Positions 1 through 64,000 of a stretch of 64,000 bases of DNA are shown one piece after another; within the stretch, counting starts at the first letter, position 1; the number at the start of each line of letters is the position of its first letter. The stretch is from Cyanophora paradoxa CCMP329 (Eukaryota > Plantae > Glaucophyta). Below the pieces are notes generated by a model. It was not told the DNA's origin. It saw only the letters and a program-made list of their open reading frames with translations, and ran no database searches. Both the position numbers and the translations under genes were made by a program. The DNA lies in contig QPMI01000082.1 of the NCBI GenBank assembly GCA_004431415.1, positions 13,029 through 77,028 of the forward strand. The letters are read 5' to 3'.

Positions 1-583
1 TACAACGAAAACGATAGACTCCTCTGTGGGACTCTTGGCGTTGGTGTTACAGGTACTCTATTTACCTCGGCAATCGAAGCCCTACTAATGGCCTAAGCAT
101 AGCAAACACTTCAATCGTTGATAGCGGAAGCGTCAGCTCTGGTCTATCCTTGAGAAACAACGGCACCGAACGACTGCTGTGCGGAACCGTCGGCGTTGGC
201 ATCACGGGTCGGCTCATCGTCTCGACGCTCACGGCGATGGAAACCGAGCCGTTTATTCGGATGCTCAAGGATACCTGACAAACTCGTCGAGCGATAGCCG
301 CCTGAAAGAAAATGTCGCGAGCATGTCGGGCATTCTCCCTCTTCTGCTGCAGCTGAATCCCGTGTCGTTCACCTGGAAGAACACATCCTCGGGGGTTCGA
401 AACGGATTACGGTCTCATCGCACAGGAAGTCCAAGGCGTCTTCCCGAGTCTCGTTTTCGAGAACGCGGATGGATTTCTCGGGTAAACTACGACAGGCTCA
501 TTTCCCTGTCGTTGAAGGCAATTCAGGAACTTTCACAAGAAGTTCAAACTCTCAAAGACCAGGTAGCGGCACTGGCGAGCTGA
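1..583 (+). CDS. C-terminus of a viral fibre/spike protein with a peptidase S74 intramolecular chaperone domain (frameshifted, 5'-partial)
   Basis: Motifs SSDSRLKENV, LQLNPVSFTW, GLIAQEVQGVFPSLV (alternate frame) and VNYDRLISLSLKAIQEL plus a coiled-coil tail. Upstream shaft repeats NENDRLLCGTLGVGVTG and NGTERLLCGTVGVGITG. Confidence 0.85.
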
Positions 584-603
584 TCTGGAACAACTAGGAA
601 TAA

Positions 604-2329
604 CTACACCGCGAGTATCACAATTCGACCGTTGCCACCGTCGCTGAAAGACGAGCCACCGTTGCCGCCCCTACCAATGCCTGCTGCGTAGTGAGCGTCT
701 CCGCTATTTCCTGCCACCTGGCCGGACCCAGGATACACCGTAGCATCCGTCAAGTTTCCTATGTAGCTCGAGCCACCGCCACCTCCAAACATTCTTGCTA
801 TTGGTTCTCTGACACTCCGCTCCTGCTGGACCCAGAGCCTCCACCGAAGTAACCACCACCACCACCACCACCGAACCTGTAGCCGCTTGAATCAGGCCCA
901 GTCTCTCCACCTTGGCGCAAAGTTCCCGGGTTGCTGGCCTGGCCCTGAGGCCACAACACCGGCTCCGCCAGCGTTTGGGTGCCTCCTTGAGCCGGTATCT
1001 CTCCGGTTACTCCAACCAACCCAGCCGCACCACCGGTCAACCCCCCGCCTACTCCCCCGCCGCCATTCGAATCACATGTACCCCACCTCCGGCCCCTGCA
1101 ACAACCAAGTCGGTCCCTGCAACGCGCTGAATTGCAGAACGACCACCACCGGCGCCGTTTTTGTACTCCGGATCGACGCTATGGCTCCAGCCCTTCCACC
1201 ACCTCCGTAGACGGTAGCAGTGGCAGTCCCCGATACACCCTTTGGGCCGCCGCATCCAACAACAAGGATGAGCGTCTCCCCGAGGACACAGCCAATGTAC
1301 CAACTACGCAAGCACCCGCGCCTCCACGGACCCCCGTACCTGCGCGTTCTCCGCCTCCACCCCGGCCGCCCATACGATGACACGCACAGCCACAGTCCCG
1401 TTGGTACTACGAAAGTCTGGTCGGCCCCGGTGTAGGAGAATGTACCCAAAACAGGAGCGTTTGCAGTTGTTGCACTGGCAGACGAGGACTGAGGGCCTTC
1501 CTCGCCGATCTGGTTGACGCCCTTGATGGTGTAAGTGTAAGTGGTTCCGTAAACGGTCGTTGTGTCCGAAAAGGGCTGCTCGTGTCGCTGGCAAGGAACA
1601 CGCCACCCTGTAGATGTTGTAGGAGACGGTGACGCCGTCACCGGCACCGACCACTCGAGCACAACAGGCTGTGCTGCCCCCGCCGCGGGGTTGCAGTGAG
1701 CCCAGTGGGCGCCCCCGGTCCGTGGTGACGTACGCCGCAATACTCTTCGGCCCTCCCTCCCGTGTTCGTCGCGGAGATCTGGTACTCGTACCCTGTACCC
1801 CAGACGGTGGTCGTGTCGCTGTAGGAGTTGGTCGCGGAGTCTGTGAGGTAGGCCCCGTCTCTGTAAATCTTGTATCCCGTCGCTCCCGTGGACGCAGTCC
1901 AGCTGAGGCTGACAGGCTGCTGCTGGTCGTTGGGTGCTGATGCCGTCACGTTCGTGGGGCGTTTGGCATAGTCCAGACCAGGAGCGGATCGGACTTGTCG
2001 TATTCGACACCGCCCACGATGCCGGCCACCTGGTAAGAGTATTCCGTGCCCCACGTAAGAGCAGTGCTATCGTCAATGTACGAGGTAGACAGGGCACTGC
2101 TCGCAAATCCGATTGGCGTACCGTTCCTGTAAATTCGAATCGAGTCCGCGCCCTCCATGGCCACCCAGTTGATTGTGACGACTATGGCGGGTTTCGGGAA
2201 GCCCGAAGACGCGGGCCGCCCCGGCAATAAAATCGCCGTAGGTCTGGGCCGTGCGGTCGTGAGCGTGGTGTAGGCTTCGATCTGCGGGCTGAAGCCGCCT
2301 ATGCCTTGGAAGAGAATGTAATTGCTCAT
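604..2329 (-). CDS. Fibronectin type III repeat protein with a C-terminal glycine-rich (ALK/LTK-GRD-like) domain; putative virion fibre/adhesin (several frameshifts)
   Basis: Three FN3-like units (INWVAMEGADSIRIYRNG..YSYQV; VSLSWTASTGATGYKIYRDG..YEYQISATN; ..YTYTIKGVNQIGEEG), then [33 protein letters not shown] and GGNGRIVI* across shifting frames. Confidence 0.75.
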
Positions 2330-2722
2330 GGCACCCTCGTGGTGTAGAGAAGCGACTGTGCGTAGGTTGTGGGCGGGGCTTTGCCATCAGAGCCCGTGCT
2401 GCTGCTGCCCTGTTCGCGAACCGCCGCCACGCGGTAGAGTCGCTGGGCCCCAAACTAAAGGGAGAGTCCGTGTAGGTGACGGTTGGCGCATTCACCGTGG
2501 CCACGAGATCCCAGGGCCGTTGATGCTGGTCGCCCTGTACACCTTGTACTTGACGGCGTTGGTGACCGCGACCCAGTTCAGCTGAAAGCCGTACGTACTG
2601 TTCCCGTTGTTGAGCACGGAGCCCGATCGCACCTGGGGCCTGCCCACAGTCAGCGAGATCGGCTCCACGCCATACTGCGGAGCCTGCACCACCTGCTTTT
2701 TCACGAATACGAAGCGGGGCAT
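2326..2722 (-). CDS. Small single-FN3-like protein (frameshifted; 3' end approximate)
   Basis: QLNWVAVTNAVKYKVYRATS..W.LVATVNAPTVTYTD is an FN3-like strand pattern. Start context GGAAAATG. Confidence 0.6.
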
Positions 2723-2760
2723 TTTCCTCTACGATCCGAAAAAATATCTGCCCCGGGTAA

Positions 2761-3437
2761 ATGACTTCCAACTGGTACCAGACCCTCAGCGGCTCACTTG
2801 ACGTTGGCAACAACACCAAGGATTTCGCACGCATACCCTCCGGCAGTTACGTCGACGTCTTTCTGCAGAATCCCGTCGTGATTCAGGTCGTTCAGAACGC
2901 CTACGCCACGCCCAAGATTTATTCCTACCAGCTCTTCTTCGACCCTCTGAGCCTCAGCGCAGAGGTTATCGAGCTGCTGCACGAATCAGGACTCGTGAAA
3001 AAGGTGGCACCTGCCACGGCCACTGCCAACGTCTTGCGCTGTCTCGAGGTCAAGTTCAGGGAGACGGGTACGGCCCCACCGTGAACCGGTACCCCAGTTC
3101 TTCGAATCTTCCGGGTACGGGAACTTACCAGATGAGGGGTACGCTCAAGGGCGACGTGCTCTTCACGAAATTCAATCCAAGTCCCGCGACCCTGGGGCCC
3201 TCTACACGGGCGGCAACCCACGCGGCTCGACTCTACCCCGCTTCCCCTTCACCTTTTTCAGGTTCCAGGTCTTCCCCTCTCCTACGCCGCCGACCAGCCC
3301 ACTTCAGCACGGGCGCCAGCCTCTGCGCGGAGCTGCGTGAGTGCTCGATTTCCTACGCGTACGGCACCGACGCTGACTCTGTGCCTGGGGCCCGCGTCAT
3401 GAACATCGGTGGCGACATCACCCTCTTTCACGGATAA
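2761..3437 (+). CDS. Unknown putative virion structural protein, paralog A (about 225 aa after frameshift correction)
   Basis: ORFs 2761-3084 and 3081-3437 join by a frameshift. Clear similarity to the next gene. Confidence 0.6.
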
Positions 3438-3460
3438 TCTTTCTCATTTGAGGTCGCAAA

Positions 3461-4271
3461 ATGCCGACCACCTCGGCCACCATCGTGAAGACCGTGTCTG
3501 CCGGCTCGATCGTCCCCGATTTCTACGGCAACGCTGGAACGTGGCCAACGCAGGGACGGACAAGGTGGAGTGGGACGGAAACTACGCCACCCCGCTCACC
3601 GTGAGGGTCCAGAATCCCGTCATGTTGCGCGTCACCTCCAACGATTTCGAGAATCCCGCCTCCTGCTCCGTGTACGTGTACTTTGACATCGACTCGGGCG
3701 TGAGCGCGGATGAGGCGGAGGCGCTCTGGCTCTCGGGCCTCCTGAAAAAGATAGAGCCCTCTGTGCCTGATCGGCCCGCCATTCGCGTGCTCGAACTCAA
3801 GTTCACCGCTAACACCGCCCTCACTCGCAAATTCGGGAATGGTGCGAATCCGAACATCAAAACGCATTTAGATGGCGCCCTCATCGATGCCACACACAAG
3901 ACCACGCAGGCCGTTCCCTTTGAGATGTACAACCTCTGGAAGATGACCGCAAAGGAGATGATGACGAATGCCACCACGGGCGGCGCCTCGGGTACCGATT
4001 ATTCATACGGCGCCTCGAATCCCGTACCCAGGTCTGGCCCCGGCTCCTCTTCACGAAATTCACTTTCAAATTGTACAACAACATCGCCGGAATGCCTACC
4101 TCTGGAATGGTCGTGGGCTCTACCCTCATGGCCGAACTAATTGAGGCAGAGGCGGACTACACGACTGCGACTACCAACTCGACAGCGCCAGGCGCCGGAG
4201 CCGAAGTTTACGTGGCCTGGGAAACGGTCGGTCGCGAGTACGACACCAAGATTCACACCACTAGCGTCTAG
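3461..4271 (+). CDS. Unknown putative virion structural protein, paralog B (about 270 aa after frameshift correction)
   Basis: ATG 3461 in CAAAATG context; pieces in ORFs 3409-4140 and 4071-4271. Shares QNPV, SGL.KK, R.LE.KF and L.AEL.E motifs with paralog A. Confidence 0.6.
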
Positions 4272-4625
4272 ACTGGCTAAGCTGCATTAGCACCTGTGTC
4301 GCCTCCATCATCTCCCGAATCTCCTCGCTCTTCTCCTGTAAATTGGCGTACCCCTCCTCTTCTTGCGAATCTCCGACATTGATGCCCAGCGCAGGTTCTC
4401 CCTCCTGTAGTCCAGCGGGTTGCCGTTGATGTGTTCCACGTAGCGTCCACGTGGCGACTTCCCGAGGATCAGCTGGGAGAGGTAGTGCTTGCGCCCTCCG
4501 AACGTCTTGCTCACCCTGTCCCTGTCCACTCTCCAGGGAAACTCCAAGGCACTCGGGGGTACGTCCGAGTTGACCAGGACGTTGTAGGCGACGTCTTGCG
4601 AGTCGGTGCACCGGAGCAGGGCCAT
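4261..4625 (-). CDS. HNH endonuclease (HNH_3, phage/large DNA virus type)
   Basis: YLSQLILG..YVEHINGNPLDYRRENLRWAS resembles the VDHINGN.LDNRR.NLR motif. The C-terminus ends at 4308 or, with one frameshift, at 4261. Confidence 0.8.
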
Positions 4626-4649
4626 TTTGCTCTAGGTTCGGAAAAACCT

Positions 4650-4729
4650 GGGACTTGGGACTTGGGACTTGGGACTTGGGACTTGGGACTTGGGACTTGG
4701 GACTTGGGACTTGGGACTTGGGACTTGGG
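4650..4729 (+). repeat. (GGGACTT)11-GGG heptamer array, module 1
   Basis: Perfect tandem repeat followed by AAGAGTT. Confidence 0.97.
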
Positions 4730-5156
4730 AAGAGTTGAAACCCAGGTCCCGGCCCAGACTTTCTCCAGGATCAGAAATTTGTCAGACAAGTCAGGTGAGT
4801 TTTTCTACCGACTTTTTTACTCCTACCACCCCTCGTACTCTTTTTTACTCGTAGTCTTTTTTACTCGTATCCCATCTCGTACCCTCCTTCTCTCGACATC
4901 TCGCACGAATACTCCTACCCCTCTTCACATCCTTTTTCGGTTGCATACTCTCGTGAGCTTTCATGTCCAGTTTCATGCTACAAGTCGTACACCAGTTCAG
5001 ACTCTACCTCGCTTGAAATCTCACCTGGAATGTCACCAGAAACGTCGTATCCAGAATTCCGTACCCCTTTCTAAGTCTGCCCGGTGGTTAGGGACTTGGT
5101 GCAGCAAACTCTCAGATCCAGAGAAAGTCTGGGCCCAGACCCTGAGTCTAACTCTT

Positions 5157-5201
5157 CCCAAGTCCCAAGTCCCAAGTCCCAAGTCCCAAGTCCCAAGTCC
5201 C
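5157..5201 (-). repeat. (GGGACTT)6 heptamer array, module 2, inverted relative to module 1
   Basis: (CCCAAGT)6CCC on the + strand, preceded by AACTCTT. About 65 nt of flank is also an imperfect inverted copy of 4730-4792. Confidence 0.97.
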
Positions 5202-5275
5202 AGGATCGCGCCAAGTCGTAACTGAATAGTCGGACAATTTTTACAAGTATGTACAGTGGAATGACGCAATACTAT

Positions 5276-6503
5276 TTACAGCATCTCAAAATCAGAGTCA
5301 TCATCGGAAACCAAGTCAATCGGTGCATCGGGCGCGGACTTAAGGGGAATGCGGGGAAGGGCCTGCGCTGCCTGCACTAAGTCCTGCCGCTCCTGCTCGC
5401 GCTGCGCCGCCAAGGCCGCTGCCGCCTCTGCCTCGCGCCGCTGCTGAGCCTCGACGCGCGCCCTAAGTTCCGCTGCCTCCTTCTTCTTGCGCTCGGCAAT
5501 CTTGGCCAGCGTCATCTCGCGACGAAGAAGGCGCTCGTGACGCAACTTGCGCCGGAGTTCGGCCATTTCGCGCTTGGCGATGATGCGCTTCTCAATGGTC
5601 TTGACGTGCTGAGTCAGGCGCTCGGTGTAGTGTGACGTCACGCGAGAACGGGCAATGCCAGCGCCGATCTTCAAGTCTTTTTCGTGTTCCTTGGCGGGAT
5701 TCTTGACTCGCTCGGAGTTGTCGGTGAATGACGTGGTCTCCATGAACTTCTTCTTGACGATTGACTTGGTCTTGATAATGCGGCGCTTGCGAGTCGGGTT
5801 TTCGTTGTCGCCTTCAGAGTCAGAAGACGACTCAGAGTCGTATGGAATCGGCACGTCAAAGTCGATGAAGTCGTTGATGTCAGACTCGGCGTCAGAGGCC
5901 TCGGACGTGGCGTCATCGGCGGGCTGAGGGGCGGGCTCGGCGACGGGCTGAGGGGCAGATGACGACGATGACGGAGGGGGGTAATTCGTGAAGACTTGCG
6001 GGGGGTAGGCCCAGGCGAGCGTTTCGGCGGCAGACTCGGCGAAAAGCTTGGGGTCGCCCCAGCCAGTGGGAGTCTTGACCCAGCCGGGGACGGGGGGCAC
6101 GTCGTCAGAGGGCTTGGGAGGGGGGGCCTTGGTGTTGCGCCAGTACGTGCCGGTCCACTCCCAGTCGGAATAAGGCCAGGCTGCAAAAAAATGGGAGAAA
6201 TCAGCCAAAGTCGAGAGGGAAAATCAGAGGGGCTCACCGGGGGGGCCATCGGCCCAGGCCTTGTAGCAGGGGTGAAGTTTGGCGCCTTCTTCTTCTTCGA
6301 GGGGGTGTACGAATCTCCCCTCGACGACGGCCTCGACGGTTTCGTGGAAGGGTACGAGGTAGAGCTCGCCTTCGTACGTCTCGTACTTGTACCGGAGCAG
6401 CTGAGCGCGCCGTTGCATGTCGGGGGTAGGCTGTTGTCCGGACTTGTGCAGATTGCGGGCGGCGACGAGGTCTATGTCGAGGGCGGGGATAAGGCTTGGG
6501 CAT
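5276..6503 (-). CDS. Spliced hypothetical protein of the element (Pro/Trp-rich, acidic, then basic coiled-coil); 5' end uncertain
   Basis: A 57-nt GT-AG intron at 6181-6237 (GTGAG..GCTGAT..TTTTTTTGCAG, with an in-frame TGA) joins ORF 6224-6418 in frame to ORF 5276-6208 (DGPP|AWPYSDW). A second acceptor-like CTGAC..GCGCAG lies just upstream of 6503. Confidence 0.65.
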
Positions 6504-7008
6504 CTGCGCCAAAGGGAAAATCGTCAGGCAAAGGCAAAACGTGAGGTGACTGTGAGGGCGGACTTGCACGGATTCGGAGAGGCAGAGTTTGCTTGGGCTG
6601 AGAGAGGCGGCGAACCCGTTTCAAGAGTGAGCCAAAATGGCGGCGGACCGCGGTTTTGTGGGTGATTTTTTTCGCGGTCTAGTTCGCAACGGAAAACGTT
6701 GCCAACTGGCCTGAAAAAAGCCAAATTTAGCGTTGGGCCGAAGGCAGAAAAAGGAGCCGGCCTGACGGAAATCGCCCGAGTGCGTCCGCCGAAGGTCGAG
6801 TCTCGGATGGGGGTACACCCTCAGGGGGCCCCTGGTCCCTCACCCTGGTAGTACCCTCTCAAAGGGATTTTCGAAGCCGTACAATTCTTGGTAAGTCTCG
6901 TAGTCCGGGCTGTACCCCTCACAATCTGCGGGAGCCCCATTGAAAGCCTCCGTCTGTCCTCTCTCAATTCCCTGCGGAAAAGACTGCGGTCGCTTCGAGC
7001 TTCGCGCG

Positions 7009-7308
7009 TCACGCCAGCTGGGCGTGGTCTATGATTGTTAGGGTTGTCGTAGCCTGGCCCACCAGCCTCACGAAATTTTCGCGTACGGCCTCGGGGAGAC
7101 TCTGGAAACGGCTCGTCGCGTGGAACTCAATCCATTCATTGAATCGACGCGGATATTGACGGATGACTTCAAGCACGCCCTGTGTGTTGGGCTCTGGTGT
7201 TATGTCGGGAATGTCATGTCCTGTGAGGTGCCAACGCCAGAACTCGCGCAGCCTTTCGAATGCCATCTGCAACTCAAAGGGGAAATCGTAATAGAGATTG
7301 CCTGACAT
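7009..7308 (-). CDS. Hypothetical 99-aa protein of the element
   Basis: MSGNLYYDFPFELQMAFERLREFWRWH..., AAAAATG start, protein-like composition, about 58 nt downstream of heptamer module 3. Confidence 0.55.
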   Translation of the reverse strand: MSGNLYYDFPFELQMAFERLREFWRWHLTGHDIPDITPEPNTQGVLEVIRQYPRRFNEWIEFHATSRFQSLPEAVRENFVRLVGQATTTLTIIDHAQLA

Positions 7309-7366
7309 TTTTCTCCCCGTCCGAAAATTTCCCCGCTTTTGGGTCCAGACTCTGATTTTAACTCTT

Positions 7367-7422
7367 CCCAAGTCCCAAGTCCCAAGTCCCAAGTCCCAAG
7401 TCCCAAGTCCCAAGTCCCAAGT
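7367..7422 (-). repeat. (GGGACTT)8 heptamer array, module 3
   Basis: (CCCAAGT)8 on the + strand with the same AACTCTT flank as module 2. Confidence 0.97.
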
Positions 7423-7513
7423 TTTCGATCGATTTCACGCGTGAAAACGGCACTTTTCGGCCTTTTCCGATTTTTCCTTTCTCGAGATCGCATTAATGCC
7501 CTCGATCTCGAAA

Positions 7514-7590
7514 TCGCGATCGAAAATGGTCGCGATCGTGAGAAAGTCGCGATCACCAGGGTCGCGATCGGCTCGTGATCGCCGCGATCG
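7514..7590. repeat. Cluster of TCGCGATC iteron-like repeats near the element end
   Basis: Copies at 7514, 7530, 7547 and 7562, with variants at 7573 and 7582. Confidence 0.8.
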
Positions 7591-7955
7591 CCAGCCTCGG
7601 AGGGGGTACCCCACAGCTGTTGCGGCGGTTATAAGAACCTCCGCAATCCAAGCGTCACTTCCGAGTCTCGAGCTCTCGGAGTTGACTTTTCGCGTTTGGC
7701 CCATTGATGGCCCTCCTATATAGATGCATGCGGATGATCAAGCTCCCGTCGACGTCGACGTCTCGTTACGTATACGACGCATGATCAAGTTCCCGTCTCG
7801 TTACCGTAGTACAATTAGGCAGATTTCGATTTCCTGCAGACCTAGCTAAATTAAAGCTAGCGAGCCGTGTTTGTCAAAAGTGCAGATCTAGATTTGTCTT
7901 ATCCGATTATAATTTAAAGAATACATCCAACCTGTAGCTACCCCCCGACCCCCGA

Positions 7956-8861
7956 TCATCTCCTACGCCCCCGGCGGGGGTCAAGACCCGGCCGCTGTGG
8001 GTCGGCCTGCTGTGCCGACCCTCCGATCTCGCGCCTGCAGACAGGGCAAGTTCGGTTGGCGTCGAACCACTGCGATATGCAGGCCTCGCTGCGGGGGCGG
8101 CAGGGTCGGATGAGGCGCGGTACAGGGCCGGGCCGGGCCCCCAGCGGGCGCGCGGGGGGCGCACTGGTAGATGTGGTCGCAGGGAAGCTTCATGACGCGC
8201 AAGCCAGCCGCCATCCGATCCTTGCACACCTGCGCGCGCTGAGAGCTAGCGGCCGGGCGCGCAGCGCGCGGGCTCGCCTGGCACTCCTGCGATGACTCGG
8301 CGCTCGTAGCGGCGTAGACCGGGAGCCTGGCGCGCTCAGCCTGGCTCACGCCCCGCCGCACGTTCGCCTCATCGAGACGGAGCAGCTCCTCGTACGACAT
8401 CCCCGGCGTCGTCGGCCGCCCTGCGCGTATGGGTCGGGGCCGCAAGACGGACGCAGGGGCCGGCCGCACCGCCAAAGTGAATTCCGAGGCCGCCGAGAGA
8501 CGAAAGAATCCTCTCCATGTCAGAGATGAGGCCGGCTGTTTCAATCCCCGATGCTGGTTCCCTCACCCGCGCCACATGAGGCGAACGCACTGCCCCGGAT
8601 AGGAGCTCGAGTAAGCGGAGCAGGGCCCAAACCGCAGGCGGGGCAGCACCGGCATGGCGGGAATGGGCGGCTGGATGATTTGAGAGAGAGGGGAGAGCTG
8701 GAAGCGTGGGATGCGTTGATGGAGACGGCGCGCTGCGCGATGGAAGGCTTAGAGCGGGCGCCGAGGCCACTCTTGAAGAGCGCGGCGTACAGGGAGAACG
8801 AGGTCGTGCCGTGCACGTGCTCTTGGAGTTCGTTGAAGCTCATATTCAAGAAATCGTCCAT
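7956..8861 (-). CDS. RING-H2 E3 ubiquitin ligase (multi-exon)
   Basis: MSYEELLRLDEANVRRGVS, then spliced CQ|VC..KLPCDHIYH|EACISQWFDANRTCPVCR. Confidence 0.85.
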
Positions 8862-9642
8862 ACTCCTACGGCCGACTCCGATTATATATAACAATAGCGC
8901 AGGCGAGAATATGATTATACGTGCCTGAATGCAGAACCGCCGAAGCTGCTACTTCGCGGCGCCGCGGGCCGGCCGCTGCTGCTCGCGCCTCCTGCAGGCT
9001 CGTACGATGACGTTCGCAATATCCTTTCCGGCGAGCGATGCATGGCCTGTAGGCGGCTGGCCGGGCCGGCGCTGGGCGGGCCGGGGCGAAGCTTCTAGCT
9101 CACTTTTTTTGAAGGAGGGGTACCGATCTCGCAATCGAGTCCAGGCCGATGGCCAGGCGCCGGCGCGCGCACCGACAGGCCGGCGCCGCGGTACCGTCGC
9201 CGAGTTGGATCCCGGACCGCCGCGGCTTCTGAGTCTAGCGCTATAGCTCACTCTTTTCTGCAGGAGGGCTACCGAACTGCAGGCTTGAGGCCACGCGGTA
9301 CCGGTACGTTTACGTACGTATACTAGTATACGTATACGGTGCGCATATGCATGCGCATATGCATGCGCATATGCACGAACATGCGCTACTGCTGCTGATG
9401 CGACGCGGCGCATGAGATTGCGCACGCGGCCGCGCGCGCGCGGTCGACGTCGTGCGCGTGCGAAGTCCAATTCAATTAAGATTAATGATTCGAGGCTTAA
9501 TTAGTGGCCTCGCGATCGGCCAGGGGGCACATCGGAGCTCGTAAGAGCGAGCCCGGTCCCGGCGAGGTCGTAAGAGCGAGCTCGAGGGTTCGAGAGGTTG
9601 GGGAAAAGTGACGGCCCGCGGCCGCGGTGCGGGGTTTGTGAG

Positions 9643-10672
9643 TCACGATACCGATTGCGAGGACCGGGTGAGGATGAATATGGAGCCCTGCGCCGGCAAG
9701 CGTGTGATAATCGGTGTGGTGCTACGGAGGGGGTTGGGCGCCATAGGATCTTAATAAAAAAGCGCGGGCGGGACGTCGACAGGGCGGGGCGGATGCGAGC
9801 CTTGTCCCCGCGCCCGATACGCATCTCAGGATCGAGGAACGTAGTGTCGAGCCAGCCTTCGGGGCGGTTCAGGAGGGGCAGGCGGAGCTCGAAGGGGAGG
9901 CATGGGAGCTTGAGGACCGCCGCCTCGAATATGACCCCCACGCGCCGCTCCGAGAGCACCGCGAAGCGCGCGTCGATTGCAAAGTAGGGAGGGGTCCCAG
10001 CCGACCCCCCCGCCCCGAAGGCGAGCTCCACCTTGTTCTGCACCCGGCCTTGCGCCACATCGATCGCCTGGAAGGCCCGTCCCGTCCTGACGAATTTCTC
10101 CCTCTGCATCGCTGTGTCAGCCAGTCACCTTGAGCTCGGCCGTCTGGACGCCGGCCGCGGCTGGTGACGCGTGCGGCGCACGGCGCTGCAGCTGGCCCGC
10201 CGCGCGCGCGCAGCCGCTCCGCGGCATACCGCAGCACCAGTGCGGGGCGGGAAATCACCTTGACCGGGTCACTCGCCGAGGCTGGCGAAGTCTCCAGTAC
10301 TTTCTGGCCCAGCGGCCGCTGCGGCCGCTCCTCCCCGCTCGCGCTCCAAGAGTCGCGCCCGCCGTCCAGAAGCGCGGGACCCGTGTAGATTAAGTCCCAC
10401 AGCCCGTCCAGGAGCTCCGCTCCTTCCTTTGTTGGCCTGCAGTCGGATTGTGCTTACTAGTACGCGTATTTGCCGCGCTGCACGCGGCCAGCATACCGTG
10501 GCGTAGGATTCGACCCCTCAAGCCTGTCCACAAGAAATTGGATTTCTCGCCTTTCAGCAGGCGAGACGCGCTTGCCGCGCTCTGTCGACGAAGCGATATG
10601 GATGAGCCGCTGCTTGTCCACCGGCGACGCTGACTGCGCTCCAGCGCGTGCTACGAGTGGGGCTGCGAACAT
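9643..10672 (-). CDS. PAP/fibrillin plastid lipid-associated protein (multi-exon)
   Basis: STERGKRVS..LVDRLEGSNPTP, LLDGLWDLIYT, FQAIDV..VQNKV, GWLDTTFLDPEMRIGRGDK|GSIFIL. Confidence 0.9.
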
Positions 10673-10761
10673 TGCTGGAGCGGGACGTGTGCTGCAGTGC
10701 CCGCGTTTAGCGGCACCGCCTTCGCCAGCCGGAATCGGACCCGCGGGTCGAAAAAGAGGCT

Positions 10762-10848
10762 GCGAGGACCAGCGAGGATCTGCAACAACCAGCGGGGACC
10801 TGCGAGGGCAGCGAGGACCTGCGAGGACGCAGCGAGGACCTGCGAGGT
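10762..10848. repeat. Degenerate 10-nt minisatellite (GCGAGGACCT-like) in the divergent promoter between fibrillin and the F-box gene
   Basis: About 8 imperfect GCGAGGAC copies. Confidence 0.75.
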
Positions 10849-11034
10849 CGGTGGAGGGGTACACTCGCTTTTTAGTGCGAAGCGGTCAGCTTCCTAGCCG
10901 AGCTTCCGGCATCGTGAGCCCCGCGGAGGGGTCGTAACGTCGTAGAGTGTCCTTTTTTCTGCTTAAGCACCCGCTTGCGAGCCCTTCACAATCGCCGGCG
11001 AGAATCGCCGCGGCCGGACCTGCCCCAAGACAAG

Positions 11035-12627
11035 ATGCATCTACCTGAACCCGAACCCGTCTCGATCTCTTCGCTGCCCTCGGAACTGCTGCTGCACGTC
11101 TTCTCGTTTCTCGACACCCAGGCCTTCGGGCGGTGTTGCTGTGTCTGCAAGCAATGGAAGGGTTTGGCACTGGAGTCGAATTTCTGGGAGATCCAGTGCA
11201 GGAAGGCGCGCCAGGCCATCTCCTCTGCTGGCCTCGTATCTCTGAACACGGCTGCAGATATGGGCGGACTGCAGTCCAGCTGCTCTCAAAGCCCACAACG
11301 GCAGCTGGAGAGACATGCTTGGCCGCCGCCCCCGCCTGTCTCGCGTTGGGTGCGTCACCCTCAGCTTTTGTGGGTCGTTGGGGCAGTGGCCGACAAGCCG
11401 CCCTGCAGCTATGCGACCGACCGAGGTCGCCGAGACGAGAACAAAGACAGCTACCAGGTTATGGAGTTCCACGGTGTCTTTGGCATATTCCACGGTCATG
11501 GGGACTACGGCGCCATCGCCTCGGAGTTCGTAGCTCAGAAGCTGCCGATCTACCTCCAAAACGAGCCTGAGCTCACTGCCCCAGGTTCGCGGACTGGCCC
11601 CTTCCTGCGAATGCGTTGACGCGGCTAACGTTGCTCTGCCCCCCAGGCGACCTCGAGAAGGCGGTCATCCAAGCTTTTCGCGGCGTCGAGGCCGAATTCT
11701 CGCGACGCCCGAAGGCAGAGACGGACACCAGTGGCACGTCAGCCCTGGCGGTGGTGTTCCGGGACCGCGAGGTCGTCATCGCGAACGTCGGCGGCTCGGA
11801 AGCCGTCCTCGGCCGGGCGCGCCCTCCTAACGCGAGTGCCGCGACTGGCAACAGTGGAGGGGCCGCGGGCAGTAGCGTTACGGGCGGCGGGAGCAGCGCC
11901 GCGGCTGCGAGTGGTAGCAGCAAGGCGGCGGAGATGGTCTACGAGACCGTGCAACTTTCGCACTCGCACCTCACCTATGTCCGCCCCGACGAGCGCGAGC
12001 GGTTCGATGAGTTTTCATGTATCCGCGGTCTTGAGTTGTTTGACCGCTTTCCTGTCGCAGTGTGCGCCAGGCGGGCGGGCGAGTGGAGAACGACTACGTT
12101 CACCCGATGTACAGCGCAGGCTACGGTCTCGTGCTCACGCGCTCCATTGGTGATGAGATCCTGAAGCCTTGGGGGGTCACTGCGGAGCCTGAGGTGCGGC
12201 TCGGCGCTGCCCGGGTGCGCGGGCGGGGCGCGGGGTCGGTGCTGAGGGCACGGGGCGGGCAGCTGTGGCGGCACACGTGGAAGGCGGAGGACAAGTTCAT
12301 CATCATGGCGACGCGGGAGCTCTGGAAGTTCGTCTTCGCGACGGACGCGGTGGATATCGTGCGGCGCTCGCGGCACCCGAAGGAGGCGGCGGAGGCCCTT
12401 GTGCGCGAGGCCCGCGGGCTCGGCGCCCCCGGCAACATCACCGCCATCGTCATCGAGCCCTACTCTCCCGCCTCGATGGTCGCCCGCGCCTCTCGCGCCC
12501 CGCCTCGCCCCTCTCACGCGCGCCGCAGTGCGCCGCCCGCGAGGCCCGCGAGCTCCCCACGGCGCGGGAAGCGCGAGATCTTAGCACTGCTCGCAAGTCG
12601 GCGGCGGGTCCGAGCACCCAATGCTGA
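11035..12627 (+). CDS. F-box protein fused to a PP2C/PPM-like domain (probable pseudophosphatase; multi-exon)
   Basis: F-box ISSLPSELLLHVFSFLD..CCVCKQW. PP2C scaffold GRRDENKD, VFGIFHGHG, SGTSALAV, IANVGGSEAV, LTRSIGD, GVTAEPE, FIIMATRELW, GNITAIV. Confidence 0.85.
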
Positions 12628-12943
12628 ATCGTGCTTCATCTCTATCGCTGCATCCGATTTCCCACCGGCCCAACGTTCACTCCCTCCTGGGCAGCCCTCT
12701 CCCTTTCTGTCGATCTGCCCGTCTCTCTCCTTTTCTCTTACATTCTTTTCTGCACCCTGCTGTCTCCTCTTCCGTCCCTTATCGCGCGTTTCCCTCGCAC
12801 GCGTTCGTTCGGCATCAAGTAGTTGTACTCTCTGGTATGAATATCCTCGTATATAGTCCGCCTACGTTTAGATTGTGCGCGTAGTTCTGTAGGTGCCCCA
12901 AACCAATTCTTGCCTACTAGGCTATGGATCCAGACGTCGACCT

Positions 12944-12974
<31 letters not shown>

Positions 12975-13069
12975 GTTCGCTGCCGAGCCTCGCCGGCGCC
13001 GCGGCCGCGCCTGGCCTCAAAAGCGTGGAAGTGTTAAGCGCTTATAATTAGCCGGCAGTCGGCGTCTAC

Positions 13070-13521
13070 ATGGCGAACTCTGCTGGCCCGTCGTCGGCAG
13101 CGGAGTTGCTGTCAGAAGGATTCCTCGCGAACTACACTCCAGTGCTCGACACCGTTGAGCGGCAGCTGCATGAAGTAATGTGCGCAGCGCCATGCGGATA
13201 GCGCTGCCCGCTTGCCGTGTTTGACGCAGCGACAGGGAGAGCCAACGCAAGCTCCTTGCCGAGTTCCAGGAGGAGAACACGAGGCCGATTCCCATTCACG
13301 TCTTGCAACAAATACACGAATCGGTCCGCACCGCGCGCTCCGGGAGTTCGATGCAGCGCGCTGACCGCATGCAGGTGGCGGCGACGTGGACCTACTCGCG
13401 CAAGATCGCCGCGCTGCGCGAGGAGATGATGCGGGCGCAGGAGCGCGCAGACATTCTGATGAGGCGCACGGTGAAACTTCGGAGGCGCGCGGCAGAAGCG
13501 GCGGCGAACCCCGCCAGCTGA
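13070..13521 (+). CDS. BLOC1S6: BLOC-1 subunit 6 (pallidin)-like
   Basis: LLSEGFLANYTPVLD..QLHEV|..Q.KLLAEFQEEN..|..YSRKIAALREEM..ILMRRTVKL follows the pallidin/snapin pattern; two short introns. Confidence 0.7.
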
Positions 13522-14298
13522 TGCTCTCGTTCTCATTCTCTGTACGTGCAATGCAGTCCTGGAGAACGTTTGCCCCTCAATCGGGTCCGCGCGCTGCTAG
13601 GACTACCGTAGTACAGGCGCCGCTTTTTCCTCGGGGGCGGGGCTGCCGAGGACCCGGACGTCTCCGGCGCAGGGCTTGAGCCGGGCGAGCTGATCCCGGC
13701 TAACGGCTTGCTATATATATGCCATGATGGCCAACGCGTACGCGTACGGCTGCAATCGACCCGACGGCCGGCTAGCAATGCCACTCATGATCAGCGACTT
13801 TTGCTCGTACAACGTTAACGGTACTCGCCGAGTCGGCCCAGTACTGCGCATGCGCACTGCGGCATGCCGGGCCGCATGCGCAGTGCATGTGCGCATGCCG
13901 CCCGGCGAGCCTCGGAGCTCGAGTCGCCTGCCACGGTCACCGGTTGCATGCGCATGCGCACTGCCGCAGTGCAGCTGCAGCGCTAGCTGGTGCACGTACA
14001 GCGCTAGCGCAGCCGCCGAGCTCGCGGATCAAGAGTTCCTAATTACAACTATACACATATGAACGGTAAATCTCAAGCGTCAGGCTATGACTGCGCCTGC
14101 GCGTCGCGTATGCTAATTTTCGACAACGCCTTTCATCTTACGAAAAATATTCAAGTACAACGCGAGGTCCAAAAGTAAACAGGTCTAGATCTATCGGGAT
14201 CGCGAGATTCTGCACGTTATGGCCTGTGCTTCGAGCCAGGTACCAATTGCAACCTTTCGACCAGTTTAATAGACCGATGATCTTGATTTAGAACGAAG

Positions 14299-16247
14299 TC
14301 AAGCGGCGGCGCCGGCCGCGGCCTGGGCCGGGGTGGTTGACGCGGTGGCCTGGTGGTGCGGGTGGGGGCGTGAGGGCCGCGGGCAAGGTGGGCGCTGCGG
14401 GACCAGCGCGGGGCGCACGTCGGAGGCGGGCTTGGGGGCGGGGTCGCCCTTGCGGGTCATCATCTTGGCGTAGAGGGCCTTCTCCTTCTCGCGGTACTCC
14501 TTCTCCGCCGCCACGATCCGCCCGTGCTCCGCCCGCAGCTCCGCGTTCCCGGGCTGCAGCTTGATGGCCCTCCCGCACTCCTCTTTCGCCCGCCCGAATT
14601 CCCCCAGCTGCACAAGGGTCAGAGGGGCGCCAGGGCGGGGAGGGCGGGGGTCGGGGCGGGCCATGAGGAGGGCCTGGGCGCGGCGGAAGAGGGCCTTGAC
14701 GTTCTCCTTGTCCTCCTCGAGGGCCTTGCCGCACGCCGTCTCCGCCTCCTTCGCCTCCCCGAGCTTCAGGCGCGCCTGCGCCAGGTTGAGGCACGCCGAC
14801 ACCTGCCGCCCGCGTCATCGCCGCGCGCGCGGCCCGGCGGGGGCGCCTGACGCGCCTTGATCTCCCGGATCTTGGCCTTTTGCTCGTCCGTCGCGCTCGA
14901 TGGCAGGTACGAGAAGAGTTCCAGGCACTGCCAGTATGGCCAGGGTCAGCGACGTAAACCGCGCATTCGAGAGAGGGGGGGGGGGGGGGGGGGGGGGAGA
15001 GGGGGAAGGGGGGGGGGAAGAGGTGAAGGGGGGTGGGGGTTCTGGTGTGCGTGTGTGTGGGGGGGGGACTAGGGGAAGAGGTGGCGTGTCGGTGGGATGC
15101 GCACGGCATCATACTTCTTGGCGCTGCGCGGCGTCGTCAGCAGGAGGAGCAAGCCGCGGGGCCGGGGGCGCGCTTACGCGGTTGCGTAGTCGGCGCGCTT
15201 GTAGAAATCGTTGCCGCGCTCCTTCCGCTTCACGCCGGCCTCGAGCTTCTCCGCGACATCCATCTCCCACGACTCCTTCTCCCACCCGGGCTCCGCGTTC
15301 TCGAAGCCCGTGAGCTCCACGTCGTACGTCGTCGTCTCCTGCATGGCGCCACCCGCACGTCAGGTCACAGAGAGACCATAGCGCGCGTTGTTCGGAGCCA
15401 AGGGTCCCCTAGCAAGAAGCGCGCCGCACCGTCTCAGGAATGTCGCCGCTGGTCCGCCGCCAGTTGCGGATTGGGTACTCCTTCACCTGGGCCCTGCGCA
15501 ACCCCGCCGTCGGTCCGGCTGGGCAACATACGATAATCCGCGCACGCGCACGCGCAAGCGGTCGGCCGCGCGGACGTACTTACCCGAACTCCGGGCTGCA
15601 AACGAATCGCGCCTTCTCCCCTGCCCGCATTGTCGCGATGCCTTCCTCCCAGCCTTTGATCACACGTCCCTAGAGGAGGATAGATGTCCTGTCGGTTCGG
15701 GTGGGATCGAGAAGATTCCAGATCGGAAAGCGGAACCTTGGAAAGCTTGAACTCGTACGGCTTGCCGTCTTCATTGCTATCGAAGTGAGTGCCATCCTCA
15801 CGGTACGCTGCGCGCGCGCGCCGGCACGTCAGCCTGCAGCTGGGAGCGGCGGCCGCGGCACGGTTCGGCTGAGCTTCGAATTTGAGGGCCGAGCACAGAA
15901 ATCGAAAATTGCGAGGCAAAATCAAACCCAGTACAGCACACCGTCAAAGCGAACGAAGCACTTGGCGTACGCTTCCGGCTTCGCTTCGTCTATATCTGAC
16001 TCCTTTAGCACGAACTTGGTCTGCATATCGCGCGTCAGCAGGCGGCATATCCGGACGAGCGCGTAGTATCAATGCGCACCAGGCCCGGTGCGAGCTCGAC
16101 GGCCTTGGACTTGTCGACGTTCTCCCAGCTGAGAGGGGGCTTCGACTCCTTCATGGAATCCGCGGCGGGCTCACCGTCGTCGACCTCATCCATGCTGACG
16201 TCGTCGGCAATGGGCTCTGCAACCTTCGGCGCGTCGGCGTCCGCCAT
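14299..16247 (-). CDS. FKBP-type peptidyl-prolyl isomerase with TPR repeats (multi-exon)
   Basis: EDGTHFDS, VIKGWEEGIATMRAGEKARF, YDVELTGF, KERGNDFYK, LNLAQARLKL, NVKALFRRAQA, KEKALYAKM. Confidence 0.9.
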
Positions 16248-16431
16248 TGCTTGCGGTGCTGGGACTGGTGTTGGATGGCGGCGGAGCGCTCAAATTCGAA
16301 TGCGCGAAATGCGCGGCGCGGCGCGAATTTATAGGCGGGGTGGGAATTCGAAGCTGCACGAAGCTTCGATGCGAGGAAGTCTACCCCCTTCGTACTGTAC
16401 TATGCGCAACATGTACCCGTGAACGAAAAAA

Positions 16432-17358
16432 ATGAACATCGCGCCCATCAATTACATCAAGCTCGGGCGCGCGGGGCCCAAGCAGAGGAGGGAAGCGCTC
16501 GCCGCGCTCCTTCCCCCAGGGCATCGTCTCTTGCCCGCGCCCGGCCTCCCCGCTCGGTCGGCCCCGCCCGGCAGCGACGCGTCGGACGAGCTCGTTGTGC
16601 GCCATGTGCTTCACGAGTGGGCGCATCGTTGGGCGCTCGCGCACGGCGCCGGCCATGTCCTGCAGATCCTGCGGATCTTGCACGACAACCCTGTGGACGG
16701 CGACAAGGACCTGTTCGGCAAAGATCGAAAGCGCCCGGGTGCATGCTTCTTTCGCGTTTATCCTGCTCGCAGACTTCCTGAGCACTTCGTCGCAGACTTC
16801 CTGATTGAGTTCGAGCACTTCGTCGTTGTGGTGGAGGTGGACGAGCGGGGCCACGGGCGCACCAACGCCTTCGCTCGACGCTTCCTGAGTGCCGCGCTCC
16901 GCTACAGGCGCTCCGCGGAGGACGCCCGGATGCTCAAGATCTACGAGCAGATCCTCGAGGTTCGTCAGATCCTCGAGGTTGAGCAGCCTCTGATGCGAGC
17001 ATGCGCAGATCTACGGGAAGCCAACAAAGTTCATTCGACTCGCAACGCCCGACTCGCAGTCCCAACGCCCCAACACGGCGACTCTCCTCAGTTCTCTCGA
17101 GCGCGTCGTGGCAGACGGAACACCCACGGAGCGCGAGTGGCGGAGCGCGAGCGCGAGCGCGCGCTGCGGTGGCGGTGGCGGTGGCGGAGCGCGAGCGCGG
17201 TGGCGGAGCGCGAGCGCGAGCGCGCGCTGCGCGCGGCGGCGGAGCGCGAGGCGCGCGGGCGGCCAGGGGTGATCCGCCGGGTCCCGGACTCCCATCGGGG
17301 CTCGCTTAGTCGCGGTAGACCTGTGGATCCTTCCTATTGGAAACGGAAATCTCGTTGA
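16432..17358 (+). CDS. Intronless PD-(D/E)xK/Vsr-like endonuclease of giant-virus type; C-terminus degenerate (possible pseudogene)
   Basis: ADFLIEFEHFVVVVEVDERGH..Y..EDARMLKIYEQ, followed by a local duplication (QILEV twice) and low-complexity GCGCGA repeats. Confidence 0.6.
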   Translation: MNIAPINYIKLGRAGPKQRREALAALLPPGHRLLPAPGLPARSAPPGSDASDELVVRHVLHEWAHRWALAHGAGHVLQILRILHDNPVDGDKDLFGKDRKRPGACFFRVYPARRLPEHFVADFLIEFEHFVVVVEVDERGHGRTNAFARRFLSAALRYRRSAEDARMLKIYEQILEVRQILEVEQPLMRACADLREANKVHSTRNARLAVPTPQHGDSPQFSRARRGRRNTHGARVAERERERALRWRWRWRSASAVAERERERALRAAAEREARGRPGVIRRVPDSHRGSLSRGRPVDPSYWKRKSR

Positions 17359-17804
17359 CGGAAAATCCTTCCTCTGCAGCTGTCTGTGTCTGTGCTGGGG
17401 GGGCAACCACGGGCGATGCCTTTCGCGATGCCTCGAGGCGATGTCTCCTCTAGATCTCTCCTCTCGCGAGGCGATGCCTTCTCCTCAAGATCTCTCCACT
17501 CGAGGCGATGCGCAAGCGCCGGGACAAGCGCCGGGGGGGGGGAAGAAACTCCGGGGTACTGCGACACCGCCTGTAGCGTGTTGGCGCCGGCGTGGTGCGC
17601 GTGAAAGAGAAAAAAAGAAAGCAGCCCTCTTGCTTGCAAGCCGCAACGCGCAGCAGAGACCGCGCTGGCGCAGCAGCACCAGCCCGCGCAGCCCCAGCCC
17701 GCGCAGCACCACAGCAGCGGCCCCGGCCCGCGACGCGCGCGGCCGTCGGGGGCTATCGGCCTCGGCCCTGAGCTTCCTCGTCAACCAAACGATACGCTGG
17801 CAAG

Positions 17805-20800
17805 ATGCAGCTCAACGGGGGTCCGCTGGACCCCTTCTTCAACATAGTCTTGGCCGGCGGGGCGGCGACTGTAGCGAATCCTTACGAGCAGGCATTGCAT
17901 GCGGGGACTAGTTCGAGCCAGGCGGACTCCGCGCGCGCAGCTGTAGCCGCCCTCGCTTCCAATGCTGGCTTGGTCGCTGCAGCCGCGTCGGAGGCTGCTG
18001 CCGCCGTCGCAGCGGCCGCCGCGGCGCAGCAGCAGCATCACCAATCTCAACATTCGCAGACTCCTCCGCACTCCCAGCACATCTCTCAGCACCCCGCGCA
18101 AGGACAGAACCAACAGGGACACGGAGCGCAGCCGGCGTACCGGCCCGCACAGCATTCCAGCCCGCAGCTTTCATCCCAGGGGCACCGAATGGACGTTTCT
18201 TATCTGGCCGCTCGCCCGACGCCAGCCCCGACTTCGACTCCCACGCTCAGCGAACTCCTGGGGGGACCGTCCTTCGATCCGTCCAAGGCCGTGACTGCGC
18301 AGGACCTGACCCAAATTTTCCACTATCTTGCGCAGCAAGCTGTCCAGCAACAACAGCAACAGCAGCCGCAGCCGCCGCCGCCGCAGCAGCAGCAGCAACA
18401 GCAGCATCATCATCATCAGCCGCCGCCGCCGCCGCCGCTGCCTCCGCCGCCGCCGCTGCAACGGCAGGTGCTGCAGCCGCAGCATCAGACCCAACATGTA
18501 CAGCCTCAGTTACCATCCCTTTCATCGCATTTCCCACCGATACCTCCACCGGCGCCTTCCTCTGCCCCCTCTTCTTCTTCTTCTTCCTTTTCCCACCCCC
18601 ATCCTTGCACAGCGGCACCTCCATCTGCGCCTCCTTCTCGATTTTCCTCTTCAGGCCAGTTTGGTTCCTTTCTGGAGGACCCATTCCGCGCACTGCAGGC
18701 CGTGGCCGCGGCCGCGACAGCACCAGCCGCGGCCCCATCCGCGACTGCGGTGGCTGACGCCTTTTGGTCCCTGGGCGAGTCTACGCAGAGTATCATTGCT
18801 GCAGCCGTAGCTGCGAGCGCGCAGGCTGCGGCCGCGTCGAACACCGCAACCACACTAGCGCCACTACCACCTCCGCCGCCGCCGCCGCCACCGCCGCCGC
18901 CGCAGCAGCAGCAACATCAACATCAACAACAGCAACAACAACAGCAGCAGCAGCAGCAGCAACAGTCACGCGCCCAGCCCGGCGGGCCGCAGCAGCAAGC
19001 GGCGCTGCCAGGGTCTGGCGCGATGACGGCTGCGCAGGCGGCGTGCATGGCTCAGCTTGCAGCGTCGAGTCCGTCGGTTGCGGCAATGTTTTCCGCGCTT
19101 ATATCATCGCACCCCGCTGCTGCCGCTGCTCTCGCATCGTTTCTCGTCTCCAACGTCGCCGTCCATTCTGCGCCCGAACCACTCCGGCACCCGCCCCCGC
19201 CCCATTCCGCCTCGGAGCCGGCGCCTCAGTCCCCCTTCCCTACATCCTCGGCCATCCTGCAGGCCGCCCAAGCGGCAGCATCGCCGGCGCAGCCGCCACG
19301 ACTGCAGCAGCTCGCCGCCGCCGCCACGCCGCACGCGGGGACAGCGGGGTCGTCGGCGGGGCAGGCCCCGGCGCAGGGCCCTGTGGCGGCGGCGATGGCG
19401 GCGGCGGCAGCGGCGGGGCTCTTCGCAGCAAGTTCGACGGAGGCGCCGCACGTCTGGACGCCCTCCTTCCTGACGCCCTCAGACCCCGCCCTCATGGGGT
19501 CCCAGGACCCTCACGCCCTCCTCGGTCCGCCCGCGCAGCCCGCCCCTCCCCCTCGCGCCCCGCCGACGCCGCCGCAGGCTTCGACCCCGTGATGCCCAAC
19601 GCGGTGCCGTCCGCCCTTACGCGTCCTCCCCCCGAGCCGTCGCCGCCCGCCCCGGCCTGGCCTACACAGAAGCAACCCGCCGTGTCCGCCCTGCCCCTCG
19701 GCGGACAGGCGCCACGATCCGTCTAACTCGGCCGCAGGCGCTTCGCGCCGACGGCGCTGCACCTGAACCCTGGGGCGGCGACGCCGGGCGGGGGTGTAAA
19801 GCTGGAGGGGGCGGTGCGGGCGAGCGTGAGCCACGCCACCTCGTGGCGCGACGCACAGCAGATTCCCCGCAACACGTCCGCCCAGCCCCTCTCGCCTCCT
19901 GCGCCCGCACTGACCCCGCGGCAGGGACCGCAGTCTCTTTCAGCCCGGCACGTCCGATGCGCCCCAGGGGAACGCAGCACCGCCATCGGGCCCAAACCCT
20001 CTCCCTGCCACCCCTCCGCACGCGCCGAGTGGCCTGCCGCCCCCCCCCGTTTCGGGCTCTCCCGGCTGGCGGCCGCCCCCTGCTCCAATGGTGCCGAGCC
20101 TACCTCCTCCGCCTGGGGCTAGCCCCGTGGGGCCGCCCCTTTTGCTTCACGCCCTCGGCCGGCAGGCCCCGCGGCCCGGCGCAGAGGCCGCCGCCCCCTC
20201 TCCCCTCGGGCCCTCCCCTCCGCCCCCTGGGGCCATCCCGGCCGGCCCTCTCGGCGCTTTCCCGCTTGCGCGGAGCGACCCGCACTCGCATCCGCCGCTG
20301 CCGGGCGCCGCGCAGCTGCGGCCTCCCTACGCGCAGGCAGCGGTCGGTCCCGTCCCGCCTGCCGTGGCACCGGCGGTGGCGAGCAAGGGGGCCGGGGCGG
20401 GGGCGGGCGGGCAGCAGTCGACGCCGCCGCTGGGGCCGCAGGGGGCGGGGGTGCTGGCGCCCTCGCGCTCTTCCAACTCGTCGAGCGCCTCGTCGTACCC
20501 GCCAACGCCGGCCCTCTCCAGCGCCTCCTCTTCCTCCCGCAAGGGGCCCCCCTCCCACTCCGAGGCCCGCCCGCCCGCCACTCCCGCCCCCGACGCCCCC
20601 GCCGACCCCCTCTCGCAGATCGAGCGCAAGCGGCGGGACTTGATGACGGAGCGGATCGGGCAGCTGAAGAACCTGCTGCCGGCGAGCGAGCTGGCGCTGG
20701 GGAGCAAGAGCACGCAGGCGGCGATCCTGGGGTCGGCTGCGCGGTACATCGGGACGCTGCAGGCGGAGAACGCGCAGCTGCGGGAGGCGCGGGGCAGCCT

Positions 20801-22603
20801 TGTGGCGCAGCTGAAGGCCACCCGCCGCGCCCTCCGCGACCTCAAGGGCCTCGGAGAGCCGGCCCCGCCCGCCCACGGCTCGCCCCCGGAGGCCGCCCCT
20901 GAGAAGCCCAAGTCGGGCGGCGGCTCGGGGTCGGGCGGCAGCGGGAGCGGCGGCTCGGGGGGCGGCAGCCGCTGCGGCTCGAGCGGGGAGAGCGCCTCGC
21001 GCGAGTCGTCCCCCGGCCGGGACGACGGCATGGAGGCCGAGCCCGACGGCCCGACGCCGCCCCGTCCGCCCGCCCCGCCCCGCCACACCGCCCCGGCTCC
21101 GCGCCGACGCAGCGTCTCCCGCAGGGGTGGGGGCGGCGCGGGGGTTGCGGAGCTGTGGCGGACAGGGGACGGGCCCTACACGCTCCTCGTCTGCTCCGTG
21201 CCAGAGTCGGCCGCCGTCGCCAGCCCCAGCATCGTGCGCCGCCGGCCGCGCCGCCCTGCGCAGCCCCGCGCGGCGCCGAGCGCAGCGGCAGGCGATGGGC
21301 GTGCGGGTGCCGGCGGTGAGCGTGAAGCAATTTGCGGCGATGGGCCTCAAGCTCGCCATGGAGAACCTCTTCATCACTGATCCGACCCTCCCGGGACACC
21401 CGATCGCGCGCCCCGCACCCTGCCGGGCGACGGGGTCCGCGGCTGACGGCGCGGGGGCAGATTTATGCGTCTGAGAGCTACCGTGCGGCGGTGGGGATGA
21501 CGCAGGAGGAGGTCGTGGGGGCCCCCGGCGCCTTCTCGCACCCAGGCTGCGTGGACTACGCGGCGGCGGGGGGCCTGGCGGGGGCGCTGCGGGACGGGGC
21601 GGACTTCCTGGCGGAGGTCTTCGCGCGGCGCAAGGACGGGGCCCCTTTCTGGAGCCTCGTCTCGGTCGTCTCCGTGGTGGACGCCCAGAGCCGCGTCGTC
21701 AACTACATCGCCTCCTCCGTGCCCCCGCCCCGCTTCCCCCCCGGCGACGGCCCCGCCGTCTCACGCCGGCGCCGCGCAGCTCGACATCACCTCCTGCAAG
21801 CACCGCGAGGGGGTCCTCATGCGCCCCGAGGCGGCCCCCAGCGCGGAGGGGCCCCTCGCGGCGGGCCCTGCCAAGGCCTGCCCTCAGAACGCCCCCTCCG
21901 GCGACCGCGAGGGCGGCAACGGCGCCAAGCGGCCCCGTAACGGGTGCGACGCCCCTCAGTGACAGTGGGCCCCCGGGGCGAGGGCGCGACGGGGGTTGGG
22001 CAGATACGGGCCGCGGGGCAGCGGGGCGCCGATCGGGGAACCGAACACGCCGCTGAAGCACTTCCTGGCGGCGCTGCTGTGCATGGCGATGGAGGGGCTC
22101 CTCGTCACCGACTCGCGCACCCGCCCCGGCGGCACGGACCGCATCCTCTTCGCCTCGCGCGGCCTCCAGGCCCGCCCGGCGCCGCCCCGCGGCCCCCGCG
22201 CCGGCCCCGCCTGCCGCGGCTGAGGTGGCGCAGCGGGCGACGGGCTTCTCGCGGGGCGAGCTGGTGGGGCAGTCGTGCTCCGAGATGCTGGGCGGGGAGG
22301 GCCCCGACGCCGCCCCCGTCCCCGGCCTCGACGCCTGCATGCGCCTCAAGCGCCCGTGCATCGCCCGTGCGCCCCCGCGCGCCCCGCGCGCCCCGCCCCC
22401 GCTCACCGCCTCCCCGCAGAGGCCCTCCTGCGCCGCAAGTGCGGGCCGCCTCTCCCGAACCTGGTGCGCGAGAGCCGCGGGGCGGGGCTGGCCGGGCGGG
22501 GCGGGGGCTGATGGCTGGGCAGCTGTTCGCGACCCCGGTGCTGGACATGAGCGGCGAGGCGGTCCGCTTCATTCAGCTCCGCCACGCCTTCGAGGCCCTT
22601 TAA
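17805..22603 (+). CDS. bHLH-leucine-zipper transcription factor with a long Q/P/A-rich N-terminus and two C-terminal LOV-like PAS domains (multi-exon)
   Basis: IERKRRDLMTERIGQLKNLLP..QAAILGSAARYIGTLQAENAQL (about 20617-20830). PAS1 NLFITDPTLPGHPI|IYASES..RKDGAPFW..|LDIT. PAS2 LLVTDS..RILFASRGLQ|RATGFSRGELVGQSC. Confidence 0.8.
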
Positions 22604-22696
22604 GCCCCCGCCCCGCACCGCATTCGCCCCCGCCCGCGCCCCCGCGCCCCTCACGAATGAGACGTATTTATTGCGAGGGGGCGGGGCGACGAGGGC

Positions 22697-24377
22697 TCAC
22701 GCCTCGAGCACCTCGACGAGGCGGCCGAGGGCGGCGGCGACGGTCCCCGCGACGCCGCGCTGGTACCCGCAGTTGGCCACCAGCGCGCACAGCGGCGCCT
22801 TGGCCCTGGCGCGCCTCTCAGCGCGCCGAGCGGGGCGGGGCGGGGCGGGGCGGGGCGGGTGAGGCGGCCGACCGGCGCGCAGCGGCGGCGACGGCGGCCT
22901 CGCGCTCCACGACCGTCGCGCGCGTCGCGTGAAAGTGCCCGTTGGGGTCTGCGCCGCCCTCGGCTCCAGCACCGCGGGCGCCAGGGCCGGCGGCCGGCGC
23001 ACCGCCCTCGAGCACGTCGTAGCCGATCACGTAGATGATGAACTCGGGTGAGAACTCTGCAGGCGGGTCGCCCCAGCGCCGCCGGCGCGGCGGGCCGGCG
23101 CGGCGCTGTGGCACCTCGGAAGGCGTCGCTCAGGGCGTCGAGGAGGGCAGCCCGGTACTCCCCATCGGTCGTGGCGCACGTGCACGGCGCCCCCGCGCGA
23201 TCGCCCGCTTCGCCCAGTGCTCCTGCCCGGCCCGCCTCGCCTCGCGCCCCCGCCCCCGCGCCCGCGCCTGCGCCCCTCGACCCTCGCGCACCTGGGGTAC
23301 TCCTGCGAGGAGGGGGGGAGGGGGGGGGGGGGGAGGGGGGGAGGGTGGGAAGGGTGGTGAGGGGCTGGGCAGGCGGGGCGGGCGGGCGAGAGGCACGAGG
23401 TCGTTGTTGTATGCGTCGACGATGTAGACGACGCCGGCGCGGGCCTCCTTGAGCAGGTCCCCCTCGTGCCCATTCCCCTGCGCCCCCTCGCCCCCTCGCC
23501 CCGGGTCGCCGCACCCCGCCGCAAAACCGCACCCTGTGCACGTCGAAGTCGATGCTGCGGCGTGTCCCGGCATCAGTCAGGTGCCGGCGCGCCCTCGCGC
23601 CGAGCTCACATCATCAGCTTGCCGCCGGGCCTCTTTCTCCAGTAGTGCCGCGCTGGGGGCAGTCAGCGGGGCAGAAGGGCCGCGGAAGCCGAGTCTCTCG
23701 GATCACGGCGAACCGGCCATGGTAACGTCGGCAAACCAGCAGAGACCGGCGCCGCCGCGCGGGCCCGACGCGTGGTGCAGCCCCCCGTCCTGCAGCGGCT
23801 GAGCGGCAGAGCCAGCGCACGAAGCGGGGCGGGGCGCGCGGACCGTGTTCACCGCCCAGCCGCGCTCCAGCGCCAGGTCCACCGCCATGAGCGTGCCGCG
23901 GGCGCACCAGCGCTGCGGCTCGACGTACTCCATCAGGAGCCGCGCGGGGGTTGCCCGCTCCACCTCTCGCCGGCTCATCTCTCCGACACGCGCGAGGAGC
24001 GCGGGGGTGCCTCGCTCGATGGAGCGCAGGTACTCCTCCGTGTGCGCCAGCAGGAGCTCCTCATCGCTGGCGCGGCGGTCGCACTCAACGAACCCTCGCC
24101 CGCGGTGCAGGTCGGCCCGCGCCCGCAGCAGCGCCACCACTTCGCGCAGATTCTGGCACGAGGTGGCCAAGTCGGTGAAGCGCACGTTGTACCGCTCGCT
24201 CACAACCACCGGCATGCTAGCTGCAGAGCTCAGCGCGGGGGCATCGCCCGGGCTGCAGCTGAAGGCTGCGACGTCGGCTGTCTCTCTCTTCGAGTCCGCT
24301 TCATCCAGCCCATTGGCGGCCCGCCTGGCGCGCTTCGCGGGCGGCGGCGCGGCGCGTTCGGGATCCTCGGCCGCCAT
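22697..24377 (-). CDS. Histone deacetylase, class IV (HDAC11-like), multi-exon
   Basis: LLLAHTEEYL, GTLMAVDLALERGWAVN|GGLHHAS..GLCWFADV, spliced IDFDVHR|GNGHE, YVIGYDVLEG|DPNG, CGYQ. Confidence 0.9.
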
Positions 24378-24940
24378 CCGACGTGGCGCTCGTATGTGCT
24401 GTCCGCAAATCAACTACGTAAGTCTTGCAAATCGTGCACACTGCGAGCGGCGCGCCAAGAGCTTCGGCGCACCTGGTCAACAAGCCGGCTCGCGCGGCTC
24501 CACGGACTAGGGGGGGTTTACGGCCGAAAGATAGCAGCTGCAGAGGCCCTGTTGTGTGCTTGCCAAAGAAGTTGACAAGCGCCAGCTGCAGGCCCTACGC
24601 CTGGCCCAGGCCGCCCAGCTGCAGTGGCTTGCGAACGAAGTGACGTCGGGCGCCGGCGAATGCCTCATGATCTTATGCGGTACCGGTACGTGCGCCTTTC
24701 CTATATATAGCTAACGGTGCGCACGAGCTACATCATGCCTACATGGCCGCCGGGCCTCTCTCTTGCGCGCCGGCGCCTAGCCTAGTAGCGTACATGGCCT
24801 CTCTCAGAGTCTCTCTCGCACGCAGATCCTTCGAGGATCTCAGAGTCTTAACTTCAAGGCTTTTAGCTTTTTGTACTACAGTAGATTACGCGCGCGCCTG
24901 CGTTTACGCTAGCTATAGATGTAAAACTGACATTATATAA

Positions 24941-26537
24941 TTACGTCGACGTCTGAACTGCCGCGGGAGCGCTGGCGCTGTCGGCTTCGGGTGGGGGGCC
25001 CGGGGCGTCCGGTACGGACCCCTGCCGGGCCTGGCCGACTCTCCAAAATGAATCGGCAGGGAGGCGGGGAAAGAAGCCGTCGGCCGCCTCTCGGCCAGCG
25101 ATCACCGGAAACTCGCCCCTGCGCATGCACGCGCAGTGCTTGAGCGAGTGCGCCAGGCGTTGCAGGCAACCGCCGGCAGCGCGAGGCGCACTTGCGGTAC
25201 CAGCTGCGGGGGGGTCAGCGGGGGCGCGATGGTCAGGGTGCGGGGCAGGCGCACACGTGGAGGTTGTAGTCCTCGGGCCGCTGCCTGCGGGGGCCGTCCC
25301 AGCGTCAGGGGCTGGCGCGGGGCACCAGGCCGGGGCTGCAGTCGTGCCTGGAGCCGTAGGCGCCGAGAAAGCGGCCCTCGACGGGGGTCTCCTCGTGCTC
25401 GTAGCCGAGCCCAGCCATGAGCTCCACGAATGTCGAGACGCCGTCTCGGTCCGTCGAGAGCACCTCGAGGAAGAAGCCGCCCGGCCGCAGCAGCCGCCCG
25501 ATCAGCCGCGACAGGCTGCGTGCCGCGGCGGTCGGCGCGGCGGCCGGGCATGCGCGAGCTGAGGATTGCGCGCGCCTTCCGACACTGAGGAGGGAGTAGG
25601 TGAGCTCGGAACCAATGAGGACGTCCGCCGCAGGCAGCTCCGCCTCCGGAGGCGGTTTGTCCCAGTCCTGCGCCCGCATTGGCCCAGGTTCCTTGGCGGG
25701 CAGAGCGGAGGCGAGGGCGGGGCACGAGGTGCATGACGCGTGTGCGGGAGCGGAGGACGTCGCGCCAGCGCGCGTCGGCGGCGCGCTCAGCGTCGCTCGG
25801 TTGCCGCTCGGGGTCATCCTCGGCCTCTGCGTTGGTCCGCACGTTGTACGCCGCATTCTCGATTACCTGCCGCCCCGTCGCCCCCCCGGTCGCATCCCGC
25901 GCGTCGCGTCGCCCGGCCCCCGCACCGACTCAATGTAGTCCGTCAGGACGACCGTCGAGCAGAACCGCGCCGCAACGATGCCCGGTAGACCGCACCCGCA
26001 GCCGAGCTCGATCTGCTTGCAGCTACGATCAAGATGGCACCGGCCCCGCCACCGCATCGCGGTGCTACGCGAGAAGCGCGCACGAGCGAGCGGCTAGCCA
26101 AGTACTGCTCTCCGTACACGTAAATCCAGCGCGCCAGGATGATAGACGCATCTGGCTATGATTCAGTGACTCCGCGGCAGAAAAAGTGCGCGAGAGTGAG
26201 GCTTACCCCACAAAGCGCACTGGACAAAGTGGCGAGGTTCGCGAAGCGTTGGCGTTCGTCGGTTTAGAAACGATAAGGCGAACGGGGCTGGCTCACCCCA
26301 AGTCCAGCATCAACGATCGACAGCTCGCGAATGAAGGCTTCAACCTCCCAGGTTTTGCTGCGCTTGTCGCGTGCGCCGAAGCCGATTGTTTTTCTCTTGT
26401 TCTTCCCAATCCCAAGCGCAGCCTGGTGCGTGAGGGGGTGAGTGAGCACGCGTAGCTGTAGCGCCGCGTTACACGCGGCGTACCTCCTGCCAATTCACAC
26501 CCGCCGCTGGGCCGAGCTTCGGTCGTCCGTTTAGCAT
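24941..26537 (-). CDS. Seven-beta-strand lysine methyltransferase (Methyltransf_16, METTL21/22-like), multi-exon; start approximate
   Basis: ALW|DASIILARWI, IELGCGCGLPGIVAA, VVLTDY, DVLIGSELTY, LLRPGGFF. Confidence 0.85.
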
Positions 26538-26598
26538 CGTCCCGCCGCCGCCGTTTCGAGGTGCGGGGGAGCGCGATGCCTGCTAACCGCCAAGATGG

Positions 26599-26787
26599 GA
26601 TCGCGCGGTGCGGGATGGCTGCCTTGGCCAGAGGACCGCCGACAAAGCGTTCTACGCGCCGAGACCCAACTCGATCGCGGGGTGCGCGAAGCCTGCCTTG
26701 GCTAGACCCAAGAGAGCGCTCTACGCGCCGAGATCCAACTCGATCGCGGGGTGCGGGATGCCTGCCTTGCCTAGAGGACCGCCGACT
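26599..26787. repeat. Tandem repeat of about 70 nt (about 2.6 copies) in a divergent promoter
   Basis: Units starting GATCGCG.GGTGCG at 26599, 26673 and 26742. Confidence 0.85.
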
Positions 26788-26986
26788 TGGCGTCGAGTGC
26801 GAGAAGCCACTACCCCGGCACCCCCGGTTGAACTTCAGCCCCCCCGGAGTCATACCACGTGCGGCTTGCGTGCTTTCATTGAGCCCACTTCCCAGCATCC
26901 CACACGGCCACCCAGCCCTCCAGCGGCAATCACTACACAACGAGCGCGCGCCAGCACTCTATTCTCGACATCATCGCGACGGCAAC

Positions 26987-28228
26987 ATGGCCTTCGCGCT
27001 CCCGATCACTCTCCGCCCTCAAACCTGCAGCACCTCCGATCCTAGCCTTCTGTTTTCCGGACATGGTGCTGCCGTCCTCGCCGGTCGTCCGTCTCCCGCG
27101 CTCCTGGGCGGCGGTTTGCATGCTCCCGCGCGCTTTGGCGGCGCTCGGCGGGCAAGATCAGACAATCGGATCTTCTTTGGTACTTGAGTCCACATGTCAT
27201 GACCCCACGCTCCCACGCCTCATACTCCACGTGCCCAGGCCAAAGCCCCACGCGCAAGTGGCGCATCCCCGCCCTCGTGGCACCAAGTAGCATGCCGATG
27301 AGGTCTGTGGCATGCCGGAGCCTCGGTTCGCGCCGTAGAGTGTCCGATATAAGTCGCGACCTTTCGTTTTCCGGCAGGGTCGAAGCCAGCTTTGCCTGGG
27401 ACGAGAGCGAGAATATTCAGCGCGAGGAGGAGACGGATGGTATCACGTTTGAGCAGCAACTTCTTGCAGAGCAGGCCCGTCCAGCCCCGCCACTTGCGCC
27501 CCCGGGCCGCGGCCCTGCAGCCGCCCGCCGGGCATCTGACGTCCAGCGCAGCTCCGGCGCGCCTTTATCCATATGTCCGACACGGAGCTCAAGAGCCAGG
27601 TAAGCCCGGAAGCAGCAGACTGCATTCGCAATCCTATCTGATCCGCGCTTCTAAGGTTTTGGACATTGTTCGGCTGCAAGCCCAAGAGGCCAACATTTGG
27701 TCCCGGATGCTCCGCCAGGACTTCGGTGCGCCCTAGCCGGCAGCAGCGCATCAGCGTGCGCGCGCGTGCCTGGGTTTGACTGGACCTGGGCTTTCTCGCT
27801 ATCAGGCTTTGGCAATGACGTGAGTTTGCTTCTCCAAGGCGCTTCTCTGTCTCTTTCTTATCTTGATTTGGCAGTCCGGCGCGGGCGCTGTTCCCTCGGA
27901 GGAGATGGTCGATGCTGATGAGGATGTGTCGTTGAGCACCGGCATGGGCGTAGACCAGTCCTTCAAGGCCCTTCGACTCCAGCAACTCATGGTTCATGAA
28001 TTTCCTCGTTCTCTCTTTCCTGGATTCGCTTTTCATATGATTTGACTGCATTTGCAGGATGGCATGACTCGCGAAGAGATCGAGCAAACCTGGTACACAA
28101 TTCCAAGGGCAAGGACTTGCCTATCCCTTACCTATTCTCGCAGGACTCAAGTCTACACAGACTACTGCATTGCAAAGAACACTTGGAAGAGGAATTTGTC
28201 TCGTTTGAGCCGTGGTGCAACGCTGTAA
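26987..28228 (+). CDS. Hypothetical, probably plastid-targeted protein (multi-exon)
   Basis: MAFALP start with an S/A/R-rich transit-peptide-like region; several GT/GC-AG introns with consistent frames; no recognisable domain. Confidence 0.55.
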
Positions 28229-28754
28229 ATTTACCTTTGTAGTACCATTGCGTTCAGCGTAGACAGTGTAGCTACGCCTGTGGCCTACGCATAGAACAGG
28301 TGCGGCCGTCGCCGTCGCTGGCCCGGTTGTAGGACCATTGTATAGTAAACTTAGCAGATTTGACTTGGAATTGACTTTGTACATTCAGCATTTACTTGGT
28401 CGGCAATTTTACTTGAATTTGACATTGTATAGTACGTTTGACCTCGCAAATTTCAGTAGAATGTGTGCATTAACTTGTAATTGACGCGAGACGTGATTGT
28501 TTGCTACTAAGAACTAGCGCCAGCAGTGCCCAGCCGCTGAGCAGCACATTACGCGGGCAATCTTTACTTGAATTACGACCACGTATATATATACACACAG
28601 ATACAGAATGAAATCCAGACATCCAGGGAGCTCAAGAAATTACGATCACGACCAGCCAGTTATAATGCATAGCTGCAGCTAATTATAAGATCTAGAGCTA
28701 GCGCCAGCAGTCCCACGGCCAAGCTCTAAGACCTAAGCCAGATATTGCCAGCTG

Positions 28755-28907
28755 CAGGGCGAGAAGGAACAAAAGAAGGGGAATTGAAGCACCTGCTCTT
28801 GCCAGGGCGAGAAGGAACAAATTAAAGAGGGGGAATTGAATCGAAGCACCTGCTCTTGCCAGGGCGAGAAGGAACAAAAGATCTAGAGGGGGAATTGAAG
28901 CACCTTG
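28755..28907. repeat. Tandem repeat of about 50 nt, 3 copies
   Basis: CAGGGCGAGAAGGAACAAA..GGGAATTGAA..GCACCT repeated three times. Confidence 0.85.
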
Positions 28908-29180
28908 GCGCGCTCCAGCCGGACGATCTCGGCGTTGAGGCGCACGACTCTGCAATCACGAATTTAAAGCTTAAATCAAATATCACAAGCTCTCCCCCTC
29001 AGGGCCTCATGATCAGGGCCTGGGCCGGGTAGAGCACACTTCGAAGTCAAGAAGCTATAGCTAGCTAAACGAAGCTCGACTCGGCGAATTGAAGCGTTTA
29101 GCACCGTCTATATATCTGTAGCGCGTCGGCAGCCGTACCGCGCAGCTCCTGTAGCACATCTGGTAGCCAGCGCTAGAGCT

Positions 29181-30232
29181 ATGTCCAAACAAACAGCCTC
29201 TGCCGCGGACAACACCGTGCGAAGGACGTGGAATCTATCACAATATGGTGCGTGATGAGTTGCTGTAGGTGCGCGGCGTGGCTGAACCGTGCGCAGTCGA
29301 ACAGCCGAAGGACATCGATCCCTCGAAGATCATAGACGAGGATACGTACCTTGACGACGAAGACGCCGACAACCCAACGCGCAGTATGCTGGCTCTATTG
29401 GCCCGCCCCCCACACTCCAGGCTCAGCGCTCTCCGCAGACATGCCTGGGAACAAGTACATCCCGCGACCCAAGAAGAAGAAGGACGGCGCGGAGACCGCA
29501 GGTAGCGAATCAGAAGATGATTCGAAGCCGAAGCCGCTGCACTGCGTTACCTGCGACCTCGACCTGCCGGACCCAGCCGCGTTCCTCAATCACCTCATCA
29601 GTAGCGAGCGTACGTCTCCTCCCCGGGCTTTCCATAAACATCTGCGACGGTCGTCGCAGACGCGGATGCGCTGAGCAGATCGGCCCTTCCGGCGAAGGCG
29701 ATCGTAAAATCGATCAACGAAAAATTCGACAACAAGAAGAAGGGCAAGGACAAGGAAGACGTCGAAAATATCTTTTTGAATCGCATGCATTCTGCGGCTT
29801 GCACGCGCTTGCGCAGTGCGCTGCCCTTGACTGCAGTCCCCTTCGGGCGCTCCACAGCAGATTCAGGTCAGAGGCTGTTGTGCGACAGCTTCTCCGTGCC
29901 CCAGCCCTCACAGCTTGCAGGTGAATCTTGACGACCGCGTCAAGCGTAGGATAGAGGAGGAGCAGAAAGAGAAGGAGGCAAAGAAGAAGGTGCCCGTGCT
30001 CCGCCCCACGCCGCGCATCTTCAGGTCGCACACACTGATCCCCCGCAGGCAAAAGCCGAGAGCAAGAAGAAGGTATGTTGGCCCCGGGGGTGTGATGTGC
30101 TTCTTCCGAGGGACAAAGTGCGCCATGCAGGCGGATGCGGAAGCGGCTGCCAAGGTGGCCGAGGAAGAGCAGGCTGCAATGTACGCTGCAATGGGCCTCC
30201 CAGGCGGGTTCGGGACCACAAAGAAGAAGTAG
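29181..30232 (+). CDS. ZMAT2: Zinc finger matrin-type 2 / Snu23-like spliceosomal protein (multi-exon)
   Basis: VRRTWN, HCVTCDLDLPDPAAFLNHL, NLDDRVKRRIEEEQKEK, C-terminal MYAAMGLPGGFGTTKKK*. Confidence 0.75.
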
Positions 30233-30282
30233 ATTGCAAGGAATTTTGCCAGCTTGCCCACGATGCCAGCCGGTCTGCACAG

Positions 30283-31912
30283 TCGCACCTCAAGTTCGGA
30301 AAGCGCGTCGGGGTCGGGTGCGGCGCGGCGGCGCGGGGGGCGGCTCGCCTCTTCGAGGCCGACAGGGCGGGGCGGCAGGGGCTTCGCGGAGACGTTCAAA
30401 GGATGGTGGCAGGGCCGCGTGGTGGCCATCAAGAAGATCATCCAGGCGCGGCGGGGCGCCCCTGCGGCGGGTCTCGCCTCATGGGGCGGCAGGTTGCGGA
30501 CCGGCCCCTCACGGAAGACGACCTTGAAGACTTCAAGAGCGAGGTGTGTGAGCGGCGGGGCTGGCGGCGGGTCCCGTACGCGCTAAGGCGGCGCGGGCAG
30601 CTGGCGCTGATGGCGAAGCTGTCGCACGAGAACATAGTGCAGTGCCACGGGGGCGGCGACCACCTCCCCGACCTCTTCATCGTGATGGAGTTCTGCGCCA
30701 GGGTCCGCGCCGCGCGCCCCCTGCGCCGCCCCAACGGGGGCCGGGGCGCGACCGGGCGGCAGGGGAGCCTCGCCTCGCTCTTGCGCAAGGACAAGACCGC
30801 CATCCTCGACTTCGAGGCCGTCCGGTGCCCTCGCGCCGCGCGCTGGCCCCGCCGACGCGGTGCTAACGGCGCGGGGGCAGGCGGATCGCGCTGGGGGTGG
30901 CCCGCGGGGTGGCCTACCTGCACGCCCTCGACCCGCCCCTCATCCACCGCGACCTCAAGTGCGAGAACGGTGCGCCTGCCCGCCGCGTACTGGACCAGCG
31001 AGCGCCTCACGCGGCCCTTCGGCAGTCTTCTTAACCGACGACCTGACCCCAAAGATCGGGGTTCGCTCTGGCCGTCGCGGCTCGTCCACGATAGCCTTTC
31101 TTCGCGCAGTTGACCGAATGAGTGCAGGACTTTGGCGTGAGCGTCCAGACGGGCGCCTCCTACATGATGAGCGAGTCCGGCACGTACCAGTACATGGCCG
31201 TGCGTGCCCCGCCCCTCCCCGTCTCGCCCGCCCTGCCGACGCCCCACAGCCCGAGCTTCTGCGCGGCGAACGGAGCAATGAGCTCGTAGACGGTGCAGGC
31301 CTCAGCACGCGCAGAGACACACGCGCCGTTGGGCGGGGGCCGGCTGACTCGAGCACGCAGTGTACTCGTTCGCGATGCTGCTGTACGAGCTGGTGACGCG
31401 GCGGGTGCCGTACTCGGACATGGGCCTGCAGTCGGGGGTGGCAGGCTTCCGGGCGGCGTACAGCGGGCTCCGGCCCTCCCTCGAGGACTGCCCCTGGCCC
31501 GAGCTCGCCGACCTCATCTCCGACTGCTGGGCCGACGCCCCCTCTGCCCGGCCCCAGATGTGCCAGGCCGCCCCCCCCCCCCCCCCCCCCCCCACCCCCC
31601 CCCCCGCCCCCCCCCCCCCCCCCCCCCCCCCCTCCGCCCCGCCCCGCCCCGTCGCGGCCCCCTGACGCGGCGCAGATCGTGGTGCGGCTGCAGCACCTGG
31701 TGGGCACGACGCGGCCGGTGCCCCCGAAGGAAGAGAAGAAGGAGGAGGAGAAGAAGGAGGGCCGCCGCTCCCTCGAGGTCCCCCGCAACCAGGGCCTCCA
31801 CGCCTCCCCTTCCCCCGTCCACCGCCCCCTGCCCAGCGCCAGCGCGCCCAAGCCTAGGCCCCTACCCGGGCCTTCTCCAGCGGTTCACCCCGTTTTTGTT
31901 ACACCTCTGTAG
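30283..31912 (+). CDS. Tyrosine-kinase-like (TKL/Raf-like) protein kinase, multi-exon; no own start codon found
   Basis: LKFGKRVGVG|GFAETF, VAIKK, HENIV, IVMEFC, IHRDLKCEN, DFG, GTYQYMA|PE, VYSFAMLLYEL, CWADAPSARP. Confidence 0.9.
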
Positions 31913-32980
31913 GATTTTCAAAGTTTCGAATTCGTGTGGACGGTCCCTAAGGGCCCGAGGGCCCGATCATCGGATCCTTCAGCCTACTAGGCTACGCGGG
32001 CCCTGCCGCAGTGTGTGCACGTGCACGAGGGTCCGACGGAACCGTAGCCACGGCATACGCATGCATGCGCAATTGATTGCGATTAATACTGCAATTTGCC
32101 CTCGCGATCGGGGCCGCGGCGCGCGGGGCCCGCGGCCGGCGCCGCGGGTCCCAGACTCCCAGCCTGGCAGCCTAGCTATAGCTATATATATATATAGGCC
32201 TGCAGGGCCTGCGCATGCAGCTGCGCATGCGCATGCCGCGCGCGCCGCGCGCGCGCGCGCGGGCCGGGTCATCGATCCCCCCCCCCCCCCACCCCCCCCC
32301 CCCCCCACCCCCCCCCCCCCCCCCCCCCCTCCCGCCCCCCGCCCCGCCCCGTCGCGGCCCCCTGACGCGGCGCAGATCGTGGTGCGGCTGCAGCACCTGG
32401 TGGGCACGACGCGGCCGGTGCCCCCGAAGGAAGAGAAGAAGGAGGAGGAGAAGAAGGAGGGCCGCCGCTCCCTCGAGGTCCCCCGCAACCAGGGCCTCCA
32501 CGCCTCCCCTTCCCCCGTCCACCGCCCCCCTGCCCAGCGCCAGCGCGCCCAAGCCTAGGCCCCTACCCCGGGCCTTCTCCAGCGGTTCACCCCGTTTTTG
32601 TTACACCTCTGTAGGATTTTCAAAGTTTCGAATTCGTGTGGACGGTCCCTAAGGGCCCGAGGGCCCGATCATCGGATCCTTCAGCCTACTAGGCTACGCG
32701 GGCCCTGCCGCAGTGTGTGCACGTGCACGAGGGTCCGACGGAACCGTAGCCACGGCATACGCATGCATGCGCAATTGATTGCGATTAATACTGCAATTTG
32801 CCCTCGCGATCGGGGCCGCGGCGCGCGGGGCCCGCGGCCGGCGCCGCGGGTCCCAGACTCCCAGCCTGGCAGCCTAGCTATAGCTATATATATATATAGG
32901 CCTGCAGGGCCTGCGCATGCAGCTGCGCATGCGCATGCCGCGCGCGCCGCGCGCGCGCGCGCGGGCCGGGTCATCGATCC
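31570..32980 (+). repeat. Near-perfect direct tandem duplication of about 700 bp (last kinase exon plus 3' spacer)
   Basis: 31570-32278 is repeated at 32279-32980; both copies begin in a poly-C tract and end GGGTCATCGATCC. Confidence 0.95.
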
Positions 32981-33286
32981 GCGATATATATAGATATATC
33001 GCGCGCGACGTCGACTCGTAAATATGCCGCAGTACTAGTGCGCACTGCGGCATGCTACTCGCGTATATATGATCAGCGACTTGCATGTACCGTACGTATA
33101 CACGGTATATCGATATCTATATAGATATAGCTACTAGCCTAGTAGGCTAGGATCCGGATGCGGTACATCAGCTTGGCCATGCATATGGCAAATATATAAC
33201 TAGTAAATACTTATGATCAGTGACTTAAGCTTACACAGCATGTACTAAGGTACTACGGTAATTATAACTGAAGGTACTGGACTGTG

Positions 33287-33352
33287 CACCCGTGACCTGT
33301 CTGTGTGTACAATTCGACTCACCCGTGACCTGTCTGTGTGTACAATTCGACT
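33287..33352. repeat. Perfect 33-nt tandem duplication
   Basis: CACCCGTGACCTGTCTGTGTGTACAATTCGACT twice. Confidence 0.9.
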
Positions 33353-33518
33353 CGGTGAAAATGCAAGCATCTTTACATGCTTATATTTACGGGGAAATAT
33401 GGCGAACTTCGGAAAGGGAAAGGAAAAGAAAGCAGAAAAGTGAAAGTGAGCAAGCTCGAGTATTCATGATATCGATCATGGACGATGTGCCACGGTGAAT
33501 TCGAAGGTGTTCCTCGAG

Positions 33519-34507
33519 TCACTCGCATACGTGGTGGGAAGCACGGGCGAGGTGGAGGAGGGAGCACGCCGGGGCCCGCGGCGCGACGCCGCTCGCGTCC
33601 AAGTCCAACTCCAGCAGCCGAGCTGCACTCTCGTCCACAAACGGAGCCGGTCGCTTGCCCACGCTTGCGACAGGGGGCAGGGAGAGGGCAGGAACGCTGC
33701 TGCCCGCAGTCAAGTCACAGCGCCGGGGCTGCAGCCGTGCGTAAGAATAGAGCAAGGGCAGGTGGCGGAGATAAAAATTGGACGCACGCGACGATTGGGA
33801 ACACGGGGGCGGGATACGGGCGGGGCATCAAGCTCCAGGCCGTAGCTGGGCCGTAGTTGGGGCTCGCGCGGGCATTCGAAGAGCGGGACAGTTGCCTCCG
33901 CCGGAGACGTAGGAGTTGGCGTTCTGGGGACGATCGCTGGCGAGCTCGAGTACGTGCACGTACGTCGGGGAGTGCGCCGTCTGTCGTTCTGCGGGCAAGA
34001 CCGGTTAGCGTCAGCGCCTCTAATGTACAGGAACGAGCGATGATCGTACCGGTATGCAAGCAAAAGTCGATTGAGAAATGACATCCTCGAAATTACTGCG
34101 ATGGCGACGCTCAAGCTCATCAGATCTAAGCTGCGAGGCGACGGACGAGCTCGGACCAGATTCGCGGTGTCGGTGCGCGCGAGCAATTTTCGGGTGAAGC
34201 TTGGAGTTGCCGGCATGCTTTGGCAGCCGCGTCCACCCTGCCAAAAGCAGCGTGTCAGCACCCTCGCTCCCCAATATTGCAACACAGCGGGAAGAGCGGA
34301 GACAGCGCACTGTGTGGATGGGTGTACCAAATCCAGGTATATGGTGTGTGGGGAGTGGGCCTGTACAGCGGGAGAAACGGCCCGGCTAGCGCTGCGCGTT
34401 CATCGCTTGTCAAAAAAACGTCGCGGGGCGGCGACAACGACGGCGCGGGGCGGTGACCTGGTGCCGTAATTACTGTTTCCTTGTTCTATGCGATGCGCCG
34501 CCATCAT
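33519..34507 (-). CDS. Hypothetical spliced protein
   Basis: Several host-type introns on the minus strand (GTGCG..CTGAC..GCAG) linking ORF segments; no recognisable domain. Confidence 0.4.
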
Positions 34508-35348
34508 GCGCGGGGACGCTGCCGGCAATTTTTCTGGGGAGATACGCAATGTTGCTGGAGCAGGTTACAGTGGATATCGACGCGCGCGGTCGGATATCGA
34601 CGCGGTCGGCGACTCGGCGCGGATCCGAGCTAGCTCCGAAGAAGCTCAAGCGCTAGCTAGCGAGCTCTTCAATGCTTGTGCGGGGTACGTGGATCTTTCC
34701 AACGCCGGCTCTGGTGGACCACCCGCTTCAGGAAGTTCGAATTCCCGCTGGAGCTCCGAGTTCCCGTCCTCCCGGAGCTAGCGCTTCTCCGCCGCCCGAT
34801 GATTTTATGATCTGCCAGGCGCCGGGCCCGCCGGCTAGCGCTAGCGCTATCGCGCTCGTTTCGCTCCTAGCCTAGTAGGCCTTAAGCTTGAATATTTAAT
34901 TCGAATTCGGCAACAACCGTCGGTCGACGGCAATTCGACGCCACATCGACGGCGGCCGCGTCGCCTACGTCTTCATGCGCATGCCATCAGCCTGTGCAAT
35001 CCGAATCTCAGCGCCGCAGAGTGTAAAGGCCTCTAGCCCCTATAGGCTAGGCCCCTACCTCGGCCCCAAGCTTAAGTCGCTTGAGGCTTAGCTTGCCAGC
35101 TTTGCCAGCGAAGCAGCTTAACTTGTTGAGGTGATTTCGAAGGTTTGGGAATGCTAAGCTATCGGAAAGGGTGCTCGAGCACGCAAGTGTGCGTGTACGC
35201 GCTAGGCCTGGGGTGTCCGCGGGGATCTGGGTGGGGGTCCCTGGGAGAGCCGCCATATCGGAATCCGGCGGCCGGAGTGCACGTGCGGGCGCCGACGTGG
35301 CCTCGCTCGCTGTCGCTCGCGGGCCGGCGCTGCGCTGGGGACGGAGCG

Positions 35349-35467
35349 CTAAGGGGCCTCGTGGGGGCGGGGCGCTCCATCGGCGGGAGCGCCCCCCCCG
35401 GAGGGGCGGCTCTGGGGAGTCGAGGAGAGGTATCGGAGGTACTCGCGCGTTTCTGCGTGGCGTTCAG

Positions 35468-35498
<31 letters not shown>

Positions 35499-38400
35499 TG
35501 GCGCGGCGCACCGTTCATGCGCTGCTGGATGTCGAAGATGAGGCTCTGGAGCGGGGCGACCTCCTTGCGCCAGGCCTCGCCGGCACCGGCCGCCCCGGGA
35601 GGCCAGGCGGCCTCCTCGCCCTCCTCAGAGCCGCTCCACCTGCCCCGTCGTCGAGCGGCCCATCGTCGCCCACCGCCTGCGAGCGGCGCCCCTCCACGTC
35701 CGACCCGCGCGCCGCCGCCGCCGCCGCTGCCGCCGCCGCTGCCGCCGCCGTTGCCGCCACGTCGGCGCCGGCGGGGTCGTCCAGGGAGACGCCGGCAGCC
35801 TGGAGCGCCGCCCGTCGCAGCGCGATCTCTTGCTGCGAGGCGGGTTTGTTGGCGCCCGGGCGGGGCCTGCGGGGCGGGGCGCCGACCTCGCGCTCCTCGA
35901 CGCGGAGGTGCAGGCGGACAGCCGCCAGCTCCCGCCGCGTCTCCTCCAGCTCCGTCTCCGCGCCCCGCGCCCGCGCCTCAAGCCCTGCGCCCGCCCGCCT
36001 CGCCGCGGCGCGGGCCTGCGGGCGGGGCCGGGCGCGGGCGCGGGGCGGCACCGGTGGCGCGGGACTCGGCGGCGCGGCGGGCAGTGCGCTCGGCGTGGAG
36101 CTCGCCGCGGGCCTCGTCTAGCTCCTCCCGCGCCCCGTCCAGCAGCGCCTCCAGCGCAGCGGCGCGCCCCTCGGCCGCCGCCGCCCGCTCCTCCGCTGCA
36201 CGCACCCGCGCCGGCTCGGGCGAGCCCTGTGCCGCCAACTGGCAAGGCTGGCGCTCAGCGCAGGCGAACGGGGGGCAGGACGGCTGCCGGGCCGCACCCG
36301 GACCTCCAAGCTCGCCGCCCGCTCCTCCGCCGCCCGCGCCCGCGCCTCCGCCTCGCACGCCCGCTCTCGCAGCTGCAGCCGGCGGCGTCAGGCGGGGCGG
36401 GGCGCGGAGCGGGGCGGGCGGGGAGGGCGGGCCCGCTCGGCCTCGGCGTGGGGCAGGGCGGGGGCGAGGGAGCGCTGGGAGGCGGCGGCGGGCTCGTCGT
36501 CGGGGCGTCGCCCTCGGCGCTGGGGCGCTGGAGCCGCCCTCGGAGCCGCGCGAGGCCTGGCGGCGGTGGCGCGGGAGGCGGCCCGAGAAGGCCCGGAAGA
36601 CCGCCGCGTTTTCCTCCGCCGCCGTCGCCAGCTCCGAGGCCCGCCGCGGCGAGGGCCCCGTCGCCCTGCGCCCTCCTCGTCCGACCGCGCCAGCAGCCGC
36701 GCGCGCGAGCCCAGCTGCCGGCCGGTCCCCGTCAGCGCGCCGGCCGCGGGGCGGGGCGCCGGCCGGGCGGGGCCGGGCGCACGTCGGAGCCGACGCGGAG
36801 GAGGGGCGGGCGCTTGTTCCAAAAGCCGGCGCGGGCGACGGAGGAGGGGCTCGTGTCGCCCGGGGCGCGCCCGAGGGCAGCGGGCGAGGTGGACATCGAG
36901 GGGGGCCCGGAGTCGGAGCCCGGGGCGGGCGGGGAGGGCCCGGCGGCGAGAAGAGCCTGGAGGTGGGTGACCTTCTCCTCGAGGAGGCGCTTCATGTCGC
37001 TCTCCTCCTCGAGGCGACGCCGCAGCTCGGCCACCGTGGAAGTGTCCCGCTCCCGCTCGCTCCGCGCCGCCTCCAGCTGCCCCAGCTGCTCCCGCAGCTC
37101 CGCCAGCTCCCGCCGGTACAGCGTCAGCTGCGCCTTCACGTCGAAGAACTGCGCCCCGCCCCGTCACGCCCGCCGGACCGAGGCGCCGCGCGCGCGCCGG
37201 CCCGCGCCTCGTTCACGGTGGCCCTGTTGACGACCTGTGCGCGGCGGGCCCCGGCCCCGGCTCGAACCCCGGTGCGTCCGGTGCGGCCGGCCGGGGCCGG
37301 GGCGCAAGGCGGGGAGGCTGGACCTTCTTGGCGCGGGATGCGAATTTGAGGGTGGAGACGGTCTCCTCGCAACACGAGGCGACCGGCGCGGCGGTGCACA
37401 CGATGAGCGTGATCGAATTCCCGCCCAGCGCCGGCTCCAAGATCCGCGTCAGCTTCCCCTCTGCCGGGCCGGCCGTTCGGCCCGGGGCTCCGTGCGGCTC
37501 CGCGCGGCTCCGCGCGGCGCAGAGTCGGCGCACCGCGGTACGGGATGTGGGAGCTGCGCGGCGCGCGACGAGGGCCGCGTGAGGAACGGCCCAGAAGGGC
37601 GGGGGGCGTTCGGGGCGCACTTGCTGCCCTCGCTGAGGCGCAGAATGACCTTGCCTGCGCGCGCGCGGATGGGGCGAGGGGATGAGAGGGAGGGGGGGGG
37701 GGGGGGGGGGGGGGAGCGCGAGCGCGGAGCGGGGGCCGGGCCGGGGCGCGCCGAGGGTGAAGAGGGACTTGTTGATAGCGTTGGTCTCCCGCAGGCTCGC
37801 GTCCTCCATCGACCAGAGCTTCTCGCTTCCCGCCAGGTCCACGAGGTTCTGCACCCCCTCCCCGGCGGCCCGCTCGCGCACCGCGCACAGCCAAAGGCCC
37901 GCCGCGCGCTCGCGCGGCACGCACGAGGACGGAGACGCGGACGGAGGAGCCCTCGTCGTCCTCGCCGGGCACGCCCGTGTGCCGCGGTCTGCTCTCGATC
38001 CCCAGCTGCCGCCCCGCCGGCTCGAGGCGCGCGGCGGGGCCGGGGGGATGGGCCCCGGGGGTAGGACGGGGGGCGCGCCTGGAAGATGGCGTGCGAGCGG
38101 CTGCTGAAGTCGTTGAAGCTCGTCGCCCGGATGTGGCGCCGTGCTGCCCGCCGCCGCCGTTGGCGCCGCCCCCCCGCGCGGCCCGCGGCGCGCTTCGCGG
38201 CGGCCGCACCGTTGCCCTCGCGCAGGGCGGCGAGGACCTCGGCGGCTGACGCAACGGGCCGCTCCTGGCGCCCTCCACGAAGACGCCAGTCTGGGGCGGG
38301 GTGGGCGCCCCGCGGGGAGGGGGCGGGCGGGGCGGGCGGGGGTGCCTCGGGTCCTCGCGGACGGGGAGATTGCGCCCCGCGGCGTCGTCGGGCCCCAGGA

Positions 38401-39628
38401 GGCAGTTGATCTGCTCGTTATAGATCTCGAGGTAGCTCACGCGCAACGCGAACTCCCGCCCAGCCTCCTGCGCGCCGCCTCGCCCCGGGGCGGCGGCGCC
38501 GCGCCCGCCCCGGCCGCGCGCACGCGGCGGATGTGCGCGAAGACCTCGTCCACCGCCAGCGGGATGAGACCCGGCTCCCCCTGCCGAGCCCTCAACGCGC
38601 GGCCGCGGCCCCGGCGTCAAGTCGCCGCGCCTCGGTGCCCGTCATGGTGTACGTTTTTCCGCTCGTCGTCTGCCCGTACGCGAAGATGGTGCCTGCGGCG
38701 GGATCGTCGCTCGCGGCGCGGTGCGGGGCAAGCTGGGTCGTACCATTGAACCCGCGGACGACGCTCTGAATGATGTCTTGGGCGACCTCCTGATATAGGC
38801 CCGTCGTCCGCTCCTCCGGACCAAAGACGCGGTCTGCGTCCCCGCTCGCTCAGGGCCCGCGCAAGCCACCGCACGCCACGTTGCGCACCAAAGGTGTAGG
38901 ATGTCGATCGGGCAGTGCCCCGCCCCGGCGTCGCTGGCGTGCGAGAATTCCTCGGAGAAACGAAGGAGGCAGGCAGCGCCGGGCGGGCCTTGCCACGCGC
39001 CGAGCTTCCGTCATCGGGGCTGCGCCGCGGAATCCTCGACGCGAGCGAGCCGGTCCGATAGACGGGTGTCTGCAGTCCGGCATCGGCGCGCGGCGGAGCA
39101 GCTTGGGCGCGCGGCGGGGCGGTTTTGCGGACCGGCGGCGGGAGAGGCGAGCCTGGCGTGGAGGGTTCCTTCAGCTCCTCTGAGAGACGCCTCGTGAGGC
39201 GTGCCACGCCCGTCCGATTGGGTGTGAGCTGGAGTAAAGGGTTGAGAAGCGACGGGCAGCCAGAATTTTACAGCTGGGCTGATTGCCCTACACTGCGTTC
39301 GCGACACGCACCGGCAGGGGTCTCGGCGAAGGTGGCGGCGGTGACGCAGCACCGCCGCTTCGCGTGGGCGCCAGCTCGCTGTCCTCAACGGTGGTGGCCA
39401 AGGAGACCGCGACCAGCGGTTGATTGCACGGCAAAACAGTCCTCCCATCTGTCTTCCAGACCTGCAGATCGCCGGCCTCCTCGGGATTCGGAGGCTGAAG
39501 TGTACAGGTCAGCGCGTGGATACAACACAGAGCGCTCAAATAAGCCGCGCTCGCACCCTAAAACGTATTACGACGCGAATCTTGTCGCTTGTCGCGCCGG
39601 CAGGCGGCGTCGTACGGCTGCCGCCCAT
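35349..39628 (-). CDS. Kinesin motor protein (kinesin-7/CENP-E-like) with coiled-coil tail, multi-exon
   Basis: [10 protein letters not shown]|P, YTF|[79 protein letters not shown]. Confidence 0.9.
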
Positions 39629-39835
39629 TGCACCTTTTGGCGCGCAACGCGCTGCTGCGCTACAAGTGCACAAAACTGCTACGCAGTGAAGGGTGCTTGC
39701 CTTCTGCAGCTGCGTGCTGCTACACGTACCCCCGTCTAGGGCAGACCCCCCTCCGGTACCGCGCGGGGGCGCGGTTGGCGTTGACGATTCGCCTCATAGC
39801 CGCCGGTTGTCAGCCGCCGGTTGTCGTCGTCTCGG

Positions 39836-42184
39836 ATGATCAGACGGCGGCCGCATGCGGACGTTTCGGTCCTCGACGACGTGCATGACGACGCGAGCTC
39901 GCACAGAACAACTGGTGCGTATATTCGCGCGCGCTCAAGCATGAACGACCGCGCGACACTCGGGCGTCGCAGACCCCGAGATATCGTCCGATGAGAGCCC
40001 GCCGCCCACGCCACGAGCCGACACGCCGGCGGGAGCCACACAGCTGCGCGACTCAAGCGCGAGCCTTTCCGAACTGGTGGGTTTGGCTGGCGTGCAACAT
40101 CCGCGGCAGCTAGGGCAGTTACTCACCAGCGCGCAGACGCCGCGGGACCTGACATCAAAGGTGACTTCAGAACCGTGCAACTGGCAGCAAGAGCTGGCTC
40201 ACATTGTGCACGCGCGCGCGCTCATGCTCCGCGAACACCGCAGGTCAACCCCGCCGACTACTGGCTCTCGGACAGCAGGAAGCTGCCGCAGCACCTCTTC
40301 TGGCAGGCCGTGGCGGACCAGGTCATCCAGGAGCGGAGCGAGTCGCAGAGGCAGCTTGTTGCGCCGGAGGACGGGGGTCACTCCTCGCGCACGAGGATTC
40401 TCCTGGACAGCGGCAGCCCCTGGCCGGCCCCGGGCCGCGCGCCGCAGGCGCAGCCCCCGCCGCAGCCCAACCGGCAGCAGGAGGCCCCGCGCACGCCGCG
40501 GCAATCGTCGGCGAGGGCGGCGGAGGCCGCGGGCGAGGGCGGGGCGGCGCGCGGCGCGTGGCAGGGGGCGATGTACCGCCCCGAGCCGCCAAAGAAGGAT
40601 GCGGCGGTGCCCTCGCCGGCGCCCCGTAGCCCCACGACGCCCTCGGCGCGCACGGGTCGCGGGTCCCCCCGCTCTCTGGGGGGACCCCGCCCGCGGAGCG
40701 CCATCCGGGGCCACGAGCGGGCGGAGCAGGAGGGCGTCTGCGCCTGCAGCTGCTTCAGGGCGGGGCGGAGCGGGACGCCGCCGGCGAGTCCGCCGCTTCT
40801 GGAGCGCCTGCTGGGATGCGTCCCGTTCTGGCGCCCAGGTGGGGATCTCGAGGGCGCCGAGGGGGGGCCGGCGGCGCGGCCGCGGGCGGGCCAGGGATCC
40901 GAGGGCGGTGCGGGGCACGCGGCGGTGCTGGATGCGGACTTGCACGAGGGGGTCATCTCGCGTCTGGTGCGCGGTCCCCGCCCGTGCCGTGACGCTGGCC
41001 CTGAGTGGCGAGCGGCAGGCGGGCGAGGTCGAGTTGCTGCGAACCCGCGTCGACCGCCTCTCCGCCGAGACCGCCTTCCTTGCCCGCCCCGGCCCGCCCG
41101 GCCTGCCCGCTCCCCCCTCCTCCGCGACCCGCGCCAGCCCCCGCGATCCGCCGCCTCCCCATCCCGAGCGTGCCGCCCGACTCGACCCGTCGGCCCCTGT
41201 CGTCGGACGTGCAGTCCGCGTCGTTGGAGGACACGGAGCCGGCGCCTTCCGCGGGGGCCACGCCCCCGAGCCCCTGGGCGTCGCGTGGTTCCGTAGGAGC
41301 CCCGCCGCCCAGACGTCACCGATCGCCGGTCCGGCCCCCGCACGCCTCGCAGTGCACTGTCCGCTAACCCAAGGTACGCAGGGGCGAGCGGGGCATGTTA
41401 CACACCCACCGCGGACGATGTCGGGTGGTGCGCGCCTGCCTCGCATCTCCTTTCCGCCTCCAATGGCGCGCGCCATTTCTGACGTCGCCGTGTGTCTTCG
41501 CAGCATGCTCATCGCGGTCGTCGGATCGGGGTGGGCCTGAGGCCGTGCGAACGCCGCGGCCGCCGCTCACGGGCGGAAGGCAGGGGTCAGAGCGGCGCGG
41601 AGGCGGCGCGGGTGGAGAGCGAGCCGGTGGCGCTGGACGGAAGGAGCCGGGAGCAGCTAGATGCGCTGGTGCGGGCGCGGCGCGCCGTCTTCTGGTGCAG
41701 CGGGGCGGGGCGACAGCTTTTCGAGATCTCGCGCTCTTGCCCCAGCCCGCCCCCCGATTCGGCCTTCTCGGGCTCCGCCGAGGAGCGTTGCACCCTCTTC
41801 GTGCAGCCGGTCCGGCCCAGCGCGCCTTGGAGTCCCCTGCCCGCTGACCTCAAACGCAGGCGTGCATTACGCTCGCCCACAACAACTCCAAGCGAGAGCT
41901 GATTGCCCGCCGCGCCGCCACCATCGACCTTCACCCTTCCGACCCCTGCTGCTTCTCCCTCTTCGTTTATGGGCCTCCGCTCCCCTCCTCCGGCACTCCG
42001 GGCCCTAGTCCCGAGCCCATCGCCGTCACTCTGCGTCTGTCCTCGCCTAGCGACCGTGACATCCTCGCACTTTGTGTCAGGTGCGTTGGCAGCGCGCCCC
42101 AGATCTAGAGCCGCCGCCGCATGTGCTCCGCTTATCGTTGCTTACGGCAGGAAATTCATGGCAATGCCTCCTGGTCCCGTTTAG
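39836..42184 (+). CDS. Hypothetical multi-exon protein with a low-complexity centre and a possible PH-like C-terminal domain
   Basis: Consistent intron phases; C-terminal beta-rich segment ending LSSPSDRDILALCVR|KF. Confidence 0.5.
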
Positions 42185-42304
42185 GCCGATGGCACTTAAG
42201 CTTGCCTTGGTCGCTGCGATTAGGAGCCCGTTTTTTGAAGGGCGCCCGTTTAAAAAAAATCCGATTTGTTTGCAGAGGGGCTGGTTGGTCGTCAACACAT
42301 TGGT

Positions 42305-43905
42305 TTAGAGAATAGGATCAGCACAGCATTTGTGGGGAAATCCGGTGTGTACGAGTGTGCGGATTGGGGGTTGCGACCGGTGGCTCAGCGGGCCGAAAAT
42401 CGGGAAGAGGAAGAGGAGGGGGAGTGGGTAGCGGGGCAGGGGGCTTGTGAACGGCTGCCGCAGCCGAGACGGCAGCCGCCTCCTGCTTCTCGCGGGGAGG
42501 GGCGGGGAGGGAGGCGAGGAACGCTTCCTGCGCAAGGAGCGTTAGACAGGCCATGGGCATTGACGCTGACAGGCGATGCAATGCGGGGCGGACGAGGGAG
42601 CGGAAGTACAGGTCACGCCATCGAAGCTCGATGTCGTTGTGACCCGCCCCCTGCGGCGTGTCGGCGGCGACCGGTACCCGCCCCGTGCGAATCGCGCCCT
42701 ACCTGAATCCAAACCGGTTTCGCAGCGTTTGCGCACATCTTGTACAACGTCTACAACCGCCAAAGTTAGTGGCAGCACACACTTTGAGAAAAGACTTGTG
42801 GCGTACAAGGCCGTGGGCGAAGGGCACCACTTCGTCGTCTATTGACAGGAGTCAGAATGGCCGATGCGGGTAACGGGCGGCCGAAAGCGCAGAGACCTGT
42901 TCCATGTATGACCAGCACCGGTGCTTGTACCTGGAGGTCGCATTAGTGAGAAGAGAGGAAAAGGTCATGCCCAACTCGCCCGTCGTATCTTGTCGACGTT
43001 CGGAAAGATGTCAAAGCCAAACGTGTGGTCGATCTGTCTCGATGGCATGAGGGCTTGCCTTTCGGACAAGCAGCAGAAGGGCGTGCTTCCTCACTTTAAG
43101 AACAACTCGTACGCAGGATGTCAGGGGGCTCTGCAGGATAACGGCCCGGACGTCCGCACGTGACGCCAAGTCGACTGTCGGGCCGCTGCCAAGCGACCGC
43201 CCGAATCTGCGCCGTGTTTGTTTGCATGGGCGTGTGAGGGGCAGGTCTGCCGAACAATATGATGTCTCTTGCAGCATCCAGCTTGCAGTGTTTTGTCAGG
43301 TACTCAAAAGCGGCGTCCGCGGCCTGTCAACAGAAATCAAGACAGGAACCTCTCTACGAAGGGCGCGGTGCTGTGAGCAAGCTACAACGCATGCGCACCT
43401 CGTAGACACCATGTTCCGAGGGCTGGCCCTCGCTCAGGCCGTATCCGGGGTATTCGTAGGCGCACAGTGAAACCTTTAGCCTAGAGGAGATAGCCATGAG
43501 GTGATCCCTGCATTGAGAGGACATCGTGAGCGAGGGCAAGTCCGGACGGCAACGTGCGACGGACCAGAGCAGACCGAGGTCCTCTGCGTTTCCATGGGAG
43601 AAGAGAAGCGTGCGGTTTGTCTTCGGGTACGTTATGTGGAACGCCGGAATCCGCATGCCGCTGGCCGTTCGCAGCCAGACTAGCGTGCCATCGTCAAAAC
43701 TGCGCGGCGGGCGCGGGCATGGCTCAGGATAGCCGCACAGCAGTGCAGCTCCGATTGCCACACTGGGGTGCGGCACAGAATACGCACTATTGACAGGGCG
43801 GGGGCACGAAGGCTGCGGAGCCGAGTAGCGAAGTTCAAACTGCTGTCGAAGGGCCTGGGGGCGGCGCGAGCGCTGCGCACCGAGCCTAGTGACGGCGCCG
43901 CCCAT
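42305..43905 (-). CDS. ABHD17: ABHD17-family alpha/beta hydrolase (depalmitoylase-like), multi-exon; 3' end approximate
   Basis: TLLFSHGNAEDLG, YEYPGYGLSEGQPSE, ILFGR|SLGSGPTVDLA, VILQSP, APVLVIHG, DEVVPFAHG, GAGHNDIE. Confidence 0.85.
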
Positions 43906-44639
43906 GCCCCGACGGCGCTCAAAATGCAGCTCGAGGGGGCGCGCTTCGATGCGTTCGCAGTCCGCAGCGAAGCTTGGCTGCGTCCAACGCGCCTCCGCGG
44001 CGGACTTGCTGAGCGTCAGCCGCCGACTAAGCAGCAGTTGGCGGGTCGTTCAGTTGGCGGGTCGTTCAACGTTAACCGCGTCAAAGGTTTTGGTAGGCAG
44101 GGGCACCGCGTACCCCCTTCCCGAAGTTCACAGAGTTCAGATCTAGCTATATATATCCAAAGAATCCATCACCCCCCTATACTGCCACCGTGGCGCCGGC
44201 ACGCCGCATGCGCATGCGCAGCTGCAGATGTGTGAAAAGTAAATTAACTTAGTAAAACCTCGGGTCGTTACCCTTGCTCCGCTCGGGTGGGCCCGATCGC
44301 GAGGCTGCGGCCGCGGCTGATTGGGGACACCCCGTCCAACCTGGCCCCTTCACCCTTCACCGCCTCCCCCCCCCCCCCCCCCCCCCCCCCCCAAACACAC
44401 ACACATGTACACACACTGTGACACCACACACCACACACGTCCCCTCCCCCCCACCCTGGCCCCACCCCCTCAAATGAACGCAGGGCCCAGGGTGTCTGCA
44501 GCTGCTGCCTGTCCATCATGTTATGCGTTCATGTTAGCAGGGATCAGTTGGTCAGATCATGATATATTGTCTCGAACATGTACACAGGGAACATCTGGAA
44601 CAGGTACTGAGCGCCGGGGTTCCCGTTGGGGACGCGATC

Positions 44640-44706
44640 TTTGATTGCAATTACGATTAGGGGTTGGAAGTCTTTGATTTCGATTACGATTGGAGGTTGG
44701 ACGGGA
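44640..44706. repeat. Two tandem 33-nt units TTTGATTGCGATTACGATTAGGGGTTGGACGTC-like (family also at about 50150-50195, 50890-50915, 52664-52725, 55220-55295)
   Basis: Shared GATTGCGATTACGAT(T/C)A core on either strand at all listed sites. Confidence 0.75.
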
Positions 44707-44949
44707 ACCTTAAGCTTCGCCCAGGGTCGAAAACGGGGTAGTCATTTTTTACACAGCCGCGACCTAAGGGCCTCTCCTTTCCCCAAGGCCGATTTTAACC
44801 ACCTGTGTTGAGTTGCTTCTGCGCGCCAAACAGGTGCACTTTTGCTTCCTGGGTGCGGTGGCAGTCGGAACACTGAACGAGTGATGTGAAAAGGCTTCAG
44901 CCGACCTTGGCTGTCATAATGTTGCGCAGTGCACGCCAGTACACTTGCT

Positions 44950-46710
44950 CGAGTTCCTGGAGCTCAGAAATCTGGATTAAAAAATCAGCCGGACCAGAAC
45001 ATGTACAGATGAAGCTTGAAGAGCAAGAGTCACACCTGCAAGTTCTGGAGCTCCTCGCTGCCAAGAACGGAGGCTTTCACCACAGATACGGTTACCCGTT
45101 CGGAATTGATATCTTTCTCCCTGAAGATCTGAGTGAGAACGATACCAGCACCGCGAAATATTCGGCATGCACAGCGCATACACACCCGAAGGCGTGCTGC
45201 GGGGCACGTGTCAGCACAAGACTGCAGATGGAAGTGGATCCGGACATCACTCACCAGATCCTCCTTCAGCCGGTCGAGCATATGCTGAACCATTGGAACG
45301 TACTTCTTGAATCTGCCTTCTCGAGTTCCACAGTCTGCAAGTGCATTGGCAAGCTTTGCTTGGAGTTCATTTGCATGCCGTCTGGCATCCTCAGCTTCTT
45401 CCTCGGCCTTTCGCTTGTCCTGCTCGTACTCTTTGACCTCCTCCATGACGTCAAGATTCTTTTTCTTGTAGTGCTCCACCTGCCAGCCAATGAAAACGGA
45501 CACTTTTCCACAGAAAACATTCTTAATGGACCTGGTTTGTAAGCCGCGAGATTTGGCTCTCGAGATCTCCGATCTTCTTGTCATCGTCTCTCCGGCTCTT
45601 GCTCCTTTTCCGGGACGGGGATCTCGAACTGTCTCGCCTGTCTCGCTTCTCATGCCTTGTAGATCGCTGCTCTTCTGTCTGAGAGCTTCCTGTAACCTCC
45701 ATCTGCGAAATCTGCGTTCTGCTATCCCGATCGGGGACGTCCGCTTCTCCGGAAGCAACAGCAGCGCGCTCCTCCCCTGCGTCGCGAGCTGGCGACTTCG
45801 ACGGAGACCTCTCTCGCTCATCAGCCCGCTCAGGTGATCGATAAGATTTGCTAAGATCATGAATGATTAGCGAAAGGAAAGAAGAAGCACAACTGTGCGC
45901 ACCGTCCGTTCATCTGAGCGTCTCCTTCTCGGTCGCGTTCTGACGACCTGTGTCGGCTGCGCCGCCGTTCCCGGTCGCGCTCCTCGCGATCTGGCTGTGG
46001 CGAGCGACTACCGCGCGCTGAAGCATAGGAATAGAAGTGAGATTCATCGATCTTGCCGGGCGAAATAGCGCGCACAGTGACGCCGCCCTGGCGACCTGGA
46101 CGTACGACCCCGGTCCACGCTGCGCGTCCTTCGCCGGTAATCGTTCCGCTCGACCTCTTCCCTGCAAAGAGCAAGGTTTAAAAGAAATCTGCGCGGCGAG
46201 GGCCCCCGTAGTAAAGTGGCAGGCACCGGTCATCGCGGCGCGGGCTATAACGGCCCCGCCGGCGGTCATCACCGCCGAAGTTGGGTGCATCCCGGAGCTC
46301 ATGCTTTCCGTGCGCAAACCTGCAGGCACCGATCGGTCGCAGTTGCTCAGATCATGAAGGGCCCAAGTGGCGTACGTGCAGCGGTCCCCGCGAGGGCAAT
46401 TGCCTGACGGACGCTGTTGATCAGGCACGCTGAATCGATACGTGCATCAGATCGGACTCACCGTTCTCCTCGAAGAACTTGCACTGAAGGGCGAAAAGTG
46501 CGACAGGGGCGTGTGTCAGCAACGGGGCAGTCAGACGGCGGGGAAGACAGCGACTTGAAATGCGCACCAGCTTCGTTCGAAACTGTGCGCAGGGGAGCCG
46601 GCGGAGATCAGCACAGGAAAACGGGCGCCGGCGCGACCGAGCGAGCGCCGGGGCCTAGAGTCTTTATACTAGCTGCGAGCGCGCACCAAGTCGCCGTACG
46701 GCCTCGCCAT
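44950..46710 (-). CDS. CCCH zinc-finger protein with an RS/RD-rich region and C-terminal coiled coil (multi-exon; 3' end approximate)
   Basis: Spliced FRTKL|CKFFEENG|NCPRGDRCT|FAHGKHELR, then RYSPRRD, DREERDRERRRSR, and coiled coil EEVKEYEQDKRKAEEEAEDARRHANEL. Confidence 0.8.
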
Positions 46711-46858
46711 CCTCTTGGGCCCTGAAAACCAGCCTCACTTCCTGTACCCCTTCCGACCCCGCCGCCGGGCCGCCGGCGCCGCCCCCAAGCGCCAGCTGCG
46801 CCCTGTACCACTGCCGCCTTAGTGGCCTGCGTGGATTAAATCGCGCGCGGTCGCAGCG

Positions 46859-48648
<1,790 letters not shown>

Positions 48649-48945
48649 TTGTTACGTTTTTTCTGTGAAACTACGCCTGAATGGGCGACTTGAGCAGGTG
48701 CAGCCCTTGCTGTTGCCGGCCCAGCCGTATGCGTCCACGCGTCCAACACTTGTAGCCCGGACTTAGAGAGAGAGAGAGAGAGCAAGTAAAAGACACTCCC
48801 AGGACTCGGACCCGAGTCTGGGTGGTGGTTACAAAAGTAGATAAAAAAAGATAGCAAACACACGAATCCCACCCCGATACCGGCTCCCTGAACGGCACGG
48901 GTTTGCGGTTTGAATCGTGCCCGCTAGGGGTACAGATTTAGCGGG

Positions 48946-49434
48946 ATGCTCGCGCGTGCGGCCTTAAGGACAGCGTGCGTGGCGGGCGCGCGGAGCGGGC
49001 TGCGGATTTGCGCTCTGCAAGCATGTAGCCGCTCACCGGCGACGCCGGCGCTCCGCTCGTTTACGTCGACGCGCACGCCATCATCCTCTGCGCAAGCGGT
49101 GGGCGCGCCGGCGCCACAGAGCTCGAGCGCCGACTTCGAGACAAGTCGTCGTGCTCTTCTGTTTCGTAGCCAGATGCGTGGCGTTCTCGAGCTGGATCTC
49201 CTGCTCGGAAACTGGACGGCTAAGAACATCAAGCGCCTGAACGAGCACGAGCTGCGGGAACTAGACGCCGTGCTACTTGTCGAAAATCCCGACTTACAGA
49301 AGTGGTTATTTGGCATTGAGGCCGTTCCGGAGACATTCGCCGACAACTCCGTGCTTGCCGACATCATCGCCTGGGTCAAGACCAGGCCAAGGCCCCGCCC
49401 CTACCACGGAAATCAGGGCAAGGAGTTCTTCTGA
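48946..49434 (+). CDS. SDHAF2: Succinate dehydrogenase assembly factor 2 (Sdh5), mitochondrial, intronless
   Basis: Presequence, then RRALLFRSQMRGVLELDLLLG..LLVENPDLQKW. Confidence 0.9.
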   Translation: MLARAALRTACVAGARSGLRICALQACSRSPATPALRSFTSTRTPSSSAQAVGAPAPQSSSADFETSRRALLFRSQMRGVLELDLLLGNWTAKNIKRLNEHELRELDAVLLVENPDLQKWLFGIEAVPETFADNSVLADIIAWVKTRPRPRPYHGNQGKEFF

Positions 49435-49607
49435 TAGCAATTCTTCAGTTTGTAGAAGTAGAACGGATACGAACTTAGCAATATAATTTGCATTTTTATG
49501 TGGTTGTAAAACACGAAACATTGAATGATTTTCGGTAACGTCATTATTCTCACCAGTTAGTGAGTTTTCATCATAACCTACTTTGAACCAGCTTATCATG
49601 ACTGTTC

Positions 49608-49890
49608 GCATTTGGACACGTACTTAAGACGCAGGTCCGGGCTACAAGTGTGGGAATGTACACTGCGGCCGCCGCGGCCGCGGGCCCAGCCCACCGAGCT
49701 CACGCTCGGCCGGCCAGGCCCATAGCTACAGGTGCCCGCATGCGCGGCGTGGTGCTGCATCGCGTCTTGTGGCGGCGGGGGTCGTCTCGGGGCGGTGGCG
49801 GGAGCCCCTACAGGCCCTGTAGGGGGCCCGACATGGAGTCAGCCTGCGGACGGGGCGCGAAAAGGGGTCAGATCGAAATCGAAAGGTCTT
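49608..49890 (+). repeat. GCATTTGG-initiated dispersed repeat, copy A (longest)
   Basis: GCATTTGGACAC..GTCCGGGCTACAAGTGTGGGAATGTACACTGCGGCC..GGGCCCAGCCCAC.GAGCTCACGCTCGGCC..GCATCG.GTCTTG; the distal part recurs at about 49970-50112. Confidence 0.85.
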
Positions 49891-50239
49891 GAGATCCAAA
49901 TGAAATCAAACGGGGGCGCACTCGATCGACGAGCCTCCCACCCAGAGGAGCGCCTGCGCGGGCGGACCAGGGCACCTGCACGCGCGGTGCGCACCTGGGG
50001 CGCGTCTTGGGCGGGAGCCCCTACGGGCCCTGGGAGCTCGAGGGACCCGAGATGGAGTCAGCCTGCGCCGGACCGGAGGGCGAAAAAGGGGGTCATATCG
50101 ATATATCGAAAAAAAAGGTTGTGAATTCAAGCCTTAAGGCGATCAGAATCAGAGTTGCGATTACGATCAGACTCAGAGTTGCGATTACGATCAGAAGCGC
50201 TGTGGTAGGAGGTCCGGCCGTGCCGTAGCGTAAAAAGGA

Positions 50240-50472
50240 GCATTTGGTCAGGTACTAATTATAACCGTTAAACGGCTATGTGGTACTGTGCACTGCGACC
50301 GCCGTTCCCGCGGGCCCAGCCCACCAGCTAGCTGGCGCCGGTCAGCCGGGCCCCGGGCCCTGCTTTGCCCCCTAAGGAGAGCCTCGGAGTAATGCGCCTC
50401 CCTGCGAACACTAGCGCTAGCTATAGGTGCTCGCACGGTGAGTGCTGCATCGTATCTTGGGAGGTGTTCGAC
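50240..50472 (+). repeat. GCATTTGG-initiated dispersed repeat, copy B
   Basis: Aligns by eye to copies A and C (GTGCACTGCG, GGGCCCAGCCCAC, CCCTAAGGA, AGCTATAGGT.CTCGCACGG, ATCGTATCTTGGGAGGTG). Confidence 0.8.
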
Positions 50473-50986
50473 TAGTTTCTGATAGCTAGTTCTAAAATTA
50501 AAGGTGCCCGCATGGCGGCGAGTACTAGTTTAAGTATTCGGTTTCAAGTTGTAGGGCGTTTTCAATTTCCCGGGGCCTCCAGGAACCCCAACTGCCCAAG
50601 AACAACGCGTCACCCGTACGCGTCACACATGCGGTTTAGGCCGTGCGGGGGTGTACGGGCCTCGTGGGGAATGGCCGGGACGGCAAAGGCGAGGGCCTCA
50701 CCTTCCTATGTGTCGCCCACACATACGTAGTTCATCGATGCAGCTAGCTGGCCGCTAGCTTGCGTGTCTACGATGAACGCAAGAACTCCCACCACCAGAA
50801 TTTGCTCCCGTCACGTGTGCAGCCTTGCTGGGAAGAAGCACAAACAGGCGTAGGTCACAGCAGATCAAATCGCAGATCAAAGCTAAAACTTCCTAATCGT
50901 AATCGCAATCGCAATGGTCATGAGGTTTGGATCTGAGTTTCGTCCAGTACTGCAAAGTAGTCATTATGCAGTCTGTGCGATGGACA

Positions 50987-51570
50987 TCAGAAAGTCTTTC
51001 AGAATAATGTGGATGGAGCACGGCACCTTCCATATGAGGATTTTATGCACACCGCTCTGACAGAGCATCATACTCTTGGTGTCATGTGTTATGCTAGCCG
51101 CAAAGTGCAAGCCTGAGACAATGTCGGTGAACGAACCAGGCCCGAGTTTTCGGGCAGCTCGCACCTGCTATTACGTGCCAGCTCGACGGCGCGTACTTTG
51201 TCTCGAACTCCTTCTTTATGACAAGCGCGACGTCTTTGTCCGCGCAATTCTTCCTGTTTGGGAGCATGAAACCTCACAAACGCGGGGCTTCTGCATCCTC
51301 ACCCGTCTTTTTTCTGTAGGCCACGCTGAATTGCCTCAATGCCGAAATCCCGCATCTCCTGCGGCAGGTCAGGACAGGCGTACTGGTCTACTGGCCAGCC
51401 TAGGCCTATAGCCCCGGCTGTGAAATCGAACTCGAAATAGCGCTGCCGTAGCGAAGCGTAGCTAGCTAAGCGCGCAAGGATGAGCGCACCTGGTCCATGT
51501 CAGTTTGCAGGACCTTGACATGTCGTACCTTTGGAGGTTCATCCTTCTTCACTGGCGCCGCTGTGGCCAT
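50987..51570 (-). CDS. Dynein light chain, LC8 family (axonemal-type paralog), multi-exon
   Basis: DKDVALVIKKEFETKY..SWHVIAG|LHFAASITHDTK..KILIWK. Confidence 0.8.
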
Positions 51571-52009
51571 GTGTGACGATCCGTACGGCCGCGGCCACAC
51601 TACTAGAAGCTGTCCTACTTGTTCTTCTTACTACTTGTCGACTGTACTTTCGACTGTGATCAGAGGCGACGGCGTGGTTGGATCGTCTAGCCGCTTTTGG
51701 CCCAATGGGTACGGGAATCAAATTAGGTCCGGGCGGCGGGTGCGGCCCGAACGTCGGCGTGTCTTTTTCTTGCGCGCTCTCTTTCTCTATCTTTCTATCT
51801 TTTTCGGCCGGGGCGCCGGCGGCGGTCCTGGCTGATTGCAAGCGCGCGCTGATACACGGGCGGACTACGGACTACGCTAGAGCTAGCTGCGGCGGTGCTA
51901 CCTACAAAGCGAGAAGCTGCGGAAGAGACGACGCAGCAGGGCCCTCTGAAGCCGGCCGTGGGGCCGTCCGGCAACTCGGAGTCTCGTCGACTCGGCTGCG
52001 CGAGAAACG

Positions 52010-52599
52010 ATGGAAGCCATGCTCGTTTCCATGAACGGAGAGCTGCACGGAGCAATCCAGGATGTGCTTGCAGTCAGTAGCATGCCCGCCGCAGGGCCGC
52101 TCAGCGACGAGGAGCTCGGTGCGTGGCCACCGCACTTCGCCCCGCGTGTGCGCGAGCTCGACACGGGCCGCAGACATGCGCCTGCGCGCACACACGCGAA
52201 GGTTCCTAGAAGAGGCGGTCATGCTGGAGGAGCGCCTAGCACAAGCGACAAGTGAGCGGAGACAGACGGGCCCTGCCGGGGTCCGGCTGGTGAGACTCTT
52301 GGTCGAGGAACCGCCTGCATCCCAAGCCTGAACGCCTCCTGCAGGAGATCGCGGAGTTGGAACGAGAGCTGGCGCAAAAGGACGCGCTCCTGCTGAAATA
52401 CTCGGCGAAGATACGCGCATGGATGCAGGAGTGGCAGGATATCTGCGTGGGTGCGGACTCCGTCCTCAATCCAGCGAAGCCGGCGCAATCGCAACCACTG
52501 CCGTCACCCCAAGCCCTCGCCGCCACAGCCGCCACATTCTCCGGCACAGTAGATGGGGACGAGCCGGAAGCCAAGAAAATGCGCATCGAAGGAACGTAG
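52010..52599 (+). CDS. MED28: Mediator subunit 28-like
   Basis: HTRRFLEEAV..|EIAELERELAQKDALLLKYSAKIRAW fits the Med28 C-terminal helix pattern. Confidence 0.6.
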
Positions 52600-52631
52600 G
52601 TCACCCAATACATTATTTGGACCCAATACAT

Positions 52632-52764
52632 CATTTGGACTACAAGTGTGGGAATGTGCACTGCGTAATCGCAATCAAAGACGTCCGACCTAAGCTCAGT
52701 CGCCCACCCTCTAATCGTAATTGATTTAATTGCAGTTTGATTTAATTAATTCGTGTCCAAATGC
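52632..52764. repeat. Inward-facing pair of truncated repeat copies (D on +, F on -) enclosing 33-nt-family units
   Basis: CATTTGGACTACAAGTGTGGGAATGTGCACTGCG at 52632; TCGTGTCCAAATGC at 52751-52764. Confidence 0.75.
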
Positions 52765-52924
52765 TAATGTCGATCGAGGTTGGACGGAATTGTAGGTATT
52801 AGGCAATATTATATAAAGCCTTAATGTCGACAGTAGGCAAGGGCGGCACTCGACCGATGGAGCGAACAGAGAAAGAGATGTGGTGCTAGTTGACAACTAG
52901 CGAACATCACGTGGAGCAGCAGCC

Positions 52925-53332
52925 CTACGTGGACGCTGCGGGGCCTGGCGGCGCTTGCGAGATGACGGGCCCCAGCTTACGCGTAGGCTGCCTACATTCT
53001 GGCTTTGTGCAGTATATGTGCGGCTGCTTGGGCTTGCCGCACACGCCACAATCGCTGATGGAGAAATTCGGCTTGAGGCCCTTGTTGGCGCTCCGCATCC
53101 GACTCCTGGAATGCGACACCTTCTTCTTCGGCACCGCCATGAGTACGAGGTTCTTGAGAAACGAGAGCGGCCCCTCGCTCACAGCCTCGCCGATCGCTGC
53201 TGGAAGCGCTGGTAGCACCGGCAGCGCCGGCAGTGCCAGCGCGGCGTGCGCCGGGGTAGATACCGATGGCCGAAGCAGCGCACCCGCGAGCGCCGTCCGA
53301 AGTGTCAGGAGCGCCGCCATCTGCGAAAGCAT
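52925..53332 (-). CDS. MRPL32: Mitochondrial ribosomal protein bL32m, intronless
   Basis: Presequence, then LMAVPKKKVSHSRSRMR..CGVCGKPKQPHIYC. Confidence 0.9.
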   Translation of the reverse strand: MLSQMAALLTLRTALAGALLRPSVSTPAHAALALPALPVLPALPAAIGEAVSEGPLSFLKNLVLMAVPKKKVSHSRSRMRSANKGLKPNFSISDCGVCGKPKQPHIYCTKPECRQPTRKLGPVISQAPPGPAAST

Positions 53333-53581
53333 CGTTAGGGTCGGGCGCCGGAGCGACGCCGCTAGCGGCAAAGAGATGCGGGCATTTACTGAATGCTAGC
53401 GCCGCGCACGTTTGGCAATGTGGCGGCACCAAGATGTCCGGCGGGGTCTCTCTGGGGGTGACCGGGGGGGTCAGGGAAACGGGGTACAGCTCACTGCGGG
53501 AGAGCCAGACAATTTGTCCGCAGCGCTGTCGCCGCTGCGGCCGCTGCGGAGGGCCAGCCGGAGCTGTTCGAAACCCGCTGC

Positions 53582-54297
53582 ATGAATCTTAGTCCTGGAG
53601 CGACATCTGACCGCTCTGATGCCAGCGCTCCAGACAGAGCTGTACGTGCTTGTACATGGGATATTCATCTCATCGCGCTCGTGTGCGGACTTCCCGGGGC
53701 CGGCAAGACAACGATTTCGGCGCGCCTGGAAGAGCTGGCCCGCGCGCGCGGGGTGAAAACTTCTCTCATCAGCTTCGATAACGTCTTTGACAGCCTAGGT
53801 GCGAGCGTACGTCTCCTGCGTCGACAGCCAAAGCGCTCAACGGCCTGCTCAGACGAAAGCGATGGGGGCTGGATGGCACGATGGCGTAGAGCGCGCGACG
53901 CGGTCTGGGAGAGCGCGGAGAAGCTCCTTCAGAGCGTGGAGAAGCTCCTCTTGATAATAGATGACAATATGTACTATAAAAGCATGCGTCACGAGTACTT
54001 CCAGCTCGCCCGGAAGCGTGAGTTTGCGCGCGGCCTTCAGCCGCTCCGAAAGCTGGATCCGCTTGACTTGCCGCAGATTCTGCAGCTTTCTGCATCGTGC
54101 ACGTGTTTGCAGACGACCAGACCCGCGGCATTCGAAATTCCCAGCGTGCATGCCCTGTCGATGCTGACACAATGATGAGAATGAGCCATCGAATGGAGGT
54201 TCCAGGCAACGGAAAAAAGACATGGGAAACTCATGTTCTTCACTTGGAAACCACTGGAGCGGAATTGGTTTGGTGCTCGACCTAACCCTAGCAACTC

Positions 54298-54342
<45 letters not shown>

Positions 54343-54794
54343 CCTGGGCTTACGAAATGTTCAGCTCAGCCGAGACCGCATGGTCTTTTCTGTGTAGTAC
54401 ACTCCGAAAGGGTCCTGTGCCTTCTTTGGCATCGGAGGCAGAAATGGAAGAGCAGGTATCTGATTGAAGGGGCATGTTGGTATTTTTGGCTCAAGTGTGA
54501 AAACCCCTATGCGCCGTGCAGGAAGCAAGCAGAAGGGCCACCGCTGCAAGCAGTTTACACCAAGCGGATCTCTGCCTTCGGCGCTGCATCAACCTGCAGG
54601 TTCTCACTGCAAGAAAGGAGCAGAAGCATGCAACAGAGGTCGCACAGCTGGCCCTGATCCTCAACAAGGCAAGAAAGAAGGTCCTCGCAGATGCTTCCTT
54701 GCTGGCATTAGCAGCTGGCGATGGAAAAGGCGAAGAGAAGGATATCGATAGGTTCATGAAGCTGCTGTTGTCTGAGCATTTGGACACGAACTAA
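53582..54794 (+). CDS. PSTK: O-phosphoseryl-tRNA(Sec) kinase, multi-exon
   Basis: VCGLPGAGKTT, ISFD, IIDDNMYYKSMRHEYFQLARK, RNSQR, RMEVP..WE, LHQADLCLRRCI. Confidence 0.85.
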
Positions 54795-54830
54795 ATCCGG
54801 CTACAAGTGTGGGATGTACATGTACACTGC
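54776..54830 (+). repeat. GCATTTGG-initiated repeat, copy E, overlapping the PSTK stop
   Basis: GCATTTGGACACGAACTAAATCCGGCTACAAGTGTGGGATGTAC..ACTGC. Confidence 0.8.
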
Positions 54831-55085
54831 TGTGCCATTGTGATGCAAACGCGTTCGGTAACCGTAGCGTACGCGCGCATGTCGCACGGCCGCACCGAGG
54901 GAGTGTTCATCGTCGCGTCCGTAGTCTGGTGCGCGCGTCAGTGTGCTGTACAGCAACAGCAACGCGTATGGTAGTGTAAACTACCTCGACCTCAGGCGTA
55001 TGTGGCTGGTCGGCGCGGCTAGCGCTGGTCTGTTGTTAGCGTGCAGGGGTACGCATGAAGACCAGCCTGCGCGACTTTCATTAAT

Positions 55086-55230
55086 TTCGTCCAATTTTCG
55101 TCCAAATGGTACGTACTTTCGTCCAACTTCCGTCCAATTGCATATGGTACTTTCGTCCAACTTTCGTCTAATTTTCGTCCAAATGGTACTTTCGTCCAAC
55201 TTCCGTCCAACTTTCACTTTTTCGTCCAAC
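55086..55230. repeat. TTCGTCCAA tandem array (10-11 imperfect copies)
   Basis: Repeated (T/C)TTCGTCCAA with ATGGTAC linkers, abutting the 33-nt-family unit at 55220. Confidence 0.9.
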
Positions 55231-55514
55231 CCCTGATCGTAATCGCAGATCAATTGCAAGGACGTCCTAATCGTAATCGCAATCGCAGATCAAAGCTAAG
55301 ACGGTTAGGGTTAGGGAAATCTTTCAAAACCTTTGCGAGCTACAACATATTCGAGGTCGCTGCTTCCAAATTTCAAGAGATGCTCGGGCACGGAGCTCTC
55401 TAGCTATAGCTATATATAGATCACTGCAGGCGTACAATGGCTGAACCTGTTGGTAGGCGCGTTTAGTCAAGTCGACGGGACAGGGCTGGCCTGCAGGCTA
55501 GCTTGAATGCGACG

Positions 55515-55728
55515 CCGACCACCTCCCAAGATACGATATCGCGTTGATGCCGTGCGAGTACCTATAGCTACTGTTCCGAGGGAGGCTCATTACTGTCCTT
55601 AGGGGGCCACACAGGGCCCGACTGGCCGAGCGTGAGCTCAGTGGGCTGGGCCAGCGGAGACGGTGGCCGCAGTGCACATTTCCACACTTGAAGCCCGGAC
55701 TTTGCGGATTGGGTATGTGGCCAAATGC
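55515..55728 (-). repeat. GCATTTGG-initiated dispersed repeat, copy C
   Basis: The reverse complement reads GCATTTGGCCAC..GTCCGGGCTTCAAGTGTGGAAATGTGCACTGCGGCC..GGCCCAGCCCACTGAGCTCACGCTCGGCC..ATCGTATCTTGGGAGGTG. Confidence 0.85.
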
Positions 55729-55739
55729 TGCTTCGTTCA

Positions 55740-56432
55740 TCAAGCTGCATCTTTTCCAGATATTCTCCCCGAAATAGCATCTCCTAGGGTGCCAATGGCC
55801 AATTCTTGAGCAGATACTTTGTAGTGCTGTAAGAAGACTGTGAGTCTGAGCGATGCTGCACGATCTTGGACAGCGAAATGGCGCACTTTCTTGATGAAAG
55901 CCTCGTCAATATCAGTTCCGAGCAAGCTCAAAGGAACGAGGTCACCCTCTACAAGCGCACAAACTTCACTCTCCTGCACTGCATCAGATGTTTATACGCG
56001 CAAACACAATACACGTGCCACGGCTTACCACGTCTGACTTTGCGTCGAATGAAGCGACGACGAGGCGCTTGCAGTCATCTGTGATGCCGAATTTGCGCAG
56101 CGTCTCCGCAATCTGTGACATACGTCTTCTCCGCGACGCGTGGCGGGCGTGCGGCGAGCGCGGATGCGCACACTGTGCACTGCGCCGAGGTTGTATACGA
56201 GCTCGGAGTGGACATTGCGGGTTGTCAGCTTGCCCACCTCCTGCGCTGCGACCGCCTTATTTGCCGCGACCAGGACCGAGAGAGCGTCCACGACAAGCCT
56301 TGCGTTGATGAACGCGTACTCCAGGTCCCCGGCGAGCAGACGCTTGCGTATCTCGGCAGCGTTGCGCACGTTGTTGAAGAGCGCAAGGTAAATAGATCGA
56401 GACGGGAAGAGGTCGAACGTGAAGGTCGACAT
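55740..56432 (-). CDS. TPRKB: KEOPS/EKC subunit CGI-121 (TPRKB), multi-exon
   Basis: LALFNNVRNAAEIRK, AFINARLVVD..VLVAANKA, LTTRNVHSELVYNL, IAETLRKFGI, IKK|HYKVS. Confidence 0.92.
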
Positions 56433-57078
56433 CCTGCACCAGCTGCGCCTCCAACCCTACTCTTCTTCTCGGATGAGCGCTAGCTGTGAAGACCCGCCGC
56501 CTTAAGCTTTCCCGTGCTGGTACGTTTGCGTGTCGAGCTTATCCGACGGCCGATTGCTGGGGTTCCGGTCGGAAACTTTTCCGGAAAACAGTGCGTGCTT
56601 CGGTACACGGGTGACGGGTATGGGGGGGGGGGGGGGGGGGGGGGGAGGTATACTCTGACAGAAACAGCTGTCACAGTGTCTTCGAATTCAGAGAGGGCTG
56701 TTGGCCCTTGGCCCTCTTCAGGCCGAGAACGTAGACAGGCCCTTGGCCTTGGCCCTCTCTGCCTTCAACGTAGACAGAGCTAGCTAGCTGTGTACTACGC
56801 CTGTCTGGGCTACGCATAGGAAGGTGCGGCCCTCGCTGTTGCCAGCCCGTATAAGTAAGGGGAGTAACGCTCCACCCCCGCACAGCCTATAGCTAAGCTG
56901 TGCGCCTGTCGTGTGCAGCATCACGTCGTCGTTCTTGGGTAGGGGGAGTTCCTGCGCATGCAGGCCCGGCGGGGCCGGGGCCCGTCGGTAGCCTGCGCGG
57001 GGCGGCGCACGCGTGGAGGGGGGTCAGATCGGAATTGAAGCGCCCTGAAATCGAAATCGAAATCGAAGTCGCGCACTC

Positions 57079-57723
57079 GGGGTAGGGTTAGGGTTAGGGT
57101 TAGGGTTAGGGTTAGGGTTAGGGTTAGGTTAGTTGGGTTAGGGTTAGGGTTAGGGTTAGGGTTAGGGTAGGGTTAGGGTTAGGGTTAGGGTTAGGGTTAG
57201 GGTTAGGTTAGGGTTAGGGTTAGGGTTAGGGTTAGGGTTAGGGTTAGGGTTAGGGTTAGGGTTAGGGTTAGGTTAGGGTTAGGTAGGGTTAGGGTTAGGG
57301 TTAGGGTTAGGGTTAGGGTTAGGGTTAGGGTTAGGGTTAGGTTAGGGTTAGGGTTAGGGTTAGGGTTAGGGTTAGGGTTAGGGTTAGGTTAGGGTTAGGG
57401 TTAGGGTTAGGGTTAGGGTTAGGGTTAGGGTTAGGGTTAGGGTTAGGGTTAGGGTTAGGGTTAGGGTTAGGGTTAGGGTTAGGGTTAGGGTTAGGGTTAG
57501 GGTTAGGGTTAGGGTTAGGGTTAGGGTTAGGGTTATGGTTAGGGTTAGGGTTAGGGTTAGGGTTAGGGTTAGGGTTAGGGTTAGGGTTAGGGTTAGGGTT
57601 AGGGTTAGGGTTAGGGTTAGGGTTAGGGTTAGGGTTAGGGTTAGGGTTAGGGTTAGGGTTAGGGTTAGGGTTAGGGTTAGGGTTAGGTTAGGGTTAGGGT
57701 TAGGGTTAGGGTTAGGGTTAGGG

Positions 57724-57764
<41 letters not shown>

Positions 57765-57855
57765 GGTTAGGGTTAGGGTTAGGGTTAGGGTTAGGGTTAG
57801 GGTTAGGGTTAGGGTTAGGGTTAGGGTTAGGGTTAGGGTTAGGGTTAGGTTAGGG

Positions 57856-57896
<41 letters not shown>

Positions 57897-58215
57897 GGTT
57901 AGGGTTAGGGTTAGGGTTAGGGTTAGGGTTAGGGTTAGGGTTAGGGTTAGGGTTAGGGTTAGGGTTAGGGTTAGGGTTAGGGTTAGGGTTAGGGTTAGGG
58001 TTAGGGTTAGGGTTAGGGTTAGGGTTAGGTTAGGGTTAGGGTTAGGGTTAGGGTTAGGGTTAGGGTTAGGGTTAGGGTTAGGGTTAGGGTTAGGGTTAGG
58101 GTTAGGGTTAGGGTTAGGGTTAGGGTTAGGGTTAGGGTTAGGGTTAGGGTTAGGGTTAGGGTTAGGGTTAGGGTTAGGGTTAGGGTTAGGGTTAGGGTTA
58201 GGGTTAGGGTTAGGG

Positions 58216-58256
<41 letters not shown>

Positions 58257-59594
58257 GGTTAGGGTTAGGGTTAGGGTTAGGGTTAGGGTTAGGGTTAGGG
58301 TTAGGGTTAGGGTTAGGTTTAGGGTTAGGGTTAGGGTTAGGGTTAGGGTTAGGGTTAGGGTTAGGGTTAGGGTTAGGGTTAGGGTTAGGGTTAGGGTTAG
58401 GGTTAGGGTTAGGGTTAGGGTTAGGGTTAGGGTTAGGGTTAGGGTTAGGGTTAGGGTTAGGGTTAGGGTTAGGGTTAGGGTTAGGGTTAGGGTTAGGTTA
58501 GGGTTAGGGTTAGGGTTAGGGTTAGGGTTAGGGTTAGGGTTAGGGTTAGGGTTAGGGTTAGGGTTAGGGTTAGGGTTAGGTTAGGGTTAGGGTTAGGGTT
58601 AGGGTTAGGGTTAGGGTTAGGGTTAGGGTTAGGGTTAGGGTTAGGGTTAGGGTTAGGGTTAGGGTTAGGGTTAGGGTTAGGGTTAGGGTTAGGGTTAGGG
58701 TTAGGGTTAGGGTTAGGGTTAGGGTTAGGGTTAGGGTTAGGGTTAGGGTTAGGGTTAGGGTTAGGGTTAGGGTTAGGGTTAGGGTTAGGGTTAGGGTTAG
58801 GTTAGGGTTAGGGTTAGGGTTAGGTTAGGGTTAGGGTTAGGGTTAGGGTTAGGGTTAGGGTTAGGGTTAGGGTTAGGGTTAGGGTTAGGGTTAGGGTTAG
58901 GGTTAGGGTTAGGGTTAGGGTTAGGGTTAGGGTTAGGGTTAGGGTTAGGTTAGGGTTAGGGTTAGGGTTAGGGTAGGTTAGGGTTAGGGTTAGGGTTAGG
59001 GTTAGGGTTAGGGTTAGGGTTAGGGTTAGGGTTAGGGTTAGGGTTAGGGTTAGGGTTAGGGTTAGGGTTAGGGTTAGGGTTAGGGTTAGGGTTAGGGTTA
59101 GGGTTAGGGTTAGGGTTAGGGTTAGGGTTAGGGTTAGGGTTAGGTTAGGGTTAGGGTTAGGGTTAGGTTAGGTTAGGGTTAGGTTAGGTTAGGGTTAGGG
59201 TTAGGGTTAGGGTTAGGGTTAGGGTTAGGGTTAGGTTAGGGTTAGGGTTAGGGTTAGGGTTAGGTTAGGGTTAGGGTTAGGGTTAGGGTTAGGGTTAGGG
59301 TTAGGGTTAGGTTAGGGTTAGGGTTAGGGTTAGGGTTAGGGTTAGGGTTAGGGTAGGTTAGGGTTAGGGTTAGGGTAGGTTAGGGTTAGGGTTAGGGTTA
59401 GGGTTAGGGTTAGGGTTAGGGTAGGGTTAGGGTTAGGGTTAGGGTTAGGGTAGGGTTAGGGTTAGGGTTAGGGTAGGGTTAGGGTTAGGGTTAGGGTTAG
59501 GGTTAGGGTTAGGGTTAGGGTAGGTAGGGTTAGGTTAGGGTTAGGGTTAGGGTTAGGGTTAGGGTTAGGGTTAGGGTTAGGGTTAGGGTTAGGG

Positions 59595-59630
<36 letters not shown>

Positions 59631-60182
59631 TTAGGTTAGGGTTAGGGTTAGGGTTAGGGTTAGGGTTAGGGTTAGGGTTAGGGTTAGGGTTAGGGTTAGG
59701 GTTAGGGTTAGGTTAGGGTTAGGGTTAGGTTAGGGTTAGGTTAGGGTTAGGGTTAGGGTTAGGGTTAGGTAGGTTAGGGTTAGGGTTAGGGTTAGGGTTA
59801 GGGTTAGGGTTAGGGTTAGGGTTAGGGTTAGGGTTAGGGTTAGGTTAGGGTTAGGGTTAGGGTTAGGGTTAGGGTTAGGGTTAGGGTTAGGGTTAGGGTT
59901 AGGGTTAGGGTTAGGTAGTTAGGGTTAGGGTTAGGTTAGGGTTAGGGTTAGGGTTAGGGTTAGGGTTAGGGTTAGGGTTAGGGTTAGGGTTAGGGTTAGG
60001 GTTAGGGTTAGGGTTAGGGTTAGGGTTAGGGTTAGGGTTAGGGTTAGGGTTAGGGTTAGGGTTAGGGTTAGGGTTAGGGTTAGGGTTAGGGTTAGGGTTA
60101 GGGTTAGGGTTAGGGTTAGGGTTAGGGTTAGGGTTAGGGTTAGGTTAGGGTTAGGGTTAGGGTTAGGGTTAGGGTTAGGTTA

Positions 60183-60213
<31 letters not shown>

Positions 60214-60524
60214 GGTTAGGGTTAGGGTTAGGGTTAGGGTTAGGTAGGGTTAGAGGTTAGGGTTAGGGTTAGGGTTAGGGTTAGGGTTAGGGTTAGGTTA
60301 GGGTTAGGGTTAGGGTTAGGGTTAGGGTTAGGGTTAGGGTTAGTTAGGGTTAGGGTTGGTAGGGTTAGGGTTAGGGTTAGGGTTAGGGTTAGGGTTAGGG
60401 TTAGGTTAGGGTTAGGGTTAGGGTTAGGGTTAGGGTTAGGGTTAGGGTTAGGGTTAGGTTAGGGTTAGGGTTAGGGTTAGGGTTAGGGTTAGGGTTAGGG
60501 TTAGGGTTAGGGTTAGGGTTAGGG

Positions 60525-60565
<41 letters not shown>

Positions 60566-64000: not shown

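Follow-up and report, generated by a model that had tools for sequence, protein, structure and literature searches.

What is the compact set of genes at the left edge of a 64-kb stretch of the Cyanophora paradoxa genome (the window, 64,000 nucleotides), and how is it joined to the host DNA beside it? An earlier note, made from the sequence alone, took it for the end of an integrated virus. That it is a real integrated element, and no contaminant, is confirmed. We favour, with somewhat better than even confidence, the reading that these genes form the right-hand end of an element inserted at TATATA sites in many copies in the C. paradoxa genome, likely a mriyavirus-like provirus. Added to the earlier description are the actual position of the end, a high copy number, the TA target, the finding that two genes of hitherto unknown type are paralogues, the heptamer arrays and a likely intron.

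Element boundary and copy number

The junction is made up of the following features.

1 to 7716 (no strand): right-hand 7.7 kb of a virus-like element, multi-copy and integrated, extending leftward past the window
7717 to 7722 (no strand): TATATA at the junction, common to all copies seen; target site or recombination core
7944 to 9108, reverse strand: flanking host gene, spliced and RING-finger-like (a label read off the sequence, which passed no profile test), outside the element, which leaves it uninterrupted; one contig of run X15 shows six joints

The end had been placed at 7620. Short-read contigs put it at 7716-7722, about 100 bp further right. In all three DNA runs many different flanks follow directly after the common TATATA, and the DNA from there on is single-copy host. 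Loose contig ends behind 7722-7734 lead into other flanks (at least 11, at least 10 and at least 12 contigs in the three runs). A single-copy host contig begins at 7696, inside the element end, with no differences over 4305 bp in 3/3 DNA runs; it overlaps the element by 21-27 bases, the bridging threshold being 31. The read comparison covered 7440-12000, with run X15 lacking cover on 7440-7898. The terminal bins are 57-220 times deeper than the host flank, a summed contig depth and not a copy number. The element is endogenous by both of its marks, independent reads that join it to single-copy host DNA and multiple insertion sites.

The same eukaryotic assembly has near-identical homologues, dozens of them, and these together with the short-read junctions support the integrated-virus reading. 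The search for copies elsewhere in the genome, proposed in the earlier note, found gene models of the OB-fold pair described below on 40 contigs, and 51 contigs once a coiled-coil gene is included (both lower bounds); 17 of the 28 coiled-coil gene models lie within three gene numbers of an OB model. Bacterial prophage DNA mis-assembled onto an algal contig would account for domains that are phage-like, but this has a vanishingly small chance of being right: dozens of copies are spread across the contigs of a eukaryote, many independent junctions are present in three short-read runs, one gene has a likely GT-AG intron judged from its sequence, and the phage matches are only about 30% identical. 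The short-read junctions refute a prophage or chimera, and bacterial flanks and close phage homologues were not found.

The window has one element end only, and no capsid, packaging ATPase, VLTF, HUH, helicase, replicase or integrase gene was found in its 64 kb. Six representative capsid genes from the available part of the PMC10120064 supplement lie on contigs outside the 51 element contigs, a sample too small to link the capsid to the element or unlink it. There was no match to Rfam families or tRNA. Relatives with context were found neither among viral contigs (protein and pattern searches) nor among metagenome contigs. A profile search against 1.84 billion representatives gave nine matches, eight from C. 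paradoxa and one Logan protein. Six runs presumed to be RNA share 0.30-0.38 of the words of 1-9900, above the 22% host part, which is a hint.

Fibre, FN3 and HNH genes

Four genes have recognizable domains.

1 to 583, forward strand: C-terminal part of a fibre-type protein with a Peptidase_S74 chaperone domain at its end (Pfam, PHROG); frame breaks in this copy
604 to 2329, reverse strand: three FN3-like repeats, with a C-terminal domain rich in glycine; reading frame broken in this copy
2326 to 2722, reverse strand: short protein, its single FN3-like repeat weak; probable overlap of its stop with the next start (ATGA)
4308 to 4625, reverse strand: predicted free-standing HNH endonuclease, intact ORF (Pfam HNH_3, PHROG HNH families)

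The S74, FN3 and HNH domains named earlier are borne out by Pfam and by repeat comparison. Peptidase_S74 (125-580, E 1.9e-6) and HNH_3 (4311-4625, E 1.6e-7) score above the Pfam cut-off, and fn3 (1641-2066, E 7.8e-4) below it. The fibre protein matches PHROG tail-fibre/baseplate families, and identity to its best phage matches is only about 30%. There are four FN3-like repeats in two genes: the three in 604-2329 match one another pairwise with E 4e-10 to 4e-3, and the weaker fourth, in 2326-2722, matches the middle one of these with E 1e-4. The product of 604-2329 is likely a virion surface protein; its glycine-rich part, seen in the sequence, has no family match, and the frame at 1075-2181 has no phage match. 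The identification of the element as a virus is supported by its set of fibre, FN3 and SSB-like genes.

These genes would also suit an ordinary Polinton-like virus (PLV, Polisuviricotina) inserted by an rve integrase or a tyrosine recombinase, with the stretch as its accessory arm, which we regard as unlikely. Polinton ends read ...CT-3', and the element end can be read in the same way. A fixed 6-bp core fits tyrosine recombinase action and would suit such an enzyme here. In contrast, an rve integrase is of low specificity and would not yield one fixed target, and TATATA stands at all flanks seen. S74 fibres and HNH genes are common and widespread in PLVs, according to the available part of PMC12220804, and the host holds many PLV capsid genes, with 366 major-capsid hits in C. 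paradoxa in Tables S1/S4 of PMC10120064, a source available in part. Against an ordinary PLV, a T7-type SSB is described for gamadviruses and giant viruses in the accessible text of PMC11253617, and no such description was found for PLVs in the sources at hand.

Gene starts and frame breaks

The gene starts share further features.

2720 to 2760 (no strand): divergent gap of 38 bp with the shared upstream motif TTTTC[C/G]GA-N11/12-ATG, which is also at 4623-4645 and 7306-7327
6821 to 7308, reverse strand: orphan ORF, 99 codons to 7009, with a possible leftward extension over frame breaks

The divergent ATGs at 2722 (reverse strand) and 2761 (forward strand), with 38 bp between them, were seen again. 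Shared AAATG starts had also been reported; they are present in five of the seven genes starting within the window, the 2329 and 6503 genes being the exceptions. The upstream motif, defined after its three sites had been seen, has three matches in 64 kb, every one at an element gene start, where 0.06 are expected and 0/100 shuffles reach three. A homologue of the 7308 ORF was searched for and not found.

The suggestion that the disruptions are frameshifts and not stops, in an element that is intact but poorly polished, holds for the two genes tested, those at 2761 and 3461, which have intact sister copies. Their breaks are likely assembly errors, because all six are single-base losses and one of the genes is otherwise identical to intact copies in 268/268 codons.

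The predicted OB-fold pair

The genes at 2761 and 3461 are paralogues of each other.

2761 to 3437, forward strand: OB-A, 226 aa in intact copies, predicted OB fold, T7 gp2.5-type SSB as top match
3461 to 4271, forward strand: OB-B, 270 aa in intact copies, predicted OB fold, T7 gp2.5-type SSB as top match

A structure search with models of the pair, a check of the kind proposed earlier for corrected ORFs, gave OB folds and no capsid fold. The T7 gp2.5-type SSBs (1je5, 5odk, 4klk) are the top structural matches of both models, at 8-11% identity. Against them the OB-A model gives Z 4.3 with rmsd 4.8 over 114 aligned residues (pLDDT 54), and the OB-B model Z 7.5, 7.3 and 6.6 with rmsd 3.5-4.6 over 114-124 (pLDDT 40); Z below 8 is a range that the structure tool calls common, and both pLDDT values mean low confidence. 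The two models come from different alignments, and the top-50 lists of both are mostly OB folds. OB-A and OB-B are thus predicted, with low confidence, to be T7-type OB-fold SSBs that bind ssDNA. There was no match in the BFVD viral structure library at E<=0.001, and none for the pair in a PDB sequence search.

That the pair are instead single-jelly-roll capsid proteins, and the element a virus of a new type, its shell built from two proteins, is very unlikely. The paralogues are adjacent and beta-rich, and their ESM Atlas neighbours are Cressdnaviricota coat-like clusters (0.83-0.86), but scores under 0.9 and a recognition of 1412 are weak on the scale of that tool, and a viral capsid is in neither top 50 of the low-confidence models.

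Heptamer arrays and the terminal region

Short repeats flank several of the genes and lead up to the end.

4649 to 4765, forward strand: repeat unit 1, in which a 7-bp sequence recurs 11.7 times without mismatch, next to a conserved flank of about 35 bp; candidate iteron block
5121 to 5202, reverse strand: repeat unit 2, 6.7 copies and flank
7340 to 7422, reverse strand: repeat unit 3, 8.1 copies and flank, about 300 bp inside the element end
7425 to 7716 (no strand): terminal non-coding region, CGCGATC-rich repeats and then a stem-loop cluster up to the end

Unit 2 is inverted to unit 1 across 355 bp and 90% complementary to it over 82 nt. Units 2 and 3 agree at 95% of positions over 73 nt. 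The DNA fold of the terminal region has z -3.8 (298 nt), and that of the last 123 nt z -4.2 and -3.6 on the two strands. A stem-loop nick site beside the arrays was rejected because the repeat-unit flanks fold no better than shuffles (z +0.8 to +1.7). Telomere integration was also rejected: the arrays are internal heptamers, and the host telomere is a hexamer from 57079, 49 kb away. Two viral contigs matching the heptamer pattern look like unrelated tailed phages and have no tblastx match to the element.

The many copies, the hairpins at the end and the fixed target recall a transposon, and these 7.7 kb are without a capsid. They could belong to a satellite or giant transposon without capsid genes, one replicating via ssDNA, with its own fibre proteins and a capsid borrowed from a co-resident virus. 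We consider this quite unlikely; three virion-surface-type genes are retained, and a 35-45-kb genome would have space for a capsid module outside the stretch seen.

A likely spliced gene with a variable N-terminus

One gene departs from the compact plan.

5276 to 6503, reverse strand: probably spliced; the product has a variable N-terminal domain, a linker of acidic residues, a basic stretch resembling an NLS, and a coiled coil

The contrast drawn earlier with the intron-rich host stands for composition, with GC 0.58 in the element against 0.65-0.68 in the host and AAAATG eight times in 7.6 kb of element against seven times in 49 kb of host. It does not stand in full for introns, because the single in-frame stop of this gene falls inside a 57-nt GT...AG segment (6181-6237). 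That segment is likely an intron and is of host size (48-113 nt); 6504-6569 is possibly a 5'UTR intron. The product is a candidate regulator, judged from its sequence features. Its N-terminus is hypervariable between copies on a conserved body, and the variable domain has no Atlas match. Two N-terminal types and two mid-block types are present in all four combinations, which shows recombination between copies. The variation of this one domain, set on an otherwise conserved protein, suggests selection, either between copies or against the host.

Proposed life cycle

The best reading, a likely one, is a provirus of a small nucleus-replicating dsDNA virus from the mriyavirus-like part of the Polinton-like/mriyavirus continuum. 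In the normal state host CpG methylation would keep the provirus silent; C. paradoxa genes of viral origin are enriched in the methylated fraction, according to the available part of PMC12344493. When the provirus is activated, the gene with the intron would serve as an early regulator, expressed by host RNA polymerase II and the spliceosome. The TTTTC[C/G]GA motif may drive a second gene class, made up of the FN3 operon, HNH, the terminal ORF and possibly the divergent SSB pair. The heptamer arrays would be bound as iterons by a replication initiator encoded further left, and the SSB pair would coat single strands that become exposed as the DNA is copied by strand displacement or as a rolling circle. 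Terminal hairpins may mark single strands for excision and re-insertion at TATATA, and the virion would be decorated by the S74 fibre and the FN3/glycine-rich proteins.

Counting against the mriyavirus-like provirus are the low fold confidence and the weak ESM lead to ssDNA-virus capsids, as is the description of mriyaviruses as lacking integration genes in the accessible part of 10.64898/2026.06.19.733378. More speculatively, and doubtfully, the element may stand for a family not yet described, made up either of eukaryotic DNA viruses that integrate or of satellites that borrow a capsid. These would insert at TATATA by hairpin-marked single-stranded ends in place of a classical integrase, use a two-subunit SSB on heptamer-array origins, and carry a spliced regulator that swaps N-terminal domains between copies, so that one host genome would contain several specificity groups (for immunity or exclusion).

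Comparison with known systems

To our knowledge only one mriyavirus, Yaravirus, has been isolated, and we know of no isolated glaucophyte virus. Mriyavirus-like viruses have no recognised integrase for entry into host chromosomes. Dozens of near-intact recombining copies at one fixed target in a culturable alga make integration, reactivation and promoter use testable.

The 'Gamadviridae' of class Mriyaviricetes (Pleurochrysis endemic viruses and Phaglo-G; available parts of PMC11253617 and 10.1101/2022.07.28.501842) are likewise found in algal genomes and have a conserved T7-like OB-fold SSB (PEV_26), which the OB-A/OB-B pair may resemble in predicted fold. Phaglo-G is GC-rich (61%) with short tandem repeats as flanks, and a recognised integrase is absent from both the 'Gamadviridae', as described there, and the element stretch seen. 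The element differs in having two SSB-like paralogues and not one, a glaucophyte host, tens of copies, a fixed TATATA junction and a likely intron-bearing gene; the window has none of the 12 'Gamadviridae' core genes. Marks of the group are a double-jelly-roll capsid of giant-virus type, an A32 ATPase, VLTF2/VLTF3, RuvC, one or more HUH endonucleases in place of a DNA polymerase, and a genome of 35-45 kb.

Endogenous Polinton-like viruses of protists (PMC10120064 and PMC12220804, each in part) share with the element a high copy number, GC lower than the host, S74 fibre and HNH genes, and frameshift artefacts in poorly polished assemblies. The element differs from them in its fixed TA target and predicted SSB pair, and no PLV hallmark gene is in the window. 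PLVs are marked by a module of capsid, penton and ATPase genes, by terminal inverted repeats, by an rve or YR integrase and by a target duplication of 5-6 bp.

The mriyavirus-like PLV groups Zora/VC102, VC218 and VC134 are, from the available text of 10.64898/2026.06.19.733378, mostly provided with rve or YR integrases, and the part of its main text at hand does not mention Cyanophora. These groups are PLV-sized and integrating, with giant-virus-like capsids and, in part, HUH. They are the most natural neighbourhood for the element, which is set beside them by description.

Gene content and composition

The virus-like stretch at window positions 1-7716 is the right-hand end of a real, high-copy, integrated element that continues to the left of the window. 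Its coding share is about 81% in the first 7.7 kb by our gene calls, and its GC content is 58%, versus 65-68% for host sequence. The genes that start divergently at 2722 and 2761 and the S74, FN3 and HNH domains, all proposed earlier from the sequence, are present, as is an enrichment of AAAATG. Although the fn3 match lies under the Pfam cut-off, the repeats match each other and, weakly, solved FN3 domains (best E 0.002).

Terminus and flank

Contigs from three DNA runs, and from a further run presumed to be RNA, were aligned on 7440-12000. In all three DNA runs, one contig spans 7696-12000 without differences and at flat depth (78, 33 and 108), whereas the summed depth of bins 7440-7745 is 1,900-17,300. 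This host contig overlaps the element by only 21-27 bases (the tool's bridging rule is 31 bases), but a contig should break off in this way where a high-copy repeat begins. Among the matches listed, at least 11, 10 and 12 contigs in the three runs follow the window up to 7722-7734, beyond which they run on into other sequence. Because they diverge only behind this point, the ending ...CCCTCC TATATA (7717-7722) is common to all of them; no empty-site contig occurs among the same matches. TATATA could be a target, a duplication or a recombination core, the one end being compatible with each.

The last 123 nt fold into clustered stem-loops whose stability exceeds that of all 200 shuffles for one strand and of 199 out of 200 for the other. 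The insertion site lies between genes, about 220 bp beyond the 3' terminus of a host gene with introns. A hexameric TTAGGG telomere runs from 57079 to the window end at 64000 (about 6.9 kb), which places the insertion about 49 kb away from the end of a chromosome. Within the host region, 31577-32866 holds a tandem duplication of about 700 bp (97-100% identical), possibly an assembly artefact.

End variants exist, since the subterminal repeats at 7440-7600 hold eight positions where the window's copy departs from most others. An 8.1-kb single-depth contig, found in all three DNA runs, carries a diverged terminus with 5 differences in 61 bases from window 7662-7722, and more than 600 bases inward of it have no match to the window's copy. 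This terminus represents either a subfamily that has diverged or the relic of an end.

Copies in the Cyanophora genome

With OB-B (3461..4271, plus strand) as query, 14 proteins were returned, 12 of them EukProt models whose accessions name Cyanophora paradoxa. All 28 matches to the coiled-coil gene at 5276-6503 (minus strand) are from the same source. OB-B and its paralogue OB-A (2761..3437, plus strand) occur on at least 40 contigs, and pair and coiled-coil gene types together on at least 51, lower bounds derived from gene-model names; 17 of the 28 coiled-coil models have a paralogue-pair model no more than three gene numbers away. Outside this alga, protein searches returned only three proteins (P0013, P0014 and P0045), on contigs of 1.0-1.9 kb. 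A more distant OB-B type (P0011 and P0041, 64-66% identity) is found in the same genome, and therefore at least three subfamilies coexist.

The paralogue pair

OB-A and OB-B align end to end and are 40% identical over 68 residues (E 7e-13). Neither had a match in Pfam, PHROG, NCBIfam or PDB sequence searches, and the only lead from ESM features, a weak one, was to ssDNA-virus capsids. The AlphaFold models ranged from poor to moderate in quality (pLDDT 40 for OB-B, 54 for OB-A), and both were compared with 48,161 chains. At pLDDT 40, the OB-B model matched 4klk, T7 gp2.5 and the Enc34 single-stranded-DNA-binding protein (SSB) at Z 7.5, 7.3 and 6.6, the next row being 5.4; at pLDDT 54, that of OB-A matched T7 gp2.5 (Z 4.3) and Enc34 (Z 3.8) level with other OB folds. 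No viral capsid was among the top 50 structural matches of either. The models tentatively suggest SSBs with a predicted OB fold, at low confidence.

Against intact sister proteins, OB-B is identical at 268 of 268 aligned codons apart from two 1-base losses, and OB-A at 213-214 of 222 with four. The suspicion that the element is intact but poorly polished is thus supported for this pair, as all six breaks are 1-base losses relative to intact sister copies. Five of the six fall near runs of at least three equal bases, weak evidence taken alone against a background of 43%. At 7608, the short-read contigs of 3/3 runs have an extra base, with full depth; the 4.3 kb of host sequence has one indel. 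Unpolished repeats are the simplest cause of the breaks; frameshift artefacts of this kind have been described in multi-copy viral inserts (PMC10120064). The element is probably intact.

A variable, probably spliced gene

In the window's copy, the 5276-6503 frame has a single stop, which falls within a 57-nt GTGAG...TTTTTTGCAG segment (candidate intron, 6181-6237). A second GT-AG segment of 66 nt lies ahead of the gene start; host introns measure 48-113 nt in the contigs on 7440-12000. For identities, the 11 least-corrupted of 25 aligned models were used (3 of the 28 matches were left out of the alignment). Median N-terminal identity is 54% (36-98%, 45 pairs with enough overlap), versus 92% (80-99%, 55 pairs) for the body in the same 11 models. 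Two N-terminal types are each found with both mid-block types, combinations that indicate recombination between copies; chimeric assembly could also produce them and is the lesser possibility. Sequence, family and Atlas searches found no family or homologue beyond the alga's own copies. The gene is a candidate regulator in view of its basic stretch, its coiled coil and the probable intron.

Upstream motif and repeat units

The 64-kb window contains TTTTC[C/G]GA-N11/12-ATG three times, always at element gene starts, against 0.06 expected, an optimistic figure as the motif was defined after its three sites were seen. Compared with TCCGGA, an upstream motif reported for Tetraselmis virus 1 (10.1101/2022.07.28.501842), its core has one base fewer, a possible likeness to be taken as a lead only.

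Three repeat units, each a perfect 7-bp array with a conserved flank of about 35 bp, are read by analogy as candidate iterons:

4649, unit 1
5121, unit 2, inverted relative to unit 1 and 355 bp from it
7340, unit 3

No folding was found in the three flanks. On the minus strand, the 355 bp at 4766-5120 are rich in purines; they contain short repeats and a basic ORF of 43 codons, and this segment could loop out or invert. In another copy (P0024), the gene model reads from OB-B directly into the translation of a repeat array, which may point to a deletion between gene and array or to a false splice. In two tailed-phage-like viral contigs (L001, 9900-10062; L002, 9960-10040), which have no protein similarity to the element, intergenic arrays are built from this heptamer or a similar one; such arrays are therefore evidently not specific to it.

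Comparison with known viruses

Mriyaviruses are defined by capsid, ATPase, VLTF2/3, RuvC and HUH genes, and a T7-like SSB is listed as conserved in gamadviruses (PMC11253617). None of the mriyavirus core genes lies in the window, and only by inference might the element work like a mriyavirus. S74 fibres have been noted across Polinton-like viruses (PLVs), as have a few PLVs from Cyanophora (PMC12220804), and a PLV-mriyavirus continuum has been described (10.64898/2026.06.19.733378). For Cyanophora paradoxa, 366 capsid hits have been tabulated, with representatives matching giant-virus capsids by HHpred (PMC10120064, Tables S1, S2, S4). Methylated, giant-virus-derived regions have been reported from the same alga (PMC12344493). 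Adintovirus-like contigs are noted in PMC8502044. No description of the element was found in the full-text literature searched, a scope that leaves subscription papers and bioRxiv supplements outside. Endogenous viruses of this alga are already known, as counts; for the anatomy of this element family the literature searched gave no description, and the window adds an exact end at a further locus, a shared upstream motif, a candidate intron and a hypervariable, recombining domain.
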